Below, in pieces: positions 1-64,000 of a stretch of 64,000 nt of DNA. Position numbers and translations under genes: made by a program. Each line of letters starts with the position of its first letter. Within the stretch, counting starts at the first letter, position 1. The notes under the pieces were generated by a model. That model was not told the origin of the DNA. It saw only the letters and a list, made by a program, of their open reading frames with translations, and ran no database searches. Origin of the DNA: an archaeon (lineage in GTDB: Archaea > Micrarchaeota > Micrarchaeia > Norongarragalinales > UBA97); assembly GCA_020057405.1 (NCBI GenBank), contig JAGVFW010000004.1, positions 1 to 64,000 on the forward strand, read 5' to 3'.

Positions 1-1244
1 ATGCCGGTTGGCGTGCGGACGGTGAAGTTGAGGTCGTAGACTTTCGCTACGCGGCCCTTCTCGATGAACACGATAGTGTCGATAACTTGCGGGATGACGC
101 CGAGGTCGACTTTGCCGAGGAAGCGCTGCACAGCGTCAATTGCCTTGGCCGCATGCACAACCCCAAGCATGCCGATGCCGGCCATGCGCAGGTCAGCGAA
201 CACACCAAAGTCAACGGGCTTGCGGATTTCGTCGTAGACGGTCTTGTCGGGCCGGACAAGCAAGAGGATGTCTGCCGTTTCCACAAAACTGCCCTCGAGG
301 GGACCGTATTGCGTGATGTGCTTGCCCACTTGCAGGTCGCGCGGCTGTTCAAGCGTCTTTACGACAGCGCCCTTGGCGGCGTAGTGCTCGGCTAGGGCGG
401 TGACGAACGTGCTCTTGCCGCTGCCAGGCGGGCCGGCGATGATAATTCCTTCTGCCTCGCCGTCAAAGCGCGCGCGCAGGCGCGGGGTGAGGGTGTACTG
501 GTCGAGCGTGAGCTTGACTAGGGGCTTGACAATCGTCGCCTCAGCGGCTTCGCTAAAGGGCGGCTTTGTAAAGACGAGACGGTAGTCGCCAACTTGCAGG
601 ACGGTTGCGCCTTCCTTGTCGATTTCGATAAAGCTGTTTGGCGCGCGCTTGCAGTACTCCACTGCCTCGCGGACTAGCGACTGGATTTCCTTTCGGGACA
701 AGTCCTTCTCGCCGATTTCCTTGACTTCAAACTCGCCGGGCATGCCCGCCTTGACTTTGGGCCTGCAGCCTTCCTTGAGATGCACGCTCATCGTGTTCTC
801 GTGGTGGCGGAAAAACTGCTCTAGCGAGAGTTTTGGCGCCTCGTGGACTGGCTCGAGATAAGTTACGTCAATGCCTTCGGCACTGGCGACTTCGCGCTGG
901 ACTTTATCGGTCGTTAAAAGCGTGCCGCCTGACTTTTTGGCAAGCTCGCGAATCATGGCGTCGATTTCGCCAAAGCGCGCGCGCTCGATTTCCTCGGTCT
1001 TGGGACGGACGCCCTCGAAGCTAATCTCAAGCTTGTCGCTTGATTTGGCCGCGTCAGAGAGCTTCTTTAGCTCCTGGAGGCCGGCGAACCCAGTTTCCCG
1101 GCCAACGTTGGCCTGGTACTCGAGTTCGGAGACGACTGCGTAGTGGACTACCACGCGAATTTTGGAAGCCGTTGCCTCCTTGTTGACCAGCTCGCTAATG
1201 CGGCCGTCAATGAGTACACCCGTATCGGGGACTAATACTTTCAT
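1..1244 (-). CDS. PIN-domain ATPase (PINA / PINc-VapC ATPase), 3' end outside window
   Basis: Translated by hand; not in the ORF track because it runs off the edge. Starts MKVLVPDTGVLIDG (PIN motif), then VVSELEYQAN, GEIDAMIRE, and Walker A GPPGSGKST. Confidence 0.88.
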   Translation of the reverse strand, partial: MKVLVPDTGVLIDGRISELVNKEATASKIRVVVHYAVVSELEYQANVGRETGFAGLQELKKLSDAAKSSDKLEISFEGVRPKTEEIERARFGEIDAMIRELAKKSGGTLLTTDKVQREVASAEGIDVTYLEPVHEAPKLSLEQFFRHHENTMSVHLKEGCRPKVKAGMPGEFEVKEIGEKDLSRKEIQSLVREAVEYCKRAPNSFIEIDKEGATVLQVGDYRLVFTKPPFSEAAEATIVKPLVKLTLDQYTLTPRLRARFDGEAEGIIIAGPPGSGKSTFVTALAEHYAAKGAVVKTLEQPRDLQVGKHITQYGPLEGSFVETADILLLVRPDKTVYDEIRKPVDFGVFADLRMAGIGMLGVVHAAKAIDAVQRFLGKVDLGVIPQVIDTIVFIEKGRVAKVYDLNFTVRTPTG

Positions 1245-1347
1245 TTTACATACACCTTGTTTTCACTATTAAGCCGGAGAATTTATGCGTATTCAATTTA
1301 ACTGAAAAAGCAGTCGATTGCATCACAACTTTACAGTAAGATAATGG

Positions 1348-1368
1348 AAAAGGGGGCTTTTAACCCCC
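1348..1368 (-). terminator. Putative hairpin/U-tract terminator downstream of the exported-protein block
   Basis: The minus strand reads GGGGG-TTAAAAG-CCCCC-TTTT, about 25 nt after the stop at 1394. Confidence 0.45.
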
Positions 1369-1393
1369 GCACTTGCTACGACAGTTGCCGAAG

Positions 1394-2569
1394 TTAGCAC
1401 TTGGTGATTTGCTGCGCCAAAGACGAGGAGGCTTTCACGCCGTAATCCGCTGCAAGTTGATTCAACAACTTTTGGCGAACTGAAGCCTTAAACCCGCCCG
1501 GATTAGAGAGGAACGTTCCGGTACCGAGAATATCCGTTGCTTTCACTAAATCAGGATATTTTTTGGCTACTGCCACTGCCGCATCCAAGTTTCGGAGGTT
1601 CGTATCCTCAGAGTCCGTTCCCACATAGAGCTGACTGGGAGTATTGACGCTGGCTGTAAAGACCGCCCTTGCAAGCTGGCCTGCAGCTGGACGATCAATC
1701 GCTATTTGCCCTGAAAAGAGGGCGTCAGGTATGCAAGTAGATTTCGAGCCGGCCCCATACCTTAAAACCTCGGCAACGAGTTGTGGCTGAATCGCGAGTA
1801 CGCCCCTAGCCCTCGTGCATGCTCCATATCTAGCTTCTCGGGTCGTCTTATCCAGTTGTTCGAAACTCAAGTACAAATCGCAGGGAATGGCCGCTCGTAC
1901 ATCGGCGTAGTGAATTTCTTTTGTCCGAGTAATAATTCCGTCAGCACAACCACCTATCTTCTTGCCTGATGCGTCTCGCGGACATTGTTTGAGCCAAATG
2001 TTTTTCGTTACCTTAAGCTCGTTTGCAGCCGCCTGTTTTTGATACTCTGCAAGCTGCTTTGCCTTCGCGGACTTGTCAAGAGCCGCTTGTTTAGCGCCAT
2101 TGGCAAGGTCAATCATGTCATACAGGGCACTAGTTGCACCGGGATGGCACGTGGTCCCGTCGAACTCCGCCCGGGTCTTTCCTTTCCCACCCTTGACATA
2201 AACCTGTTTTTGTGTAGCGCAAATGACCAAGTTCTGCGCTCTTAACTCCGTCGCGTGTTTCATGTTCGGATTCTTGCCAAGCAAGTATAGTGCAACGTCC
2301 TCGTTCTTGTAAATTCTAGCATAATAGGTGGGGTAATTGCTGGCCATCTGGATTGCAAGACCAGTGTTGGCGGCATCCCTACTGAAAAACTGGTTCAAAT
2401 GAGATAGGAAGGCGTCACCCGAGCTCGGGTAGAAGTTACCGTCAGTATAATACAAATAGCTCTTGGCTGGCTTGTAAGTCCAATCATCGTTTGCAGCGGA
2501 TACAAACATCGTGCTCGAAAGCACGAGCACGGCAGCCAGCAGAAAGATTTTGGAAGTGTTTATCATCAA
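1394..2569 (-). CDS. Exported hypothetical protein, paralog of 2585..3661
   Basis: 391-aa ORF with a signal peptide (IFLLAAVLVLSSTMFVSA) and blocks shared with the neighbouring gene. Confidence 0.75.
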   Translation of the reverse strand: MMINTSKIFLLAAVLVLSSTMFVSAANDDWTYKPAKSYLYYTDGNFYPSSGDAFLSHLNQFFSRDAANTGLAIQMASNYPTYYARIYKNEDVALYLLGKNPNMKHATELRAQNLVICATQKQVYVKGGKGKTRAEFDGTTCHPGATSALYDMIDLANGAKQAALDKSAKAKQLAEYQKQAAANELKVTKNIWLKQCPRDASGKKIGGCADGIITRTKEIHYADVRAAIPCDLYLSFEQLDKTTREARYGACTRARGVLAIQPQLVAEVLRYGAGSKSTCIPDALFSGQIAIDRPAAGQLARAVFTASVNTPSQLYVGTDSEDTNLRNLDAAVAVAKKYPDLVKATDILGTGTFLSNPGGFKASVRQKLLNQLAADYGVKASSSLAQQITKC

Positions 2570-2584
2570 TATCTCCTCCGTTAC

Positions 2585-3661
2585 TCACGCGTTCTTAGCA
2601 TAGCAGTTTTGAAGCGAGGCAAGCAATTCTGCTTTTCGACTACCAGCGATATACCCGATATTGGAAGACAGGGTTTTTTGCGCAGACGCAATCGCAGTCG
2701 GTCGGGAAAAGGCAGGATATGACTTAAGCTTGTTTACAACATCATTAAGCTGACCCGTTTTAACACCAGTCGACTCTGCAGCTCGGTTCACTTTTCCAAT
2801 TTGGTTCGGATATCCCGAAGTTTCCAATAATACCGCATCTATGACTCTTGCTAGGTTTACTGTACTAAGGCCCGCTAAATTTTCTACGACAACCGCGTTC
2901 ACGACGCAAGTGTTGTCACTGCCGAGCAGCACGGTTTTGGCAGCGGGTACGGTCGAGAGAAGTTTGTCGCGTTGCTTCTCGCATTCCAATTGCTTATCGG
3001 ATTTGGTTTGTCCGTCAGCGTACAACCCGCAGGGGATGTTATTAAAAATCATTTGCCGATAGTTGCTCACCCGCGAAGCCGTGTAGGTAACCCAATAATT
3101 GCGCATGCTGTTCAGGTGAACTTGCCTCTGCCGTGCCGCCTCATCGCGGTTCTTTTGAGCCGCTTGGGCAAGAGCAATCATGGTGTAAAAAGCGGCCGTG
3201 GGCTCTGGCTTGCACTTCCCTTTTTCCCAGCTTGCCTCGGTTTTGCCCTTACCGCCGACTATGATTTTTCCGGAATCAAGTTTTTCACAAATAACGAGGT
3301 TAAATGAGTTCAGTCCAACTTCCTCACCGGACAATGCCTTGTAACCGCTTGCCTTTGCGTCAGCAAGCATTCCGGCGGCAACGTCCGAGTTCTTATATAT
3401 CCGGAAATATTCATCGGGAACAAACGAGTGGAAGCCGGTTAAATGAAGCCGCAAGTATTTGTTTTGCGTGCCGTCTCCGTCCGGAACACTTTTGAAGAAG
3501 GCGTCCAGCTCGGATAAGAATTCCGGATTACCGGGACTGATTTCCTTTTCATTGTGAAGTATGGCACTCTCGGATTCCGCATAGGTGGGCGTATTTAGGG
3601 CCGAAACTGGACTCAAGAGTAGGAGCAGGGCGAACGAAATCAGTACAACAATTCCTTTCAT
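2585..3661 (-). CDS. Exported hypothetical protein, paralog of 1394..2569
   Basis: 358-aa ORF with a signal peptide (MKGIVVLISFALLLLLSPVSA); shares RIYKNxDVA, NLVIC, GGKGKT and IPCxLY motifs. Confidence 0.75.
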   Translation of the reverse strand: MKGIVVLISFALLLLLSPVSALNTPTYAESESAILHNEKEISPGNPEFLSELDAFFKSVPDGDGTQNKYLRLHLTGFHSFVPDEYFRIYKNSDVAAGMLADAKASGYKALSGEEVGLNSFNLVICEKLDSGKIIVGGKGKTEASWEKGKCKPEPTAAFYTMIALAQAAQKNRDEAARQRQVHLNSMRNYWVTYTASRVSNYRQMIFNNIPCGLYADGQTKSDKQLECEKQRDKLLSTVPAAKTVLLGSDNTCVVNAVVVENLAGLSTVNLARVIDAVLLETSGYPNQIGKVNRAAESTGVKTGQLNDVVNKLKSYPAFSRPTAIASAQKTLSSNIGYIAGSRKAELLASLQNCYAKNA

Positions 3662-3664
3662 GGG

Positions 3665-5209
3665 TTAAACCACCTCGTCAGGATTCCAAATGGAATCCGA
3701 CTCTATAGTTGAAACTTGTTCAAATACGACGTGTGCAGCGTTTTCGCTCGAAACAGTCGTGGCTGAATCCTGATTTTCCAGGCTAACTTGATCGGGTTTA
3801 ACTACGGTCAAACGGATAGTATCCGAGCTGCCTTCAAGATAAGAGTCGAGGTAGTCAATGCCGCCGTCAACTTTAGCAACCTCGGTCATAGACGCAAAGA
3901 AAGCAGCTCCAATCGATAGCATGTTGCTGTCGTCAAAATAGGCATCATCCAACGAAGCAGTTTCCGTTTCCTCGGGATCAAGCGAAAGTTCTTCTGAATC
4001 CAAGTATTCTGGAAGAACATCCAGGGTCGAGTCGGGCCTTATCTCGTAGATAGTCGTGCCCGAAGGCGCATTCGCTATTACTTCCTCGATAAGGGCCGTT
4101 TTGTCTTGCTCCGAAGCATGGCTTTGAAGCGAAACGGGGCGAACAGTCGGAGGTACGGGAACTAGCCTTATCGTCTTGGAAGTATAGTAATTAGGATTCT
4201 CATCGGAGTTTCCAGTAGCAAACAATAAATCGAGTTTGCCAACTAGACCAGCATCAGAATCAACTGAATCTAAAGCCAGGCCGGCTTTGTCGAAAGTAAT
4301 TGTAACGGCATCTCCCTCAAAAGAGAGCGTTGCGGCTTCCCCAAACTCACCCTGATTTGCAAATTTCGCATCAAGAACGGCCTTAGAGCCTACCAGTTTG
4401 AGCGTGTTTTCTGAAAGCAATTCATCGACAGTGAAGGTGAATTGCTCGTTGAAATCGCCGTCAGTTGGTGCTTCAATCAAAATTTCGTCTGCCAAAGATG
4501 CGCTCCCGCCCGTTGATTGAGGAACTGAGTTAAGCGCCGAAAGGGCAGCGTCGAGGTTTGTTTGGAAGTCAATTTGGCCGTTGGCATCCTTGCGGTTGAG
4601 GAGGCCGTCAATAGTGCGGAAAAGGTTGCGATCCTGCTTTGAGCCAAGTTCTGAAAGCGCTTTAAGCAAATCGGTTTTGCCATCCCAAGAGGAATCAAGC
4701 AGCAGAACTACCGTGCTCTTGTCGGACTTGGTTGGAAGCACGAGGGCATATTCATTGCCTTGGGACTTCGACACTTTGAACTTGATAATCGGGTCTTCTT
4801 GGACTACCTCAAAGTTCTGCTCGGACTGTATTTGCGAAGCAGAGGAAGCCAGTCCCTTGTCAACGAAGACAACCAGCACAGAACCGACGGGAACATTGTC
4901 CGAGAAAGAAATCGTCTCAAACTGCGAGGATGCGGTGCGGGTGACGGACTGGCGCACTTCAACGTTTAGGGCACCTAACGTGACTGGGGAAACGAAAGAT
5001 TCCTCACCCGTTGACTGCCCGTCAGCTGAAGCGGCGTCGGCTTGCTGAACGTATTTCGTGGGAAACGCGGTTGCAACAGGATTGCTAGCGCCAATCGAAA
5101 CTTCGGACGGCTTTAGAGAAGAAAAGTAAACAGAAACGCCAAGTAGCGCAATAAGCAGAACTAACCCTAACCACGCGGGAAAACGGCTTGAATCCATTTT
5201 GTTTTCCAT
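3665..5209 (-). CDS. Membrane-anchored acidic surface protein of unknown function
   Basis: 514 aa with one N-terminal TM helix; D/E/S-rich; ends 3 nt before the next gene. Confidence 0.7.
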   Translation of the reverse strand: MENKMDSSRFPAWLGLVLLIALLGVSVYFSSLKPSEVSIGASNPVATAFPTKYVQQADAASADGQSTGEESFVSPVTLGALNVEVRQSVTRTASSQFETISFSDNVPVGSVLVVFVDKGLASSASQIQSEQNFEVVQEDPIIKFKVSKSQGNEYALVLPTKSDKSTVVLLLDSSWDGKTDLLKALSELGSKQDRNLFRTIDGLLNRKDANGQIDFQTNLDAALSALNSVPQSTGGSASLADEILIEAPTDGDFNEQFTFTVDELLSENTLKLVGSKAVLDAKFANQGEFGEAATLSFEGDAVTITFDKAGLALDSVDSDAGLVGKLDLLFATGNSDENPNYYTSKTIRLVPVPPTVRPVSLQSHASEQDKTALIEEVIANAPSGTTIYEIRPDSTLDVLPEYLDSEELSLDPEETETASLDDAYFDDSNMLSIGAAFFASMTEVAKVDGGIDYLDSYLEGSSDTIRLTVVKPDQVSLENQDSATTVSSENAAHVVFEQVSTIESDSIWNPDEVV

Positions 5210-5331
5210 TTTCTTCGGGCACGATTACTTAAAAAAGTATGCACAATCCCTCCGAAAATCGGCTTAGACGATTGCCGATAACCTTTACGATAGTTTTTAA
5301 TGCTTGCGCGCTATGATGGTATTTGATACTA

Positions 5332-6036
5332 ATGGAACAGCTTAAAGTGAAGATTGCAGGCGAAATTTCGCTCTCCACCGACCCTGGCGCGGCGATGAAG
5401 AAGTGGCGCGAGGTCTTCAGCATCAGCCAAAGCGAGCTTGCAAAGCACCTCAAGATTACGCCAAGCACGGTTAGCGACTACGAGGGCAACAGGCGCAAGA
5501 GCCCCGGCATTGTCGTCATCAAGCGCTTTGTCGACGCCATCATCAACATCGACCTTACCCGCGGCGGCGAGCTCGTCAAGCGGTTCAATGAAGCCGAAGC
5601 GCCGCAGTCGTTTTTTGACGCAGTCAACTTCCCCAAGCCCATGAGCGGCGAGGATTTTGCCAAAATCATCAAGGCAAAGGCGGTTGCGGGCGAGGAAAAG
5701 CTTGCCGCAACGAGCCTGTACGGCGCGACCGTCATCGACAGCATCAAGGTCATACTAGAACTGCCTTACGAGAGCTTCATGAAAATCTATTCGACGACCA
5801 CGCAGCGCGCGCTCGTCTTTACCAACGTTAGCACGGGGCGCAGCCCGATGGTGGCAATCCGCGTCAGCCCAATCAAGCCCGCAGTCGTCGTGCTGCATGG
5901 CGTGAAGGCGGATAAAGTCGACAAGCTCGCAGTTCGCATTGCCGAGAGCGAAGGCATTCCGCTTCTTGCCACAAGCACGCCCATGGAAGAGATTCTCGCT
6001 GCGCTAAGGAATGGAAACGGCAAGGTAGAAGAGTAA
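5332..6036 (+). CDS. Archaeal XRE-HTH transcriptional regulator with DRTGG-like C-terminal domain (COG1709 type)
   Basis: IAGEISLSTDPG..MKKWRE..ISQSELA..PSTVSDYEGNRRKSPG; RALVFTNVSTGRSPMVAIRV. Confidence 0.85.
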   Translation: MEQLKVKIAGEISLSTDPGAAMKKWREVFSISQSELAKHLKITPSTVSDYEGNRRKSPGIVVIKRFVDAIINIDLTRGGELVKRFNEAEAPQSFFDAVNFPKPMSGEDFAKIIKAKAVAGEEKLAATSLYGATVIDSIKVILELPYESFMKIYSTTTQRALVFTNVSTGRSPMVAIRVSPIKPAVVVLHGVKADKVDKLAVRIAESEGIPLLATSTPMEEILAALRNGNGKVEE

Positions 6037-6145
6037 GCCAATACCTTAGCCCACTACGCTAGTAGAGCAAAATCAGAGCCCGGCACGCTACTCTCGGAAT
6101 GCTTTAAAGGCGGGTTTAGCATATTGTTATTTGGGTGAAATGCTA

Positions 6146-6358
6146 ATGACCAGAAAGTTTACAGTTATTATTGAACGCGACGAAGCAGGCTTTCTAGTTG
6201 CAGACGTCCCCGAGCTCGAGGGATGCCACACCCAGGGCAAGACTCTCGACGAGCTGATCAAGAACACCAGGGAAGTAATCGACTTGTGCCTGGAAGAGCA
6301 AGGCAAGTCCTACAAGCCTTCCCTCGAATTTGTCGGCGTGCAAACCATCGAGGTGTAA
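6146..6358 (+). CDS. hicB: HicB-family antitoxin (short form, no DNA-binding domain)
   Basis: FTVIIERDE.G.LVADVPELEGCHTQGKTLDE...NTREVI; GGTGA SD upstream. Confidence 0.9.
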   Translation: MTRKFTVIIERDEAGFLVADVPELEGCHTQGKTLDELIKNTREVIDLCLEEQGKSYKPSLEFVGVQTIEV

Positions 6359-6362
6359 GCAC

Positions 6363-6593
6363 TTGCCCAAACTCAGCCTGCTTTCTCCGCAAGAACTAAT
6401 TAAAATCCTCGAAAAACTCGGGTTCCAAAGGACGCGCCAGAAGGGAAGCCACCTCCGCTTCGCCCATCCAGACGGCCGGAAAACCACCGTACCCCTTCAT
6501 TCAGGAAGGGAAATCGGCCCCGGCTTGCTGAACAAGATAATCAAGAAAGACTTGCTCATAACTCGCGAAGAATTCGAGAAACTCCTCAAGTAA
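6363..6593 (+). CDS. hicA: HicA-family mRNA interferase toxin
   Basis: LIKILEKLGF..RQKGSH....HPDGR.TTVPLH; probable TTG start 4 nt after the hicB stop. Confidence 0.9.
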   Translation: MPKLSLLSPQELIKILEKLGFQRTRQKGSHLRFAHPDGRKTTVPLHSGREIGPGLLNKIIKKDLLITREEFEKLLK

Positions 6594-6675
6594 GAAAGTA
6601 ACCGCCTTTCTCAAAACCAGAGCTAATCGGCTATTTGTAGTTCCCGGCTCGTGGACACAGAGGCACGCCGAGAGC

Positions 6676-7905
6676 CTAAAGGGTCGGCGCGACTGCCCTA
6701 AAATCTTTCGTCAACTTTTTCTCAACAAGTTCCTTGGCTTTCCTAAAAGGCATTCCTTTGAGCGCAAGCTTTTCCGCACGCGCAGTATGCGTGGCTCTTT
6801 CACACAGCTGCGCCATTTTTTCAGCATCAGGCTTTGCCTTTGCAACTAAATCCGCCATCAGCACCGGCGCCTTCTCGCACTCGATAACGGCGTGCAGAAG
6901 CGATTTTTTCGTCCACTGCGAGTCCCTATTGTAGCCAGTGAAAGAAGACTTGCCCGCGTCAATTAGCTGAGTGAGGCAAGCGGCGGCGATTGAAGCCTTG
7001 GCTTTGGTGGCCTCAAGAAAGTCCGGGTTCTTCTTGTGCGGCATGATGCTGCTGCCAGTGCAGTATTCTTCCGGCAAGTGCACGAGCTCGAGGCCATCCA
7101 TCGAAAGCACAATCAGGCTCTCGGAAAGCTGGCTTAAGTGGTTCATTGCCTTTGCAAGGCAAAAACAAAAACTCGCTTCGGCCTCCCACCTCTGCTGCAC
7201 AACATCAAGGCTGTTGGAAAAGCTCTTTGCAAAACCAAGCGTCTTGGCAGTGGAGACAGGAGAAATTGGGAAGGAAGTGCCAAAGCCAGCGGCAGCGCCA
7301 AGTGGGCACTCATCGTAGAGTGCGACGAACACGTCGAACGATTTTGCGTCCCGCTCGAACGCAACAGCGTACGACTCAAGCCACTTACCCCAAGTGAAGG
7401 GCATTGCAATCCTGTGGTGCGAAAAACCCGGCATTGGCGTGCCTGAATGCTTTGAAGCCGTTTTTCGCAAGGCGCTTGCCAGGCCGGCTAGCGAAACGGC
7501 AAACTCTTTCGCCTTCGCTTTTAGAAACAGCCGCGTACTCGTTGAGACCAAATCGTTTCGGCTTCTTCCTGAATGCAACTTGAGGCCTGCGGGCGTTCGC
7601 TTGGTGACAAACGCCTCGACTGCGGAATGCGAATCCTCAAAACCGTCGAGGAGAAAAGCGTTTTTGGCAGCCAGTTTTGAAGCGGCCGCAAGGGCCTTCT
7701 TGAGCGACGCGAGCTCATGGCGTGAAATAATGCCCTGCTCCCAGAGCATTTGCGCGTGGGCGATGTTGACCTCAAGCTCATAAGGCAGCAAGAGCGAATC
7801 AAGGGCAGCAAACTCTTTTGTGTCCCAGCCTGCGCAGTAGGCAAGCACTTCACTCGAAGGCTTTTTCTTGAAGGCGGTTCCCCAAAGGTTGTTTTTCAAA
7901 GGCAA
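6676..7905 (-). CDS. argH: Argininosuccinate lyase
   Basis: LHSGRSRND and the fumarase/ASL signature GSSIMPHKKNPD; clustered with argF and argG. Confidence 0.9.
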   Translation of the reverse strand: MPLKNNLWGTAFKKKPSSEVLAYCAGWDTKEFAALDSLLLPYELEVNIAHAQMLWEQGIISRHELASLKKALAAASKLAAKNAFLLDGFEDSHSAVEAFVTKRTPAGLKLHSGRSRNDLVSTSTRLFLKAKAKEFAVSLAGLASALRKTASKHSGTPMPGFSHHRIAMPFTWGKWLESYAVAFERDAKSFDVFVALYDECPLGAAAGFGTSFPISPVSTAKTLGFAKSFSNSLDVVQQRWEAEASFCFCLAKAMNHLSQLSESLIVLSMDGLELVHLPEEYCTGSSIMPHKKNPDFLEATKAKASIAAACLTQLIDAGKSSFTGYNRDSQWTKKSLLHAVIECEKAPVLMADLVAKAKPDAEKMAQLCERATHTARAEKLALKGMPFRKAKELVEKKLTKDFRAVAPTL

Positions 7906-8010
7906 TCACGACTTTAGCGCGCTTACTATGGCGTAGAGAAGCGCCAGGAAAAGCGAGCCAGTCACTAGCAAGTTGCGAGCCTCGCGGGCATCGCTCCACT
8001 CCCCGTCCAT
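7906..8010 (-). CDS. Putative 34-aa single-TM microprotein (not in ORF track)
   Basis: MDGEWSDAREARNLLVTGSLFLALLYAIVSALKS*; GGAGG SD upstream; its stop abuts the argH TTG start. Confidence 0.45.
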   Translation of the reverse strand: MDGEWSDAREARNLLVTGSLFLALLYAIVSALKS

Positions 8011-8915
8011 GGCTTTTCGCCTCCTGCGATGAAGAGAAGCAGCGCTTTTTGCGAGTGAAGCCTGTTCTCCGCCTGCTGGAAAACCACGCTTGAGGGACCG
8101 TTGATTACCTCGCTTGCAACTTCCGCACCCTCAATGCACGGCAGGCAATGCATGAACACCGCACCCGGCACGGCCAGTTCCATCAACTCCTGCGTGACAG
8201 TAAAACCCTTGAACGCTTCGGCCCGCTTTTCGGATTCCGCCTCATCGCCCATGCTCACCCAAACATCAGTGTAGACCACGTCGGCGCCTGAAACGGCATC
8301 GGAGGGTGATTCGAACAACTCGAGTTTCCCGCCGTAGGACTTGCATTGGTTGACGATGGTTTCGGGAAGCCCGTAACCCCGAGGCGAGGCAACTCGCATT
8401 TCAAGCCCAAGCATGCACGCGCCAATGGCCAGCGACGCGCAGACGTTGTTGCCGTCGCCCACAAACGCGATTTTGGCGCTCGGGCCCGCAGTCTCAAGCA
8501 CGGTCTCTAGGTCGGCAAGCGCCTGGCACGGGTGCTCGATGTCGGAAAGCGCGTTTATCACAGGCACTGCCGAGTGCGCGGCAAACTCCTCAAGAAAAGA
8601 CTGGCTGAAAACCCGCGCTGCAACGAAGTCCGCGTACTTGGATACTACCTTGGCTGTGTGCGTCACGTTCTCATGGCCGCCCGAAAGGTGGCTTCCCGCC
8701 ATGTCTGCAAACGAACCGCCCAGCTGAGACACTGCAGCCTGAAGCGACAGCTTCGTGCGCGTGCTCGGCTTCTGCGAATAATACGCCAACATTTTCCCCG
8801 ACAGCGAGTGCGCAAAGGCCTGCGGGTTTTTCTTCACTGCAGCCGCCTTGTCAAGCACGAGGCGCAGCTCTGGCGGCGAGAGGTCGCCAATTTCAAGGAA
8901 ATTCCGGTAATGCAA
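7965..8915 (-). CDS. argF: Ornithine carbamoyltransferase
   Basis: STRT, HPCQ, DVWVSMG, HCLP and QAENRLH motifs. Confidence 0.93.
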   Translation of the reverse strand: MHYRNFLEIGDLSPPELRLVLDKAAAVKKNPQAFAHSLSGKMLAYYSQKPSTRTKLSLQAAVSQLGGSFADMAGSHLSGGHENVTHTAKVVSKYADFVAARVFSQSFLEEFAAHSAVPVINALSDIEHPCQALADLETVLETAGPSAKIAFVGDGNNVCASLAIGACMLGLEMRVASPRGYGLPETIVNQCKSYGGKLELFESPSDAVSGADVVYTDVWVSMGDEAESEKRAEAFKGFTVTQELMELAVPGAVFMHCLPCIEGAEVASEVINGPSSVVFQQAENRLHSQKALLLFIAGGEKPWTGSGAMPARLATC

Positions 8916-8917
8916 CT

Positions 8918-10243
8918 TCAGGCACCTCCAGAAAGTGCCAGCGCCGCGCTTGGGTGAATTTTTTTCGCTGCGCCAAGACCGGCCGGGGCTTTAGCGCCCA
9001 TTGCTGCAAATGAAACCGTGCTTAGGGCATAGAGGTTGGCAAACCCCTTGCTGTCAAGCTGGTCAAAGGAACTGCCGGCATCGTAAGTGGCTGCAACCTT
9101 GCTGTAGAGACCGGTTGGCGAGCCCCTGGCGATTACCGCCGCGTTTCCCTTAAAGAGCTTCAAGAGCACCCAGCCGTTCACGTTGGCCTGCGTCGATAAG
9201 ATGAAGGCGTTGACCGCGTCCATTGCGGGCGAGTGCCAGAGCGCGGCGTAGCAGTACTCGGCGAACTTCTGGTCCATTGACGGCTTTAGCCAGTTAAGCT
9301 CCTTCGGCAGGCAAAGAAGCTCGAGGTCCTTGTGCGCCCTGAGTATGACCGTTGCTGCAGGGCATTCGTAAAACTCCCTGCTCTTGAGGCCTATCGTCCT
9401 GTCCTCAATCTGGTCGATGACGCCCACGCCGTGGTTGCCTGCAAAAGAATTGAGTCCCTTAACCAGCTCAACGCCCTCGAAAGAACCGCCGTTGAACTCC
9501 GCCTTCACCGGAATGCCTGCCTCAAAATGCAGTTTGACAAAACCAGGGGAATCCGGCGCGTCCTGCGGTGAAACGCACCATGAAAGCGCGTCCTGCGGCA
9601 CGGGCTCCGCCGAGTCCTCAATCGCACCGCCGCAAGCCGACCTGCCCCACAAGTTCGCGTCAACACTGTAAGGCAATTTCTTTGTCGCCGCAACGGGAAT
9701 GCCAGCCTCCTCGGCGTAGGCAATTTCCTCAGGCCGGTTTAGCGACCAGTCCCGCACAGGCGCAAGCACCTTGAAGCCGGGCGCAAGCGACTTTACCGAA
9801 ACATGGAACCGAAGGTAGTCGTTGCCCTTCCCAGTGCTCCCGTGCACTACCGCCGATGCACCTTCCGCAAGCGCAACGTCAACCAAATGCTTTGCAATAA
9901 GTGGCCGGCCGAGGGCAGTCGAGCACGGGTAATTTCCCTGGTAGAGGCAATTGGCCGCGATGGCCTTATTGACGTAACCAGAAATGAATTCCTCCTCGGC
10001 ATTGACGGCATACGCCTTTGAAGCGCCAAGTGAGAGCGCCTTCGCCTTCACTGCAGCAAGGCCCTGGCCGGCGTACTCGTCTTGCCCAAGCCCTACGGTA
10101 AGCGTGACGACCTCGACTCCAAGTTCCTGCAAGAGGCCAAGAAGCACTGAAGTGTCAAGCCCGCCACTGTAGGCAAGCACGACTTTCCCGCAGGACTCGT
10201 ACTCGCCAACGCCAGCCGCCTTAACTTTCTTGAGCAAACCCAT
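8918..10243 (-). CDS. argG: Argininosuccinate synthase
   Basis: AYSGGLDTS, HGSTGKGND, YSVDANLWG, KSREFYECPA. Confidence 0.95.
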   Translation of the reverse strand: MGLLKKVKAAGVGEYESCGKVVLAYSGGLDTSVLLGLLQELGVEVVTLTVGLGQDEYAGQGLAAVKAKALSLGASKAYAVNAEEEFISGYVNKAIAANCLYQGNYPCSTALGRPLIAKHLVDVALAEGASAVVHGSTGKGNDYLRFHVSVKSLAPGFKVLAPVRDWSLNRPEEIAYAEEAGIPVAATKKLPYSVDANLWGRSACGGAIEDSAEPVPQDALSWCVSPQDAPDSPGFVKLHFEAGIPVKAEFNGGSFEGVELVKGLNSFAGNHGVGVIDQIEDRTIGLKSREFYECPAATVILRAHKDLELLCLPKELNWLKPSMDQKFAEYCYAALWHSPAMDAVNAFILSTQANVNGWVLLKLFKGNAAVIARGSPTGLYSKVAATYDAGSSFDQLDSKGFANLYALSTVSFAAMGAKAPAGLGAAKKIHPSAALALSGGA

Positions 10244-10326
10244 TGGAAACACCGCAATTAGAGTGCCGAAAAGCTAATATTAAACCTGTGACAAAAATGA
10301 ATCAAAACAAACAATAAGTGATTCAA

Positions 10327-10974
10327 ATGAAACAAAAGCAAAAGCAGGAATCGGTTGCCGCGAGGGTAGTGCGGGAAATCGAGCAGGACGCGCACTACAG
10401 AAAAGCAATCGAACTGGGCATCGCAAACCTGTCCGCAATAGCGGACATCGTGGCAACAAAGCTCGAGTGCAACCGCGAAGCTGCGAAAGTTGCCGTCGCC
10501 CGCTATGCCAAAAACCGCGTCCCGCATGCCGGCGAGAAGGCTGGCCATGTTTCAAGAGTGCTCAGGCAAAGCTCGGTATCGCTGCAGGACAGCGTTGCCG
10601 TGCTCGTAGTAGAAAACAGCGGGGCAACGGTGCCAAAAACCGCAGGACTTGAAGGCGACGACATCATCGCGGTAGTGTCAAGCAAGCGAAGCACCACGAT
10701 AACCTGCCGCGGAAACGCCGTGGCCGCTCTTGAAAAGAAATTCAAGGGAAGCATCCTGAAGTTCAGCCAAAATCTTTGTCTCGTCCAGCTTTCCTCGCCC
10801 GAAAGCATTGAGAACGTCCCTGGCGTGTTCGTCTCCGTCCTCGACGCAATCTACAGGCGGGGAATTAATGTGCTGGAAGCCTCTTCCTGCTACACCGACA
10901 CGAACATCATCGTAGAGCGAAGGGACGCGGTGAAGTGCTTCGAGGCGGTCGAGGAAGCCTGCGGAAAAAGCTAG
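10327..10974 (+). CDS. ACT-domain protein, probable amino-acid-sensing regulator, divergent from the arg genes
   Basis: N-terminal LGIANLSAIA helical region and C-terminal ACT domain (SPESIENVPGV..GINVLE..SCYTDT). Confidence 0.75.
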   Translation: MKQKQKQESVAARVVREIEQDAHYRKAIELGIANLSAIADIVATKLECNREAAKVAVARYAKNRVPHAGEKAGHVSRVLRQSSVSLQDSVAVLVVENSGATVPKTAGLEGDDIIAVVSSKRSTTITCRGNAVAALEKKFKGSILKFSQNLCLVQLSSPESIENVPGVFVSVLDAIYRRGINVLEASSCYTDTNIIVERRDAVKCFEAVEEACGKS

Positions 10975-11636
10975 TCCATCCGTACGCAGATTGTCGCGCG
11001 GAACATTCGCTTTCCTTGTCTTTGTCCAATTAGCGTGTTGCTGTGGGTGAAGTGCCTGCCAAGTGCGCCGATAACCTGGAGGGCGACCTTTCTGCTGCCG
11101 ACTGCAAAGTCGATTCCGTATTTGTTCTCCTCGTAGTCCGAGACGAATGACTCCTTCTCGCATTGCTTAATCAGCGTTTCCGCAACTTTGCGCAATCGCT
11201 CGGGAGTGCCGCTGCGCAGCTGGATTACGGCCTCTCGGTAACCGCCGCTCTTCATGTGGCAGTTGGTGCAAAGCGTCTTTTGGAGGCCGATGGTAATCGG
11301 AACCTGCTTTTTGATGTCGGTGGCGTCTGCCTCAAGCTCAATGTCGGCAGTGACTAAGACTCCGCCCTTAACAGCGCGCAGGGTAACTTGCTTTACGGAA
11401 ATAGGCAAGCGCGACTTGATTTTCGACGCGGCCCACTCGCCGAACTCTTCTTCGGAAAAACTTTTCCAAACGCCTGAGACAAAATGCTTGTTGCAACGCG
11501 TGCATCGCTTGAGCTCAAGTTTTTTGGGAACCTCGAAGAGTTGCTCGCGCTCGGAATAACATTCGACGCAAAAGGCCTTGACGAAAGGAAGTGCGGCGGA
11601 TTCGGTTTTCCCGCAGGCAGGGCAGGTTTTGTGCAT
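10971..11636 (-). CDS. NMD3-family ribosome biogenesis protein
   Basis: CPACG, CVEC, CTRC and CTNC zinc knuckles; GGYREAVIQLR. Confidence 0.88.
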   Translation of the reverse strand: MHKTCPACGKTESAALPFVKAFCVECYSEREQLFEVPKKLELKRCTRCNKHFVSGVWKSFSEEEFGEWAASKIKSRLPISVKQVTLRAVKGGVLVTADIELEADATDIKKQVPITIGLQKTLCTNCHMKSGGYREAVIQLRSGTPERLRKVAETLIKQCEKESFVSDYEENKYGIDFAVGSRKVALQVIGALGRHFTHSNTLIGQRQGKRMFRATICVRMD

Positions 11637-11710
11637 AAGTAATGTTTGGGACAATAGCATCATTTATATGGGTTTGTCGATTAAGGTAAAAACTAGGAGG
11701 CGATCGGGAT

Positions 11711-11908
11711 ATGCCAATAGCAATGGAGGAAATGGACGAGCTAGCTGCAGTAAACAGCGAGCTGCGCTTCATCACTCTCGAGCTCATGAAAATCTCGGCG
11801 AGCCAGGACAAGAGCTTCGACAAAGTCCTCCGCGAGTTCGTCGGCAACGCCTTCAAGCTCAAGCGGACGCTAAACCGGAGCGAACTCCTCGCCCGGAGAA
11901 GGCACTAA
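11711..11908 (+). CDS. Small hypothetical protein
   Basis: 65-aa ORF with a GGAGG SD; first gene of a + strand run. Confidence 0.65.
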   Translation: MPIAMEEMDELAAVNSELRFITLELMKISASQDKSFDKVLREFVGNAFKLKRTLNRSELLARRRH

Positions 11909-11933
11909 GCATTCGCACGACAGGTGGCGGCAA

Positions 11934-13742
11934 GTGGAATTGCGTGAAAAGTCACTAAAACCACCGGCCTTCCTGACCCCGCTGCCGTCATACAAAAAAC
12001 TTTTTGCCTATTTGCTGCTCTTCTCAGTCATAGCCGGTTTTGCCGTCAGGCTCTCGGCAATGCCAGCCGGCGACGCACTCGTATTTGGCGGCGCCGAAGG
12101 CTTCTTCTTAATCGCCCTACCGGCGTTTTTTGCCGCGGTCCTGGCCGCCTCGGTGATGGACCGAAGGCAATTTAGAAAAAGGCTCAAGTACTTCGCATTC
12201 ACCGCGTGCCTTGGCGCGATTCTCAACGCGGCAACATTCATTTTCGTATCGTACTTCCTCGCCCCCAACTCTCTTTCGGGAGAGCACGCCATACTATTGG
12301 CAAACGCGGCCGTCTTTGCGATTTGGATGATAGCACTCGTCATCGCCCTCTCTGCCCGCCTGCGGTACTTCTTCCTCGCGTTCTCACAACCCCTCTTAAC
12401 ACTCGCTTTCCTCGTGCTGTGGCGGCGGCTCGGCATCATTGAATCTACCGTGCTTCGCGACGCGTCAATCTGGCTCTTGCTGCCCAAGCTGGCGGTCGCT
12501 TCGGGAGTGCTGCTTTTTGCAATGTGGGCCGCGTCAAAGCTCATTAACGCACCCGCAAGAAACAACTTCGGCGTGAGCGCAACCCAGGCCGCTAGCCTCT
12601 TCTTCGCCCAGTGGGTGCAGGGAAGCAAGGGCCTCGAGCAAATCCTCGACGAGATGGGCGAAGACATTGAAACGACGATAGGCACCGTCGAATTCCGCGA
12701 CCTTGACGGGAAACGAAAAGCCGTGTTTTTGACGCCAAACGTGCACTTCGGGCCATTCGGCAACATAGGGGGAAGCGAATTTCCCGCAATTCTTTCAAAA
12801 GAATTGGGCCGCGAACTAGACTGCGAGGCATTCGTGTTCCACGGCACAGTCTACCACGACTTTAACCCCGTTTCAAGCGACAGCGTGCAGGACCTCAAGA
12901 AGGCGTTCAAACACTGCCTTGCCGCCGGCTCGCAAAACCGCTCCCGCACGGGCGCCCTCTTAACATCCAATTCAGGCGACGCGAGTGTCGACGGCTTTGC
13001 GTTTGGCAAAGGCGCGTTTCTCGCCCTATCGCCCCCGCCCTTCCCCGCAGGCGACTTTGACTTTGCCAGTGGCTACGCTTTGGCGCTAAAGGCGAGCCAA
13101 AAGTTAGGCACTACAATCATTTGCGACAGGCACACCGCCCAAAAGCGGGTGGCCAAGTGGAGCGTCGGAAGCAGGGAATTCTACGAATTCATGGACGCTG
13201 TTGAGAAACTCGAGGCGCCAAAGCAAAAGCCATTCGCCATCGGGGTTGCGGCAGACGCCTTGGATGGCTTTACGGTTAAAAACGGCATCGGAAAGGGCGG
13301 GCTCAAAGTCGCGGTGATCGAGATTGCGGGCAAACGCCACTGCCTAGCGGTTTTCGACGCAAACAACATGCTCCCGCCGTTGCGGGAAAAGCTCGTCGGC
13401 ACGCTTAGAAAACGGTTCGGCTTTGCATACTGCGATGTCTTTACGACTGACACTCACGCAGTCAACTCGGTCGAGACTGTGCATAACCCCCTGGGGGCCA
13501 ACATCAGCTGGCCCCAGCTTGAGGAAATACTCGTCAAGACGGCTGGCGCGGCGGATGCGGACGTGCAGGCGGCCACGGCAAGCGTAACCAGCCAAAGGTA
13601 CGCGACCAGAGTGCTTGGCGCGGGCAAGGCTGGCGAACTGGCAAGCACGATAAACGCAATCGTCGCAGTCGCCCGGATTGCCGCCCCGGCAGTGATTATA
13701 ATCTCCCTCGCACTAGCCCTGTTGGCACTCGTGCTGATTTAG
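11934..13742 (+). CDS. DUF2070-type archaeal membrane protein
   Basis: About 6 N-terminal TM helices, then HFGPFG, HGTVYHDFN, DANN, TTDTH, and a C-terminal TM helix. Confidence 0.8.
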   Translation: MELREKSLKPPAFLTPLPSYKKLFAYLLLFSVIAGFAVRLSAMPAGDALVFGGAEGFFLIALPAFFAAVLAASVMDRRQFRKRLKYFAFTACLGAILNAATFIFVSYFLAPNSLSGEHAILLANAAVFAIWMIALVIALSARLRYFFLAFSQPLLTLAFLVLWRRLGIIESTVLRDASIWLLLPKLAVASGVLLFAMWAASKLINAPARNNFGVSATQAASLFFAQWVQGSKGLEQILDEMGEDIETTIGTVEFRDLDGKRKAVFLTPNVHFGPFGNIGGSEFPAILSKELGRELDCEAFVFHGTVYHDFNPVSSDSVQDLKKAFKHCLAAGSQNRSRTGALLTSNSGDASVDGFAFGKGAFLALSPPPFPAGDFDFASGYALALKASQKLGTTIICDRHTAQKRVAKWSVGSREFYEFMDAVEKLEAPKQKPFAIGVAADALDGFTVKNGIGKGGLKVAVIEIAGKRHCLAVFDANNMLPPLREKLVGTLRKRFGFAYCDVFTTDTHAVNSVETVHNPLGANISWPQLEEILVKTAGAADADVQAATASVTSQRYATRVLGAGKAGELASTINAIVAVARIAAPAVIIISLALALLALVLI

Positions 13743-14902
13743 TGGACAAAATGAAGGCTGCATTCTTCACGGACACTTACCTGCCAAACGTCGACGGGGT
13801 AGTGCGCGCCATACTCAACTTCCGCGGCGAGCTAGAAAAGCGCGGCAACGAAGTCTACGTTTTCGCAAGCGGCACGAAGATAGACACTGCCGCCAACAAC
13901 GACAAGCGCGTGTTCTTCTACTCCAGCATCAAGTTCCCGCCCTATCCGCAGTACAAGCTGGCAGTCTTTCCCTACCACGCGGCCAAGGTGAAGGCACGCG
14001 ATACCGGCATTGAACTAGTCCACAGCCACGCCATCGCGAACATGGGCCTGGCGGCAATTGGCACGGCCAAGGCGCTCAATCTGCCCCTCGTCGGCACATT
14101 CCACACCCTCGTGCCAAAGGCAGTCCAGATTGTAGCCAAGCGCAACTGGAGCAAAAAAGCGGGCGAAGCGATTGCCTGGAAGCTCGTCGAGGCGTTCTAC
14201 ACTCCCTTTGACCTCGTCACTGCCCCCTCAAAAACCATTTGCGTAATGATGGAAGAGCACGGAATCAAAAACTGCACGCCAGTGCCAAACGGCATCGACC
14301 TTAACCGATTCAAGGAAAGCCTGGACCGCAACTGGGCACGAAAACCCCTCGGCCTGGCCCCAGACGAGAAGCTCATCTTGGTTGCCGGCCGCTTCAGCCG
14401 CGAGAAGAACGTCGACGTCGTCGTCAAGGCCTTCGACAGGGTGCTAAGAAAAGAGAAAGCCAAGCTCGTCATAAGCGGAGAGGGCCCGGCAAAGCAGGAA
14501 GTCATCTCGCTAGTCGAAAAAATGGGCTTGCAAAAGCACGTGCAGTTTTTGGGCTTTCTGCCAGAACAGGAATTGCCCCTCTACTACGCCGCTGCCGACG
14601 TCTTCGTCACGGCCTCGACTTTCGAAACCCAGGGCTTAACCGTCCTCGAGAGCATGGCGTGCGGCACCCCCGTTGTCGGCGCCAACAGCATGGCGATTCC
14701 GGAAACAATCAAGGACAAGCAAAATGGCCTGCTCTTCGCTCCAATGGAGGAAGATGACTGCGCTGAAAAAATCCTCGACATGCTGCAAATGCAGGCCAAG
14801 TACCGAAACACGATGCGCGAAAACGCGCGCAAGACAGCCGAAAGCTACTCCATCGCCAGGATGACCGACGTGCTGCTAAAAGCATACGCTAAAGTCCTCT
14901 AA
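13742..14902 (+). CDS. GT4-family glycosyltransferase
   Basis: FTDTYLPNVDGV, GTFHT, PNGID, FETQGLTVLESMACGTPVV. Confidence 0.92.
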   Translation: MDKMKAAFFTDTYLPNVDGVVRAILNFRGELEKRGNEVYVFASGTKIDTAANNDKRVFFYSSIKFPPYPQYKLAVFPYHAAKVKARDTGIELVHSHAIANMGLAAIGTAKALNLPLVGTFHTLVPKAVQIVAKRNWSKKAGEAIAWKLVEAFYTPFDLVTAPSKTICVMMEEHGIKNCTPVPNGIDLNRFKESLDRNWARKPLGLAPDEKLILVAGRFSREKNVDVVVKAFDRVLRKEKAKLVISGEGPAKQEVISLVEKMGLQKHVQFLGFLPEQELPLYYAAADVFVTASTFETQGLTVLESMACGTPVVGANSMAIPETIKDKQNGLLFAPMEEDDCAEKILDMLQMQAKYRNTMRENARKTAESYSIARMTDVLLKAYAKVL

Positions 14903-14942
14903 GTGGACCTTGCTAGAAATGCTCCCGAACTTACTTCGCTAA

Positions 14943-15599
14943 TTAGTTGCAGCCAAGCTCGCTTGCAAGCTGCGCACGCGTCTTGACGCCCGTCAAGAGC
15001 TTGGAGTTGTCCACCACTAAGGCAGGTGCAGTGTTGACGCCAAAGCGCTTTTTCGCAAGCTCAATAGGCGCCAGGCCCAAGTCAGTTGCAAGCGTAATCA
15101 CCTGAAGCGACGGGCACTGGTTGCGAAGAGCGTCAAGCACCTCGCCCTGCACCAGGCAGTCGTTGCACGTGCGCATGGTCTCGGTGAAGAAGAGCGCAAG
15201 CCTGGAGTCCTTCTGGCCGCATTTCTGCTCTGCTTGCGTGGACTGGAGCCAAAGCTCGACGTTGTTCAAGTAATACTGCCTGCGCACTAGCTCGTAGTCA
15301 GCCAAGAGGTTTGCCCTTTCGAAATCGCGCAGGCGGTTGACAAGCGCGTAGCCCCGGTCGCGGCTCTTGCGGATGTTAAGCTGGAGTGCCTCACAGAACG
15401 CCTCTTCGTCCTGCTCGCCGAAAGTGTCGGCGTAGGACAAAAGCAAGCGCGTCTCCTCAGACTCCGCCTGATAAGAGCGCACCTGGCTCTCAACCGAGCC
15501 GAACTTGCTTGAGTCGTACTCCCGCGCAATGAGGTAGGAGACTAGGAGGAAGAAGAGGGCTAGGGCCGCCGCACCGACGTAAAACCGTTTGGTTACCAT
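14943..15599 (-). CDS. Membrane-anchored thioredoxin-fold-like protein
   Basis: N-terminal TM helix; CNDC motif followed by TAPALVV; overlaps the stop of the upstream GT2 gene. Confidence 0.6.
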   Translation of the reverse strand: MVTKRFYVGAAALALFFLLVSYLIAREYDSSKFGSVESQVRSYQAESEETRLLLSYADTFGEQDEEAFCEALQLNIRKSRDRGYALVNRLRDFERANLLADYELVRRQYYLNNVELWLQSTQAEQKCGQKDSRLALFFTETMRTCNDCLVQGEVLDALRNQCPSLQVITLATDLGLAPIELAKKRFGVNTAPALVVDNSKLLTGVKTRAQLASELGCN

Positions 15600-16882
15600 T
15601 CAAACTCACTCTGGGTTGCTTCGCGCAAGAGGCTGTCAAAATAAAAGAACGAATTTAGTGTAGGGTAAAACAAGATTATTAATCCGGCTGGAACGAGGTG
15701 CTCCAGGCGAAGCTTTACGTTGATGAGCTTGAGGCTTTGGAATAGGAAGTGCCACCACACGAGCACTGAAGCGACGAGAAAAACGCTTGCGGAATTGACT
15801 AGCAGGACTGACTCCGGATGCAGGACCGGCAATTCGCCTATGGCAAGCCATGCTGCAGTGATTTGCGCGGCATTAAGCACGCCGCTAAGCAAATTGAAGG
15901 CAATCACCGTCCACATCACCATCGTCGTCGCCACGTAAATCGTCGTGGTGGGGTAGGAAAAGACGCCAAAGTCGGAGTAATCCCGATTCAAGAACATGTG
16001 GAAGTAGAGCTTCAAGTTGTATATCGTGCCGCGGTACCACCTTATGCGCTGGCGGTGAAGCTTGGAAAGCGTGTCCGGCACTTCGGTAGGCACGTGCGTT
16101 TCCGTGCAGCACTCTATGGCGTAACCGTGCTTGTGCAGGTTGAGGCCAATTTCCATGTCCTCCGTCATGTTTTTTTCGTCAAAGCCGCCGATTTCGTTAA
16201 GCGCCGAGCGCTTGTATGCCGACATTGGCCCCGGCGTGACTAGAAGGCCGTTGATTTTGCCCATGGTCTTTGCGACAAAGCCAAACGCACTGTAGTATTC
16301 CAGCTGCTGCATTCGCTGGAGCAGGTTTTTCGGCTCAAACGCCGTGACGAAGACAGTGACTGCACCCACCTTGGGGCCAGCGTAGAAGTAGGGAACCATC
16401 TTCTCAAGCGCGTCTTTAGGCGGGTAAGTGTCGGAGTCAATTGCAACTACGATTTCGTTCTTGGCGAGCTTGATGCCGTAGTTTAGCGCACTTGCCTTTC
16501 CGCGTCCGCCCTTCTTCGTCACAACCCGAACGCCCATGCGGGCAGCGATTTTTGCCGAACTGTCGCTGCTTGAGTCGTCAATGAGGATGATTTCCTTCTT
16601 GCCTGCGTAGCGCATTCCCTTGATGTGGGTCAGGCACTTCTCAAGCGTGCGGCCGCTGTTGTAGCAGGGTACGATGATGGAGAGAGAGGGCCACTTTTTG
16701 GGAGCCGGCGGGTTCTTGTCTGGAACAGTTGCCGCGATGATGGCGTAGAAGGAAAAGCCAAAGAAGAAAATGGCACTTAGAAAGACGAGCACCCACATGG
16801 TCGCAAGTGGGTTGAGCCAGAAATAGTAGAGGCCGAGCGCAAACGCAAGCAACACCGCTGCGCCCTTCAAAGCGTTTTTCAA
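15593..16882 (-). CDS. Processive membrane GT2 glycosyltransferase (PgaC/hyaluronan/cellulose synthase-like)
   Basis: DDSS, DSD, TED and QRIRW motifs flanked by TM helices; TTG start chosen from a GGAG SD. Confidence 0.88.
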   Translation of the reverse strand: MKNALKGAAVLLAFALGLYYFWLNPLATMWVLVFLSAIFFFGFSFYAIIAATVPDKNPPAPKKWPSLSIIVPCYNSGRTLEKCLTHIKGMRYAGKKEIILIDDSSSDSSAKIAARMGVRVVTKKGGRGKASALNYGIKLAKNEIVVAIDSDTYPPKDALEKMVPYFYAGPKVGAVTVFVTAFEPKNLLQRMQQLEYYSAFGFVAKTMGKINGLLVTPGPMSAYKRSALNEIGGFDEKNMTEDMEIGLNLHKHGYAIECCTETHVPTEVPDTLSKLHRQRIRWYRGTIYNLKLYFHMFLNRDYSDFGVFSYPTTTIYVATTMVMWTVIAFNLLSGVLNAAQITAAWLAIGELPVLHPESVLLVNSASVFLVASVLVWWHFLFQSLKLINVKLRLEHLVPAGLIILFYPTLNSFFYFDSLLREATQSEFEW

Positions 16883-16895
16883 GAGAAACTCCGTT

Positions 16896-17609
16896 TTACC
16901 GCGGCGCGTAGTAGGACGCCGTTTTTCTGCCCTGGATGTACATGATGCTTGCTCGCGTCCAGTCCTGCATGAGTCCAACTAGGCCGAGCTTGTGCACGCG
17001 CCTGTCGCTCGTGGGCACGACGACGTGGAAAAAGAAGGCAACTCGGCCGCGCTTGGAAATGCGTTGCGTGAGGTCCATATCCTCGGCGCTGTGAGTCTCG
17101 GTGTCAAAGCCGTTAATCGCATCGAAATCCTTCTTGCGGTACGCAACGCAGCTGCCCGCGACATTCGGCCGGCCAAGAAAAACGGTGCTAGCCACAATCA
17201 TGTTGAGGAAATAGAAGAACGTCTTGCGCATTGGACCCAAGTGCTCGGGCATGATGTGGCACCCAACGCCGACTATCTTCGGGTCGTTGAAAATCGCGAG
17301 CATCCTGTCGTAAAAGTCTTTTGTCGGGAAAGTGTCGGCGTCGACAAACCAAAGGAGGTCGCCTTTTGCCATGGCAGCACCGGCGTTTCGGCCAGCGCCG
17401 ACGGTCTTCGCCTTGCCCTTCGCAAGCTTGGCGCCAAGCTTGCTTGCAATGAGAGTGGTGAAGTCAGTGCTGCCGCCGTCGGCGACGATAATCTCGACGT
17501 CTTTGGGCAGATAGGAACGCAGGTTGCGGATGGTCCTGCCGATGACGCGCTCTTCGTTAAGAGTGGGGATGACTACGCTCACTCGCAGCTTCTTTGGCAC
17601 GCTAGGCAT
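16896..17609 (-). CDS. GT2-family glycosyltransferase
   Basis: SVVIPTLNEE, DGGSTD, GRNAGA, FVDAD, ED. Confidence 0.9.
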   Translation of the reverse strand: MPSVPKKLRVSVVIPTLNEERVIGRTIRNLRSYLPKDVEIIVADGGSTDFTTLIASKLGAKLAKGKAKTVGAGRNAGAAMAKGDLLWFVDADTFPTKDFYDRMLAIFNDPKIVGVGCHIMPEHLGPMRKTFFYFLNMIVASTVFLGRPNVAGSCVAYRKKDFDAINGFDTETHSAEDMDLTQRISKRGRVAFFFHVVVPTSDRRVHKLGLVGLMQDWTRASIMYIQGRKTASYYAPR

Positions 17610-17651
17610 TAATCCGAGGCGGTTTAAAAACGATTGCTGCGTAGCAAATGC

Positions 17652-18992
17652 ATGAAAGTCCTGTTCATCAATGCCCTCTTCCACCCCTTCTCGGGAGGAG
17701 TTGAAAAGCACCTGCTCGAGATTTCAAAGTTCTTAGCCAAGCGCGGCATTGAAGTTCACGTGTTAACCGGCAGGCTCAAGGGCACGGCGGCAGAGGAAAC
17801 GATTAACGGCGTTTTCGTGCACCGCATAGAATGCACGGAATTTCATTTTCCCGGAATCTACCCCCCGCCAATGATTATCGCGCCCAACGCGTATAACGAG
17901 GTCCGCAAGCTCGACCAAAGGCACCACTTCGACGTCATCCACCTGGAGGACCGCTGGTTTACCGACTTCTCAATCGCCGCGTCATACGCCAAGACGGCCG
18001 GAAAGCCGCTCGTCATCACACTGCACAACGCGCGAACAGTCGGCATCGCGCCACACTACACTTTCGTCGGCGGTCTCTTCGACATTGCCGTCGGCCGCCA
18101 AGTGCTTGCAATGGCGGACAAGATTGTTTCAGTAAGCAAATGGGCCATCTCTGACCTTGGGAAAATCGGCCTCTCGCCAAAGCGCTTCGTCTACATCCCA
18201 AACGGCATTGACACTCGCGAAATCAAGCCCGGTTCTGCAGGCGACTTTAAGAAACGGCACGGCCTCGGGAGCGGGCCCATGGCGCTCTTTGTCGGCAGGC
18301 TCATCAAGCAAAAGGGCCTTGAATACCTGCTGCCCGCCTGGAAGGAAGTCGTGCGAGAACTGCCTACCGCGCGCCTCGTCATTGTCGGGAGGGGCAACGA
18401 GGAAGCCAACCTCAAGAAAATGGCGGCCAAGCTTGGCATCACGGGAAGCGTCTACTTCCCGGGCTACATCGAGGAGAGCGACCTGCGCGGCGCGCTGCAC
18501 GCGTGCGACACTTTCGTACTCCCTTCCCTTTGGGAAGTTTTACCGGTCGCAATACTTGAGGCAATGGCCGCGGCCAAGCCCATAGTGTGCACGGATGTCG
18601 GGGGCGACAGCGAACTCGTGACCAACGGCAAAAACGGCTTTCTGGTCCCGAAGCGCGACCCGCACGCACTCGCCAAGGCGCTTGTGAAAATGTTCTCCGA
18701 CGAGCGCATGGCAAAGAAGATGGGCGCGGCCTCAAGGAAGCGTGCAGTGAACGAATTCGACTGGCGCATAGTTGCGCGCCACACCCACGAGTTCTACAAA
18801 AAACTCCTTCACGACTTTAAGAGAGAAAAGAAGCCCGAGCCGTTTGAAATGGCTGCTGCGGACGTAAAAGAACTCAGCGTGGGTCTAAATGAAAGTGTGA
18901 GAAAGCGCCGAAGCTTGGCACGGCAGTTCTACGCCAAGTACGCCTTGCGCGTGAGAAAAGCCCTCGCGTTCCTGCGCCGACGCAGGAAATAG
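17652..18992 (+). CDS. GT4-family glycosyltransferase
   Basis: GGVE, PNGID, FVGRLIKQKG, EVLPVAILEAMA; divergent start only 42 nt from the GT2 gene. Confidence 0.92.
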   Translation: MKVLFINALFHPFSGGVEKHLLEISKFLAKRGIEVHVLTGRLKGTAAEETINGVFVHRIECTEFHFPGIYPPPMIIAPNAYNEVRKLDQRHHFDVIHLEDRWFTDFSIAASYAKTAGKPLVITLHNARTVGIAPHYTFVGGLFDIAVGRQVLAMADKIVSVSKWAISDLGKIGLSPKRFVYIPNGIDTREIKPGSAGDFKKRHGLGSGPMALFVGRLIKQKGLEYLLPAWKEVVRELPTARLVIVGRGNEEANLKKMAAKLGITGSVYFPGYIEESDLRGALHACDTFVLPSLWEVLPVAILEAMAAAKPIVCTDVGGDSELVTNGKNGFLVPKRDPHALAKALVKMFSDERMAKKMGAASRKRAVNEFDWRIVARHTHEFYKKLLHDFKREKKPEPFEMAAADVKELSVGLNESVRKRRSLARQFYAKYALRVRKALAFLRRRRK

Positions 18993-19023
18993 CCAGCGCG
19001 TGATGGAGGGGCGCGAGGCGGAA

Positions 19024-20559
19024 TCACTCGTACTCTATCGTCGCCGGCGGCTTTTGGCTGATGTCGTAGAGCACGCGGTTGACGCCACGCACTTCGTTTG
19101 AAATGCGGCTGGCGGCGGATTCAAGCACTTTAGCCGGCAGTTTGACCCAGTCGGCAGTCATGCCGTCGACGCTCTGAACTGCGCGCAAGGCGATGATGTA
19201 TTCGTAAGTTCGCGCGTCGCCCTTGACTCCAACTGCCTTCACAGGCAAGAGCGCGGCAAACGCCTGCCACGTCTTGTCATACCAGCCTGACTTTCTTAGC
19301 TCATGGATGAAGACGGCATCAGCTTCCCGCAAGATTGCCAAACGCTCGTCAGTCACTTCACCGAGCACGCGAATGGCGAGCCCCGGGCCGGGGAACGGAT
19401 GGCGCCAGAGCATGTCCTTTGGCAAGCCAAGCGAGTGGCCGAGTGCGCGCACTTCGTCCTTGTAGAGGTCGCGCAGGGGCTCTACAATCTGGAAGTCGAG
19501 TTTTTCTGGGAGCGTAAGGTTGTGGTGGCTCTTGATTTTGGAGGCGTGCTTTGAGGGCTGGGCGCTCTCAATCCTATCGGGGTAAATCGTGCCCTGGGCG
19601 AGGAAGCGAATGTGCTCCTTTGACTCAAGGCGCTTTGCCTCGCGCTCGAAGACGCGGATGAAAGTGTGGCCGATGATTTTGCGTTTTTCCTCTGGGTCGG
19701 AAACGCCCTTGAGGCCGGAGAGGAAGTCCGCCGACGCATCGACGAAAACAACGTTTTTGAACCCGCGGCTTTTGAGCGCCGCAAGAACCTGCATTGCCTC
19801 GTCCTTTCTAAGCAGGCCGTGGTCGATGAAAACGGCGTAGAGGTTGTCCCCGATTGCACGGTGCAAAAGCGTTGCTGCAACAAGAGAGTCAACACCGCCG
19901 CTGACTCCGATGATGGCCTTCCCCTTTCCGATGGTGGCTTTTAGCTCACTGACGTACTTGCCGGCCAAGTCGCCGATTGTCCAGCTCTTTTTCTCGCCGC
20001 AAATGCCGTAGACGAAGTTCTCAAGAATCCTGCTGCCGTGGGGCGTGTGCACGACTTCGGGATGGAACTGCACGCCAAAGAGCTTGGACGCGTCGTTTGA
20101 CATGGCCGCAATCTTGCAGGTTGGCGTTGAGGCGGTTGCGACAAATCCGTGCGGGAGCTTCTCGACCTTGTCGCCGTGCGAGAACCACACGGTCTCGCGG
20201 CGCATTAGCCCCTTGAAGAGCTTGGTGGCGGCAGGCTTAACCGAAAGCTTTTGGCGGCCGAACTGCTTCTCCGAACTGCCCTTGACTGAACCGCCAAGCT
20301 CGTGCGCCATCAACTGCTGTCCGTAGCAAATGCCGAGAATGGGGATGCCTTGACGAAAGACGCGCGGGTCGGGCTTTGGCGCGCCCCGCTCGTAAACGCT
20401 CGAGGGACCGCCGGAGAGGATGATGCCCTTTGGCTTTAGCGCCAGGATTTTCGCAAGCGGCGTCTCGCCCGGAAGGATTTCTGAATAGACGCCAAGCTCG
20501 CGCACTCGGCGCGGGAGCAGGTGCGCGTACTGGCCGCCAAAGTTAAGGACGATTATCAT
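19024..20559 (-). CDS. guaA: GMP synthase (glutamine-hydrolysing), fused GATase + ATP-PPase
   Basis: GICYGQQ, QFHPE, SGGVDS, IKSHHN, HPFPGPGL, KPPATIEYE. Confidence 0.96.
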   Translation of the reverse strand: MIIVLNFGGQYAHLLPRRVRELGVYSEILPGETPLAKILALKPKGIILSGGPSSVYERGAPKPDPRVFRQGIPILGICYGQQLMAHELGGSVKGSSEKQFGRQKLSVKPAATKLFKGLMRRETVWFSHGDKVEKLPHGFVATASTPTCKIAAMSNDASKLFGVQFHPEVVHTPHGSRILENFVYGICGEKKSWTIGDLAGKYVSELKATIGKGKAIIGVSGGVDSLVAATLLHRAIGDNLYAVFIDHGLLRKDEAMQVLAALKSRGFKNVVFVDASADFLSGLKGVSDPEEKRKIIGHTFIRVFEREAKRLESKEHIRFLAQGTIYPDRIESAQPSKHASKIKSHHNLTLPEKLDFQIVEPLRDLYKDEVRALGHSLGLPKDMLWRHPFPGPGLAIRVLGEVTDERLAILREADAVFIHELRKSGWYDKTWQAFAALLPVKAVGVKGDARTYEYIIALRAVQSVDGMTADWVKLPAKVLESAASRISNEVRGVNRVLYDISQKPPATIEYE

Positions 20560-20614
20560 TGGTCGAATCCAGTAGGAAGAAAAGGCATTTAATTACTGCC
20601 TGCCTGCACCTTTC

Positions 20615-21202
20615 GTGGACGACAAAAAGACACTCGACTTTTTCTTCGAGCTGGGCATGCTAAAGCGCAACAAGCGCGAGGGCTGGCGCGTCTGCGGAGT
20701 TGAGGCGCCGGAAAGCATTGCCGACCACTCGCTGCGCGCGGCGCAAATCGGCTATGTGCTTGCGCTCATGGAAGGGTATTCCAAGCCTGATGAAGTTGCG
20801 GCAATTCTCGTGTTCCACGAGATAGGCGAGTGCCGGGTTGGCGACGCGCATAGCATTTCAAAGATGTACGGCCGGCTTGACGAGGAAAAGGCGGCAGTCG
20901 CCCAGCTAAAGCCGTTGGGCAAGGAAGGGAAGCGAATTTTCGGCCTGTGGGAGCAGGTGGAGCACAACACCACACAGGCAGGTAAAATAGCGAAGGACGC
21001 CGACTGGCTAGAGTGCGCCGTCACTGCAAGGGAATACATGGACACGGGTTTTGAGGGCGCCGAAGAGTGGATTGTGAGTGTCGAGGGCGCTGTGCGCACC
21101 AAGTCAGCCAAAAAACTCGCGAGTATGCTGCTTAAGGCAGACCCGAAGAACTGGTGGATTGCCATCAAGGGCGAGTGGCGAAAGACCCACCACAAAAAAT
21201 AA
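20615..21202 (+). CDS. HD-domain hydrolase (YfbR/HDDC2-like)
   Basis: REGW..ESIADHS..HE..GD..KDADWLE. Confidence 0.85.
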   Translation: MDDKKTLDFFFELGMLKRNKREGWRVCGVEAPESIADHSLRAAQIGYVLALMEGYSKPDEVAAILVFHEIGECRVGDAHSISKMYGRLDEEKAAVAQLKPLGKEGKRIFGLWEQVEHNTTQAGKIAKDADWLECAVTAREYMDTGFEGAEEWIVSVEGAVRTKSAKKLASMLLKADPKNWWIAIKGEWRKTHHKK

Positions 21203-21208
21203 GGGCGG

Positions 21209-22465
21209 CTATATTACAACTGAATCGCCGAGCTTGGGCGCGGTCGCGTCGAATCCCTGTTCCGTTAGTTCGCTAGCAAAAGTGATGCAAGTCGCTTCGT
21301 CGCCGTGCACGCAGAACACTTTTTTCGGCTCGGCCTTCCGCACGAAGTCAAAGAGCTCCTTTCGGCCGGCGTGCGCCGAGAAGTCAAACACTTTTACGGG
21401 CAGGTTTATCTTGAACTTGATGCCGTGGTCGGAAATTATGCCCGTCTCGACGAGCGAGCGGCCGTTTGTGCCAGCGCCCTGGTAGCCGGGCATAAGCACC
21501 ATGCCGCGGCCGGCCGCGTTCATTGCCTTGATGTAGGAAAGCGCAGGCCCGCCGTCAAGCATGCCCGCAGTCGCAATGATGACGTTGCCTTTCCCGGCGC
21601 CAATTGCTTTTCTGGCTGAATTGTTTTCGACGAACTTGCAGGAGGCGAGGGCGGATGCCATTGCGTCGGGGTCGCTGACGTACTCCGGATAGTCGGCGAC
21701 AATCTGGCTTGCGGCGACGCCCATGCCGTCAACGAAAACGCGGGTGATGCCTTTTGCCCGTAGCGCCATCAGCACCTCTAGGGTGCGGCCGATTGCAAAA
21801 CACGGGATTAGCGCGTTTCCGGTCGTAATCGCCTCCTTGACGCAAACCGCCAGCTCGGTCTCGATGTCCTTTCGGGGAGGGTGGTTGCGCATGGCGTAAG
21901 TGCTCTCGATAATCATCGCGTCGGCACTCCTAGTGCCTGGCACGCAGCCGTTGTGCAGCCGCGTCTTGGCTGAATTGAAGTCGCCGGTGTAAAGGAGCTT
22001 CTGCTTTCCCGAGTTCACGATGACCTGCGCGCTTCCCGGAATGTGGCCGGCGTCGAAAAGCTCAAACGAAGTGCCGTCGAAAAACTCGTACTCCTCGGCA
22101 TAAGGTATCTGAACGGCGTGCTTGTTGGCTTCGCGGATTAGGGGCTCGGTGATGTAAGGCGATTCGCGGCGAAGGATTGCGACCTTGATTGCATCGCGCC
22201 ACAAAAGGTTTGAAGTGCGCAGCGTCGGGGGAGTGCAGTACCACGGTATGCGGCCCTTGTGGAAGAGCTGGGGGACGAATCCTGAGTGGTCCATGTGCGC
22301 GTGGCTAAGGATTGCAGCGTCAATCTTGCCTTTCGGGGGCATGGGAAAGCGGTCGCCCGCGAAAGTGGTCGTACCGGCGTCCAAGAGAAGCTTGAGGCTG
22401 CCGGTGTCGGCCTGGAACATGCTGCGGCCCACCTGCCGGCAGGCGCCGAGAAACGTCAGCTTCAA
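21209..22465 (-). CDS. beta-CASP metallo-beta-lactamase ribonuclease (aCPSF2-like)
   Basis: SHAHMDHSG, AGHIPGS, YTGD, ESTY, FSAH, VHGD; TTG start inferred. Confidence 0.88.
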   Translation of the reverse strand: MKLTFLGACRQVGRSMFQADTGSLKLLLDAGTTTFAGDRFPMPPKGKIDAAILSHAHMDHSGFVPQLFHKGRIPWYCTPPTLRTSNLLWRDAIKVAILRRESPYITEPLIREANKHAVQIPYAEEYEFFDGTSFELFDAGHIPGSAQVIVNSGKQKLLYTGDFNSAKTRLHNGCVPGTRSADAMIIESTYAMRNHPPRKDIETELAVCVKEAITTGNALIPCFAIGRTLEVLMALRAKGITRVFVDGMGVAASQIVADYPEYVSDPDAMASALASCKFVENNSARKAIGAGKGNVIIATAGMLDGGPALSYIKAMNAAGRGMVLMPGYQGAGTNGRSLVETGIISDHGIKFKINLPVKVFDFSAHAGRKELFDFVRKAEPKKVFCVHGDEATCITFASELTEQGFDATAPKLGDSVVI

Positions 22466-22525
22466 CGGATAACCTGCCTTGATAAGCGCGGCAAGTATTT
22501 TAACGCTGCGGAAGTAGTATGTTTC

Positions 22526-23155
22526 ATGCTGCTCTCTTTTGCGCAAACGCGCTCGCTTCTCGAAAAATACGGGCTGCCGCTAGTTGAGACGGTGGTTGCA
22601 ACGGACGCGAGGCAGGCCGTCAGCGCAGCGCGAAAAATCGGCTACCCGCTTGTGCTGAAAGCAACGGGCGAGGGCATCAACCACAAGACCGAAAAGGGCT
22701 TGGTGTTCACGAGCATCTGGTGCGAGGAACAGCTTGAGAAGAACTTTCGGCAGCTAGCAATCGCGGCCGGTGGTGCGAGCGGAATCAGTTACCTGCTCCA
22801 GCGCCAGTTGTCGGGAGCCGAGCTTATCGTTGGCGGCAAGCGCGACCCGGCCTTCGGGCCGGTCCTCCTTTTCGGCACTGGTGGCATCTACGCAGAGCTA
22901 TTGGATGACGTGAGCACGCGCGTGTGCCCCGTTGGCAGGGAAGACGCAAGGCAAATGCTCTACGCAACGCACGCGGCCAAGTTCATCGCGGGATTCCGCT
23001 CGCGCCATATGGGCGAAGAGCCCATGGTGCAGATATTGCTTAAGGCCAGCCGCATGATGCTGGAAAACGAGTGGCTCTTGGAATTCGACTTTAATCCCGT
23101 GATTGCGGGCGAGACGGGTGCGACAATAGTTGACGCGAGGATAGTGAGCAAGTGA
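22526..23155 (+). CDS. acdB: ADP-forming acetyl-CoA synthetase beta subunit (ATP-grasp)
   Basis: IGYPLVLK, HKTE, RDPAFGP.LLFG.GG, DFNPV, VDAR. Confidence 0.85.
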   Translation: MLLSFAQTRSLLEKYGLPLVETVVATDARQAVSAARKIGYPLVLKATGEGINHKTEKGLVFTSIWCEEQLEKNFRQLAIAAGGASGISYLLQRQLSGAELIVGGKRDPAFGPVLLFGTGGIYAELLDDVSTRVCPVGREDARQMLYATHAAKFIAGFRSRHMGEEPMVQILLKASRMMLENEWLLEFDFNPVIAGETGATIVDARIVSK

Positions 23156-24549
23156 TTTCAAAAGAATTTGCAGGGTTAAGCGCGCTTATGGAGCCAAGGA
23201 GCGTCGCAGTAGTCGGCGCTAGCCGCGACCCAAAGAGCGTCGGGTACGGCGTGCTAAAGAGCCTTCTTTCTGGTTGCGTGAAGAGGAGCCCGTGGGGCTG
23301 CCGCGGCTTTGGCGGGAAAGTCTATGCGGTCAACCCGCACGCAAAAACCGTGCTTGGGACAAAGTGCTACGCCAGCATCTCGCAAATCACTGGGGAAATT
23401 GACGTTGCGGTCATAAGCGTGCCGGCGGCTGTAGTGCCTCAAGTTGCGCAAGAGTGCGGGCAAAAGGGAGTAAAGGCACTCGTCGTCATCAGCGCGGGCT
23501 TTGGGGAAACTGGCGAAGAGGGAAAGGCCCTCGAGAGCCAGTTGATGGCAGCCTGCAAAAGGCACGGGATGCGGCTGCTTGGGCCAAATTGCCTCGGACT
23601 CTTGCGGCCCTCGCTTAACTATAACGCGTCCTTCGCCCTAAGCTCGCCCCCAGCAGGCGGGGTTGCGCTCGTTACGCAAAGCGGGGCGCTTGCAGACAGC
23701 GTAATCGACTGGGCGATTCAGGAAAAGTACGCCTTTAGTGCCATAGTCAGCCTTGGCAACGCGATTGACCTTGACGCGGCGGACTTTGTCAACTACTTGG
23801 CCAACGACCCGGCCACGAAAGTCATTACGCTTTACCTCGAGGGCGTGCGGGACGGCCGCAAGCTCATGTCCGCGGCCAGCCGCTCGGGCAAGCCCGTGCT
23901 CTTGCTAAAGGGCGGCAAGACGGCCGAGGGCGGAAAAGCCGTCGCCAGCCACACTGGTGCCCTTGCGGGCGACGGACGCGTGTTTGAAGGCGCGATGAGG
24001 CAGGCGGGAGTGCGCATGGCCGAGAGCCTCGAGGAACTTTTTGACTTGGCAAAAACTCTTGCGGAACAGCCGCGGGCGAGGGAAAACGCCATTGCGGTAA
24101 TCACCAACGGCGGGGGCCTCGGAGTGCTTGCAAGCGACTACTGCAAGGAATTCGGAGTCAACCTGCCAGCCCTTAAGGCAACCACGATTGCAAAGCTTGA
24201 CGCCAGCGGCTTGATGCACCCCGCGTACTCCAGGCGAAACCCGCTTGACCTCGTCGGCGATGCGCTGCCGCAGCGGTACGAGACGGCGCTAAACACGGTG
24301 CTTGCCGAGGACTACATCAGCGGGGCGATTGTGCTGCAGACGGTCCAGACGATGACTGACAGCAGGGGCGACGCCGAGGCCGTCGTCGCGGCCCGAAAGC
24401 GCTTTCCCGGCAAGCCCATAGTGTGCGTGTTCATGGGCGGCAAGTACGTGGCCCAAGGCGTCAACGTGCTACGCAAGGCAGGCGTGCCGGACTTCAACGA
24501 CCCGCGAAAGGCAGTGAAGGCAATGGCGGCCCTTTGCAGCGCGCCCTGA
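23152..24549 (+). CDS. acdA: ADP-forming acetyl-CoA synthetase alpha subunit
   Basis: VAVVGAS, GPNCLG, QSG, SHTGALAG (phospho-His), NPLDL. Confidence 0.9.
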   Translation: MISKEFAGLSALMEPRSVAVVGASRDPKSVGYGVLKSLLSGCVKRSPWGCRGFGGKVYAVNPHAKTVLGTKCYASISQITGEIDVAVISVPAAVVPQVAQECGQKGVKALVVISAGFGETGEEGKALESQLMAACKRHGMRLLGPNCLGLLRPSLNYNASFALSSPPAGGVALVTQSGALADSVIDWAIQEKYAFSAIVSLGNAIDLDAADFVNYLANDPATKVITLYLEGVRDGRKLMSAASRSGKPVLLLKGGKTAEGGKAVASHTGALAGDGRVFEGAMRQAGVRMAESLEELFDLAKTLAEQPRARENAIAVITNGGGLGVLASDYCKEFGVNLPALKATTIAKLDASGLMHPAYSRRNPLDLVGDALPQRYETALNTVLAEDYISGAIVLQTVQTMTDSRGDAEAVVAARKRFPGKPIVCVFMGGKYVAQGVNVLRKAGVPDFNDPRKAVKAMAALCSAP

Positions 24550-24634
24550 GGCAACCTCTTATAAACCGGAGGCGGGTTATTGGTTTTGGGGACGCATTTG
24601 TTGGCGGCCCGAATTTTGGAGAAAGGTCGTTGCA

Positions 24635-25477
24635 TTGATTTACACTTTCACTAGCTTTGAAGAGTTCGACAAGCGCGTAAAGGAATCAGGCATCAAGGAC
24701 GACCTGCGGCCGCTTTTGTCACTTGACTTAAACTTCTTCGAGCGCTACCCCAATTATGTCGTGCTTAACCTGCGCGACTATTCCGACACTCCCAACAACT
24801 TACTTGTCCTAAGCGGCGACAATAGCTTTCTTTACAGCGGGCACGAAGTCCAACAGGACGCCCTGCGGCTATTCAAGTACACGGTCAAGAAGAAGCACGG
24901 CGAGAGCACGGCCTTGTGCCTTATTGTGCTGAAAAACGCACTCGCCAGCTACAACACCGAGTTCGAGAAAATCAACTCGGAAATAGACAGGCAAGAGGAA
25001 GTGCTAAGCGCCCAAGAAATCGAGAGCCTAGGCAAGCGGCTTAGAAAAGTCGGCAACAAGGTCGAGGACCTCGTTGACCTGCTAATCAAGCTTGAAGAGA
25101 GGGACGTGCACGAAGTCAACACGGCTTATGTGAGTTACGACTACGACGTGCTTGTCGCCAAGTCCCGCCACCTGCTAGACCGCATCAAGAGCCACTCGGG
25201 CCAGATTGTGGGCCTGCGCAACGAAGTGGAAATACGGTTTTCCCGCGAGTTAAACAGCCGCATCGAAGTGCTTAGCCACCAAGTCAAGGTCCTAACCGCA
25301 ATCACGATCCTACTCATGATTCCCAACATCATCGCCGGCCACTACGGCATGAACCTCAAGTACCTCAACTCCTTCGTTGATGTGAGCTCGCCCGAAGCCG
25401 AGTACTCGGTATTGGGAATGAGCGTCGGGCTAATTGCCCTGACCTACCTATTTCTCAAGTGGAAGAAATGGGTCTAG
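24635..25477 (+). CDS. corA: CorA-family Mg2+/divalent cation transporter
   Basis: YGMN signature between two C-terminal TM helices. Confidence 0.8.
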   Translation: MIYTFTSFEEFDKRVKESGIKDDLRPLLSLDLNFFERYPNYVVLNLRDYSDTPNNLLVLSGDNSFLYSGHEVQQDALRLFKYTVKKKHGESTALCLIVLKNALASYNTEFEKINSEIDRQEEVLSAQEIESLGKRLRKVGNKVEDLVDLLIKLEERDVHEVNTAYVSYDYDVLVAKSRHLLDRIKSHSGQIVGLRNEVEIRFSRELNSRIEVLSHQVKVLTAITILLMIPNIIAGHYGMNLKYLNSFVDVSSPEAEYSVLGMSVGLIALTYLFLKWKKWV

Positions 25478-26682
25478 GCCTTTAGTACGCGCTCGAGGGC
25501 CGCGTCAACTTCCCCCTCGCTAAGCAATTCGAACAATTCTTCGACCGCGGCTTTCGGCATTTCTTCGCTCGTGATTTCCTTTTCCTTCAGCTTGTGCTTC
25601 AGTATCTCTGCAGCGACTTCACCGGCGCTCTTCTTCTCGGTGCGCATCCGGCGCAAAAACTCGATTTTTTCCTTGAGCTCCAGGCTGCCGAGTTCCTTGT
25701 CAAGCGCAAGCTTAAGCTTGTCGGCGTATTTTGCTTCAAGTGCGGTCGTGTCAACCGCCTGTGAGGAGAGGCCCTTGGCGAGCGTGCCGGTCAGCTTGAG
25801 CTTGACTTGGGGTGGCTGGCTGTTGTTCTTGCCCGCGATTTCGGCAAGCACCGCCTCGGCCTGCGAAAGCACTTGCTGTGCTGACGCGTCCTTAAACTGC
25901 AGCTCGCGGAAGAAAAACGGCCGCGAAGTGATTTCGACAAACTGCAGCGACTTTCGAGCCGTGTCAAACAAGTAGTAGCCCTTGGGGTTTGCCTCGGGCA
26001 GCTTCATTTGCGTCACCACAGTACTGCCGGGAATGATTAAGTGCTTGCCCCCCTGCCGCAGTTCCTGGCGCCAGTGGATGTGGCCGTTGATGTACAAGTC
26101 AAATCCGTCCGGCAAGTCAGCCATCGCCATCGCGCTTTCGTCCTGCGGAATCAGCTCGCGCACGCTCTGGTGGAACATGAAAACATTGAAGGCCCCCTCT
26201 ACGGGCTTAAAGTCCATCAGCTTTAGGGCCTGGGCCGCCATTTCCTCTGGCACCCCGCCCATCGCTTGTACGCAAACGCGCTCAATGTCGGCGCCCACGC
26301 GCTTTTCGACGAAGATTTTGCGCGCATGGGCGTTGACGAGGAGACCGGCGGTGTGGAAAAACTCGATGACGTTTGAGAGGCCCTTAGCCCGCCTCTCGTG
26401 GGTGCCGTAAATCGCGATTACGGGATTGTCGGTTCGCTCGAAGGAAACGTCATCGGACTCTAGAATGCGCTGGCGCGTGCCCGAACCTGCACCCTTTGCG
26501 TCCTGAAAAGCGATTGCAGCTTCGTGAAGCGTCTCTTGCCTGGGCACGCGAACATCAAAGAGGTCGCCGGGGGCCAGGATTACATCGGCGCGGCTGCGTG
26601 CGTCAACCATCGCCTCGCGCGCCTGCGGGAAAGCATCGGCGTTGTAGCCAAAGTGAAAGTCGCTTACAACCGCAATAATCAA
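25474..26682 (-). CDS. mre11: Mre11/SbcD DNA repair nuclease
   Basis: SDFHFG, GDLFD, GTHE, HQ, GHIH and PGS motifs. Confidence 0.85.
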   Translation of the reverse strand: MIIAVVSDFHFGYNADAFPQAREAMVDARSRADVILAPGDLFDVRVPRQETLHEAAIAFQDAKGAGSGTRQRILESDDVSFERTDNPVIAIYGTHERRAKGLSNVIEFFHTAGLLVNAHARKIFVEKRVGADIERVCVQAMGGVPEEMAAQALKLMDFKPVEGAFNVFMFHQSVRELIPQDESAMAMADLPDGFDLYINGHIHWRQELRQGGKHLIIPGSTVVTQMKLPEANPKGYYLFDTARKSLQFVEITSRPFFFRELQFKDASAQQVLSQAEAVLAEIAGKNNSQPPQVKLKLTGTLAKGLSSQAVDTTALEAKYADKLKLALDKELGSLELKEKIEFLRRMRTEKKSAGEVAAEILKHKLKEKEITSEEMPKAAVEELFELLSEGEVDAALERVLKA

Positions 26683-26785
26683 AACAAAACCTCCCCCGGC
26701 AATTACGCGGCTTCATGCCCGCAAACCGTATTAAGAAGAGAACGGGTAATAAAAGCGCTGCTGCAGAAATGGGTGACTAAAGAGA

Positions 26786-27214
26786 GTGCAAAAGAAAATG
26801 ATTGAGTGGCTCACCTACGCCATCGGCGCAATGCTGTTCTTCTCCGCAGCCAACGTCATACTCAAGGCAATCCTCTCGCGGCCTGACGCCCAAGGCGTTG
26901 ACTTCCAGGTACTCGCAATCGCCGCAGTCGCCATTGTCACCGTCCTCGCTGCCGCCTACGCGCTCGGCTATCTGAAAATCTCGCAGCAAACCGCACTCAT
27001 GGCCCTTGCATTCATTGTCCTCGCCTCAGCCGGATTTGCCCTCATGCTCAAGGCCTTCACGCAAGGCAAGGCCGGGACAGTCGCTGCAGTCCTCTCGCTA
27101 AGCACGGTTGCCGTTGCAATCCTGGCGTACTTTTTCCTAGGCGAGCGGTTCACCACAAAAGAAATGATTGCAATGGCCCTAGCGACTGCCAGCCTCATTG
27201 CACTCGTAGTGTAA
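26786..27214 (+). CDS. EamA/DMT-family small transporter
   Basis: About 5 TM helices; FFLGERFT C-terminal motif. Confidence 0.8.
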   Translation: MQKKMIEWLTYAIGAMLFFSAANVILKAILSRPDAQGVDFQVLAIAAVAIVTVLAAAYALGYLKISQQTALMALAFIVLASAGFALMLKAFTQGKAGTVAAVLSLSTVAVAILAYFFLGERFTTKEMIAMALATASLIALVV

Positions 27215-27229
27215 GAAAATCGGAGCAGC

Positions 27230-28189
27230 TCAATTCTGGTTCTTCAGCTTGGCAAGCGTTTCTTCCACGCACTTCAAAAGCGCTTTCTCAGTAAGTTCGG
27301 GCTTGCCTTTTGCCCCACCGACGTTCTCGTGCCCGCCGCCGCTTCCCTTCATTGCCCTGCCGGCGGCTTCCATCACGCGGCCGACGCTTAAGCCGGTTAA
27401 AGTCTCGCGCTTGACTCCGCTAATGCGCCCCCGGCCGGCGTTGGCGACGAAGGCAACGTCGCAGCCTGCGCCAACGAGGGCTGTAGCGCACGCAAGCTCG
27501 AAGGCGCTTGAGAAGCAAGAGCCGACGACGAGGTCGCCTTGCCGCTCAACCTGCACCCGCTGGAGTGCCTTTAGCCTTGCGATGCGCTCACTTGCGTCCT
27601 CATGCTTTGCGACTAAGGCGAGCACTTGCGAATATGAGAGGCGCGTGAGCGACAGGAGGTGGCCGAATGCGGTGAAAGTTCCTTTGCCCGCGCTTTTGAA
27701 GAACGCGCTGTCGTGCAAAATGCCTGCAGCCAAGAGAAGAGCGGTTTTTTCGGACGGCTTTTTGCGGGCGGCTGCGAAAAGCTCGTAGACGACTTCGCAG
27801 CTGCTGCTTTTGGCTGACTCAATCAGCACGGCGTTGGAGGGAATGCGCTTGCTGTGCACGTGGTGGTCGATTAGCAGGCGCTTGCCCTTGAAGGCCAGTA
27901 CGGCATCCCTAAAGCCACCCAACAGGTCGGCGTTACTCACGTCACAAAAGACTATGTTGTCGTAGCCGGCTAGTTCGCCGGCTGCTAGAGTGCGGGGCAA
28001 TGGCAGCGACAGGCGCGTAAGAAGATGCCTTGCCGAGGCGGAGAGGCCGTCAACGGCAGCCACTTCGGAACGCGGCAAGAGCTGGGAGACGGCGATTGCG
28101 CTTGCGACCGCGTCGACGTCGCCCAAGGAATGGAATGTCACTAGCGTGCGGCCGCGCAATGCCTTAAGAGTGCCCAAGAATTCTTTCAT
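27230..28189 (-). CDS. DHH/DHHA1 phosphoesterase
   Basis: H..GDVDA, DHH, GILHDS, GGGH. Confidence 0.9.
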   Translation of the reverse strand: MKEFLGTLKALRGRTLVTFHSLGDVDAVASAIAVSQLLPRSEVAAVDGLSASARHLLTRLSLPLPRTLAAGELAGYDNIVFCDVSNADLLGGFRDAVLAFKGKRLLIDHHVHSKRIPSNAVLIESAKSSSCEVVYELFAAARKKPSEKTALLLAAGILHDSAFFKSAGKGTFTAFGHLLSLTRLSYSQVLALVAKHEDASERIARLKALQRVQVERQGDLVVGSCFSSAFELACATALVGAGCDVAFVANAGRGRISGVKRETLTGLSVGRVMEAAGRAMKGSGGGHENVGGAKGKPELTEKALLKCVEETLAKLKNQN

Positions 28190-28243
28190 CGAAAAAAGCT
28201 AACGCTGAACCTCAATAAAAAAGCACGGATGCCTTGCGCCGCC

Positions 28244-28630
28244 TTAACGCCTTGAAGGGGGTTTTGGCGAAGCGCCGTCGCCGCCAAGCGAAAATCCTTT
28301 TTCGGCCTTGCGCAGCTTGTCCTGCAGCTCGAGCAGGCGGGAGCTTAGCTTCTCCTCTTGCTTGGCGAGCATGCCAGCGCGCAGTTCGAGCGTCTCCTTT
28401 TCAGAAGCGAGGTCTTTTTGCAGCTCGTCCTTTGATTTTGGCACGAGCACATTGCCAACGCTTTTGAAGAACTTGGCGTCGCCTGCGGCCTTGCCAAGCT
28501 CGTCGCCGACTTTTGACATCTCGGCCAGCTGTAGCTGAATTTGCTGCTTTTGCATCAGCACCATCTGGAGCTGCTGCTGGGCGTTCTGGAATTCGTTTAC
28601 GTCTTTTCTGGTTTCGTCACTCATTTCCAT
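28244..28630 (-). CDS. pfdB: Prefoldin beta subunit
   Basis: Q-rich coiled coils around FKSVGNVLV; conserved archaeal neighbourhood. Confidence 0.9.
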   Translation of the reverse strand: MEMSDETRKDVNEFQNAQQQLQMVLMQKQQIQLQLAEMSKVGDELGKAAGDAKFFKSVGNVLVPKSKDELQKDLASEKETLELRAGMLAKQEEKLSSRLLELQDKLRKAEKGFSLGGDGASPKPPSRR

Positions 28631-28677
28631 CTAAAATCACCTGAATAACGAGATAAGGGCGAAAAAGGATTATTAAG

Positions 28678-28914
28678 CTACTTGCGGGTGGCCTTTGTCG
28701 AGTCCAGGAACACTTTTAAGTCACGGAACAGGCTCGTCGTGCGCGCCCGAAGCGCGGCAAAATCCTTGGCAGTAATCACTGCAGTAAAGGCGCTGCCCTT
28801 AGCCGCGTACCTTACTTGCGCGCGGGCGCTCTCGAGACCCTCCGGGGCAACAGCCTTTAGTGCCAGTTTTGCCTGGCTTGCGGACTCCATTGGAACTTCA
28901 ATCTCGGATTTCAT
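28678..28914 (-). CDS. pcc1: KEOPS complex subunit Pcc1
   Basis: 78 aa; A..PE and ITAKDFAALRA..TS motifs; next to pfdB. Confidence 0.8.
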   Translation of the reverse strand: MKSEIEVPMESASQAKLALKAVAPEGLESARAQVRYAAKGSAFTAVITAKDFAALRARTTSLFRDLKVFLDSTKATRK

Positions 28915-30512
28915 CGCCGCGCCCTCTTTTTGGAGGTTTTTTCGAGAGCCTCGATTTCGGCTAAGCGGTCAAGCTGGATTGAGAACTTTTCGACAAGCTG
29001 GCTGTAGTCCTGCTCGACGATTTCCTTGTTCTCGTAAGCGTTTTCAAGCGCGTTTAGCTGCGTGATAAGCACTTCCCTGACTTTTTGCGCGCGGGCACGT
29101 TCCTCGACTTGGGGTGCCTGCGTGATTATTGCGTCAAGCTTGGCTTCAATGACGGCCATGCCGCGCTCGAGTTCCTTGTTGATTTCCTCGTACATTCGGT
29201 TGCTGACTAGGCCGGCCTTCCATTCTTCGCGCAAGTGCCGCCAAGCAATCATCATCGTCTTGAGCTCGGTTGCTAGCCGACGGTAGCTTTCCCCGATAGA
29301 GTCCTCCGAAACGCCCATCAGTCCGCGCACCGCGCGCGTTGCAGTAAGGCTCGTGATAAGCACGGTGAGGATGATTACGACGATGGTGATGTTGAATATC
29401 GCCTCGGCCTCGGCCGCCGGGAACACGCCGCTTGCAGAGCGGGCGAGGATGATGGAGGCAAGGGCTGCCGATACGCTGCCGCGCGGGCCGCCAAGCCACG
29501 CGATTAGCGCTTTTTCCCTAAACGAGAAGCTGCGGTCGAAAACCATGCTGACGAAAATGGTGAGGGGGCGCACGATTAGCATGAAGGAGACGGCGATGAG
29601 GCTGCCAACGAACAGGTAGGGCGAGAGCTTGGCGAGCTGCACTTCTGCGCCAAGCACGAGGAAAATCACCGAGATTGCGAGGAAGTTAAGGTCATCCCAA
29701 AGGGAGAGCGTGCGCAGGCGGTTGATGCTGTCAACGCCGGGTCCCTGCAAAAACTGGCGGAAGATTAGGGCGGTGACGACGACGGTTATCACGCTGCTGA
29801 TGCCTAGCGTCTCTGACACGCTGTAGGAAACGAGGAGGATGACTAGCGAGGCGAGGACGAGGTTGCTCTCGATGCGGAACTGGCGGAACAGTTCGGCAAA
29901 TGCAAAGCCTATGACCGCACCGACTATAGTGCTGGCGGCCGCGATGTAAATGAACCGAAAAACGCCCTCGCTGATTGAAATGGAGCCGCCCGTTGCCAGG
30001 CCAAGCACTATCAGGAAGATTGTAATTGCGCTTGCGTCGTTAAGCGCGGTCTCGGCTTCAAGCACGGTCGAGAGGCGTTTGTTGATGTTGAGCTTTCGGA
30101 GGACTGGAATGATGGCGGCCGGGTCGGTGCTCGCCAGGATTGCGCCAAGCAAAAGGCTTGAGAGCCATGAGAGGCCGAGGAACAGGTGGGAAAAGAAGGC
30201 GAGGCCGCCGACGGTGACTACGACTGCTACGGTGTTTATCGAGAAAACCGTGAGCCAGATGCTCCTAAGCGCGCGGACGTCGGTCTTCATCCCGTCGTAA
30301 AACAAGATTATTGGAACTGCAAAAAGCGCGAGGGAATCGAGGCTGATGCCGAGTTCGGCTGGCTTAAGGAGACCGAGCACGTCGCCGCCCATAAGATAAC
30401 CGGTCAAGAGAAGCGGGAGGACTTCGGGAATGCGAAGGCTGCGGCCAACGCGCGCAGCGGCTACGCCGGCAACAATGATGAGAATCAACTGGTTGATTGC
30501 CAACTGCGACAT
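28911..30512 (-). CDS. CPA1 (NhaP-type) cation/H+ antiporter with C-terminal helical extension
   Basis: STDPA, ETALND, GPRG motifs; about 12-13 TM helices. Confidence 0.9.
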   Translation of the reverse strand: MSQLAINQLILIIVAGVAAARVGRSLRIPEVLPLLLTGYLMGGDVLGLLKPAELGISLDSLALFAVPIILFYDGMKTDVRALRSIWLTVFSINTVAVVVTVGGLAFFSHLFLGLSWLSSLLLGAILASTDPAAIIPVLRKLNINKRLSTVLEAETALNDASAITIFLIVLGLATGGSISISEGVFRFIYIAAASTIVGAVIGFAFAELFRQFRIESNLVLASLVILLVSYSVSETLGISSVITVVVTALIFRQFLQGPGVDSINRLRTLSLWDDLNFLAISVIFLVLGAEVQLAKLSPYLFVGSLIAVSFMLIVRPLTIFVSMVFDRSFSFREKALIAWLGGPRGSVSAALASIILARSASGVFPAAEAEAIFNITIVVIILTVLITSLTATRAVRGLMGVSEDSIGESYRRLATELKTMMIAWRHLREEWKAGLVSNRMYEEINKELERGMAVIEAKLDAIITQAPQVEERARAQKVREVLITQLNALENAYENKEIVEQDYSQLVEKFSIQLDRLAEIEALEKTSKKRARR

Positions 30513-30514
30513 TA

Positions 30515-30973
30515 CTAGTCACCAGCCAGCCGCAGTATTTTAACCAGTGGGCCGACGGGACGGCCGTCGAGCGAAAAAGAGAGTGAGGAAGAGGATGCGC
30601 TCGCGATGAGTGAGGCATTGGCGTCGGGCTCGACCCCAAGGAGCTCCAGGATTTTGCTGCCCGTCGCGTCTGTTGCAACACCGCCGACTTGCTTGAAGAG
30701 GCGCGGCTTGTCCTCCGGGGCTATGATGCCGGAAAGAATCAGGCTAGGCCGCCATTCATTGCCCTCAAGGAAAGCGAACTTGCGCGGGTTGCCGTGGTCC
30801 TCGCCGATTAGGAGCACGCGGCTAATGCCAAGGGCGTCTGCGCGCTCGACGATTTCGGCAATGCTGCGCTTGCCACGGTTCTCGGACTTGGCTCCAAGCA
30901 AGGCAACGAGCCAATGGACTAGCCTGCGGGTGAGGACTGAAGGCTTTCGGGAGGTGGTAATGTAGAGTGCCAT
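30515..30973 (-). CDS. Brix/Imp4-domain ribosome biogenesis protein
   Basis: ITTSRKPS..TR, RGK.S, GNP motifs; ATG at 30973. Confidence 0.85.
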   Translation of the reverse strand: MALYITTSRKPSVLTRRLVHWLVALLGAKSENRGKRSIAEIVERADALGISRVLLIGEDHGNPRKFAFLEGNEWRPSLILSGIIAPEDKPRLFKQVGGVATDATGSKILELLGVEPDANASLIASASSSSLSFSLDGRPVGPLVKILRLAGD

Positions 30974-30978
30974 TTCAA

Positions 30979-31068
30979 TCAACCGGGCCAGAACTCGCGT
31001 ACGAAGGCAAACACCGAGTAGGCGGCAAGGGCGACTACGGCGAGCCAAATTACTAGACGGAGCTTCAC
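30979..31068 (-). CDS. Putative 29-aa single-TM microprotein (not in ORF track)
   Basis: MKLRLVIWLAVVALAAYSVFAFVREFWPG* with a GTG start; fills the copA-Brix gap. Confidence 0.4.
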   Translation of the reverse strand: MKLRLVIWLAVVALAAYSVFAFVREFWPG

Positions 31069-31096
31069 GCAAGGATTAGGCCGCCCTAGGCTTAAA

Positions 31097-33298
31097 TTAC
31101 TTGAGTGGGGGCTTGTAGAACCGCATCAGGCTCGCGTTCGTCGTCACGGAAACGCTGGAAAGCGCCATTGCCGCACCCGCAATAGCTGGGTTAAGCATAA
31201 AGCCGGTGAATGAATAGAGCACGCCTGCCGCAATTGGAACGCCGACAAGGTTGTAGGCAAAAGCCCAAAACAGGTTCTCCCGGATTTTGCCCATCGTGTA
31301 GCGGCTCAAGTCGATTGCGGTAATCACGTCACGCAAGTCGTTCTTCACAAGCACGATGTCGCCAGCCTCGATGGCCACGTCGGTGCCGCTGCCAATCGCG
31401 ATGCCCACATCAGCAGCCGCTAGCGCTGGCGCGTCGTTGATGCCGTCGCCAACGAAAGCCACTTTGCGGCCTTCAGCCTGGAGCTTGCGCACTTGCGCCT
31501 CCTTCTGTTCGGGAAGAACTTCGGCCAAAACCTCGTCAATTCCCGCTTGGCCGCCAATCGCTGCTGCAGTGCGCTTATTGTCGCCAGTAATCATGGCCAC
31601 GCGCAATCCCATCTTCTTGAGCTGCGTGACAGCAGCAGGAGTAGTGGACTTTATAGTGTCCGCAACCGCAAGAACTCCCGCAACTTTCCCGCCGACTGCA
31701 AGAAGCACTGCAGTCTTGCCTTGGCGCTCAAGTGAGGCGAGTGAGCGCTCTGCAGCCGCGTCCACGCGGACTTTGCCAAACGCCATCAGCTTGCGCGTGC
31801 CGACAAGCACCCGCCTGCCGGAAACCACGGCCTCGACTCCCTTGCCCGAATGAGACTTGAACTTCGAGACTGCCGCAGGCTTGATTCGTCGCGCCTTGAC
31901 GCCAAAAACAATTGCCTCGGCAACCGGATGTTCGGAGTGCATCTCGGCCCCGGCTGCAATCGACAAGAGCTGGTGTTGCGAAAAGCCGCCAAGCGCAACC
32001 ACATCGGTGAGCTTGGGCTTGCCCTCGGTGAGTGTGCCAGTCTTGTCAAACACCACCGTGTCGATATCGCGAGCCGACTGCAGCGCCTTTGATGTCTTGA
32101 AGAGAATGCCGTGCTCAGCACCAAGGCCTGTTCCCATCACGATTGCGGTTGGCGTTGCGAGGCCAAGGGCGCACGGGCAGGCGATGATGAGGACCGCAAC
32201 CGCTGCGGTAAAAGCAAACGGCAGGGTCGCTCCTGCAACGAAATACCAGTAGACAAACGCGAGGGCAGAAACTAGGGCAACCGCGGGCACAAAATACGCG
32301 CTCACCTTGTCAACGAGCTCCTGGATTGGCGCCTTGCTTGCCTGCGCGTCCTGTACCATCTTAATGATTTGGGCGAGCATGGTCTCGCTGCCAACCTTGG
32401 TTGCCTTAAAGCGCAGAAAACCGTTCTTGTTTATGGTCGCACCGATGACGGTGCCGCCCTTTTTCTTGAGAACAGGCATGCTTTCCCCAGTCACCATCGA
32501 CTCGTCAACCGCGCTCTCGCCATCGACGACGATACCGTCAACCGGAATTTTTTCGCCGGGCTTCACAAGGACAATGTCGCCAACGAGAACCTGCTCGATT
32601 GGCACTTCAACCTCGCGGCCCTTGCGCACAACACGGGCAGTCTTTGCCTGCATGCCAATGAGCTTCTTTATCGCCTCGCTCGTGCGACCGCGGGCGCGCG
32701 CTTCGAGGAGCTTGCCAAGCGCGATGAAGGTTAGAAGGAAGGTGGCGACCTCGTAGTAAAGCGCACCCGGGAAACCAAGCGTGGTTGCCACGCTGAAGGC
32801 AAAGGCGGCGCCAACGCCAATGGCAAGAAGCGAGTCCATCGACGGGCTGCCGACGAGAATCGCCTTCGCGCCGCGCACGAAAATCACGCGGTTGACCCAA
32901 AGCACGGCACTAGCGAGCAGCATCTGAGCGATTCCGGCAGAGGGCATTAGCTCCTCTGGCACGAAGGCCGGAACAATCCCCAGTTCGGACAAGAACATAG
33001 CAAAAAGCGGCAGGCTGAGCGCTAGCGAGAACTTGAAGCGGAAGGCGTAAGACGCGATTTCCTTCTCCCGCGCCTCCTTTTCCGTGTCCGTGCCTACTGG
33101 CCACGGCTCGGCGTCAAAGCCCGCGTCAATGACGGCATTGCGCAACTCGTCGAAGGAAGCAGAGCCTTCAACGTCGGCGCGGTCGCCGGCAACGAGGGCG
33201 CTGGAAACGCCTTTTACTGAGCGCAAGGACCGCTCAATTTTAGCCAAGTCGGCTTTTGCTGAAGCGCCCAGTATGTGTAAAACGAGTTTTCCTGCCAT
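31097..33298 (-). CDS. copA: Cu(I)-translocating P1B-1 ATPase
   Basis: TGES, CPC, DKTGT, SEHP, GDGIND, plus the P1B-1 YN and MxxSS motifs. The N-terminal HMA-like domain lacks CxxC. Confidence 0.93.
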
Positions 33299-33306
33299 CG
33301 TAATTC

Positions 33307-33513
33307 TCACACTGCCGTGTCGTAGCCAGCCTTCTTGACTGCCTCGCGTATCTGAGTAGGCGAAGCCGCACGCGGGTCGTAGTCAACAGCCATCTTGCCG
33401 GATGCGAAGCTCACGTCAACCCCGCTAACGCCGGCAACCTTGCCGACAGCCTTCTTAATGGTGGCCGCGCAGCTGGCGCAATCCATTCCGCTTACCTTGA
33501 AATTTGCTTTCAT
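33307..33513 (-). CDS. copZ: CopZ-like HMA metal chaperone
   Basis: [15 protein letters not shown], 68 aa. Confidence 0.9.
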
Positions 33514-33788
33514 TGTCTCAACCCCCAATTGTAAGTAACTGCGATTAGCCAGCCGACGAAACCGCCGACGAGCAAGCCGAGTGCCGCCCCGACAAACAAT
33601 CCGCCAAAACCAAAGGCGGGGCTGCCAAATTGCATCATGCCGTAATACCGCGAACCGAATGCGCCGGCCATCATGCCCGACGCCCCCCATCCGAAAAGCC
33701 CCATGCCCGCGTGCAGCACGACGCCAGTCAAGGCACCTGAAATTGTGGCGGCCTTTTCATTCAATTTTCCGTACATCTTCATTCCCAT
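33510..33788 (-). CDS. Small Gly/Met-rich membrane protein, similar to 36432..36692
   Basis: Two TM segments ending G.LIAVTYN; 4-nt overlap with copZ. Confidence 0.6.
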   Translation of the reverse strand: MGMKMYGKLNEKAATISGALTGVVLHAGMGLFGWGASGMMAGAFGSRYYGMMQFGSPAFGFGGLFVGAALGLLVGGFVGWLIAVTYNWGLRQ

Positions 33789-33801
33789 CAACCCCAAAAT
33801 T

Positions 33802-34722
33802 TTACGAAGCGCCGGCCCAGGCGAAAGCCGCGCGCGGGCCCCAGACGAGCAGGGCGCCGAAAACCGCGAACACCGCGACGTTCGCTGCAATCGACTTTGC
33901 CAATATCGGCACTGACGAAGGCAACACGCTGCCGCCCTCGCGCAACATCATGTACGAAAGGCCAAGCAGGACGAATATGCACGACGCAAACAGGAAAATC
34001 AGGAATAGCAGGACGTTGTCGTTAAAGAGCATCACCGAAAGCATCGCGCCCATTGTCCCGGACATTATGCCCGCCATCAGGCCTTCAAGGATGCCCATCA
34101 CGCCGTTGCGCGCCCCGGCAATTGCGCCCATGCCCATGCCAATAGCCATGCCGACGATCGAGCCAACGAGCATTCCGTTTGCCGCGCCCGAAAGCGCACC
34201 CGCCAAGAAGCCCGCCATCATTCCTATAGTCATGCCTATCATCATCCCACTCATGCACGAGAAGGGCTGCCTAAACGCGCGGAAGTGGATGAGTGCCGTG
34301 CTGCACGCGACAGTGCCCACCGCGGCGAGTGCCAGCAAGGGCACGAAGCGCGGGGAAACAATCTGCAGCACATAAGTTAAGAGAAACAAGCCAGCGAGCA
34401 TGATAAGAAGGGAAAACATCGACGACTCGGCAATGCGCCGCTCGGCGTCAAAGTCCGTCGAGTTCGACAAGAGCTTCCCCAAGAACGCCAGCGGCCTCGC
34501 CATCACGCCCCGGTTGGTGTCGTTCCCGTCAACGCCGTAACCCGCCTCAATCAAGGCCGCCTTTAGGTCGTCGAGTTGGGCGTCCGAATTGACTTCCACC
34601 ACGAGCCGTCCCATTGAATAGTCGATGTCCTTGACGCTAGCGCCAATTCTCTCGACAACCCGCGAGATGACGCGGGCGCACGAATCGCATTCAAGGCCAG
34701 TAAGCCTGAGTTCATGTTCCAA
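33802..34722 (-). CDS. HMA-domain protein fused to a Met-rich multi-TM domain
   Basis: GLECDSC, then MSGMMIGMTIGMMAG, GMAIGMGMG and GLMAGIMSGTMGAM. Confidence 0.8.
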   Translation of the reverse strand: MEHELRLTGLECDSCARVISRVVERIGASVKDIDYSMGRLVVEVNSDAQLDDLKAALIEAGYGVDGNDTNRGVMARPLAFLGKLLSNSTDFDAERRIAESSMFSLLIMLAGLFLLTYVLQIVSPRFVPLLALAAVGTVACSTALIHFRAFRQPFSCMSGMMIGMTIGMMAGFLAGALSGAANGMLVGSIVGMAIGMGMGAIAGARNGVMGILEGLMAGIMSGTMGAMLSVMLFNDNVLLFLIFLFASCIFVLLGLSYMMLREGGSVLPSSVPILAKSIAANVAVFAVFGALLVWGPRAAFAWAGAS

Positions 34723-34723
34723 T

Positions 34724-34930
34724 TCAATTCCCCCCGTTTACCTTGTAGCCCTCGGCCTCGATTGCCTTTCGGGCTGATTCAAACTTTGCCTCGTCATGCG
34801 CCTCGGCCTCCACAATCCCCGCGGCATAGTCGGCCCGCACTACTTTTAGCCCGGCGTCCTCGACGGCCATGGTCAAGAGCTTCTCGCAGCTCTTGCAGTG
34901 CATTCCTTCAACGTGAAAAGTTTTTCTCAT
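34724..34930 (-). CDS. Second CopZ-like HMA protein
   Basis: VEGMHCKSC, 68 aa. Confidence 0.88.
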   Translation of the reverse strand: MRKTFHVEGMHCKSCEKLLTMAVEDAGLKVVRADYAAGIVEAEAHDEAKFESARKAIEAEGYKVNGGN

Positions 34931-35374
34931 TTAAACTGCCTCCAAAGTCTTATGCAAACCCCAGTACACCAGGGCTACCGAAGCGGCAGCCAGCACGGTG
35001 CCGTAAGCGGAAAGGAAGTAAAGCGACTGCGCGCCCACCAGCCACGCGAGAACCGGCGGGCAGTAGGGGCACGCGCTTGCGAGCAAGCCCACCGAACCCC
35101 CCGCGACCCCAGCCGCGCAGGTCTTTGGGGAAACGCGTTTCAGGTAAAGCCACGCTGCCGCGAGCAAGCCGCTGCCTGCCGCTGCCAGCACCATCAAGAC
35201 TGCAGCCACGGGCTCTATCCCAAGGGGGTTGGACTCCATCGTGCCAAGAATGAAGAAGTTGCCAAGCACCGCGTAGGCTGCCGCAAGCACTATGGTCACG
35301 ACCGCGAAGGCTGCCGCCGGCGCCTTGTGGGATAGTATCCTGCGCAGTTTCGCAAAGTCTTTCAAGCAACTCAA
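34931..35374 (-). CDS. Small Cys-containing membrane protein (MerC/MerT-like architecture)
   Basis: About 4 TM helices; TC...ACPYCPP. Confidence 0.6.
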   Translation of the reverse strand: MSCLKDFAKLRRILSHKAPAAAFAVVTIVLAAAYAVLGNFFILGTMESNPLGIEPVAAVLMVLAAAGSGLLAAAWLYLKRVSPKTCAAGVAGGSVGLLASACPYCPPVLAWLVGAQSLYFLSAYGTVLAAASVALVYWGLHKTLEAV

Positions 35375-35817
35375 CTCGCCTCAAGCACTCCCCGAAACAT
35401 CCTCATCGAGCAGCTGTATTCATATTTGCCTGGCTTGGGGGTGAATTCCGCCACCTGCTCCTCGCCGTTTCGCGAGACCAGCTGCACGCCGAAATCGCGC
35501 ATGATGAAGGCCCTTCCACAGCCCGCGCGGGGGTCTGCAGAGAAGTGCACCCTCACCGGCTCGTTGGCCCTTACTTTTACAGTAGGCTTGTCGTAAACGC
35601 CGGCGTCAAGCGCGCGCAAGTAAATGTCCTGCACGCCGCTAGAGCCCTGCGGGGTTGGCGTTATGCCCTGCTGTGCAGGCGCTTGGCTGGCGTCTTGAGC
35701 GTAGGTGGGCGCAGCCTTAAACGGCCTGGCACCAGCGGTACCCGCAACCATGAACAAGCCGACTACCACCATTACTCCCATGAGTAGCGTTATGAGCGCA
35801 AGATTGCCTTTCAACAT
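35371..35817 (-). CDS. Membrane-anchored cupredoxin-domain protein
   Basis: TM helix plus GC...EFTP.PGKYEYSCSMRM (CupA-like cupredoxin). Confidence 0.85.
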   Translation of the reverse strand: MLKGNLALITLLMGVMVVVGLFMVAGTAGARPFKAAPTYAQDASQAPAQQGITPTPQGSSGVQDIYLRALDAGVYDKPTVKVRANEPVRVHFSADPRAGCGRAFIMRDFGVQLVSRNGEEQVAEFTPKPGKYEYSCSMRMFRGVLEAS

Positions 35818-35871
35818 TTTTCCAATCCCCCGCGGCCGCTTTCCGGCGAGCTTAAATTCTTTTCCACAGTA

Positions 35872-35912
35872 TTTCATTGACTGAAACAATACTTATAGAT
35901 TGGTGAAACAAT
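35872..35912. promoter_or_regulatory. Divergent promoter with candidate operator repeats
   Basis: TTTCA-N5-TGAAA palindrome (35872-35886) and a TGAAACAAT direct repeat (35882, 35904) flanking TTATA. Confidence 0.5.
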
Positions 35913-35938
35913 GTTTTGGAAGGACGGGGAGACGTTTC

Positions 35939-36430
35939 ATGGCCGGAAACTTTAGCTTGCGGCGGCGCGTGGGCCTAGCTGCGGCAGTGGCAGGCGCCTT
36001 TACGCTGCTGTTTACCGTACTCGTGTTTACCTACAGCTTCCCAGCAAGCACACCCGACTCGCTCAAGGTATTCATCATCTACCACTTCGAGTTCATGATA
36101 GCGATGGTTGGCCTCGGCGTCCTCGCCGGCGCGGCAATACTTTACCTGATGGGCGAGGAAGTCAAGCACCAGCACGAGGAATCAAAACTCAACGCCGAGC
36201 TCGCCCTCTCGCTCCTCCACAGCGACGAGCGCAAGGCAATCAAGCTGCTTTTGGAAAAAGACGGGGTTGCCGGCCAGGCGGAAGTCGCGCGCCTCGACGG
36301 GATGACGCGCCTCAAGGCGCACCGGACCGCCAAGAGCCTCTCCGCCCGCGGCCTCGTATCTCTGGAAAGAAACGGCAAGGCCGTCAACCTCAAGCTCGCC
36401 GACAACGTCCTGCAGGCGCTGGCGAAATAA
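35939..36430 (+). CDS. Membrane-anchored winged-HTH transcriptional regulator
   Basis: Two TM helices, then DERKAIKLL..GQAEV..RLKAHR..L..RGLV. Confidence 0.8.
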   Translation: MAGNFSLRRRVGLAAAVAGAFTLLFTVLVFTYSFPASTPDSLKVFIIYHFEFMIAMVGLGVLAGAAILYLMGEEVKHQHEESKLNAELALSLLHSDERKAIKLLLEKDGVAGQAEVARLDGMTRLKAHRTAKSLSARGLVSLERNGKAVNLKLADNVLQALAK

Positions 36431-36431
36431 G

Positions 36432-36692
36432 TTACTTGCGCGAGAGGTGGTTGTAGATTTTCGCGAACGCTGCGCCGGTGACGAGCCCGAAGGCAACCCA
36501 CGCAACGAGGCCGACCGCGAAGCCGCCGGCCGTGGGTAGTTGCGTCGCAAGCACCACGCCGTGAAACATTCCCCGTCCGAGTGCACTCAAAGTGTCAGGA
36601 AACGCGTAAGCAGCAGCCGAACAAATCGCATACCAACCGCCGAGCACTCCTGCCAATGAAACGCCAGCCGCCTTTGCATCCATTCCAGCCAT
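36432..36692 (-). CDS. Small membrane protein (DUF5676-like)
   Basis: YAIC...MFHG...GAAFAKIYN; two TM helices. Confidence 0.65.
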   Translation of the reverse strand: MAGMDAKAAGVSLAGVLGGWYAICSAAAYAFPDTLSALGRGMFHGVVLATQLPTAGGFAVGLVAWVAFGLVTGAAFAKIYNHLSRK

Positions 36693-36802
36693 ACTCAACC
36701 ACCCCGGTTCGCCGGCCTCAAGCGGCCGAACACAATCGCATCATGCCTGGGGCCGCCGCGCAAAAGCGGCCGGAGCACATCAAAACCTGCGCAGCCTGAG
36801 CG

Positions 36803-37567
36803 CTATGCCTTGAATTTTGCAGCTGCGCTGAACTTCGCCTTTGCCGAGGCAACGAAGCGGCCGGTGCCTTGCACACGGTCGGCGTAGCCGTCGGCCGCCA
36901 GCTCGTCGCCAGAAAGGTCGTTGAAGAACGACGGCCGGCTGAACGGGAGGAAGAGGCCGTAGAGAACCGACAAGACCTTGAAGCTTGGGCTCTTGCACGA
37001 AAGGTGGTAAAGCTCATGGAGCGCAACCGCCTCTTGCTCTTTGCGCGTGAGGAGCTCAAGGACGCCAACAGACACCACAATGGTTGGAGAAACCGCAGTC
37101 ATTGAATAAGCGACTGGCGCGTGCACTTGAAGGACCATCAGCCGCGGCGCCGGAATGCCTAGTTTGGCTGCCTCGGCGCGAACAAAAGCGGCGAGCGGAT
37201 TGGCGCGGTCAATAGGCGCGCAATTGAGCGTCCGCAAAGTCGGGATTAGCAGGTAATAGAATGTGAAGGCAAGCACTAGAGATACCGGAAACACTAGGAG
37301 GAAAGTTTGGGAAATGGTGACCGCGCACTCAAGCGAGTGGATTGCCGAACAGCTTAGGCTCAAGGCAAGCAAGGTCAGCGGAAAGGCAACTGCAAGCAGG
37401 TTGAGGAACATCAGGAGGCTCTTGCGCCTGAGATTTGCCTCCTTGCGCACCGCCGAGTAGAGCAGCAGGGCAACCATTATTGAAGAAATGAACAGGCCGA
37501 GCTTAAGCGGGTCGGCGACAAAAGCGCTGACGCCATCAAGCACGTGCTCAACCATCAGGTTGTCCAT
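36803..37567 (-). CDS. M56/M48 membrane zinc protease (BlaR1-like, no penicillin-binding sensor domain)
   Basis: Three TM helices, HELYH and ELAAD; directly follows the BlaI-like gene. Confidence 0.85.
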   Translation of the reverse strand: MDNLMVEHVLDGVSAFVADPLKLGLFISSIMVALLLYSAVRKEANLRRKSLLMFLNLLAVAFPLTLLALSLSCSAIHSLECAVTISQTFLLVFPVSLVLAFTFYYLLIPTLRTLNCAPIDRANPLAAFVRAEAAKLGIPAPRLMVLQVHAPVAYSMTAVSPTIVVSVGVLELLTRKEQEAVALHELYHLSCKSPSFKVLSVLYGLFLPFSRPSFFNDLSGDELAADGYADRVQGTGRFVASAKAKFSAAAKFKA

Positions 37568-37579
37568 TTTGGTTTTTCC

Positions 37580-37969
37580 CTATTTATTATTACTGAATCG
37601 CTCGTTAAAATAGCTGACTGCTGTTGCCCCGAACATGGCCACCAGCCTGTCGGCGACAGTCGCCAAGACCTTCTTCTCCAACTCGTTCTTCGAGCCTGCA
37701 GGCGAGTACAAGTAGTATGTGCCACCCCGGCCCGTAAGCGCCCGCCGCGTGACTAGCCCCTTGTCAAAAAGCCGGTCGAGCAGCACTGCTACGCTAGTCA
37801 CCGCCGCCTTTGAGCGCAGCTTCAAGTGCACCTCGCGCACGCGCATTGGCGACTGGCTAGTGCAAAGCACGTCGAGGATTTCGCCCTCAAGCGGGCCGAG
37901 GAAAGAGTCGAAAGACTGCTTGCTACCGCCACGAGCGAGTCTGATGTTGTTCAGCCTTACCATAACCAT
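37580..37969 (-). CDS. BlaI/MecI/CopY-family repressor
   Basis: LGPLE.EILDVL..VREV..TSVAVLLDRLFDKGLVTR..YLY. Confidence 0.9.
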   Translation of the reverse strand: MVMVRLNNIRLARGGSKQSFDSFLGPLEGEILDVLCTSQSPMRVREVHLKLRSKAAVTSVAVLLDRLFDKGLVTRRALTGRGGTYYLYSPAGSKNELEKKVLATVADRLVAMFGATAVSYFNERFSNNK

Positions 37970-38012
37970 CCAACTCTTACATACACTTCTTGCACACACC
38001 ACTATTAAAGAC

Positions 38013-38059
38013 TTACTGCTTCAGTAAAGCTTATATATTAGCTATTACAAGATATGTAA
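38013..38059. promoter_or_regulatory. Two TTAC-N7-GTAA palindromes flanking a TATA element; probable BlaI/CopY operators
   Basis: TTACTGCTTCAGTAA (38013-27), TTATATATTA (38031-40), TTACAAGATATGTAA (38045-59). Confidence 0.65.
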
Positions 38060-38117
38060 GACTTACAAGCGCGCGTTGCTTTGGCTTGGTTTGTTTGAAA
38101 AAAAAGGTGATGGGAAT

Positions 38118-38942
38118 ATGGGTGAATCGGGTTCGCACAATGATGAGGAAAAGACGCACCACGGAGGCGGGCTTCTTAGTTCCAACAAACTGTTTTACGC
38201 ACTCGCAATCGCAGTGTTTGCGGTCCTCGCCTTCAACCAAATACAGCTTTCTTCACTAAATGCCGCGGCTGCTTCACAGGCAATCCTGCTAAGCTCACAG
38301 CAGCAAATCGCGGCAGCGCAGTCCCAGGTGGCGGCACAAGCCCAGCCGGCGGCAGCGCAGGCCCAGGCAGCGGCCGCCCCGGTCCAGGCCGGTAGCACGG
38401 TAAACCTGCAGGAACTCGCAGACAAGGTGATTCCCCAGGGCGTGCCGGCAATCTACGGCACGGAGCTTGGCGTCACATATAGCGACCCCGTAAACAGCAT
38501 GAACACACTTGCTGCCCTCGACGACGGCAAGGGATTGCCTGACACTATCCAGAACCAGCGGTACGTAAGCATCGCATCACAGATGGCCTGCGAATACTGC
38601 TGCGGGGCAAATACGCTTATTGCCGGGGATGGCAGCGCGGCTTGCGGGTGCGCGCACAGCTACGCAATGAGGGGCCTGGCAAAGTACCTTGTTGTGAAGC
38701 ACGGTTCCGAATTCACTGACGAGCAGATTCTCGCGGAGCTGGGCAAGTGGAAGACGCTGTTCTTCCCCAAGCAAATCCTGACGAAAGCCATTGAGTTCTC
38801 TTCGGCTGGCAAGGACATCAGCATCATCGACCTTACCAGCAACGAGTTCCGCGGCTTTACGGCGCCGGCGCAGGCAGCGTCGGGCGGCCAGTCGGCAGTC
38901 GGCAGCATCGCCAACCTGCCAAACATGGTCGGCGGATGCTGA
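38118..38942 (+). CDS. Membrane-anchored Cys-rich protein (CEYCC...CGCAH) ending in NLPNMVGGC
   Basis: GGTGA SD; His-rich N-terminus, TM helix, Q/A linker, Cys cluster. Confidence 0.8.
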   Translation: MGESGSHNDEEKTHHGGGLLSSNKLFYALAIAVFAVLAFNQIQLSSLNAAAASQAILLSSQQQIAAAQSQVAAQAQPAAAQAQAAAAPVQAGSTVNLQELADKVIPQGVPAIYGTELGVTYSDPVNSMNTLAALDDGKGLPDTIQNQRYVSIASQMACEYCCGANTLIAGDGSAACGCAHSYAMRGLAKYLVVKHGSEFTDEQILAELGKWKTLFFPKQILTKAIEFSSAGKDISIIDLTSNEFRGFTAPAQAASGGQSAVGSIANLPNMVGGC

Positions 38943-38945
38943 GGG

Positions 38946-39059
38946 ATGCGATGCAAGAAGTGCGGTAAGCAGTTCCTCGCGTGCTGCGGGGACGAAGCCG
39001 GGCAATGCCGCGAGTGCGACCCAACCCGGCGACAAAGTTCAAAAAAATGGGAGGAATGA
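38946..39059 (+). CDS. 37-aa CxxC/CxxC microprotein (not in ORF track)
   Basis: MRCKKCGKQFLACCGDEAGQCRECDPTRRQSSKKWEE*; fills the intergenic gap almost exactly. Confidence 0.65.
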   Translation: MRCKKCGKQFLACCGDEAGQCRECDPTRRQSSKKWEE

Positions 39060-39063
39060 TTGA

Positions 39064-39387
39064 ATGGACAAAGGACTGGTAAACGGAATGCTGGTGCTCT
39101 TGCTGCTCGTAAGCGGCTTTGAGGCCATGGAGCTCAATTCGATTAAGGGAACGCTGTCCACACAACAGACGCAGGCACTACCCTTTGCGCTGGCATCTGC
39201 GCAAAGCGCGCAGTTAGTGCAGGCGGCCAGCTCAAGCGGCGGTGGCGAGACTTACGACCAGATGATGGCGCGCATGCACCCCGAACAGGCCGCACAGCAG
39301 CAGGCCCAGACGGCCCAAGCGGTAGCGGCTTCGGGTGGCGCGGCTAGTGCGCTGAACAACTTGCCCAACATGGTCGGCGGCTGCTAA
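39064..39387 (+). CDS. Membrane-anchored protein with MMARMH motif ending in NLPNMVGGC
   Basis: GGAGG SD; TM helix; ETYDQMMARMHP; tail identical to 38118..38942. Confidence 0.8.
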   Translation: MDKGLVNGMLVLLLLVSGFEAMELNSIKGTLSTQQTQALPFALASAQSAQLVQAASSSGGGETYDQMMARMHPEQAAQQQAQTAQAVAASGGAASALNNLPNMVGGC

Positions 39388-39462
39388 AGCCCCGGGGGGG
39401 CCCAATTTCCCTCTTTTTGGGGATTAACGCAAAGAACGAAAAAATTCGAGGTAGTGGAAACT

Positions 39463-40047
39463 ATGAAAATCGCTTTGGTCGCCCTTCTGGGCTTGTTGCT
39501 GGCAATCTCTGGCGCAGCTAGCGCTTACGCCGGCCCGCAGGTGGTGGTTTACAACAACGAGGCCTGCGGCCACTGCCAGCCGTACGTCAACGAGCTTACC
39601 GCCGGCCTCAAGGCAACAGGCTTTGGCGACATCGAAGTGAGGCAGTTCATCAACAACGAGAGCGTGCGCGCCGAGCTCTCCTCGCTGCAGGCCTCGCGGA
39701 AAGTGCCGCTTGAAATGCAGGGCCACCTTGTCGCGTCAGTTGAAGGCGGCAAGTACTTGTTCGAGGGCCACGTGCCGGTCGCACTCGTCACTGACTTCCT
39801 CAAGAACAAGGCCAAGGACTATCCTGGCGGCATTGTCGTAACCCTTGACTCAATGACAAGCGAGGGGCCGTACAAGGTCTTCGACGGCAGGCAAGTCCGC
39901 GAATTTTCTCCCGGCCAGCCCATAGGCTCTTCAGGCGGCCTGCAGGCAGAAGGTTCTGGAATCGGAGACTACGCCCTTCCTTTCCTGATTATCGCGGCGC
40001 CCCTCGCGCTTTTGGCCCTTGCGGCTAACGGTGGTAAAAATGAATAG
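39463..40047 (+). CDS. Exported thioredoxin-fold, CopG/DUF411-like metal protein with C-terminal TM anchor
   Basis: Signal peptide; CGHC, MQGH and YLFEGHVP motifs. Confidence 0.65.
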   Translation: MKIALVALLGLLLAISGAASAYAGPQVVVYNNEACGHCQPYVNELTAGLKATGFGDIEVRQFINNESVRAELSSLQASRKVPLEMQGHLVASVEGGKYLFEGHVPVALVTDFLKNKAKDYPGGIVVTLDSMTSEGPYKVFDGRQVREFSPGQPIGSSGGLQAEGSGIGDYALPFLIIAAPLALLALAANGGKNE

Positions 40048-40774
40048 GAAAAACTTGGCAATAATTGGCGTGGCCGCGTTTCTTGCGGCTACTATCCTGG
40101 CGTTTTCGGGAAGCCTCCTTGCAACGGTTCTAGTTGCGGGCTTCCTTGACGGCATCCACCCGTGCGGCATTGGCGTGCTGTTGTTCTTCGCTGCCTTCCT
40201 GCTCTCGATAAGGAAAGCGCGGCGCGACATACTGGTTGCCGGAGGCGTTTACATCGCAGGCGTGTTCCTCGCCTACCTGCTCATCGGCCTAAGTATAATG
40301 AAGGCCGCGACTTTCTTCCCTCCAATGTTCATGGGCCAACTTAGCGCGGTTCTCCTAGCGGCATTGGGGTTGCTTACCGCAAGGGATGCCCTCGCCGGCA
40401 CCCAAACGCTCAAACTCCCGTCCTTCTCGCGTCCCTGGATACAGGACCTCATCCAAAAAGCCACGCTACCGGCTGCCCTAGCGGCTGGAGTGGTAGTCGG
40501 GCTCTGCGCGTTTCCGTGCGCAGGCGGGATTTACGTAGCCATAATAGGTCTGCTTGCGTCGCGGGTGGACTTCGCGTCAAGCCTTTCTTACCTAGTCGCT
40601 TACAACCTCGCGTTCGTACTTCCACTGGTCTTCCTCTTGTTGGCCGCAACCAACCGGCGGATGGTGGAAAAACTCGAGGCCGCAGAGAGGGCCAACAGGA
40701 AGACGTACAAGCTTGTCTTCGCGGCCGTGCTGCTAGCGCTGGCCGTGGCAGTTTACCTTGGAACCGTGGGATGA
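40040..40774 (+). CDS. CcdA/DsbD-like transmembrane electron transporter
   Basis: DGIHPC and LCAFPCAGGIY motifs; 6-7 TM helices. Confidence 0.8.
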   Translation: MNRKNLAIIGVAAFLAATILAFSGSLLATVLVAGFLDGIHPCGIGVLLFFAAFLLSIRKARRDILVAGGVYIAGVFLAYLLIGLSIMKAATFFPPMFMGQLSAVLLAALGLLTARDALAGTQTLKLPSFSRPWIQDLIQKATLPAALAAGVVVGLCAFPCAGGIYVAIIGLLASRVDFASSLSYLVAYNLAFVLPLVFLLLAATNRRMVEKLEAAERANRKTYKLVFAAVLLALAVAVYLGTVG

Positions 40775-40783
40775 GAAACCCAA

Positions 40784-40912
40784 ATGCCAACCTGCAAATC
40801 GTGCAAAAAATATTACTGGCTCTGCGGAGACTACGAGAACTTGTGCGCGGAATGCATCCGGGCGCGGGTCAAGCGCAAGATCAGCGCAGCTAACGGAGGC
40901 TCACGCGGATGA
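40784..40912 (+). CDS. 42-aa CxxC/CxxC microprotein (not in ORF track)
   Basis: MPTCKSCKKYYWLCGDYENLCAECIRARVKRKISAANGGSRG*; ATGA overlap with the next gene. Confidence 0.65.
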   Translation: MPTCKSCKKYYWLCGDYENLCAECIRARVKRKISAANGGSRG

Positions 40913-41499
40913 AGAAAACGCGAGCCCAACAACGTCCCGAGCGCATGAAGCAAGCGAAGGCCAAGCGGCGGCAGGGATGGCTCGAATGGATGGGAATAGC
41001 TCCCAACGCGGCGGCTGCAGCTGGTTTTGCAGGAATGCTTCTAGTGTACTTCGGCACGCTTAGCCTGTTCAACTCGCCCAGCCACGCGCTCGCGCAGTTT
41101 CGTGGCGACTGGTGGTGGGTGCTCGCGTTTGCCGCTGGAATGGCGGGCCAACTGTGGCTAAGCGTGAAAATCCACGCGAGCACGGCGGCCACGGGCGCTT
41201 CGGCCGGCACTTCAACAGGCACGATGATTGCCTGCTGCGCCCACCACATAACTGACTTAGCGCCACTTGCGGGCGCGGCTTTCCTGGCGGGCCTGTTCGA
41301 CAAGTACCAGCCGCTTTTCATCGGCATCGGCCTGCTTTCAAACGCAGTCGGCCTTTCGCTGCTTCTAAGCCACGCGCAAGAACAAGAGCTCAAAGTGCCG
41401 TTCGCCCGCTTGCTTGACTGGACCCGCGCGTGGAAGTTCGAGGCGGCAATAGGGGCGGGCCTGCTGGCAGCCCTGGCGTTCAAGCTTTACCTTGCGTGA
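40909..41499 (+). CDS. Membrane protein with MIACCAHH motif
   Basis: 4-5 TM helices with a Cys/His cluster. Confidence 0.75.
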   Translation: MKKTRAQQRPERMKQAKAKRRQGWLEWMGIAPNAAAAAGFAGMLLVYFGTLSLFNSPSHALAQFRGDWWWVLAFAAGMAGQLWLSVKIHASTAATGASAGTSTGTMIACCAHHITDLAPLAGAAFLAGLFDKYQPLFIGIGLLSNAVGLSLLLSHAQEQELKVPFARLLDWTRAWKFEAAIGAGLLAALAFKLYLA

Positions 41500-41532
41500 C
41501 AAAACTTGAAGAGAAAAAAAGAGGTGCGGAAA

Positions 41533-41874
41533 ATGGGTGAAGAACTGATGAAATACGCGATGGTGGCAATCGCCATTGCAACGCTGGCATTCGCAGTGTT
41601 TTCGTTTGGAACGCCTGCGGCGCAGCCTGTCGCAGGACAAGCAAACAACATTGCGCTACAGCAAAAACAGGTCTGGCAAGGAGTGTCGAGCACAAGCGCC
41701 TCTGCGGTCCAGACCCAGGCTTTGGACAATAGCCAATGCGGCGACTTGAACGACGACGCCAACGTCCAGCACTTGGGCCACCACCCTGGCCAATATGCAG
41801 CCTGCCTCAAGCAAGTTGACCCGGCGGTGCTAAAGAAGGCAACTGGCAAGACGCTCGGCCAGCTCATCGGGTAA
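41533..41874 (+). CDS. Membrane-anchored protein with C...QHLGHHP...C motif
   Basis: GAGGTG SD, TM helix, His cluster between two Cys. Confidence 0.75.
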   Translation: MGEELMKYAMVAIAIATLAFAVFSFGTPAAQPVAGQANNIALQQKQVWQGVSSTSASAVQTQALDNSQCGDLNDDANVQHLGHHPGQYAACLKQVDPAVLKKATGKTLGQLIG

Positions 41875-41879
41875 GGCAC

Positions 41880-42878
41880 ATGGGTTTCGGCCGCGGCGGC
41901 TTGCCGGCATTCGCGTTTTTCGCAGCACTAGCCGTGCTTGCCGGAGCCGTGGTTTTTGCATTGGCGAGCCTGCAGCAGCAAAAACCCGCGGGTTTCGAGC
42001 AAGCGCAGGCATTGCAGGCCGACATTTCGGCAGGCGATGGGCGCGTCAATACCAAGCTACCAAATGCTTTTAGCGCGACGCCAAGGCCAGCCTCGTCCGC
42101 GGAACCTGCCGGGAAGTGGGATGGCCTTTACGAGGAAATCGCCCCGGCGGCGGGAGTGACGCTGCCGGCAAAGTGGGGCGACGCCGGCCCCAAGCTAGTC
42201 TCAAGCGGGGCGTTAAACTACTCGTTGTTCGCGGCCTCGATGAAGCGAAGCGGCCGGCCGCTCTTGAAGGAGCAGGAAAAAATACTGCTTGAAGGAAGCG
42301 AAGACAACATTACAATTAGCCGCGAAAATCGCCTCTTTGTCTTAAACGTCTTGTGGGCCCTTGGCTTGGCGAACAAGAATCCGGTCCTCACCCACGGGCC
42401 GCTCTCGAACACGCCTTCAGTGGCAATAGGGCAGTTCGCAAGCACTGGCGGCTGGAGCCTGGGCTCCCGCGATTCAGTCGAGCTTGTTTCGTCTTCAGGC
42501 ATCGTCAGCCTCACTCAAGAACAGCAGAAACTGGTTGAGCGCGTGGCGAAGGAAACCTATCGGCCTTGCTGCGACAATCCGACCTTCTTTCCCGACTGCA
42601 ACCACGGCATGGCCGCCCTTGGGCTTGCGGAACTGCTTGCTTCCCAAAACGCTTCAGAGGAACAAATTCTCGCAGCAGTGCTTTACGCCAACAGCTACTG
42701 GTTCCCGCAGGCTTACGCGGACATTGCCGAGCACTTCAAGGAAAATGGGATTGCGTGGAAGGACGTCGGGCCGGGAGTTGCGCTGGCCGCGAATTACTCA
42801 AGCGCAAGCGGCCATTCGCGCATACTCAGGCAACTAAAAGAAAAGCCCGCCTTGACGCCAGAGGCAAGCGGGTGCTGA
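41880..42878 (+). CDS. Membrane-anchored protein with PCC...DCNHGMA motif, ending in SGC
   Basis: 332 aa with an N-terminal TM helix and a Cys/His cluster. Confidence 0.8.
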   Translation: MGFGRGGLPAFAFFAALAVLAGAVVFALASLQQQKPAGFEQAQALQADISAGDGRVNTKLPNAFSATPRPASSAEPAGKWDGLYEEIAPAAGVTLPAKWGDAGPKLVSSGALNYSLFAASMKRSGRPLLKEQEKILLEGSEDNITISRENRLFVLNVLWALGLANKNPVLTHGPLSNTPSVAIGQFASTGGWSLGSRDSVELVSSSGIVSLTQEQQKLVERVAKETYRPCCDNPTFFPDCNHGMAALGLAELLASQNASEEQILAAVLYANSYWFPQAYADIAEHFKENGIAWKDVGPGVALAANYSSASGHSRILRQLKEKPALTPEASGC

Positions 42879-42906
42879 CGGTAAATTGCATTGGAGGGGG
42901 AATTCA

Positions 42907-43116
42907 GTGGTTTTGGAAAAACTTTGGGAATCAGTGAAGAAGAACCATTTTGCGCAAATGGCAATCTGCTGCGCGCTGCCGATAGTGGTAATCTTCGCGC
43001 TTGAGGCGATGGGCTATACCGGCGGCTGGGTTTTTGCGATTGCCATAGCCGTTTGCGTGGGCTCGCACATCGTCATGTCTTACTTTGCTTCAAAGGAGGG
43101 GAAAACATGCCACTAG
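42907..43116 (+). CDS. Small two-TM Cys/His/Met protein (DUF2933-like)
   Basis: H..QMAICC, CVGSHIVM, C-terminal TCH; GGAGG SD. Confidence 0.65.
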   Translation: MVLEKLWESVKKNHFAQMAICCALPIVVIFALEAMGYTGGWVFAIAIAVCVGSHIVMSYFASKEGKTCH

Positions 43117-43232
43117 AACTTGGGAAGTATCGGCCGTGGGTTGAAAACGGCTTCTGGATACTGGTGTTCGCAGTCGTCTACATTGCCATGCAAAAGGTTA
43201 TGCACCCGGGCTGGACGCTCTTAGGGTACTAG
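43107..43232 (+). CDS. 41-aa single-TM microprotein (not in ORF track)
   Basis: MPLELGKYRPWVENGFWILVFAVVYIAMQKVMHPGWTLLGY*; GGAGGG SD. Confidence 0.55.
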   Translation: MPLELGKYRPWVENGFWILVFAVVYIAMQKVMHPGWTLLGY

Positions 43233-43248
43233 AAGGGGAGGTGGGAAA

Positions 43249-43290
43249 ATGCCTGAAAAGAAATCTAGGAAAAAACACGGTTGCTGCTAG
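43249..43290 (+). CDS. Putative 13-aa peptide MPEKKSRKKHGCC
   Basis: Strong GGAGGTG SD directly upstream; followed by a hairpin. Confidence 0.4.
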   Translation: MPEKKSRKKHGCC

Positions 43291-43306
43291 GGGCAAGGGA
43301 GGCCGC

Positions 43307-43335
43307 CCGCCTTCGTCACAAAACGGCGAAGGCGG
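43307..43335 (+). other. GC-rich stem-loop at the end of the operon
   Basis: CCGCCTTCGTC-ACAAAAC-GGCGAAGGCGG (11-bp stem with one G-U pair). Confidence 0.55.
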
Positions 43336-43428
43336 CTCCGGCCCAAGCCAATCCTGAGCTCTCGCACTCATCACCTATTTCACTCCCCACGCGTCCTCAA
43401 AGCTTTTTAGGCAAGCTGCACTAGCCTT

Positions 43429-44562
43429 GTGCGAGGTAAACGAGGCTTGGAGGAGAAACGCAACCCTACAGCGGTAATCATCGGCGCGAGCTTTGCGGGC
43501 ATCAACGCCGCCCTCACGCTAAAGCGCCTCGAGCCCGGCTTTGAAGTCATCGTGCTTGACAAGGACGACTGCTTCACCATGATGCCGGCCCTATACGAAA
43601 CGGCGGCCCGCGGCGAGGGCAACGCCGAAATCTCGGTTTCCCTTGCCTCGGTTGCCAAAAAACACGGCTTCACTTTCTTTCACGACGAGGCGGTTTTCGT
43701 CGATAGGAAAAAGCGGCGGGTGAACACGCGCAACGGAGAGAAAATTTCGTTTGACTACCTCGTGATTGCCATTGGCGCCCGGACCAACTACTATGCCGTC
43801 GAGGGCGTCGAGAAGCACGCGCTCAACCTCAAGCGCAGGCAAGACGGCGAGAAAATCAGCGAGCGGCTCAGGCTCGGCCTGCTTAGGGGAAAGCCGCTCA
43901 AAATTGTCGTGTGCGGTGGCGGCATGAGCGGCATCCAGTTTACAAGCGAGCTTGCCGACTGGCTCAAGGGCCAGGGAGGCGGGCACGAGATTCGGCTCTT
44001 CCACACCGCCCCGCGCCTGGCGTCCGAACTGCCAGAGGAATTCAGCGAACTGGCGAGAAAATCGCTTGAGCGCAAGAGCGTGAAAGTGATGCTTAACACG
44101 CCCGTGTCGCGGGTGATGAAAAAAGGAGTGGAGACCACCGCCGGGGCAAAGCACGACGCGGACCTGGTGCTTTGGTGCGGGGGGAACAAGCCGCCAGAGG
44201 CGCTTGCCAAGACGGGCTTGCCACTCGAGAACGGGTACGTGGCGACAAACGAGTTTCTTCAAAGCCCTGCTGAAGAGCGAATTTTCGCAGCTGGGGACTG
44301 CACGGCGGTTAAGACGCATGACGGGAAGCCCGCTTACCAGACTGTTTGGAACGCCGTGCTTGAAGGCAGGACGGCGGCGCAAAACATTTCCCGCCACTTT
44401 AGGGGCAGGCCACTTATACCCTACTCGGCATCGAACGTGCCCATAGTGTTCACGCTGGGGCGCAACTACGGCGTCCTCTACTACAAGGGCATCATGCTTA
44501 CGGGCCGCCTGGTCGCCTGGCTAAAGCGGTTCGTCGAGCGCACGTACCTAAACGCGCTTTGA
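43429..44562 (+). CDS. NDH-2/SQR-family FAD-dependent oxidoreductase
   Basis: IIGASFAG, DYLVIAIG, GGGMSG, FAAGD. Confidence 0.85.
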   Translation: MRGKRGLEEKRNPTAVIIGASFAGINAALTLKRLEPGFEVIVLDKDDCFTMMPALYETAARGEGNAEISVSLASVAKKHGFTFFHDEAVFVDRKKRRVNTRNGEKISFDYLVIAIGARTNYYAVEGVEKHALNLKRRQDGEKISERLRLGLLRGKPLKIVVCGGGMSGIQFTSELADWLKGQGGGHEIRLFHTAPRLASELPEEFSELARKSLERKSVKVMLNTPVSRVMKKGVETTAGAKHDADLVLWCGGNKPPEALAKTGLPLENGYVATNEFLQSPAEERIFAAGDCTAVKTHDGKPAYQTVWNAVLEGRTAAQNISRHFRGRPLIPYSASNVPIVFTLGRNYGVLYYKGIMLTGRLVAWLKRFVERTYLNAL

Positions 44563-44596
44563 GTCTGCTGCGCAAAATGTAATTAAGAGCGCGCTC

Positions 44597-45562
44597 GTGA
44601 TATTTTCCATGGACTGGTTTACCCTCCTGCTCTCGGTTGCGGGCCTGGCGTTCTTTGAAATCATACTTAGCGTGGACAATGCCGTAATCAACGCGAGTGT
44701 GCTAAAGGGCATGTCCGATTGGGCGCGCCGGTGGTTTTTGGTTTGGGGCATTTTCATAGCCGTTTTCGTCGTGCGCGGCGTGCTGCCCTGGGCAATAGTG
44801 TTCTTCTCAAACCCGTCACTTGGCATCATAGGCTCGCTTACCGCGACTTTTAGCAGCGACCCGCAAGTCATCCACCAAATCGAGTCAAGCAAGCCCGCGC
44901 TCTTGAGCTTCTCGGGCATCTTCCTCGTCTTCCTTTTCTTCCACTGGCTCTTCATGGAAACAAAGAACTTCGGCCTGCGCGGCGAAGAGTTCATCCAGCG
45001 CCACGGCCTGTGGTTCTACACCATAGCGTCATTCATCTTGCTCGGCTACACTTGGTTTGCCATCCAAATCAATCCCATGATGGCATTTGGAGCGGTTGCC
45101 GGCTCGACGACTTTCTTCATCATGCACGGCTTCAAGCAAAACGCCGAAGCCAAGGAACACGAGCTGATGGAAGGCGGGACACGACTAAGCGACTGGAGCA
45201 AGCTTCTCTACCTCGAAGTCATCGACGCGAGCTTCTCAATTGACGGGGTGCTTGGCGCCTTCGCATTCACCTTCTCGATTCCCCTAATCATAGTCGGGAG
45301 CGGCATCGGAGCCATTGCCGTGCGCGAGTTGACCATCCACAACATAGACCGCGTGTCAAAATACAAGTACCTCAAAAACGGCGCGATGTACAGCGTCTTT
45401 ATCTTGGGCATCATCATGCTAGCAAACGCTTTTGGCGCCCATGTCCCCGAATGGCAGACGGCAGTAGTGCCGTTTGCCTGCATCGGCTACTTCTACTGGC
45501 GGTCAAAGAAAGAGATGGAATCCGAGCCGGATGAGAAAAAAGTAAGGACGGAAAAAGGCTAA
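44597..45562 (+). CDS. TerC-like / DUF475 membrane protein
   Basis: LSVDNAVINA, LEVIDASFSIDGV, YLKNGAMYS. Confidence 0.85.
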   Translation: MIFSMDWFTLLLSVAGLAFFEIILSVDNAVINASVLKGMSDWARRWFLVWGIFIAVFVVRGVLPWAIVFFSNPSLGIIGSLTATFSSDPQVIHQIESSKPALLSFSGIFLVFLFFHWLFMETKNFGLRGEEFIQRHGLWFYTIASFILLGYTWFAIQINPMMAFGAVAGSTTFFIMHGFKQNAEAKEHELMEGGTRLSDWSKLLYLEVIDASFSIDGVLGAFAFTFSIPLIIVGSGIGAIAVRELTIHNIDRVSKYKYLKNGAMYSVFILGIIMLANAFGAHVPEWQTAVVPFACIGYFYWRSKKEMESEPDEKKVRTEKG

Positions 45563-45888
45563 CCACGAGCCACCTTGTGCTTGTCGCCCTCCCGAACCAT
45601 GAGCAGGCCGGCGATTATCCTTAATGCCCAGCCGATTTCAAAAAAGAGGATGCCCTTGTCGGGAGAAATTATGACACTGCCTATTGACTCTAGAACCAGG
45701 TAGGCACCGGCTGCGGGGTAAAACCGCTTCGGGAGCCAGCCCCCGATAAGTAAGACGCCAACGAGGCCCCGCAACGCTCGGCCGAGGGTGAACACGTCGT
45801 ACTGGTCGGTGCTAATCGCAATCGAGACGAGCGCGTCAAGCACTATCCACGCGCCCAGAAACTGCAGCGCCAGCCGTTCTATTTTCAT
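45559..45888 (-). CDS. Small 4-TM membrane protein with internal duplication
   Basis: Two similar halves: GAWIVLD..SIAISTD..GRALR and GAYLVLE..SVIISPD..GWALR. Confidence 0.65.
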   Translation of the reverse strand: MKIERLALQFLGAWIVLDALVSIAISTDQYDVFTLGRALRGLVGVLLIGGWLPKRFYPAAGAYLVLESIGSVIISPDKGILFFEIGWALRIIAGLLMVREGDKHKVARG

Positions 45889-45902
45889 TTCAAGCACTGA
45901 AG

Positions 45903-46030
45903 CGCCGGGAGGGAGATTCGAACTCCCGAGCCCGTGAGGGCACTGGTTGTCTTGTTAGAAAGCCGAAATCCCGTTTGTAGGGCGTTAGGCTATTTCAAGA
46001 CCAGCGCGATAACCACTCTGCCATCCCGGC
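45903..46030 (-). tRNA. tRNA-Ser(TGA) with a 45-nt intron at position 37/38 (45949..45993)
   Basis: Acceptor stem GCCGGGA/TCCCGGC, discriminator G, anticodon arm CTGGT-CTTGAA^A-ACCAG, long variable arm, GTTCGAATC T-loop. CCA is not encoded. Confidence 0.93.
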
Positions 46031-46188
46031 GCGCGTATATAAATGCGGTCCGGACGGTAATAAAACTCGCGCCTGCGGCCCGCGCAAGATTAATAAGGGC
46101 AGCCTGCGAAAGGTGGCTTGAAACGAAAGTCGTTCGAAGGCACCGATAATACCACAATCCTTTCCCTCTCTTTTGAAGGTAGATTTTA

Positions 46189-47823
46189 GTGAAAAAAACC
46201 CTAGATTTATTCAGCCCCGCAAAACTCTCGCTCGCTTACTGGAAGCAGGACGCGATTGCGGGCGCTATTGTCGCCGTCGTGGCAATACCCCTTTGTTTGG
46301 CTCTTGCAATCGCTTCGGGCGTGCCACCAGTCTACGGCGTCTACACCTCAATCATCGCCGGCATCATCGTCGCCTTCTTCGGCGGCACCGAACTCGGCGT
46401 CGCGGGACCCGCAGCTGCGATGACGGTGCTGCTTTACGCGACCGTAACTAAATTCGGTTTTGAGGGCCTGATGCTGGCGGGTTTGATCGCCGGCCTCATA
46501 CAAATCGGCATGGGCATCACCGGCATCGGCCGCGTCGTCAAGTTCGTCCCCTACACAGTCATCGTCGGCTTCACCACAGGCATCGGCTTTCTAATCATCA
46601 TCGGCCAGGCTGCAAACTTCCTTGGCGTTAATCCAACCGGCGACGGCGTGCTTGAGAAGGCGGTTTCGCTAGTCACTCGCGTTGGCAGCACTGACTTGCC
46701 CACCCTGGGGCTTGCGGCAGGCACTCTTGCGCTCATCTTTGTCCTCCGCCGGCTCGTCCCCAAGGTACCGGCATCGTTTGCCGCACTCGTCATCGCGTCG
46801 GTCGCCGCAACCGCAGCCGGCTTGCACGTCAAGACAATAGGCACCGTGCCCGCCCAGCTTCCGTCAATCATGGTGCCGCCAGTCACTTTCGGCCTCCTTG
46901 GCGCAATCCTGCCGGCGGCGCTCGCTATCGCCTTGCTTGCAAGCATCGAAAGCCTGCTCTCGGCCGTGTCAGCCGACGGCATGATGGGCACCAAGCACAG
47001 TTCCAGCAAGGAGCTCGTCGGCCAGGGCATTGCAAACGTCATCCTGCCGTTCTTTGGCGCCATCCCCTCGACGGGCGTGATTGTGCGCACTGCGACAAAC
47101 ATCAAAAATGGAGGCAAGACACGGCTCTCCGCAATAATCCATTCACTCGTGCTCCTCCTCGTGCTCCTCTTGCTAAGCCCGCTTGCCTCCGCCATCCCGA
47201 TGGCGGTGCTGGCCGCAATTCTAGTCTACACCGCCCTGCACTTGATTTCAGTCGACGAAATCAAGCACTTCGCCGCCGACAGCAAGGGCGATTCCGCCGT
47301 CCTTGCAGCGACTGTGGGCGCAACAGTCTTTCTTGACTTGCCGACTGCAATCCTGATGGGCTTTACTTTGGCCGGCCTGGCGTTCATGAAGAAGATGAGT
47401 GAGACGGTCGAAGTGACGCTCGTGCCCCAGGCGGCCCCCGCAAGCGAGGCGACGACGCTGGCGCCGGACGTCGAAGGAATCGCAAGGACTTACCGCATTA
47501 GCGGGGCGCTCTTCTTCGGTTCTGCGGTAGAGCTTGAGAAAATCGCCGAGGAAACGCCGGAGAAGCAGACTCCCGCCCTTGTCCTTGACTTATTGCAGGT
47601 CGACTACGTCGACTCCTCCTCGCTCGCCATACTCGCCGGATTGGCCGAGAAGCACAAGAGGAAAGGCGAGGTCTACATTGCGGTGACGAACGCTACGGTG
47701 AAGCGAAAGATACTCAACTCCAGCGTGATGAAGTCCGTCGACCCCTACAACCTCGTCTCAAGCGTGCAGGAGGGGCTGACGAAGGCAAAGCAAAAGTACG
47801 GCGGGGCGGCAAAGTTCGGCTGA
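46189..47823 (+). CDS. SulP/SLC26 anion transporter with STAS domain
   Basis: DAIAG..V..VAIP, GPAAAM, ESLLSA, ELVGQGIAN, C-terminal GALFFG..VDSS. Confidence 0.93.
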   Translation: MKKTLDLFSPAKLSLAYWKQDAIAGAIVAVVAIPLCLALAIASGVPPVYGVYTSIIAGIIVAFFGGTELGVAGPAAAMTVLLYATVTKFGFEGLMLAGLIAGLIQIGMGITGIGRVVKFVPYTVIVGFTTGIGFLIIIGQAANFLGVNPTGDGVLEKAVSLVTRVGSTDLPTLGLAAGTLALIFVLRRLVPKVPASFAALVIASVAATAAGLHVKTIGTVPAQLPSIMVPPVTFGLLGAILPAALAIALLASIESLLSAVSADGMMGTKHSSSKELVGQGIANVILPFFGAIPSTGVIVRTATNIKNGGKTRLSAIIHSLVLLLVLLLLSPLASAIPMAVLAAILVYTALHLISVDEIKHFAADSKGDSAVLAATVGATVFLDLPTAILMGFTLAGLAFMKKMSETVEVTLVPQAAPASEATTLAPDVEGIARTYRISGALFFGSAVELEKIAEETPEKQTPALVLDLLQVDYVDSSSLAILAGLAEKHKRKGEVYIAVTNATVKRKILNSSVMKSVDPYNLVSSVQEGLTKAKQKYGGAAKFG

Positions 47824-47885
47824 GCCAAAGAAGCAAACCCCCTTTTTGCAGCAGTGTTAAAAGGTTAATTGGAATTAGTCTGGCT

Positions 47886-48221
47886 ATGGCTCAAAAACTT
47901 CGCGCTCAGACAATACAACAGGGGCTCCAAAGCTTCCACACCATAGCCAAAAAGAAGTGGGGCTGGAAGAGCGCGCACGTAGGGCCATTCAACCACGAGG
48001 GCGAGTGGCACGTAAAGCTGTTCATACCGCACGAAGGGCAGCTTGACAGGAATCAAGTGAAGGAAACACTAGTCCGGGCATTCTCAAGCACGGGAGCCGG
48101 GCTAACTGCAGATGATTTCCGCACTTCCCACTCAAGCGGCGGGTCCAACCTGTACACAGACAACGGAAAGCCCATCCAGCTAAGCTACTTAAGCTGGATA
48201 ATTGGCCGCAAGCAAAGTTAG
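47886..48221 (+). CDS. Hypothetical protein
   Basis: 111-aa ATG-started ORF filling the gap; no recognised motif. Confidence 0.5.
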   Translation: MAQKLRAQTIQQGLQSFHTIAKKKWGWKSAHVGPFNHEGEWHVKLFIPHEGQLDRNQVKETLVRAFSSTGAGLTADDFRTSHSSGGSNLYTDNGKPIQLSYLSWIIGRKQS

Positions 48222-48277
48222 GCAACGCTCGGCTAACGCTAAGTTGTTGGGAAATCAAAGCCGCTTATTTTAAGAAA

Positions 48278-48583
48278 TCAGTTCAGCGTCATCTGGACGT
48301 TGACTGAGGAGGGGATGCGGATGCGCATGACTTCGCGCAGCACTCTATCGTCGGCAAAAATCTCGATTAGCCTCTTGTGGACGCGCAGTTCCCACTTCTC
48401 GTAAGTGTCGGAACCGTCGCCGCACGGCGTCTTGCGCGTGCTGATTTTGAGCTTCTTTGTCGGGAGGGGCACGGGGCCGCGTAGCTCGACGCCGAGGCGC
48501 GTTGCAATGTCGCGGATTTGCTTGCAAACGTCCTCCAGGTCGGTTACGTCCTGGCTTTCAAGCCTGATGCGTGCCTTGCTCAT
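48278..48583 (-). CDS. rps10: 30S ribosomal protein S10 (uS10)
   Basis: GPVPLPTK, RKTPCGDGS.T.EKWELRVHKRLI. Confidence 0.97.
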   Translation of the reverse strand: MSKARIRLESQDVTDLEDVCKQIRDIATRLGVELRGPVPLPTKKLKISTRKTPCGDGSDTYEKWELRVHKRLIEIFADDRVLREVMRIRIPSSVNVQMTLN

Positions 48584-48641
48584 TTTTTCGATAACTCCAA
48601 ATCATAAAAGGAAAAATTGGGGGAAACCCCCCTTTCTCAAA

Positions 48642-49916
48642 CTACGCCATCTTCTTGGGGACTACCTCAAGGACGATGCCGGCGGCAACTGTCTGGCCCA
48701 TGTCGCGGATTGCGAAGCGGCCGAGCGCGGGGAAGTCTGCGTACTTCTCGACTACGACGGGCTTGGTGGGCTTGATCCTGATGATTGCCACATCACCCGT
48801 CTTGATGAAATCGGGGTTCTTCTGCGCGGTAAGGCCGGTCTTGGGGTCCTTCTTCTCCATTATCTCCACAATCTGGCACGCGAGTTGCGCGGTGTGGATG
48901 TGGAAGACGGGAGTGTAGTTCTTGCCGATTGCAGTCGGGTGGTTGAGCACGACGATTTGCGCCGTGAACTCCTCTGCGACCTGGGGCGGGTTTTTCGGGT
49001 CACCGAGCACGTTGCCGCGCATGATGTCCTTCTTGTCAACGCCTTTTAGCGCAAAGCCGACGTTGTCGCCGGGGATTGCTTGAGTGAGAATCTGGTGGTG
49101 CATCTCAATCGTCTTTACTTCACCAACTTTATTGGCGGGCATGACGATAACCTGCATGTTGGGCTTGAGAATGCCTGCCTCGACGCGGCCGACGGGCACG
49201 GTGCCCTGCCCCGTGATGGTGAAGACTTCCTGGATGGGCAGTCGGAGCGGCTTGTCGGTGGGCTTCTTGGGCTCAACGAGCATGTCGAAGGCCTCAACCA
49301 TTGTGGGGCCAGTATACCAAGTCATCTTCTCGCTCTTCTTGTTGATGTTGTCGCCCTGGTATGCCGAGTAGGGAATGAAGGGGATAGTGTCGGTCTTGTA
49401 ACCCATGGGCTTGAGCTTGGCGATAAGTTCGGCCTTGACTTTATCGTAAGGCGCCTGCTCGAAGTTCACCGCATCCATCTTGTTGACGCCGATGATGAAC
49501 TGGCTAACGCCAAGCACTTTGAGCAGGAAAGCGTGCTCGATGGTCTGGGCCTGGATGCCTTCCTTTGCCGAGCAGACGATGACTGCAGCGTCAGCCTGCG
49601 AAGCGCCGGTAATCATGTTCTTGATGAAGTCCTTGTGGCCGGGCGCGTCGATGATGGTGAAGTAGTACTTTGCCGTGTGGAAGTCCTTGTGGGCAATGTC
49701 GATGGTAACGCCGCGCTCGCGCTCTTCCTTGAGGCGGTCCATTGCGAATGCGAACTCGAAAGTCGCCTTGCCCATCTTTGCCGCCTCTTCCTTGAGCTTG
49801 CGCAAGTCCTGTTCTGAGAGAGCACCGGTGTCGTAGAGGATGCGACCAACAGTAGTCGATTTTCCGTGGTCGACGTGACCCGTGAAGATAAGATTCAAGT
49901 GTGGTTTGTCAGCCAT
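48642..49916 (-). CDS. tuf: Elongation factor 1-alpha
   Basis: GHVDHGKST, ERERGVTID, DAPGH, NKMD, GRFAIRDMG. Confidence 0.98.
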   Translation of the reverse strand: MADKPHLNLIFTGHVDHGKSTTVGRILYDTGALSEQDLRKLKEEAAKMGKATFEFAFAMDRLKEERERGVTIDIAHKDFHTAKYYFTIIDAPGHKDFIKNMITGASQADAAVIVCSAKEGIQAQTIEHAFLLKVLGVSQFIIGVNKMDAVNFEQAPYDKVKAELIAKLKPMGYKTDTIPFIPYSAYQGDNINKKSEKMTWYTGPTMVEAFDMLVEPKKPTDKPLRLPIQEVFTITGQGTVPVGRVEAGILKPNMQVIVMPANKVGEVKTIEMHHQILTQAIPGDNVGFALKGVDKKDIMRGNVLGDPKNPPQVAEEFTAQIVVLNHPTAIGKNYTPVFHIHTAQLACQIVEIMEKKDPKTGLTAQKNPDFIKTGDVAIIRIKPTKPVVVEKYADFPALGRFAIRDMGQTVAAGIVLEVVPKKMA

Positions 49917-50085
49917 TTCCATCCCTCCAAATATTTGGCATTAATGCCAATCGTTGTTAATTGAACAAATCAACGGCAGCCCAAAAACAATGCTACCAAT
50001 AAACACAATCAGTCATTTTGAGCCTTTCGACCGGTATAGAGTATTTGGCACAAACGGCTTAAAAAGGCTTTCGACGACGGTGCGG

Positions 50086-50487
50086 CTATGCCTTGGCCTT
50101 TCCGTAATGCTCGCCAATTGCCTTGGCCAAGTCCTCAAGGGGACTCTTCTCGACAACGCCGATGTGAAGCTTGTCCGGATGCTTTTCAATAATCTCCTTG
50201 GCTGTTGCTGGCGAATGATCGTGCACAATTGCAAAAACATGGGGTAGCTTTCCACCGGGCCCTGCAACAAGCTTCAAAAGAGATAGGAACGCTTCCACTT
50301 CGCGAGTAAAGGCGGTATCAAAAGTCACGATGTCCGCCTTCGCGTGGTCGCGCTTGAGGTCTTCAAAGCGAAGCAAACTGCCGACTTCCTCGTGCTCAAC
50401 TCCTCGCCTAGTTAGTTGAGTGCCCAATCGGCGCGAGTCATCGGCACTGCCCCAGTGAAAAATTCTCAACGGACGTGACACGGCCAT
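50086..50487 (-). CDS. Hypothetical protein, possibly a degenerate receiver (CheY-like) fold
   Basis: ADIVTFD, LPHVFAIV and VVEKSP..DLAKAI at receiver-like spacing. Confidence 0.5.
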   Translation of the reverse strand: MAVSRPLRIFHWGSADDSRRLGTQLTRRGVEHEEVGSLLRFEDLKRDHAKADIVTFDTAFTREVEAFLSLLKLVAGPGGKLPHVFAIVHDHSPATAKEIIEKHPDKLHIGVVEKSPLEDLAKAIGEHYGKAKA

Positions 50488-50550
50488 TTCAATCAGACTA
50501 ATTTAGCACTTCTTGACGTATTTATACCAATTCCCGCCTAACTACTTTCA

Positions 50551-51456
50551 ATGAAACTACTGCACGCCCTGCCGCCCTACAACTTCCCAGGCGTCGAGGA
50601 ACAGAATTTTTCCAAGGCAAAATTTGTCATCCTTCCAGTGCCATACGACGGCACGGCGAGCTGGGGCAGCGGCGCGAAAGACGGGCCGCACGCAATCATC
50701 GCCGCAAGCCGCTTTCTTGAACTCTTTGACCACGAGCTTGGCAGAAAGCCAGCCGACGCCGGCTTCTTCACCCTCGACGAGCTCGAACCCGCAAGGGGCG
50801 ATGCGAAAGAGACGGTAAAGCGCGTGGCCGACGCGGTTTCCGAAATACTCGCGCGCAAAAAGACGCCAGTGACTCTTGGGGGCGACCACTCTATTGCAAT
50901 CGGCGCAATCCAGGCGGCTGCAAGCCACTTCGACAACTTAAGCGTAGTCGCTTTCGACGCGCACTTGGACGCCTGGGATGAGTTTGAGGGCAGCGACCAT
51001 TCGCACGCTTCAGTCGGCGCGAGGATTGCCGACATCACGCCCTCGGTCGCGAAAGAGAAAGTGAATGAAGTGATTATTGGCGCGCGCACTACGGGGAAAA
51101 ACGAGCTGGAGTTCTGCCGGAAGAACGGCGTGGAAATCGTTTGGGCCGAGGAAGCCAAAAAAGACATCCAAAAGGCAGTGAAGAAAATACTGCCGAAGCT
51201 AAGAAAGAACGTTTACATCACATTCGATTTTGACTGCCTTGACCCGGGAGTCATGCCCGCGGTCGGCACGCCGGAGCCCGAGGGACTGCAATTCAACGAG
51301 GCTGTCGAGGCGCTAAAGGCGATTGCGGCCAGCCGCAACATAGTGGGAATGGACTTCTGCGAACTCTCGCCAATGCCTGGGAACCGCGCGCCCGACTTCC
51401 TTGCTGCAAAACTGGTTTACAAGGCCGCCGGGCTGGCTTTGGGCAAGAAATTATAA
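50551..51456 (+). CDS. speB: Agmatinase (ureohydrolase)
   Basis: GGDHS, DAHLD, SHAS, DFDCLDP, GTPEPEG. Confidence 0.9.
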   Translation: MKLLHALPPYNFPGVEEQNFSKAKFVILPVPYDGTASWGSGAKDGPHAIIAASRFLELFDHELGRKPADAGFFTLDELEPARGDAKETVKRVADAVSEILARKKTPVTLGGDHSIAIGAIQAAASHFDNLSVVAFDAHLDAWDEFEGSDHSHASVGARIADITPSVAKEKVNEVIIGARTTGKNELEFCRKNGVEIVWAEEAKKDIQKAVKKILPKLRKNVYITFDFDCLDPGVMPAVGTPEPEGLQFNEAVEALKAIAASRNIVGMDFCELSPMPGNRAPDFLAAKLVYKAAGLALGKKL

Positions 51457-51480
51457 GCTGCCAAGCGGACACTTCTTCTC

Positions 51481-52704
51481 ATGGCAGCACGAAAACCACG
51501 CAGAAAGCTAGCTGCGAAAATTGCAAAAGCTGCGCTCTTTCCGCTAAAGGCCGGAATGGCGGTCGGCCGCGGCCTCAAAAACGTGCACAACAACTTGGGT
51601 AAAACCAAGGCGGGCGACTTTGCCCGGAGGACTATTTACACTGGCGCGCTTTTGGCAGCTTTGCACGCGACCCCGCCGACGCTTGACGCCTATCACAGAT
51701 GGCAAGCCGACAGGCTTAACCCCGCGCCACCCGGAATCGTCAGGATGGTAAGTGAAAGCTATTCGCCTTACTCAGTCGTACTGCCGCACCCCAACACTAT
51801 GAGCTACTCGATTCCTGATCCGTTCAAGTTCACTTACGTCAATAATGCAAGCAGGTTGGTAAATGAAGAAATCAACAGCTTGGTGGACAAATATCGCAAA
51901 GACCCGCGGTACCGGCTTGCGGCAAAGCACATCAACGCGGCGTTCATCCACGGCATGATTTCAGCGGAAAGCCGCTACCACCCCGGCGCGTATTTTCCAA
52001 GCAACAACAAGAGCCCTACCGACGCGGGGTTAGGGCAAGTAACCCTATTGGGATTAAACCAGGCCAGGGACGACGGAGCGGTGCCAAAAAACGTCAAGCG
52101 CGTCGAGGAGCTAATGACATTACCGCATCCCGATGACTTCAAAATCGAAAAAAATGAAAGGAGCTACTATAACCCCAACCGGAAGCTTCTCCAAGCAATT
52201 TACGACCGCGAAATTGGATTGCTTGGCAAAACGCCGGGCCAACTTACGCGAGAGGAAGTTGGGGCAGTAAACGAGGAACGCATCCGCAACAACCTGCGCG
52301 CCTCAGTCCACGTTGCCTTTTCAAATGCGCAAGGGTTCCTTCAAAGAATTCAGGCCAAGACCAACCCCAAGGCCGACTTGAAGCGCTTCATTTACTTGTC
52401 ATACAAGGACGGCGGCGCCGGGACGGCAAAAGAGTATTTAGCAGAAGGAAAAAACATCCCCGGCGTTACAAGAATCGGAAGGAAATCGGCTCAAACGAGC
52501 CACGACAAAAGCTACACTAGCTTACGAGGCTTTGAAACCGAGCAAGCTGCAAAAAACCTGCGGTTCGTCATGCCCCCGCAAAAAGACTCGCGCCTGCCAC
52601 TGCCTGCAAATGCCATCGCCCTTGCGCCGTGGTTGGGTTTTAGGAGAAAGTGGGCAAAGCAGGTAAAGAAAGCAAGCAAACCGACAAAAGCTAAAGGCAA
52701 ATAG
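51481..52704 (+). CDS. Putative exported lytic transglycosylase (SLT/lysozyme-like) protein
   Basis: GMISAESRYHPGA (catalytic Glu motif), DAGLGQV, and SYKDGG (AYNxG-like). Confidence 0.6.
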   Translation: MAARKPRRKLAAKIAKAALFPLKAGMAVGRGLKNVHNNLGKTKAGDFARRTIYTGALLAALHATPPTLDAYHRWQADRLNPAPPGIVRMVSESYSPYSVVLPHPNTMSYSIPDPFKFTYVNNASRLVNEEINSLVDKYRKDPRYRLAAKHINAAFIHGMISAESRYHPGAYFPSNNKSPTDAGLGQVTLLGLNQARDDGAVPKNVKRVEELMTLPHPDDFKIEKNERSYYNPNRKLLQAIYDREIGLLGKTPGQLTREEVGAVNEERIRNNLRASVHVAFSNAQGFLQRIQAKTNPKADLKRFIYLSYKDGGAGTAKEYLAEGKNIPGVTRIGRKSAQTSHDKSYTSLRGFETEQAAKNLRFVMPPQKDSRLPLPANAIALAPWLGFRRKWAKQVKKASKPTKAKGK

Positions 52705-52747
52705 AGCTCACGCTAATTCTCTAAAATCAAGGAACTTTCAGGCTAAT

Positions 52748-54934
52748 TTAGTCCAGGAAGTCGCGGGCGGTCGGAGCGATTTCAGGCTCGCCCTTGCGTT
52801 TGCGGATTGCGGCGATTATGGTCGCCTGCATGCTGTCTGGCAGCTTCTCGTAACCCTCGTACTCGTAGTACCACGCGGCCCTGCCTTGCGAAGCGCCGCG
52901 GATTTCCGACGCGAAGCCGAACATTGCGGAAACGGGAACTTTCGCGGTGACGGCAACTGCCTCGCCTTCCTGCTGGATGTCAAGCACTTGACCGCGCCTG
53001 CCCTGGATGGAATTGATGACTGAGCTCATGTACTCCTGGGGGGCGTTGACGAAAAGCTTCTGCTTTGGCTCCATGAGAACCGCCTTTGCCATCAGCATGC
53101 CCGCGTAGATTGGCCGCCGGATTGCGGGGTAAATCTGGGCAGGGCCGCGGTGGGCCGGGTCAACGTGGATGGTAGCGTCGGTCAACAGGACTTTCACGCC
53201 AACCACTTTCTCGCGCGCAAGAGGGCCGCGGTCGACAGCCTCGGAAAACGCGTCAATCATGAGTTCCTTGATGTCCATGAGGTACTGCACTCCCTTGGTC
53301 GCGTCGATGAAGATGTTGTCGCGGTGGATGCAGATGACCTTCTTTGCCTCGTCGCGGTCAAGGCCGGCCTTGATTAAGCGCTCGATTAAGTCCTTGCCCT
53401 TGGTCCTGTCGTCAATGTCGCCGTCTTTTATGGCCTTGACAACGCTTGCCTCAAGGGGCTTGACTTCAATCTTGAACTTGTTGTGCTTGTTAGGCGACTT
53501 GCCCTCGAGTTCCGGGCTCTCGCCGAGGATTGCCTCGTGGTAGACGACAATCGGCGCGCTCGTCTCAATCTCTACGCCGCGCTCCTTCTCAATCTTGTAC
53601 TCGATGATTTCAAGGTGGAGTTCGCCCATGCCGGAGAGAAGGTGCTCACCGGTTTCGGGATTGATTTCAACGCGGATGGTCGGATCCTCCTTGCTAAGGC
53701 GCTGGAGGATTTCAATGAGCTTGACTAAGTCACGCGGGTTCTTCGCCTCGATGCTCTTCGTCACGACCGGCTCGCTGTGGTGCTTGATTTGCTCGAAGGG
53801 AGCCATGTGGCCTTCAGAAGCGGTTTCGCCGGCGTAAATGTCGTGCAGGCCGATGAGCGCGACGATGTTGCCCGCGGGCACTTCGTCGATTAGCACGCGG
53901 TCCGGGCCCATGTAGATTGCGACGTTCTGGAGTTTCTCGCTCTTGAACTGGCCCGCTAGGTAAATGTCCTTGCCCTTTGCGACAGTGCCGGAGTAGAGCC
54001 GTCCGATGGCGACTTCGCCTGCGTGCTCGTCAACCTGCACTGCGGTGACCATGAAACAGACCGGCCCGTTGGGGTCGCACTCCATCATCGCTTTTCCGTG
54101 AACAGTAGACTGGTCGCCCTTCCAGATGACAGGAATGCGGTACTTTTGCGCGACTGACGGGTTGGGCAGGTGACGAACGGCAATCTCGAGAATGACTTCC
54201 TCAATGGGCGCCTTCTCACGAAGCGTCTTGTGGTCGCCGGCGGCGCAAAGCTCGTAGAGCTCCTGGAAGTTGAGGCCGTTCTTCTTCATGATGGGGTATG
54301 ACACTGCCCACTTGTTGAAGCCCGTGCCGAAGGCAACGTTGCCCTTCTCGACGCCAATCTTCCACTCGGCTTTAAACTCGGGCGGGCCGTAGTCCTCGAT
54401 GAGCTTGTTAACGCTGTTGATTATCTTGATGAAGCGCTCCTGCATGCCTTTTGAGTCGAGCTTGAGCTCGTTTATCAGGCGGTCAATCTTGTTGATGAAG
54501 AGAACGGGCTTGACCTTCTCTTTTAGCGCCTGGCGCAGAACCGTCTCAGTCTGGGGCATGACCTGCTCGACGCTGTCGACTACGAGGATGACGCCGTCGA
54601 CCGCGCGCATGGCGCGGGTGACGTGACCGCCGAAGTCAACGTGGCCCGGAGTGTCAATCATGTTGATGATGTAGTTCTCGCCCTCGTAGTCAAAGCCGAG
54701 GGAAATGTTAGCTGACTTGATCGTGATGCCGCGCGCCTGCTCCTGCGGGTCGTAGTCGAGAAGGCGCTGTTCTCCGGCCAACTCGCGGGAAATGAGGCCG
54801 GCAACGGCTAGGAGGGAGTCTGAGAGGGTGGTCTTGCCGTGGTCGACGTGGGCGACGATAGCCATGTTGCGAATGTGCTTGCTGTCGCGCATGAGCTTGC
54901 CGACTTCGCCAACGACGACTTCTTTTCGTGCCAT
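52748..54934 (-). CDS. fusA: Elongation factor 2
   Basis: AHVDHGKTT, RGITI, DTPGH, NKID; diphthamide loop HRGPAQ. Confidence 0.98.
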   Translation of the reverse strand: MARKEVVVGEVGKLMRDSKHIRNMAIVAHVDHGKTTLSDSLLAVAGLISRELAGEQRLLDYDPQEQARGITIKSANISLGFDYEGENYIINMIDTPGHVDFGGHVTRAMRAVDGVILVVDSVEQVMPQTETVLRQALKEKVKPVLFINKIDRLINELKLDSKGMQERFIKIINSVNKLIEDYGPPEFKAEWKIGVEKGNVAFGTGFNKWAVSYPIMKKNGLNFQELYELCAAGDHKTLREKAPIEEVILEIAVRHLPNPSVAQKYRIPVIWKGDQSTVHGKAMMECDPNGPVCFMVTAVQVDEHAGEVAIGRLYSGTVAKGKDIYLAGQFKSEKLQNVAIYMGPDRVLIDEVPAGNIVALIGLHDIYAGETASEGHMAPFEQIKHHSEPVVTKSIEAKNPRDLVKLIEILQRLSKEDPTIRVEINPETGEHLLSGMGELHLEIIEYKIEKERGVEIETSAPIVVYHEAILGESPELEGKSPNKHNKFKIEVKPLEASVVKAIKDGDIDDRTKGKDLIERLIKAGLDRDEAKKVICIHRDNIFIDATKGVQYLMDIKELMIDAFSEAVDRGPLAREKVVGVKVLLTDATIHVDPAHRGPAQIYPAIRRPIYAGMLMAKAVLMEPKQKLFVNAPQEYMSSVINSIQGRRGQVLDIQQEGEAVAVTAKVPVSAMFGFASEIRGASQGRAAWYYEYEGYEKLPDSMQATIIAAIRKRKGEPEIAPTARDFLD

Positions 54935-54982
54935 TTCAAATACACCCTAATTGCGAATTACCCCCGGGGGCAGTGCGCCGGA

Positions 54983-55660
54983 TTACCTTGCCGACCTTGC
55001 GACGCGCTCGGTCTCGTTCTTGCGCTTGACCGAGTAGCTGTTCTGGTCATTCGCCGCACCCAGCATGAGTTCGTCGGCAAGCGACTGGGCAAGGGTTGAC
55101 TTCTTGTTGAATGACTGCATGATGGAGGCAAGAGCGATGTTCTTTAGCGCGAGGTCAAGCCGCCTCTGTGCCGAGACGTCGACTGCAACTTGGTAGCTCG
55201 TGCCACCAAAGCGCACGCGGGTTGTCTCCTCGCGGGGCGCGCTGTTCTCAAGCGCCTGAACGAGCAACTGGATTGGGTTCTTCTTCGTCTTTTCTGCGAT
55301 GATTGCGAAAGCCGTGCGGATGACTTTTAGCACCTTGGATTTTTTGCCCTGGAGCTTTCCGTGCGTGCGGATGACTTTCCCGCCAAGCTTCTCGCCAGTA
55401 CCGCCGCGCATGAGCTTGTTAGCAAGCCGCTCGACGACGTTGACCTTTGCCTTTGCAAACGCCTTGTTCGCGTGGCGGGCAAAAGTGTGGGGAATTGAAA
55501 GCGGCTTTAGGGAAATGTACATCTCTAGGCCGGGGTCGGAGACGACCACGCCAACGTAAGTGTATTTTCCGAATAGCTTCTGTGAAGGCAGGTCGGATGC
55601 CTTTGCCTCTGGAGCCTTCTCTACGGCGGGCGCTTTTGGTGAAACGGTTTCTTCTGCCAT
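54983..55660 (-). CDS. rps7: 30S ribosomal protein S7
   Basis: NPIQ.LV.ALENSAPREE, AVDVSAQRRLDLA, ERVARSAR. Confidence 0.97.
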   Translation of the reverse strand: MAEETVSPKAPAVEKAPEAKASDLPSQKLFGKYTYVGVVVSDPGLEMYISLKPLSIPHTFARHANKAFAKAKVNVVERLANKLMRGGTGEKLGGKVIRTHGKLQGKKSKVLKVIRTAFAIIAEKTKKNPIQLLVQALENSAPREETTRVRFGGTSYQVAVDVSAQRRLDLALKNIALASIMQSFNKKSTLAQSLADELMLGAANDQNSYSVKRKNETERVARSAR

Positions 55661-55667
55661 AAACTCA

Positions 55668-56096
55668 TTACCTCTTTGGCTTCTCCTTCTTGCCCTTGCG
55701 CAGCTGCTCGAGTGAGACGCCGTTGACGGCGACTACCCTGTAGCGGACGCCGGGAATTGAACCCATTTGGCCGCGCTGCGAGCCGCCCAGTCCCTCGATG
55801 GTCACTTCGTCGTGCTCGTCGATTTTCGTGATTGCCTTGTCGCGGGGAACGTGCGCAGTGACTTTCTTTGAATTCTTGAGAAGCTGGACGACGACACCCT
55901 TGATGATGCCCGAGTGGGGTTGCTTTTGCTCAATGCCGACTTTCTTGATGACAATGCCGCTAGCTCGGGACGCGCCTTCAAGAGGGTCGTACTTCGCCTT
56001 CAGGCCGAGAGCCTTGCGTTTCCACCACTTCTTGAGCCAGCGTTTCTTCTTGCGCGATTGCGAAAGAATCCTTGCAGCGAACTCGCCTTTTGCCAT
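55668..56096 (-). CDS. rps12: 30S ribosomal protein S12
   Basis: KQPHSGIIK, GSIPGVRYRV, GKKEKP. Confidence 0.97.
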   Translation of the reverse strand: MAKGEFAARILSQSRKKKRWLKKWWKRKALGLKAKYDPLEGASRASGIVIKKVGIEQKQPHSGIIKGVVVQLLKNSKKVTAHVPRDKAITKIDEHDEVTIEGLGGSQRGQMGSIPGVRYRVVAVNGVSLEQLRKGKKEKPKR

Positions 56097-56109
56097 CTTT
56101 TTTCACCAT

Positions 56110-56532
56110 TCAACTAATCTTAACGTCGTCAAGGCCGAAGCGCCTCTTCGCGAGCAAGCGCGCTTTTTTTATGCGCTCGCCCCCGCGGCCTATTGCCAGG
56201 CCCTTGTCCTTGACTTCAACTGAAACGAAAGCAATTTTCTTTCCCGACTGGTTTTCCTCGCGCACTTCAAGCACTTTTGCGGGCTTAAAGACATTTGAGA
56301 GAAACTCCTTGATGCCATCGGCGGCTTCAACGATTTCAACGTTGCGGCCGAAGGCGCTCTTGAGTCGGATGATGTTGCTTCCGTTCTTGCCAATCGCTTT
56401 TCCCAATTCGCCTTTTGTGACGACGAAAATCACCGAATCGTCGGTCAAAACGACATCAGTCGCTGAAGCGCCCGTGCGCGATGCGAGGATGCCAATCGAC
56501 TCCAACTCGGCGTTGGTCAAAAGCGCTGGCAT
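56110..56532 (-). CDS. nusA: Archaeal NusA (KH domains)
   Basis: GKAIGKNGSNI and GLAIGRGGERI; conserved gene position. Confidence 0.93.
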   Translation of the reverse strand: MPALLTNAELESIGILASRTGASATDVVLTDDSVIFVVTKGELGKAIGKNGSNIIRLKSAFGRNVEIVEAADGIKEFLSNVFKPAKVLEVREENQSGKKIAFVSVEVKDKGLAIGRGGERIKKARLLAKRRFGLDDVKIS

Positions 56533-56533
56533 T

Positions 56534-56842
56534 TCACACCCCCGCTCCGTCCGCGGCGTCAAGGATGTTCGAATCGCCAGCCTCGACAACGCTTAGCGCG
56601 CCAATTGTAAACGGCTTTCCGCACACCGTGCCCAATTCAAGGCCGGTGCCCGGGTAAAGGATGATGCGCACGCCGGAAATAGAGGCGTAGCGAAGGAGGT
56701 CCGCCTTTGCTTCGGGCGGGCAGTTAGTGGAGATGACTAGGACTTTTGCCGTGCCAAGCATGGCGCGCTTTAGGGCCTTGTGGCTGCCGAATTCTACTTT
56801 GCCAGTGTCAACTGCCGTTCTAATGGCGCGTTCAATGTCCAT
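56534..56842 (-). CDS. rpl30e: 50S ribosomal protein L30e
   Basis: AVDTGKV.FG and ELGTVCGKPF. Confidence 0.95.
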   Translation of the reverse strand: MDIERAIRTAVDTGKVEFGSHKALKRAMLGTAKVLVISTNCPPEAKADLLRYASISGVRIILYPGTGLELGTVCGKPFTIGALSVVEAGDSNILDAADGAGV

Positions 56843-56967
56843 GATAAATACCAAAATGGTTCTCTCTTTCGCGCAACCGCGCGAAAGCAACTCCCCACAC
56901 AATGAGGAATACTATTGTAAAACAATTAATGGGAAAAGTCGTTTATATGGCTTTTCCCGCTAGGGAC

Positions 56968-59900
56968 TTACTCGAGTTCCATCTCGAGCTTGACTGTGCC
57001 GGTTCCGCACGGGATGGTCTGGCCGATGATGATGTTTTCGGCGATGCCGCGAAGCAGGTCTTCCTCGCCGTAAACGCAGGCGCGAAGCAAGTGCTTTGCG
57101 GTCTCCTCGAAAGCGGCGCGGGCGAGCACTGATGCTTTTTCGCCTGCGAGACCGTGGCGGCCTACGCTTTTCACATTGCCGCGGTGCGTCATGGCATCCG
57201 CGATGAGCATGATGTGCTTGAGGCTGACGCGCAGGCCCTGCGCCTCGAGAACCTTGGTAATCTCGTTTACGATGGAGTTTCGTCCGGCTTCGACGCCGAG
57301 GACGCGGTAGGTCTCCATGATGTCGTTTGTCGTCGTCCTTGCAGCGTCGACTTCGGGCACTTTTAGCATTGCCTCGATGTTGCTGCCTTCGGTCGCAATC
57401 GTGTACTCGCCGCCCTTCTCGATGATGATGGCGCGGCTGATGCCGGGAACGCCGCGGAGAATAATCTCGCGGAGCTTGGTCGTGACTTTGCGCGTGTTTC
57501 GGATGTTGTCGGCCTTGGGCTTAATCGTGACACCCGAAGTAGTCTTCTCATAAGGCGCAATTTCCTTTACCTTGTCGATAATCTCCGACTCCTTTACGCC
57601 CTTGTCTTTTAGAAGCTTCTCGTCCCAAACCACGCGCATGCTCTTTCGGTCGAAGTTCTCGCGGATTTCGGCGACCTGCTCTAGGGTAAGCTGCTCGAGT
57701 TGAGCGGCGACCTTCTTGACTTTCTCGAAGTCTTTTGCGTACTCCTTCTTGAGGTAGACTTCCATGACCGGGCTCTTCGGCTTCTTCGTGGCGTCGACGA
57801 TTTCGACGAGGCGGGTGAAGCCCAGTTGCGCAAGGCTGGCGACACCGGCGTAGTGGAACGTTCGCAAGGTCATTTGAGTGCCGGGCTCGCCGATGGACTG
57901 GGCTGCAACGACACCGACGGGCTCGCCGTAGGCGACTGGCTCGCCGGTCGGGTAAATCGCGTCGTCACCGTACTTGAGCTGGATGAGCTTGCCCTCGCTG
58001 TCGGTGACGCTCATGTCCTCCTGGACGATCAAGTCTTGGAGCGCGTTGACGAGCCTGCGTTGCATGTAACCCGTCTTTGCGGGATTGACGCCCTTGTCGA
58101 CGACACTGTCACGGCCGCCTGCAGCGTGGAAGAAGTACTCTTGTGGCGTTAGTCCGCCAACGTAGCTGTTGTGAACAAAGCCACGCGCGCCGTCCGAGAG
58201 GTCGCCCTTGATGTAGTGCGGTAGGATGCGAGACTTGTAGCCGTTCCTTACGCGCTTGCCGCGAACTGCCTGCTGGCCGACGATGCCGGCCATTTGGACG
58301 ACATTGATGGGCTTGCCGCGTGCGCCCGACTCTGCCATGAGGAGTGCTGAATTGTAGACGAGGTCGGCGTGCTCGTAGGTGATGTTGGTGCGCTTGATGT
58401 TCTTCTTCATCGTCCCCCAAGCGTCGCCACGGACTGCCTCGAGAATGTTCATGACCTGCTCTTCCAGAGTCTCGCGCAAGGTCTTGCCGGGCTGGCGCGG
58501 GAGCTTGCCCGTGCGGTACTTGTGGATGAGTTTTCGCACTTCGGAACGCGCGGTCTTGTAAAGCGTGTCGATTTCCTCGCGCGCCTTATCCGTAATCTCG
58601 TAGTCGTCGAGGGAAAGCGAGAGGCCGAAGTCGGTGGTGATGCGGACTGAAATCTTCGTGATTGCATCAAGGTAGATGCGGGCGGCGTCGCTGCCGGCCT
58701 GCTTGAAGATGGCCTTGACGACACGGTCGCCCGCGCGGCCGTCGACGAATCCGCGGATTAGCTTGCCGTTCTTGATTTGGACAATTGAGTCGTGCTCGTC
58801 GCACTTGCCGCCAACGCAGGTCTTGCACTTGCTTGAGTAGGCGAGGTTCTTGGTCTCGAAGTTAAGTGAAGTGGGTAGTAGCAGGCTGAACATGTCGCGG
58901 CCGGCAATCTTTTCGCCGGGAAGCTCTGCGCCGTCAAAGCCGGCGTTGGCGAGAAGGTTGAATGCATGGTGCTTGTCGAACTTGATGTCTTTTTGAGTAA
59001 GCAAGTAGATGCCTGAAACGTGGTCGAGCTCGGGGACAATCATGGGCTCGCCGTTTCGGGGCGAGAGAATCTGGTCCTGCACGCGCATGAGCGTGACTGC
59101 TTCCGCCTGCGCCTCTTCGGTCTGGGGCACGTGGATGTTCATTTCGTCTCCATCGTAGTCGGCGTTGTATGGCCGGCAATCGGCTGCGTTGAAGCGAAGG
59201 GTCTTGCCAGGAAGCACGCGCACGCTGTGTGCCATCATGCTGACGCGGTGGAGCGAGGGTTGCCGGTTGAAGATGACGTTGTCGCCATCCATGAGCTGAC
59301 GCTCGACGATGTAGCCTGCGACGACTTCGGTAAGCACTTCGTCGACGTTAAGCGGCGTAATCTTCTTGCGCTTGCCGTCGGGGCGGATGATGTAGTTGAT
59401 TTTATCAGAGTGTTCCTTGATGAGCGCCTTTAGCGCCTCGAGGTTCCACTCGGTGACGGGAACAGGGACAGTAAGTTCCTTGGCCATGAGTTCGGGCACG
59501 CCAAGCTCGTTGATGCCAAGCTCAGGGTCGGGCGAGATGACCGTGCGTGCTGAGAAATTCACGCGCTTGCCGCTAAGGTTGTAGCGGAAGCGGCCTTCCT
59601 TGCCCTTGAGGCGCTGGAACAGCGTCTTTAGCTGCCTGCCGGAGCGGTGGCGCGCGGGGGGAATGCCTGCGGTCTCGTTGTCAAAGAAAGTGGCGACGTG
59701 GTACTGCAGGAGTTCCCACAAGTCCTCGATGATGAGTTGCGGTGCGCCTGCGTCGATGTTCTCGCCCAAGCGCTGGTTGATGCGGAGGATGTCGACAAGC
59801 TTGTGGGTGAGGTCGTCCTCGCTGCGCTCGCCGGTCTCAAGAGTGATTGAAGGGCGAACGGTGACTGGAGGGACGATGAGAACGGTTAGAACCATCCACT

Positions 59901-60411
59901 CTGGGCGGATTTTAACGCCAAAAGCGGCGAGGTCCTCGTCAGGAATGCGCTCGAGGCGCTCGCGGATTTCGTTCGGCAGTAGCCTGCGCTCGTCCTCGTA
60001 GTAAGTGGTGGGCTTGATGAACTTGATGATGCCCTGCTTCTCGCCGCAGTATGGGCATTCGCCCACGCGCTTGACTTTCTCAAGCGTGCCGTGGCCCTCG
60101 GAGAGGGCGCGCGAGCACTTGCGGCAAGTGGCTTTCAGGAGTTGGTAGCCGGTCTTGGCAAAACCGACGTGCGCGACTGGCCGAACTAGCTCGATGTGGC
60201 CGAAGTGGCCGCTGCAGCTCTTCATGCGGCCGCCGCAGGTCTTGCACTTGAGGCCCGGGTCGATGACGCCAAGGCGCTGGTCGGCGAGACCGCCCTCAAT
60301 GGGATAGCCGTCCTCGTCGTAAGTGTCGGGCACGGTAATCTTTACCGCGCTCATCTTGCGAACCTGCTCTGGCGAGAATAGTGAGAACTCAATGCTGCCG
60401 ATTACTTTCAT
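56968..60411 (-). CDS. rpo1: DNA-directed RNA polymerase largest subunit, fused A'+A'' (Rpo1)
   Basis: One 1147-aa ORF containing A' motifs (GHFGH, GKRVN, NADYDGD, TGYMQRR) and A'' motifs (AQSIGEPGTQMT, RAAFEE). Confidence 0.95.
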   Translation of the reverse strand: MKVIGSIEFSLFSPEQVRKMSAVKITVPDTYDEDGYPIEGGLADQRLGVIDPGLKCKTCGGRMKSCSGHFGHIELVRPVAHVGFAKTGYQLLKATCRKCSRALSEGHGTLEKVKRVGECPYCGEKQGIIKFIKPTTYYEDERRLLPNEIRERLERIPDEDLAAFGVKIRPEWMVLTVLIVPPVTVRPSITLETGERSEDDLTHKLVDILRINQRLGENIDAGAPQLIIEDLWELLQYHVATFFDNETAGIPPARHRSGRQLKTLFQRLKGKEGRFRYNLSGKRVNFSARTVISPDPELGINELGVPELMAKELTVPVPVTEWNLEALKALIKEHSDKINYIIRPDGKRKKITPLNVDEVLTEVVAGYIVERQLMDGDNVIFNRQPSLHRVSMMAHSVRVLPGKTLRFNAADCRPYNADYDGDEMNIHVPQTEEAQAEAVTLMRVQDQILSPRNGEPMIVPELDHVSGIYLLTQKDIKFDKHHAFNLLANAGFDGAELPGEKIAGRDMFSLLLPTSLNFETKNLAYSSKCKTCVGGKCDEHDSIVQIKNGKLIRGFVDGRAGDRVVKAIFKQAGSDAARIYLDAITKISVRITTDFGLSLSLDDYEITDKAREEIDTLYKTARSEVRKLIHKYRTGKLPRQPGKTLRETLEEQVMNILEAVRGDAWGTMKKNIKRTNITYEHADLVYNSALLMAESGARGKPINVVQMAGIVGQQAVRGKRVRNGYKSRILPHYIKGDLSDGARGFVHNSYVGGLTPQEYFFHAAGGRDSVVDKGVNPAKTGYMQRRLVNALQDLIVQEDMSVTDSEGKLIQLKYGDDAIYPTGEPVAYGEPVGVVAAQSIGEPGTQMTLRTFHYAGVASLAQLGFTRLVEIVDATKKPKSPVMEVYLKKEYAKDFEKVKKVAAQLEQLTLEQVAEIRENFDRKSMRVVWDEKLLKDKGVKESEIIDKVKEIAPYEKTTSGVTIKPKADNIRNTRKVTTKLREIILRGVPGISRAIIIEKGGEYTIATEGSNIEAMLKVPEVDAARTTTNDIMETYRVLGVEAGRNSIVNEITKVLEAQGLRVSLKHIMLIADAMTHRGNVKSVGRHGLAGEKASVLARAAFEETAKHLLRACVYGEEDLLRGIAENIIIGQTIPCGTGTVKLEMELE

Positions 60412-60416
60412 GTTTC

Positions 60417-62225
60417 TCAGCTCCTCTCCCTAAGCTTCATCTTGGGGTTGATGCCAATGCTCTTCATCTCGTCGATGAGCAGCTTGAACGCGTAGCTCAT
60501 TTCAACTTCCTCGACGTCACTGCTCTCGCAAAGCGGGCAGTACTTGCGTTTCTTCACCTTGTCGAACACGCCGGTTGCGCCGCAAACGTTGCAGATTAGC
60601 TCGGTTGTCTTGTCTGAAGAGTCAATCATGCGCTCGCGAAGCAGTTGTGAAGCGCCAAAGCCGATGAAGCAGTCGCGCTCCATTTCTCCAAGACGCAAGC
60701 CACCCTCACGCGCGCGGCCTTCAGTCGGCTGGTGCGTAAGCATCTGGACCGGACCACGGCTGCGGGCGTGCATCTTGAGGCTGACTAGGTGGTGGAGGCG
60801 CTGGTAGTAATTGACGCCAATGAAAACTTTTGCGGCCATCTTGCGGCCGGTCGAGCCGTCGTAGAGGACTTCCTGGCCAGTCGGGAGGAAGCCTTTTGCG
60901 AGAAGTGCAGCCTCGAGCTCGCGCTGCTTGACGCCGGTGAATGCGGTGCCGTCCTTGGCCTCGCCGTCGTAGCAGGCGGCCTTGCCCGCAAGCATTTCAA
61001 GCAAGTGTCCAGCAGTCATGCGGCCGGGGATAGCGTGGGGGTTGAGGATGAGGTCGGGCACGACGCCGTCTTGGGTGAATGGCATGTCCTCCTGGCGCTG
61101 GACGAGGGCGATGACGCCCTTTTGGCCAAAGCGGGAGGCGAACTTGTCGCCGATTTCAGGAACGCAAGTGTTGCGCACACGCACCTTGATGAGGCGGTTG
61201 CCGCTGACGGTGTTGCTTGAAATGACTGCGTCGACGACTCCGCTTTCGTTGCTGCGCACAGTGACTGAGCTCTCGCGGCGCTTTTCGGTCTCAACGTCGA
61301 GTGCGCTGATTTCTTTTAGGAAGCGTGGCGGTGAGGTCTTGCCGACGAGGACTGAATCGCCTCCGACTGGAGTCTCGGGATTGATGATGCCGTCCTCGTC
61401 AAGGAGACCGTAGGACTCCTCGCCCATGTAGCCCTGGACGTATTCCTGCGGGACTTCAATGCGGTCGCGCTGGCCACCGGGGTAGCGGCGTTCTTCAGTA
61501 GTGTAAGTGCGGAGAAACGCGCTGCGTCCCATCGAGCGCTCGATTGCGCTTTGGTTGACGACCACAGCGTCGTTCATGTTGAAGCCCTTGTAGGAGAGGA
61601 TTGCGACGATGTAGTTCTGGCCGCTGGGGCGCCTGCCGTGCTGAAGCGCAGTGTAGGCGCGGGTCTGGACTAGGGGCTTTTGGGGATAGAAGAGAATGTG
61701 GCTGCGCGTGTCAGTGCGAAGCGCGTAAGAGCTGGTGTAGAGGCCGAGGCTTTGCTTGGTGTGCTGGGCCGCCATGAGCACGCGGGGGGCCATGTTGTGC
61801 TCGGGAAACGGGACTTGGGCGCTTGCGTATCCGAGCATGCCAAGCGGGTCGACCTCAATGTGCGTGGTGCGCTCGACAATGTTCTTTTCTTCCTGGGCGA
61901 CGTAAGCGTTTTCCTCTTCCTCAGCGTCGAGGTACTCGATTGCACCGGACTTGACTAAGTCATTCCAGTGAAGCTCGCCCTTGACGACCTTCTCGCGCAT
62001 TTCGGGGGTGACGACTGGCTTGCCGCTCTTGACGACAACTAGTGGCCGAACGGGCCTGCCCTCGTCGCTGTTGACGAAGAGCTCGTTTGACTTCTTGTAG
62101 TAGGAGACGCTCACATGGTGGTGGAGCTCGCCGTCGCGGCGCTTCTCGCGCAGCTCCTTTACGAGCTTCTCGCCGTTCTCGCTAAAGCCGACGAACCTGC
62201 CATTAAGGTAAACGGTTGTCTTCAT
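60417..62225 (-). CDS. rpoB1: RNA polymerase subunit B' (Rpo2C)
   Basis: GDKFASRFGQKG, GGLRLGEMERD, C-terminal zinc motif. Confidence 0.97.
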   Translation of the reverse strand: MKTTVYLNGRFVGFSENGEKLVKELREKRRDGELHHHVSVSYYKKSNELFVNSDEGRPVRPLVVVKSGKPVVTPEMREKVVKGELHWNDLVKSGAIEYLDAEEEENAYVAQEEKNIVERTTHIEVDPLGMLGYASAQVPFPEHNMAPRVLMAAQHTKQSLGLYTSSYALRTDTRSHILFYPQKPLVQTRAYTALQHGRRPSGQNYIVAILSYKGFNMNDAVVVNQSAIERSMGRSAFLRTYTTEERRYPGGQRDRIEVPQEYVQGYMGEESYGLLDEDGIINPETPVGGDSVLVGKTSPPRFLKEISALDVETEKRRESSVTVRSNESGVVDAVISSNTVSGNRLIKVRVRNTCVPEIGDKFASRFGQKGVIALVQRQEDMPFTQDGVVPDLILNPHAIPGRMTAGHLLEMLAGKAACYDGEAKDGTAFTGVKQRELEAALLAKGFLPTGQEVLYDGSTGRKMAAKVFIGVNYYQRLHHLVSLKMHARSRGPVQMLTHQPTEGRAREGGLRLGEMERDCFIGFGASQLLRERMIDSSDKTTELICNVCGATGVFDKVKKRKYCPLCESSDVEEVEMSYAFKLLIDEMKSIGINPKMKLRERS

Positions 62226-62227
62226 TT

Positions 62228-63694
62228 TTACTCAGTCCTCATGGTTACGCCCATCTTTCTGAGCGAATTCTCGATTGGGTCTTCGGGGACGCCGATAGTA
62301 ACTTCGCAGTAAATCGAGAGTGCCTTTACGAGACCGCAGTTGGGGCCTTCGGGCGTCTCGTTCGGGTCAAGCCTGCCGAAGTGAGTGCCGTTAAGGTCAC
62401 GGGCCTTGTAGTGCGGGTGCTTCTTCGCCAAAGGCGAAGTCACGCGGCGGATGAAGCTCATTGTAGAAATGTGGTTGTAGCGGTCTAGCGGCTGGCTGAT
62501 GCCGGAGTGCCCGCCGACCCAGTTGCCGGTTGCCATTGAGTACTTGATGCGCTCGGTTAAAGCATCAGGCCTAACGACGGTGAACATGCTCATCTTGCGG
62601 CCACGGACGTTAGCGCGCTCCATCTGGTATGCGACGTCTTTTACTAGGAACTGGAACGCGTAGCGGAAGAGCTCCTCCATGAGGGCTCCTGAAATCTTGA
62701 GGCGCTTGTTGGCGTAGTGGTCCTTGTCGTCGGGGCTGCGCTTCTTGTAGGCGACCAAGATTGCGCGCTCGGCCATCCTTGCAATGAAATAGCCCTTTGC
62801 GATGCGAGCGCCCTCGTCAATGCCGATGTGCGGCAGGAGGTAGCGGTCAAGGAGGAGTTCGGCGCGGCGCACTTGGTACTCCGTGGGCTGGCCGGGTGCG
62901 GCGCGCTTGCCGATGACCTCTAGTGCCTCGCGCTTGGTCTTGACTTCGTCAAGCTCGAGGTTGAGGTTGATGTCGTTAAGCACCAGGGGATTGTCTGAGA
63001 AGGCTTCCGAGATTTTCTCCTGCGAGAGGCCGAGCGCCTTCATCGTGAGAGTTAGTTCAAGCGGCTTTGAGTAACTCGGCATAGTCACTCCGAGCTTGCC
63101 CTCTAAAGAGCGGTCTACGGTGCAGCGGCCGCGGAATCCCAAACGCGTGCTGAAGATTTTTGCCTGCACAAGCTTGCCGTCCTTCTCGCGCGAGACAAGA
63201 ATGCGGTTGGGCGCCAAATCTTCAAGAGTCATGAGCGACTTTTCAGTGCCGTTGACGACGAAATAGCCGCCAGGGTCAAGCGGGTCCTCGCCGAGGGCAA
63301 TGAGTTCCTCTTCGCTCTTGCCGGTCAGGTAGCAAAGCTTGCTTTTGACCATCACGGGAAGCTCGCCGACGAAGACTTCCTCGGTGCGCTTCTCGCTTCC
63401 GTGGATAACGGGGGTGATTTCAAGAAATAGCGGGGCAGTGTATGACAAGTCGCGCACGCGCGCCTCTGAAGGATAGCAAATGCGAGAGCTGCCGTCAACT
63501 TCAATGACGCGGGGCTTCTCAACCCGAATCTTGCCGAGCTTGAGGACGAGACCCTCGATTTGAGGTTCGATGTACTCTTGGGCGTCAACGACTTTTTGGA
63601 GGCCCTCTTCGACGAACTTGTCGTAGCTATCGAGGTATTGCTTTACCAGGGAATTGCCGCGCAGATAATCTGCAGTTAGCTCTTCGTAAACCAT
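62228..63694 (-). CDS. rpoB2: RNA polymerase subunit B'' (Rpo2N)
   Basis: DPGGYFVVNG, DKDHYANKRL, ETPEGPNCGLVK. Confidence 0.97.
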   Translation of the reverse strand: MVYEELTADYLRGNSLVKQYLDSYDKFVEEGLQKVVDAQEYIEPQIEGLVLKLGKIRVEKPRVIEVDGSSRICYPSEARVRDLSYTAPLFLEITPVIHGSEKRTEEVFVGELPVMVKSKLCYLTGKSEEELIALGEDPLDPGGYFVVNGTEKSLMTLEDLAPNRILVSREKDGKLVQAKIFSTRLGFRGRCTVDRSLEGKLGVTMPSYSKPLELTLTMKALGLSQEKISEAFSDNPLVLNDINLNLELDEVKTKREALEVIGKRAAPGQPTEYQVRRAELLLDRYLLPHIGIDEGARIAKGYFIARMAERAILVAYKKRSPDDKDHYANKRLKISGALMEELFRYAFQFLVKDVAYQMERANVRGRKMSMFTVVRPDALTERIKYSMATGNWVGGHSGISQPLDRYNHISTMSFIRRVTSPLAKKHPHYKARDLNGTHFGRLDPNETPEGPNCGLVKALSIYCEVTIGVPEDPIENSLRKMGVTMRTE

Positions 63695-63722
63695 GTTAAC
63701 CCAACCCTTTCCGAGAAGGAAA

Positions 63723-63965
63723 TTAATCCTCGGATTCTACGACGAGCCGATAATATGGCTCAATTTTTTCAGTCACTGGACTAAGACGCTCGATGCGCAC
63801 GACGTCACCGGCACGCGCGTTAAGTGTGTTCAATCCAGGGTCTGACGAACTGATAATTGGAAGGCTCTCGACCGGCTTCTTAAGACTGTCCAGTAGTTTT
63901 CGCACTTCTTCTTCGCTCGCAATAATGTGTTTAGGCACTAGAATGTGGTTAGGGGCTTCTTCCAT
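63723..63965 (-). CDS. rpoH: RNA polymerase subunit H (Rpo5)
   Basis: HILVPKH, LP.I..SDP, GDVVRIER.S, YYRLVV. Confidence 0.95.
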   Translation of the reverse strand: MEEAPNHILVPKHIIASEEEVRKLLDSLKKPVESLPIISSSDPGLNTLNARAGDVVRIERLSPVTEKIEPYYRLVVESED

Positions 63966-64000
63966 AGAAATATACCACGCAGAATACGCTTTGAGGACAG

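Follow-up and report, generated by a model that had tools for sequence, protein, structure and literature searches.

What does a packed series of Cys- and His-rich proteins do at the surface of a DPANN archaeon, and how is its expression controlled? This question is raised by a locus in the 64,000-nucleotide stretch of DNA analysed here, referred to as the window, in which a BlaI repressor and an M48/M56-like protease are encoded divergently from a + strand block of 10-11 closely packed ORFs (38118-43290). The best named relatives of the organism are Micrarchaeota. The intergenic gaps from A to J range from -29 to 121 nt, and all operon features described below lie on the + strand. A sequence-only reading had pointed out this divergent arrangement and a list of Cys/His motifs, and we recovered both, with every listed motif present at its ORF. 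The motifs were checked in relatives for A, C, D, F, G, H and I, and were kept or, in the case of C, replaced. That reading could give no function for most components, and A, B, F, G, H and I indeed matched no family in Pfam or NCBIfam. I and J were searched at different thresholds, I in both databases and J in Pfam only; for I, NCBIfam returned a single 15-bit row, far under the cut-off. On balance, we lean towards the operon encoding a copper-induced surface relay for thiols and Cu(I), which would be kept reduced by a CcdA-like and a CopG-like protein.

Proteins A and H would belong to this relay. Protein A (38118-38942) is a single-pass surface protein, based on one predicted membrane helix, with a His-rich N-terminal tail, a CEYCC...CGCAH domain and a C-terminus that reads MVGGC. 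It has 1524 homologues, and every source name seen was that of a DPANN archaeon. Protein H (41880-42878), an anchored surface protein judging from its sequence and single predicted N-terminal helix, contains the motif YRPCCxNPTxFPDCNHG and a C-terminal Cys tail (SGC), and has more than 3050 homologues and 442 confirmed genomic stretches. The putative ligand residues turned out to be conserved: the A motif C..CC..C.C.H was found in 118/120 top homologues, and PCC..CxH of H in 120/120 top homologues and in all 81 loci (81/81). The same is true for the C-termini, with GGC at the end of A in 111/120 and a Cys among the last 4 residues of H in 116/120 top homologues. Lipobox-like sequences, present in some relatives of H, agree with a location at the surface. 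The two proteins have a domain in common (hhalign 95.9%, E 6e-9), and they appear to constitute a large, unstudied family of their own, recognizable by a CC...CxH domain of ~100 residues and by ending in a Gly-Cys tail.

The AF2 model of the H domain (pLDDT 95, pTM 0.92) gave the periplasmic domain of CcmH (PDB 2hl7) as best structural match, with a Z of 4.6 and an rmsd of 3.0 over 77/82 residues at 8% identity. The second-best match reached a Z of 3.0, and CcmH was again on top when the full-length H model was used. Thus, no convincing solved fold was found for the A/H domain, CcmH being the best match and a weak one by the structure-search tool's own guidance. This match, the sole structural hint, counts against the relay reading, as it suggests thiol-disulfide oxidoreductase activity and not the carrying of a metal. 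A rather unlikely alternative is therefore that A and H are CcmH-like oxidoreductases, fed by D and C, that would reduce or reshuffle wrong disulfides formed by copper catalysis in surface proteins, a protection of the Scs/DsbC type. In the reducing branch of cytochrome c maturation, a CcdA/DsbD-type protein acts on a thioredoxin-like protein and this in turn on CcmH, and the order of CcdA-like protein, thioredoxin-like protein and CcmH-like domain in the operon runs parallel to this. The presence of AhpC/TSA-type redoxins at most 7 genes from H in 18/81 loci would fit as well. However, aside from the low Z score, the CxxC of CcmH is replaced by CC...CxH and a terminal Cys, and the direct fusion of H to CopA, described below, is easier to explain by the handling of exported metal.

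The surroundings of H indeed point to copper, and the link proposed in the sequence-only reading is strong, with CopA near H and fusion proteins of the two. The Cu(I) P1B-type ATPase CopA of the window (31097-33310, - strand) scored 609 bits with TIGR01511, against a cut-off of 397, and shows a CPC motif in its translation. The CopA arm further contains a CPxC membrane protein (34931-35374, - strand), recognized by its BLASTP match to the N-terminal part of P0091 (E 4e-6) and with C102-P-x-C105 invariant in A3, and an anchored cupredoxin-like protein (35371-35889, - strand; PF13473 29.0 bits versus a cut-off of 27). The operon adjoins this CopA/HMA/cupredoxin export arm but is presumably regulated separately. 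The CPxC membrane domain, of which the arm holds a stand-alone homologue, is joined to H in at least 12 proteins. In 5 other proteins (P0241-P0245), some of them bacterial, an H relative is found at the C-terminus of a copper P-type (P1B) ATPase, and in the two that were read, P0241 and P0242, the ATPase is followed by an extra membrane helix and then a complete H domain. At a distance of at most 7 genes from H, we found CopA in 39/81 loci, CcdA/DsbD-like proteins in 45/81, a count that pools three subtypes, CsoR-like proteins in 18/81 and cupredoxin-like proteins in 17/81. The cluster recurs elsewhere, the order BlaI - protease - A ... H being present in 6 related archaeal loci. Among 151 sampled genomes of the phylum, H was present in 10 and CopA in 95, indicating that CopA can function without H. 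All 10 H-positive genomes contain CopA, which lies at most 10 kb from H in 5 of them and on another contig in the other 5. This patchy distribution of H and the separate contigs count against the relay reading.

Copper could also be supplied rather than removed, in which case H and A would hand the copper exported by the pump to a copper protein at the surface, for which the anchored cupredoxin-like protein is an example. The cupredoxin-like genes near H agree with this, and CueP, which is fed by CopA, participates in SodC metallation (PMC10907172). Nevertheless, we regard such a role as distinctly improbable, as CsoR-like repressors and HMA chaperones, which are typical of detoxification, are among the neighbours, and no copper enzyme was recognized among the window ORFs that were scanned.

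Other neighbours and fusions of H hint at sulfur chemistry, which counts against the relay reading. A rhodanese domain precedes H in 15/120 homologues among the matches listed (P0069 at 36.9 bits), and DsrE-like genes, whose cluster representative is Pfam DsrE, occur at most 7 genes from H in 6 loci. NDH-2-like and TerC-like genes had been noted next to the operon, and both are present 3' of it, but they do not belong to the conserved unit, as tblastn placed the NDH-2-like gene near H in 3/80 loci and the DUF475/TerC-like gene in 0/80. The former encodes a pyridine-nucleotide disulfide oxidoreductase that reached no specific NCBIfam cut-off. The rhodanese fusions, the DsrE-like genes and this oxidoreductase would be in line with a trafficking of sulfur or persulfide at the surface, whereby the Cys residues of H carry sulfane sulfur, for example to trap copper as sulfide or to handle reactive sulfur. 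We consider this improbable, because H of the window lacks a rhodanese domain, the oxidoreductase is so rarely found near H, and copper genes dominate the neighbourhood of H.

If A and H form a relay, their Cys residues would have to be kept reduced, and proteins D and C may do so. Protein D (40019-40774) is a CcdA/DsbD-like polytopic membrane protein, assigned on the basis of the conserved Cys49 and Cys167 in its membrane helices. In its cluster, P48-C49 is present in 50/54 and C167 in 54/54 members, and both Cys are invariant in A5. The sequence-only reading had called this protein CcdA, and although the two membrane Cys were indeed kept, D did not match the DsbD/CcdA Pfam models at E <= 0.01, and its weak matches in Pfam and NCBIfam were to SfLAP (23.8 bits) and ArsG (25.3 bits). 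The two kept Cys thus support D as a putative CcdA/DsbD-type electron conduit. Protein C (39454-40047), the gene of which overlaps that of D by 29 nt, was likewise proposed to be CopG/DUF411. It proved to be a divergent relative, a thioredoxin-type protein with CGHC, EGHVP and a C-terminal membrane helix, but it lacks the CxCC motif of CopG and scored under the Pfam cut-off (DUF411 22.8 bits versus 27). Its cluster takes in bacterial members with CGCC and GMPxGSPGMP. The missing CxCC of C and the lack of a DsbD/CcdA match for D count against the relay reading.

The remaining proteins are B, F, G, I and J. Protein B (39064-39387) is a small anchored protein with MMARMH and, like A, a terminal MVGGC, as read from its sequence. 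A B-like family (c43) that consists of a helix, a linker and MVGGC is found 3' of A in L022 and L034 (hhalign of B versus c43 86.9%). Protein F (40909-41499) resides in the membrane and has, within a hydrophobic stretch, the conserved motif CC-x-H-[HY], here CCAHH; 18 members were found in the loci, with the motif M(I/V)ACC(A/T)H(H/Y), and in the Atlas its family is represented by hypothetical clusters only. Protein G (41506-41874) is anchored and carries CGD...HL(G/S)HHP...C (HLGHH), which is kept in L005 and L007. For A, B, G and H, the prediction gave one helix each, at the N-terminus. Protein I (42886-43116), likewise a small membrane protein, has CC in the first of its helices and ends in K-x-C-H (TCH); it is kept in L001, L007, L022 and L033. 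It is directly followed by the 41-aa protein J (43107-43232), which has a GGAGG motif 9 nt 5' of its start and tblastn matches in the same four loci. The CC pairs in the membrane helices of F and I, together with the terminal Cys tails, presumably resemble mercury-transport proteins, which could mean that another thiophilic metal is handled, such as silver, mercury or cadmium. This is highly improbable, since the pump scored above the cut-off of the Cu(I) subfamily model TIGR01511 and no mercuric reductase was found, the MerA model giving 54 bits on the oxidoreductase against a cut-off of 454.

Two ORFs are less certain. ORF E (40784-40912), read from the sequence as a putative 42-aa Cys ribbon, matched no family, and L001, the closest syntenic relative, has no counterpart between D and F. 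A putative micro-ORF of 13 codons, MPEKKSRKKHGCC (43249-43290), which is preceded by GGAGGTG ahead of its ATG and ends in HGCC, was not found 3' of J in L001, L007, L022 and L033. The sequence 3' of the operon contains a 9-bp perfect inverted repeat (43307-43335) that may act as terminator.

Expression of these genes is probably governed by the divergent gene pair. The repressor (37580-38002, - strand) belongs to the BlaI/MecI/CopY winged-helix family (PF03965 44.2 bits versus a cut-off of 22.6), and a comparison of alternative starts indicated that translation probably begins at 37969 or 37963 instead. There is no Cys in its sequence beyond residue 47, and therefore no CopY-type metal site. 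The protease gene (36803-37567, - strand) starts 12 nt 3' of the repressor gene and encodes an M48/M56-like membrane zinc protease with HELYH, which resembles PetP and BlaR1 and has no sensor domain. The HExxH is kept in 8/8 relatives. Predicted helices 2 and 3 are connected by a loop with C73, H77 and C81, and the Cys pair is kept in 5/8 relatives and replaced by His in 3/8. Counting against the relay reading, the Pfam scores of the protease are under the cut-offs (PF05569 21.8 versus 31; PF01435 17.9 versus 20.3), and 3/8 relatives do not have the loop Cys. The next gene encodes a two-helix membrane protein of the DUF5676 family (36432-36698, - strand; PF18926 58 bits versus a cut-off of 27.6), which lies at most 7 genes from H in 8/81 loci and to which a small family, c24, is related (hhalign 93.7%).

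In front of A, a TATA-like element, TTATATATT (38031-38039, + strand), was read from the sequence and may serve as promoter of the operon. Just 3' of it lies a dyad, the candidate operator TTACA-N5-TGTAA-N3-TTACA (38045-38067). TTACA-N5-TGTAA occurs at a single site in the window and in the whole 1.22 Mb genome. The 80 other loci (1.08 Mb) contain 8 such sites, all within 6 archaeal BlaI-A loci; 6/8 are located in the BlaI-A intergenic region, and the position is the same in 6/6 related archaeal loci. The form with three half-sites was also found in L005 and L007. L022 and L033 have another copy of the site, situated 5' of an operon consisting of G-like - I - J - redoxin - DsbD-like genes, of which the G-like ORFs come first. 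This conserved operator supports control of the operon by the BlaI-like protein.

Based on the above, the copper relay that we favour, as part of a probable copper-stress regulon, might function as follows. The BlaI-family repressor would bind TTACA-N5-TGTAA(-N3-TTACA) at the A promoter, as suggested by its architecture and the conserved site. The protease, with a Cys-His-Cys loop between helices 2 and 3 that is predicted to face outward and no penicillin-binding sensor, would respond to extracellular copper, or to the thiol oxidation that copper drives there, by destroying the repressor, as PetP does with PetR in cyanobacteria. The membrane-tethered proteins A, B and H may then capture Cu(I) on the outside of the membrane with their CC...CxH thiol sites and Gly-Cys tails, and H would be situated where copper leaves CopA. 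The same relay could include the His-rich G as well as F and I, whose helices contain CC. D would move reducing equivalents across the membrane to the thioredoxin-type protein C, and this supply would keep the Cys residues reduced and metal-competent in an oxidizing, copper-rich surface layer.

Several known systems resemble parts of this locus. Like CcmH, H is an extracytoplasmic helical thiol protein, but the two (PDB 2hl7) share just 8% identity, H has no CxxC and is three times larger, and the match is under the tool's reliable level. C has the EGHVP region in common with CopG/DUF411, and differs from it by CGHC instead of CxCC, the lack of a Met-rich motif and the C-terminal membrane helix. 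With staphylococcal BlaI/BlaR1 (MecI/MecR1) and CopY of Firmicutes, the archaeal locus shares operator half-sites of the TACA/TGTA type and a zinc protease partner encoded next to the repressor. The archaeal repressor contains the winged-helix Penicillinase_R domain above cut-off, but the protease has no penicillin-binding sensor domain as in BlaR1, the repressor has no C-terminal Cys cluster as in CopY, and the operator has an N5 spacer, TACAnnTGTA being absent from the window. In Salmonella, ScsB/ScsC with CueP form a copper-induced envelope system, in which a membrane reductase of the DsbD family supplies a protein with thioredoxin fold, and in which CueP binds Cu(I) by Cys residues and can take it from CopA (PMC10907172). 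The reductant logic of the archaeal locus may be analogous. Yet, A and H are unrelated to CueP in sequence or fold and matched no Pfam family, D consists of just a small CcdA-like core and lacks the periplasmic domains of ScsB, and the regulation is not the same. Since the archaeal cell has a single membrane, its proteins are tethered by helices, unlike those of Scs/CueP.

The closest precedent for the regulators, and one studied by experiment, is PetR/PetP of Synechocystis sp. PCC 6803, a BlaI/CopY-family DNA-binding protein and a copper-responsive M48/M56 protease (bioRxiv 10.1101/2020.07.31.226407). In both cases, the genes are adjacent, the membrane protease has no beta-lactam sensor domain, its helices are followed by a cytoplasmic HExxH domain, conserved soft-metal ligands are present in the short loop that joins helices 2 and 3, and the known or, in the archaeon, candidate binding site is an inverted repeat with its halves separated by N5. 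The archaeal pair thus appears to share the architecture of this cyanobacterial copper-triggered protease switch, and the regulator type is already known, so that the qualification 'undescribed' in the sequence-only reading does not apply to the regulator pair. The differences concern the host, a cyanobacterium versus an archaeon, the loop ligands, two Met versus Cys/His/Cys, the half-sites, GAC/GTC versus TTACA/TGTAA, and the fourth C-terminal helix, which is not predicted in the archaeal protease. PetR/PetP control plastocyanin and cytochrome c6, whereas the archaeal pair would control a set of Cys proteins at the surface together with a reducing pathway.

The source genome comprises 1.22 Mb on 17 contigs with 55.8% G+C, and its best named relatives are Micrarchaeota. 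Every ORF and motif on which the sequence-only reading had based its candidate envelope metal/thiol-redox system was found in the window. The minus strand carries the genes for a DUF5676 protein (36432-36698), an M48/M56-like protease (36803-37567), and a BlaI-family repressor (37580-38002), and the plus strand carries the ORFs A to J (38118-43232), followed by the 13-codon ORF MPEKKSRKKHGCC, which ends in HGCC (43249-43290), and by a 9-bp perfect inverted repeat 3' of the operon (43307-43335). The intergenic gaps within the A-J cluster range from -29 to 121 nt, and motifs of the GGAGG/GGTG type are located upstream of most starts. The 13-codon ORF has one of the operon's best GGAGGTG motifs upstream and the 9-bp stem-loop downstream; it has no conserved counterpart in the four relatives that were checked, and for ORF E, which encodes 42 amino acids, no counterpart was found in relatives. 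The NDH-2-like and DUF475 genes were dropped as parts of the unit. The flanks (28244-31072 and 46189-47823) are ordinary, with genes for a prefoldin subunit, a Na+/H+ exchanger, a transporter of the SulP/STAS sulfate-permease family, and a 185-aa ORF without family match. A tRNA gene at 45903-46030 (minus strand) was found by Rfam (41.8 bits), and since the match spans 128 nt the gene probably contains an intron; ARAGORN reported no tRNA anywhere in the window.

The repressor matches PF03965 (Penicillinase_R) over residues 35-134 (44.2 bits, cut-off 22.6), and a sequence search of the PDB returned 2g9w (E 0.001). In repressors of the CopY subtype, a C-terminal cysteine cluster binds the metal directly. 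Here, cysteines occur only at positions 3, 8, and 47, and the C-terminal half is cysteine-free in seven relatives as well, therefore the protein does not belong to the direct metal sensors of the CopY type. The protease gene, located 12 nt from that of the repressor, encodes 254 amino acids. Its Pfam scores lie under the cut-off (PF05569 21.8, PF01435 17.9), the HtpX rows are weak, and the PDB sequence search gave an HtpX fragment (E 0.065); nevertheless, the HExxH motif is kept in 8/8 relatives. Three helices are confidently predicted, followed by the HExxH domain, which is predicted to be cytoplasmic. According to this model, the K/R-rich first loop should be cytoplasmic as well, and C73, H77, and C81 fall in the predicted second loop, between helices 2 and 3, where the cysteine pair is kept in five of the eight relatives and replaced by His in three. 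The protein ends at residue 254, with partial M56 and M48 matches as its sole domain matches and without the C-terminal penicillin-binding sensor of BlaR1/MecR1, and for blaR1_generic the score was 12 bits (cut-off 400). In Iainarchaeia, the gene directly after the protease gene encodes a Zn-ribbon protein of ~50 amino acids (cluster c23, CExCG...CExWC...CNLEI; L022 7379-7534, L033 7426-7590, and L034 4212-4358). This ribbon is also found as an N-terminal fusion on P0247 and P0248, both of which combine a CPxC membrane domain with H, and it was not found in the window's genome (tblastn, E 0.01).

Between the repressor gene and A lies a TATA-like element, TTATATATT (38031-38039), and just downstream of it a candidate operator, TTACA-N5-TGTAA-N3-TTACA (38045-38067, dyad 38045-38059). 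BlaI-family operators are inverted repeats with TACA/TGTA half-sites and N2 spacing; the window dyad shares these half-sites, but its spacer is N5. The cop box TACAnnTGTA has no site in the window. The dyad TTACA-N5-TGTAA occurs once in the window, with an average of 0.54 sites in shuffled sequences when one mismatch is allowed, and this is the single site in the 1.22-Mb genome. The 80 loci from other species that surround H homologues (1.08 Mb) contain eight sites, all within the six archaeal loci in which the repressor is located beside A. Six of these eight sites lie in the repressor-A intergenic region, so that 6/6 related archaeal loci have one there, and the remaining two lie upstream of a second operon in L022 and L033. 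This second operon begins with genes for a G-like protein, a 290-aa protein, I, J, an AhpC/TSA-type redoxin, and a DsbD-like protein, and ends with genes for a small His/Cys-rich protein, a YHS-like protein, and a small CxxC protein. As the dyad precedes both operons, a single regulon in two archaeal lineages would comprise A, B-like proteins, F, G, H, I, and J together with a reducing pathway.

A and H, two cysteine proteins predicted to be tethered at the surface, represent a new family. More than 3050 of the 8000 candidates scored were relatives of H, with ~45-55% identity between archaea and bacteria, and a genome scan gave at least 442 confirmed stretches, with Micrarchaeota, Iainarchaeia, Patescibacteria, and Chloroflexota among the matches listed. 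The motif YRPCCxNPTxFPDCNHG and a cysteine in the Gly-rich C-terminal tail are essentially invariant. For A, 1524 relatives were found, every name seen being DPANN, and a search with its profile gave 327 clusters (50% identity). Conserved in A are CEYCCG...ACGCxHS and the MVGGC at the C-terminus. A and H have a domain of ~100 residues in common (hhalign 95.9%, E 6e-9), and among the 9931 ORFs of the genome a G-[GS]-C ending is found only in A, H, and the small anchored protein B. The short N-terminal tail of A (window 38118-38170), which precedes the membrane helix and presumably lies in the cytoplasm, is rich in His both in the window protein and in several of its relatives (alignment A2), and it may form a second, cytoplasmic metal site. 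Neither A nor H matched Pfam (E <= 0.01), NCBIfam (E <= 0.1), or the PDB, where the H profile found no sequence better than E 0.71, and no paper on the A/H family was found in literature searches.

The H ectodomain was modeled with a pLDDT of 95 and a pTM of 0.92. Foldseek searches of the PDB with the full-length and domain-only models gave nothing at E <= 0.001, and an exhaustive structural alignment against 48,161 chains gave 44 chains that reached Z >= 2, of which none reached Z >= 5. The top match was the periplasmic domain of CcmH (Z 4.6, 77/82 residues aligned), followed at Z 3.0 by the next best. CcmH has a three-helix fold with an active-site CxxC. According to the main rival explanation, A and H would be thiol-disulfide oxidoreductases of the CcmH kind which repair copper-damaged surface proteins. 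The fold resemblance is in line with this, but H has no CxxC and carries RPCC...CNH instead, and we consider the match of the predicted structure a lead rather than a classification.

The electron supply would come from D and C. D has the two conserved membrane-helix cysteines that mark CcdA/DsbD proteins: P48-C49 is kept in 50/54 cluster members and C167 in 54/54, and both are invariant in alignment A5. Its weak matches were SfLAP in Pfam (23.8 bits) and ArsG in NCBIfam, and neither DsbD_TM (PF02683) nor DsbD_2 (PF13386) matched at E <= 0.01; among 14 aligned members of its cluster, DsbD_TM was matched by five and DsbD_2 by two. A sequence search of the PDB gave no match for D and nothing meaningful for the CopG-like protein C. 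The latter scored 22.8 bits against DUF411/CopG, under the cut-off of 27, and its motif is CGHC and not CxCC, while bacterial members of its cluster have CGCC. No family was matched by B and the small membrane protein F (Pfam E <= 0.01, NCBIfam E <= 0.1), nor in Pfam by the anchored His protein G, the small membrane protein I, and J; G and I had two NCBIfam rows and one 15-bit row, respectively, all far under the cut-off. A relationship of F to the CPxC membrane domain found no support (BLASTP not significant, hhalign probability 5.3%). Comparisons with protein clusters from the relatives' loci also remained below 30% in hhalign for G with c14 and c10, I with c5 and c24, F with c5, C with c3 and c7, c19 with c42, and c19, c42, or c5 with the CPxC domain.

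The locus adjoins a CopA arm on the minus strand. CopA scored 609.1 bits against TIGR01511 (Cu(I) P1B ATPase, cut-off 397), and its translation shows ACPCALG, i.e., a CPC motif. Besides this ATPase, the arm encodes three HMA-domain proteins, a CPxC membrane protein, and an anchored cupredoxin-like protein. One HMA domain is fused to a membrane domain of ~8 helices rich in Met-Gly repeats (33802-34722, minus strand), and its sole match among the 80 loci adjoins CopA in L007. Divergent from the cupredoxin - CPxC - HMA - CopA arm lies a plus-strand gene (35900-36430) whose product has two membrane helices and a C-terminal winged-helix domain and is likely a separate, membrane-bound regulator for this arm; L007 (13654-14244) is organized in the same way.

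Genes were called and clustered in the 80 loci plus the window, and neighbors were counted within seven genes of H; because contig ends cut many loci, the counts are minima. CcdA/DsbD-like proteins (three subtypes pooled) were present in 45 of the 81 loci, CopA in 39, DUF1573 in 28, CsoR-like proteins and AhpC/TSA redoxins in 18 each, cupredoxin-like proteins in 17, F in 13, and CopG-like proteins in 9. The DUF1573, redoxin, ICMT-like, and DsrE-like names are based on Pfam scans of cluster representatives, and the CsoR-like and YHS-like labels on representative sequences read by eye, without a family scan. In the neighborhoods examined, neither a multicopper oxidase nor a Cus-type system was recognized, the two kinds of system through which copper handling in the envelope has been studied in model bacteria. 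Patescibacteria loci contain a cassette consisting of a 137-aa membrane protein, DUF1573, a CcdA-like protein, a gene X (e.g., L017 9270-9788, L011 1320-1763, and other Patescibacteria loci), and H. The product of gene X is in some loci a helical protein with CC-D-E at its C-terminus and in others a CPxC membrane protein whose last residues are CC, so terminal cysteines recur on unrelated proteins. A gene for an ICMT-like methyltransferase (cluster of seven) lies within seven genes of H in five loci.

Fusions point in the same direction. Five P1B ATPases are fused to H. In the two that were read, P0241 with a CPC motif and P0242 with CPH and a listed PF19335 domain, the C-terminus is extended by an additional membrane helix and an entire H domain, a topology that, as far as can be read from the sequence, would place H outside, beside the pump. 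At least 12 proteins combine H with a CPxC membrane domain, and the gene at 34931-35374 in the CopA arm encodes a stand-alone homologue of this domain (E 4e-6). Rhodanese was present in 15 of the 120 H matches listed, with no other Pfam domain. The three kinds of fusion (ATPase-H, CPxC-H, and rhodanese-H) agree with the copper link shown by the neighbors. A further possibility is that the A/H system functions in sulfur transfer, at which the rhodanese-H fusions and DsrE-like neighbors hint. A complex prediction with the window's CPxC membrane protein and the H ectodomain scored 0.00 and gave no verdict. Two rare fusions join H to a BNR/Asp-box-like region that is under the Pfam cut-off (P0246), and an A-type domain to an FKBP-type prolyl isomerase domain (P0342, 46.9 bits). 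Among 151 sampled genomes of the phylum, H was found in 10 and CopA in 95, which makes H an accessory gene with a patchy spread; CopA was present in all 10 H-positive genomes, and the two genes were within 10 kb in five of them.

The best-supported reading comprises copper sensing, repressor removal, and the production of cysteine proteins. The protease loop would sense copper stress at the outer face, the repressor would then be removed, and the tethered cysteine proteins A, B, and H, together with F, G, I, and J, would be made and handle the Cu(I) that leaves CopA, while D and C would provide the reducing power that keeps the thiols of these proteins reduced. A more far-reaching joint proposal, which we put forward tentatively and regard as rather unlikely to hold as a whole, is that A and H have a novel fold and form a new class of proteins that partner copper P-type ATPases at the exit side. 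In this proposal, they take Cu(I) directly from the pump and are recycled by a reductase fed by CcdA, and the family, spread over several hundred species of Chloroflexota, ultra-small archaea, and ultra-small bacteria, is switched on in archaea by a PetP-like protease that senses outside copper. Each of the two would consist of an ectodomain that is tethered, has a CC...CxH site, and ends in a flexible Gly-Cys 'fishing line'. DPANN and Patescibacteria are ultra-small archaea and bacteria with a single membrane and very few genes. With thousands of members and strictly conserved cysteines, the A/H family is a strong candidate for handling exported copper in such organisms, since it adjoins the pump and is sometimes fused to it.

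No paper on an archaeal BlaI-type copper switch was found in literature searches. The PetR/PetP study describes PetR as a BlaI/CopY-family factor and PetP as an M48/M56 protease without a BlaR sensor, and reports that degradation of PetR requires PetP and copper; its authors propose two Met residues in the helix 2-3 loop of PetP as copper ligands (bioRxiv 10.1101/2020.07.31.226407). The window pair shares the plan of an adjacent BlaI-type factor and a sensor-less HExxH membrane protease, but has Cys/His in the loop where PetP has the two Met, and would therefore be an archaeal variant of a known switch. If true, the copper-triggered repressor-protease switch, hitherto studied in cyanobacteria, extends to archaea and to an archaeal-type promoter. 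For the A/H/D/C scheme, the nearest studied logic is that of ScsB/ScsC and CueP, where a DsbD-family reductase, a thioredoxin-fold protein, and a cysteine-based Cu(I) protein work together, and where the latter can accept Cu(I) from CopA (PMC10907172).
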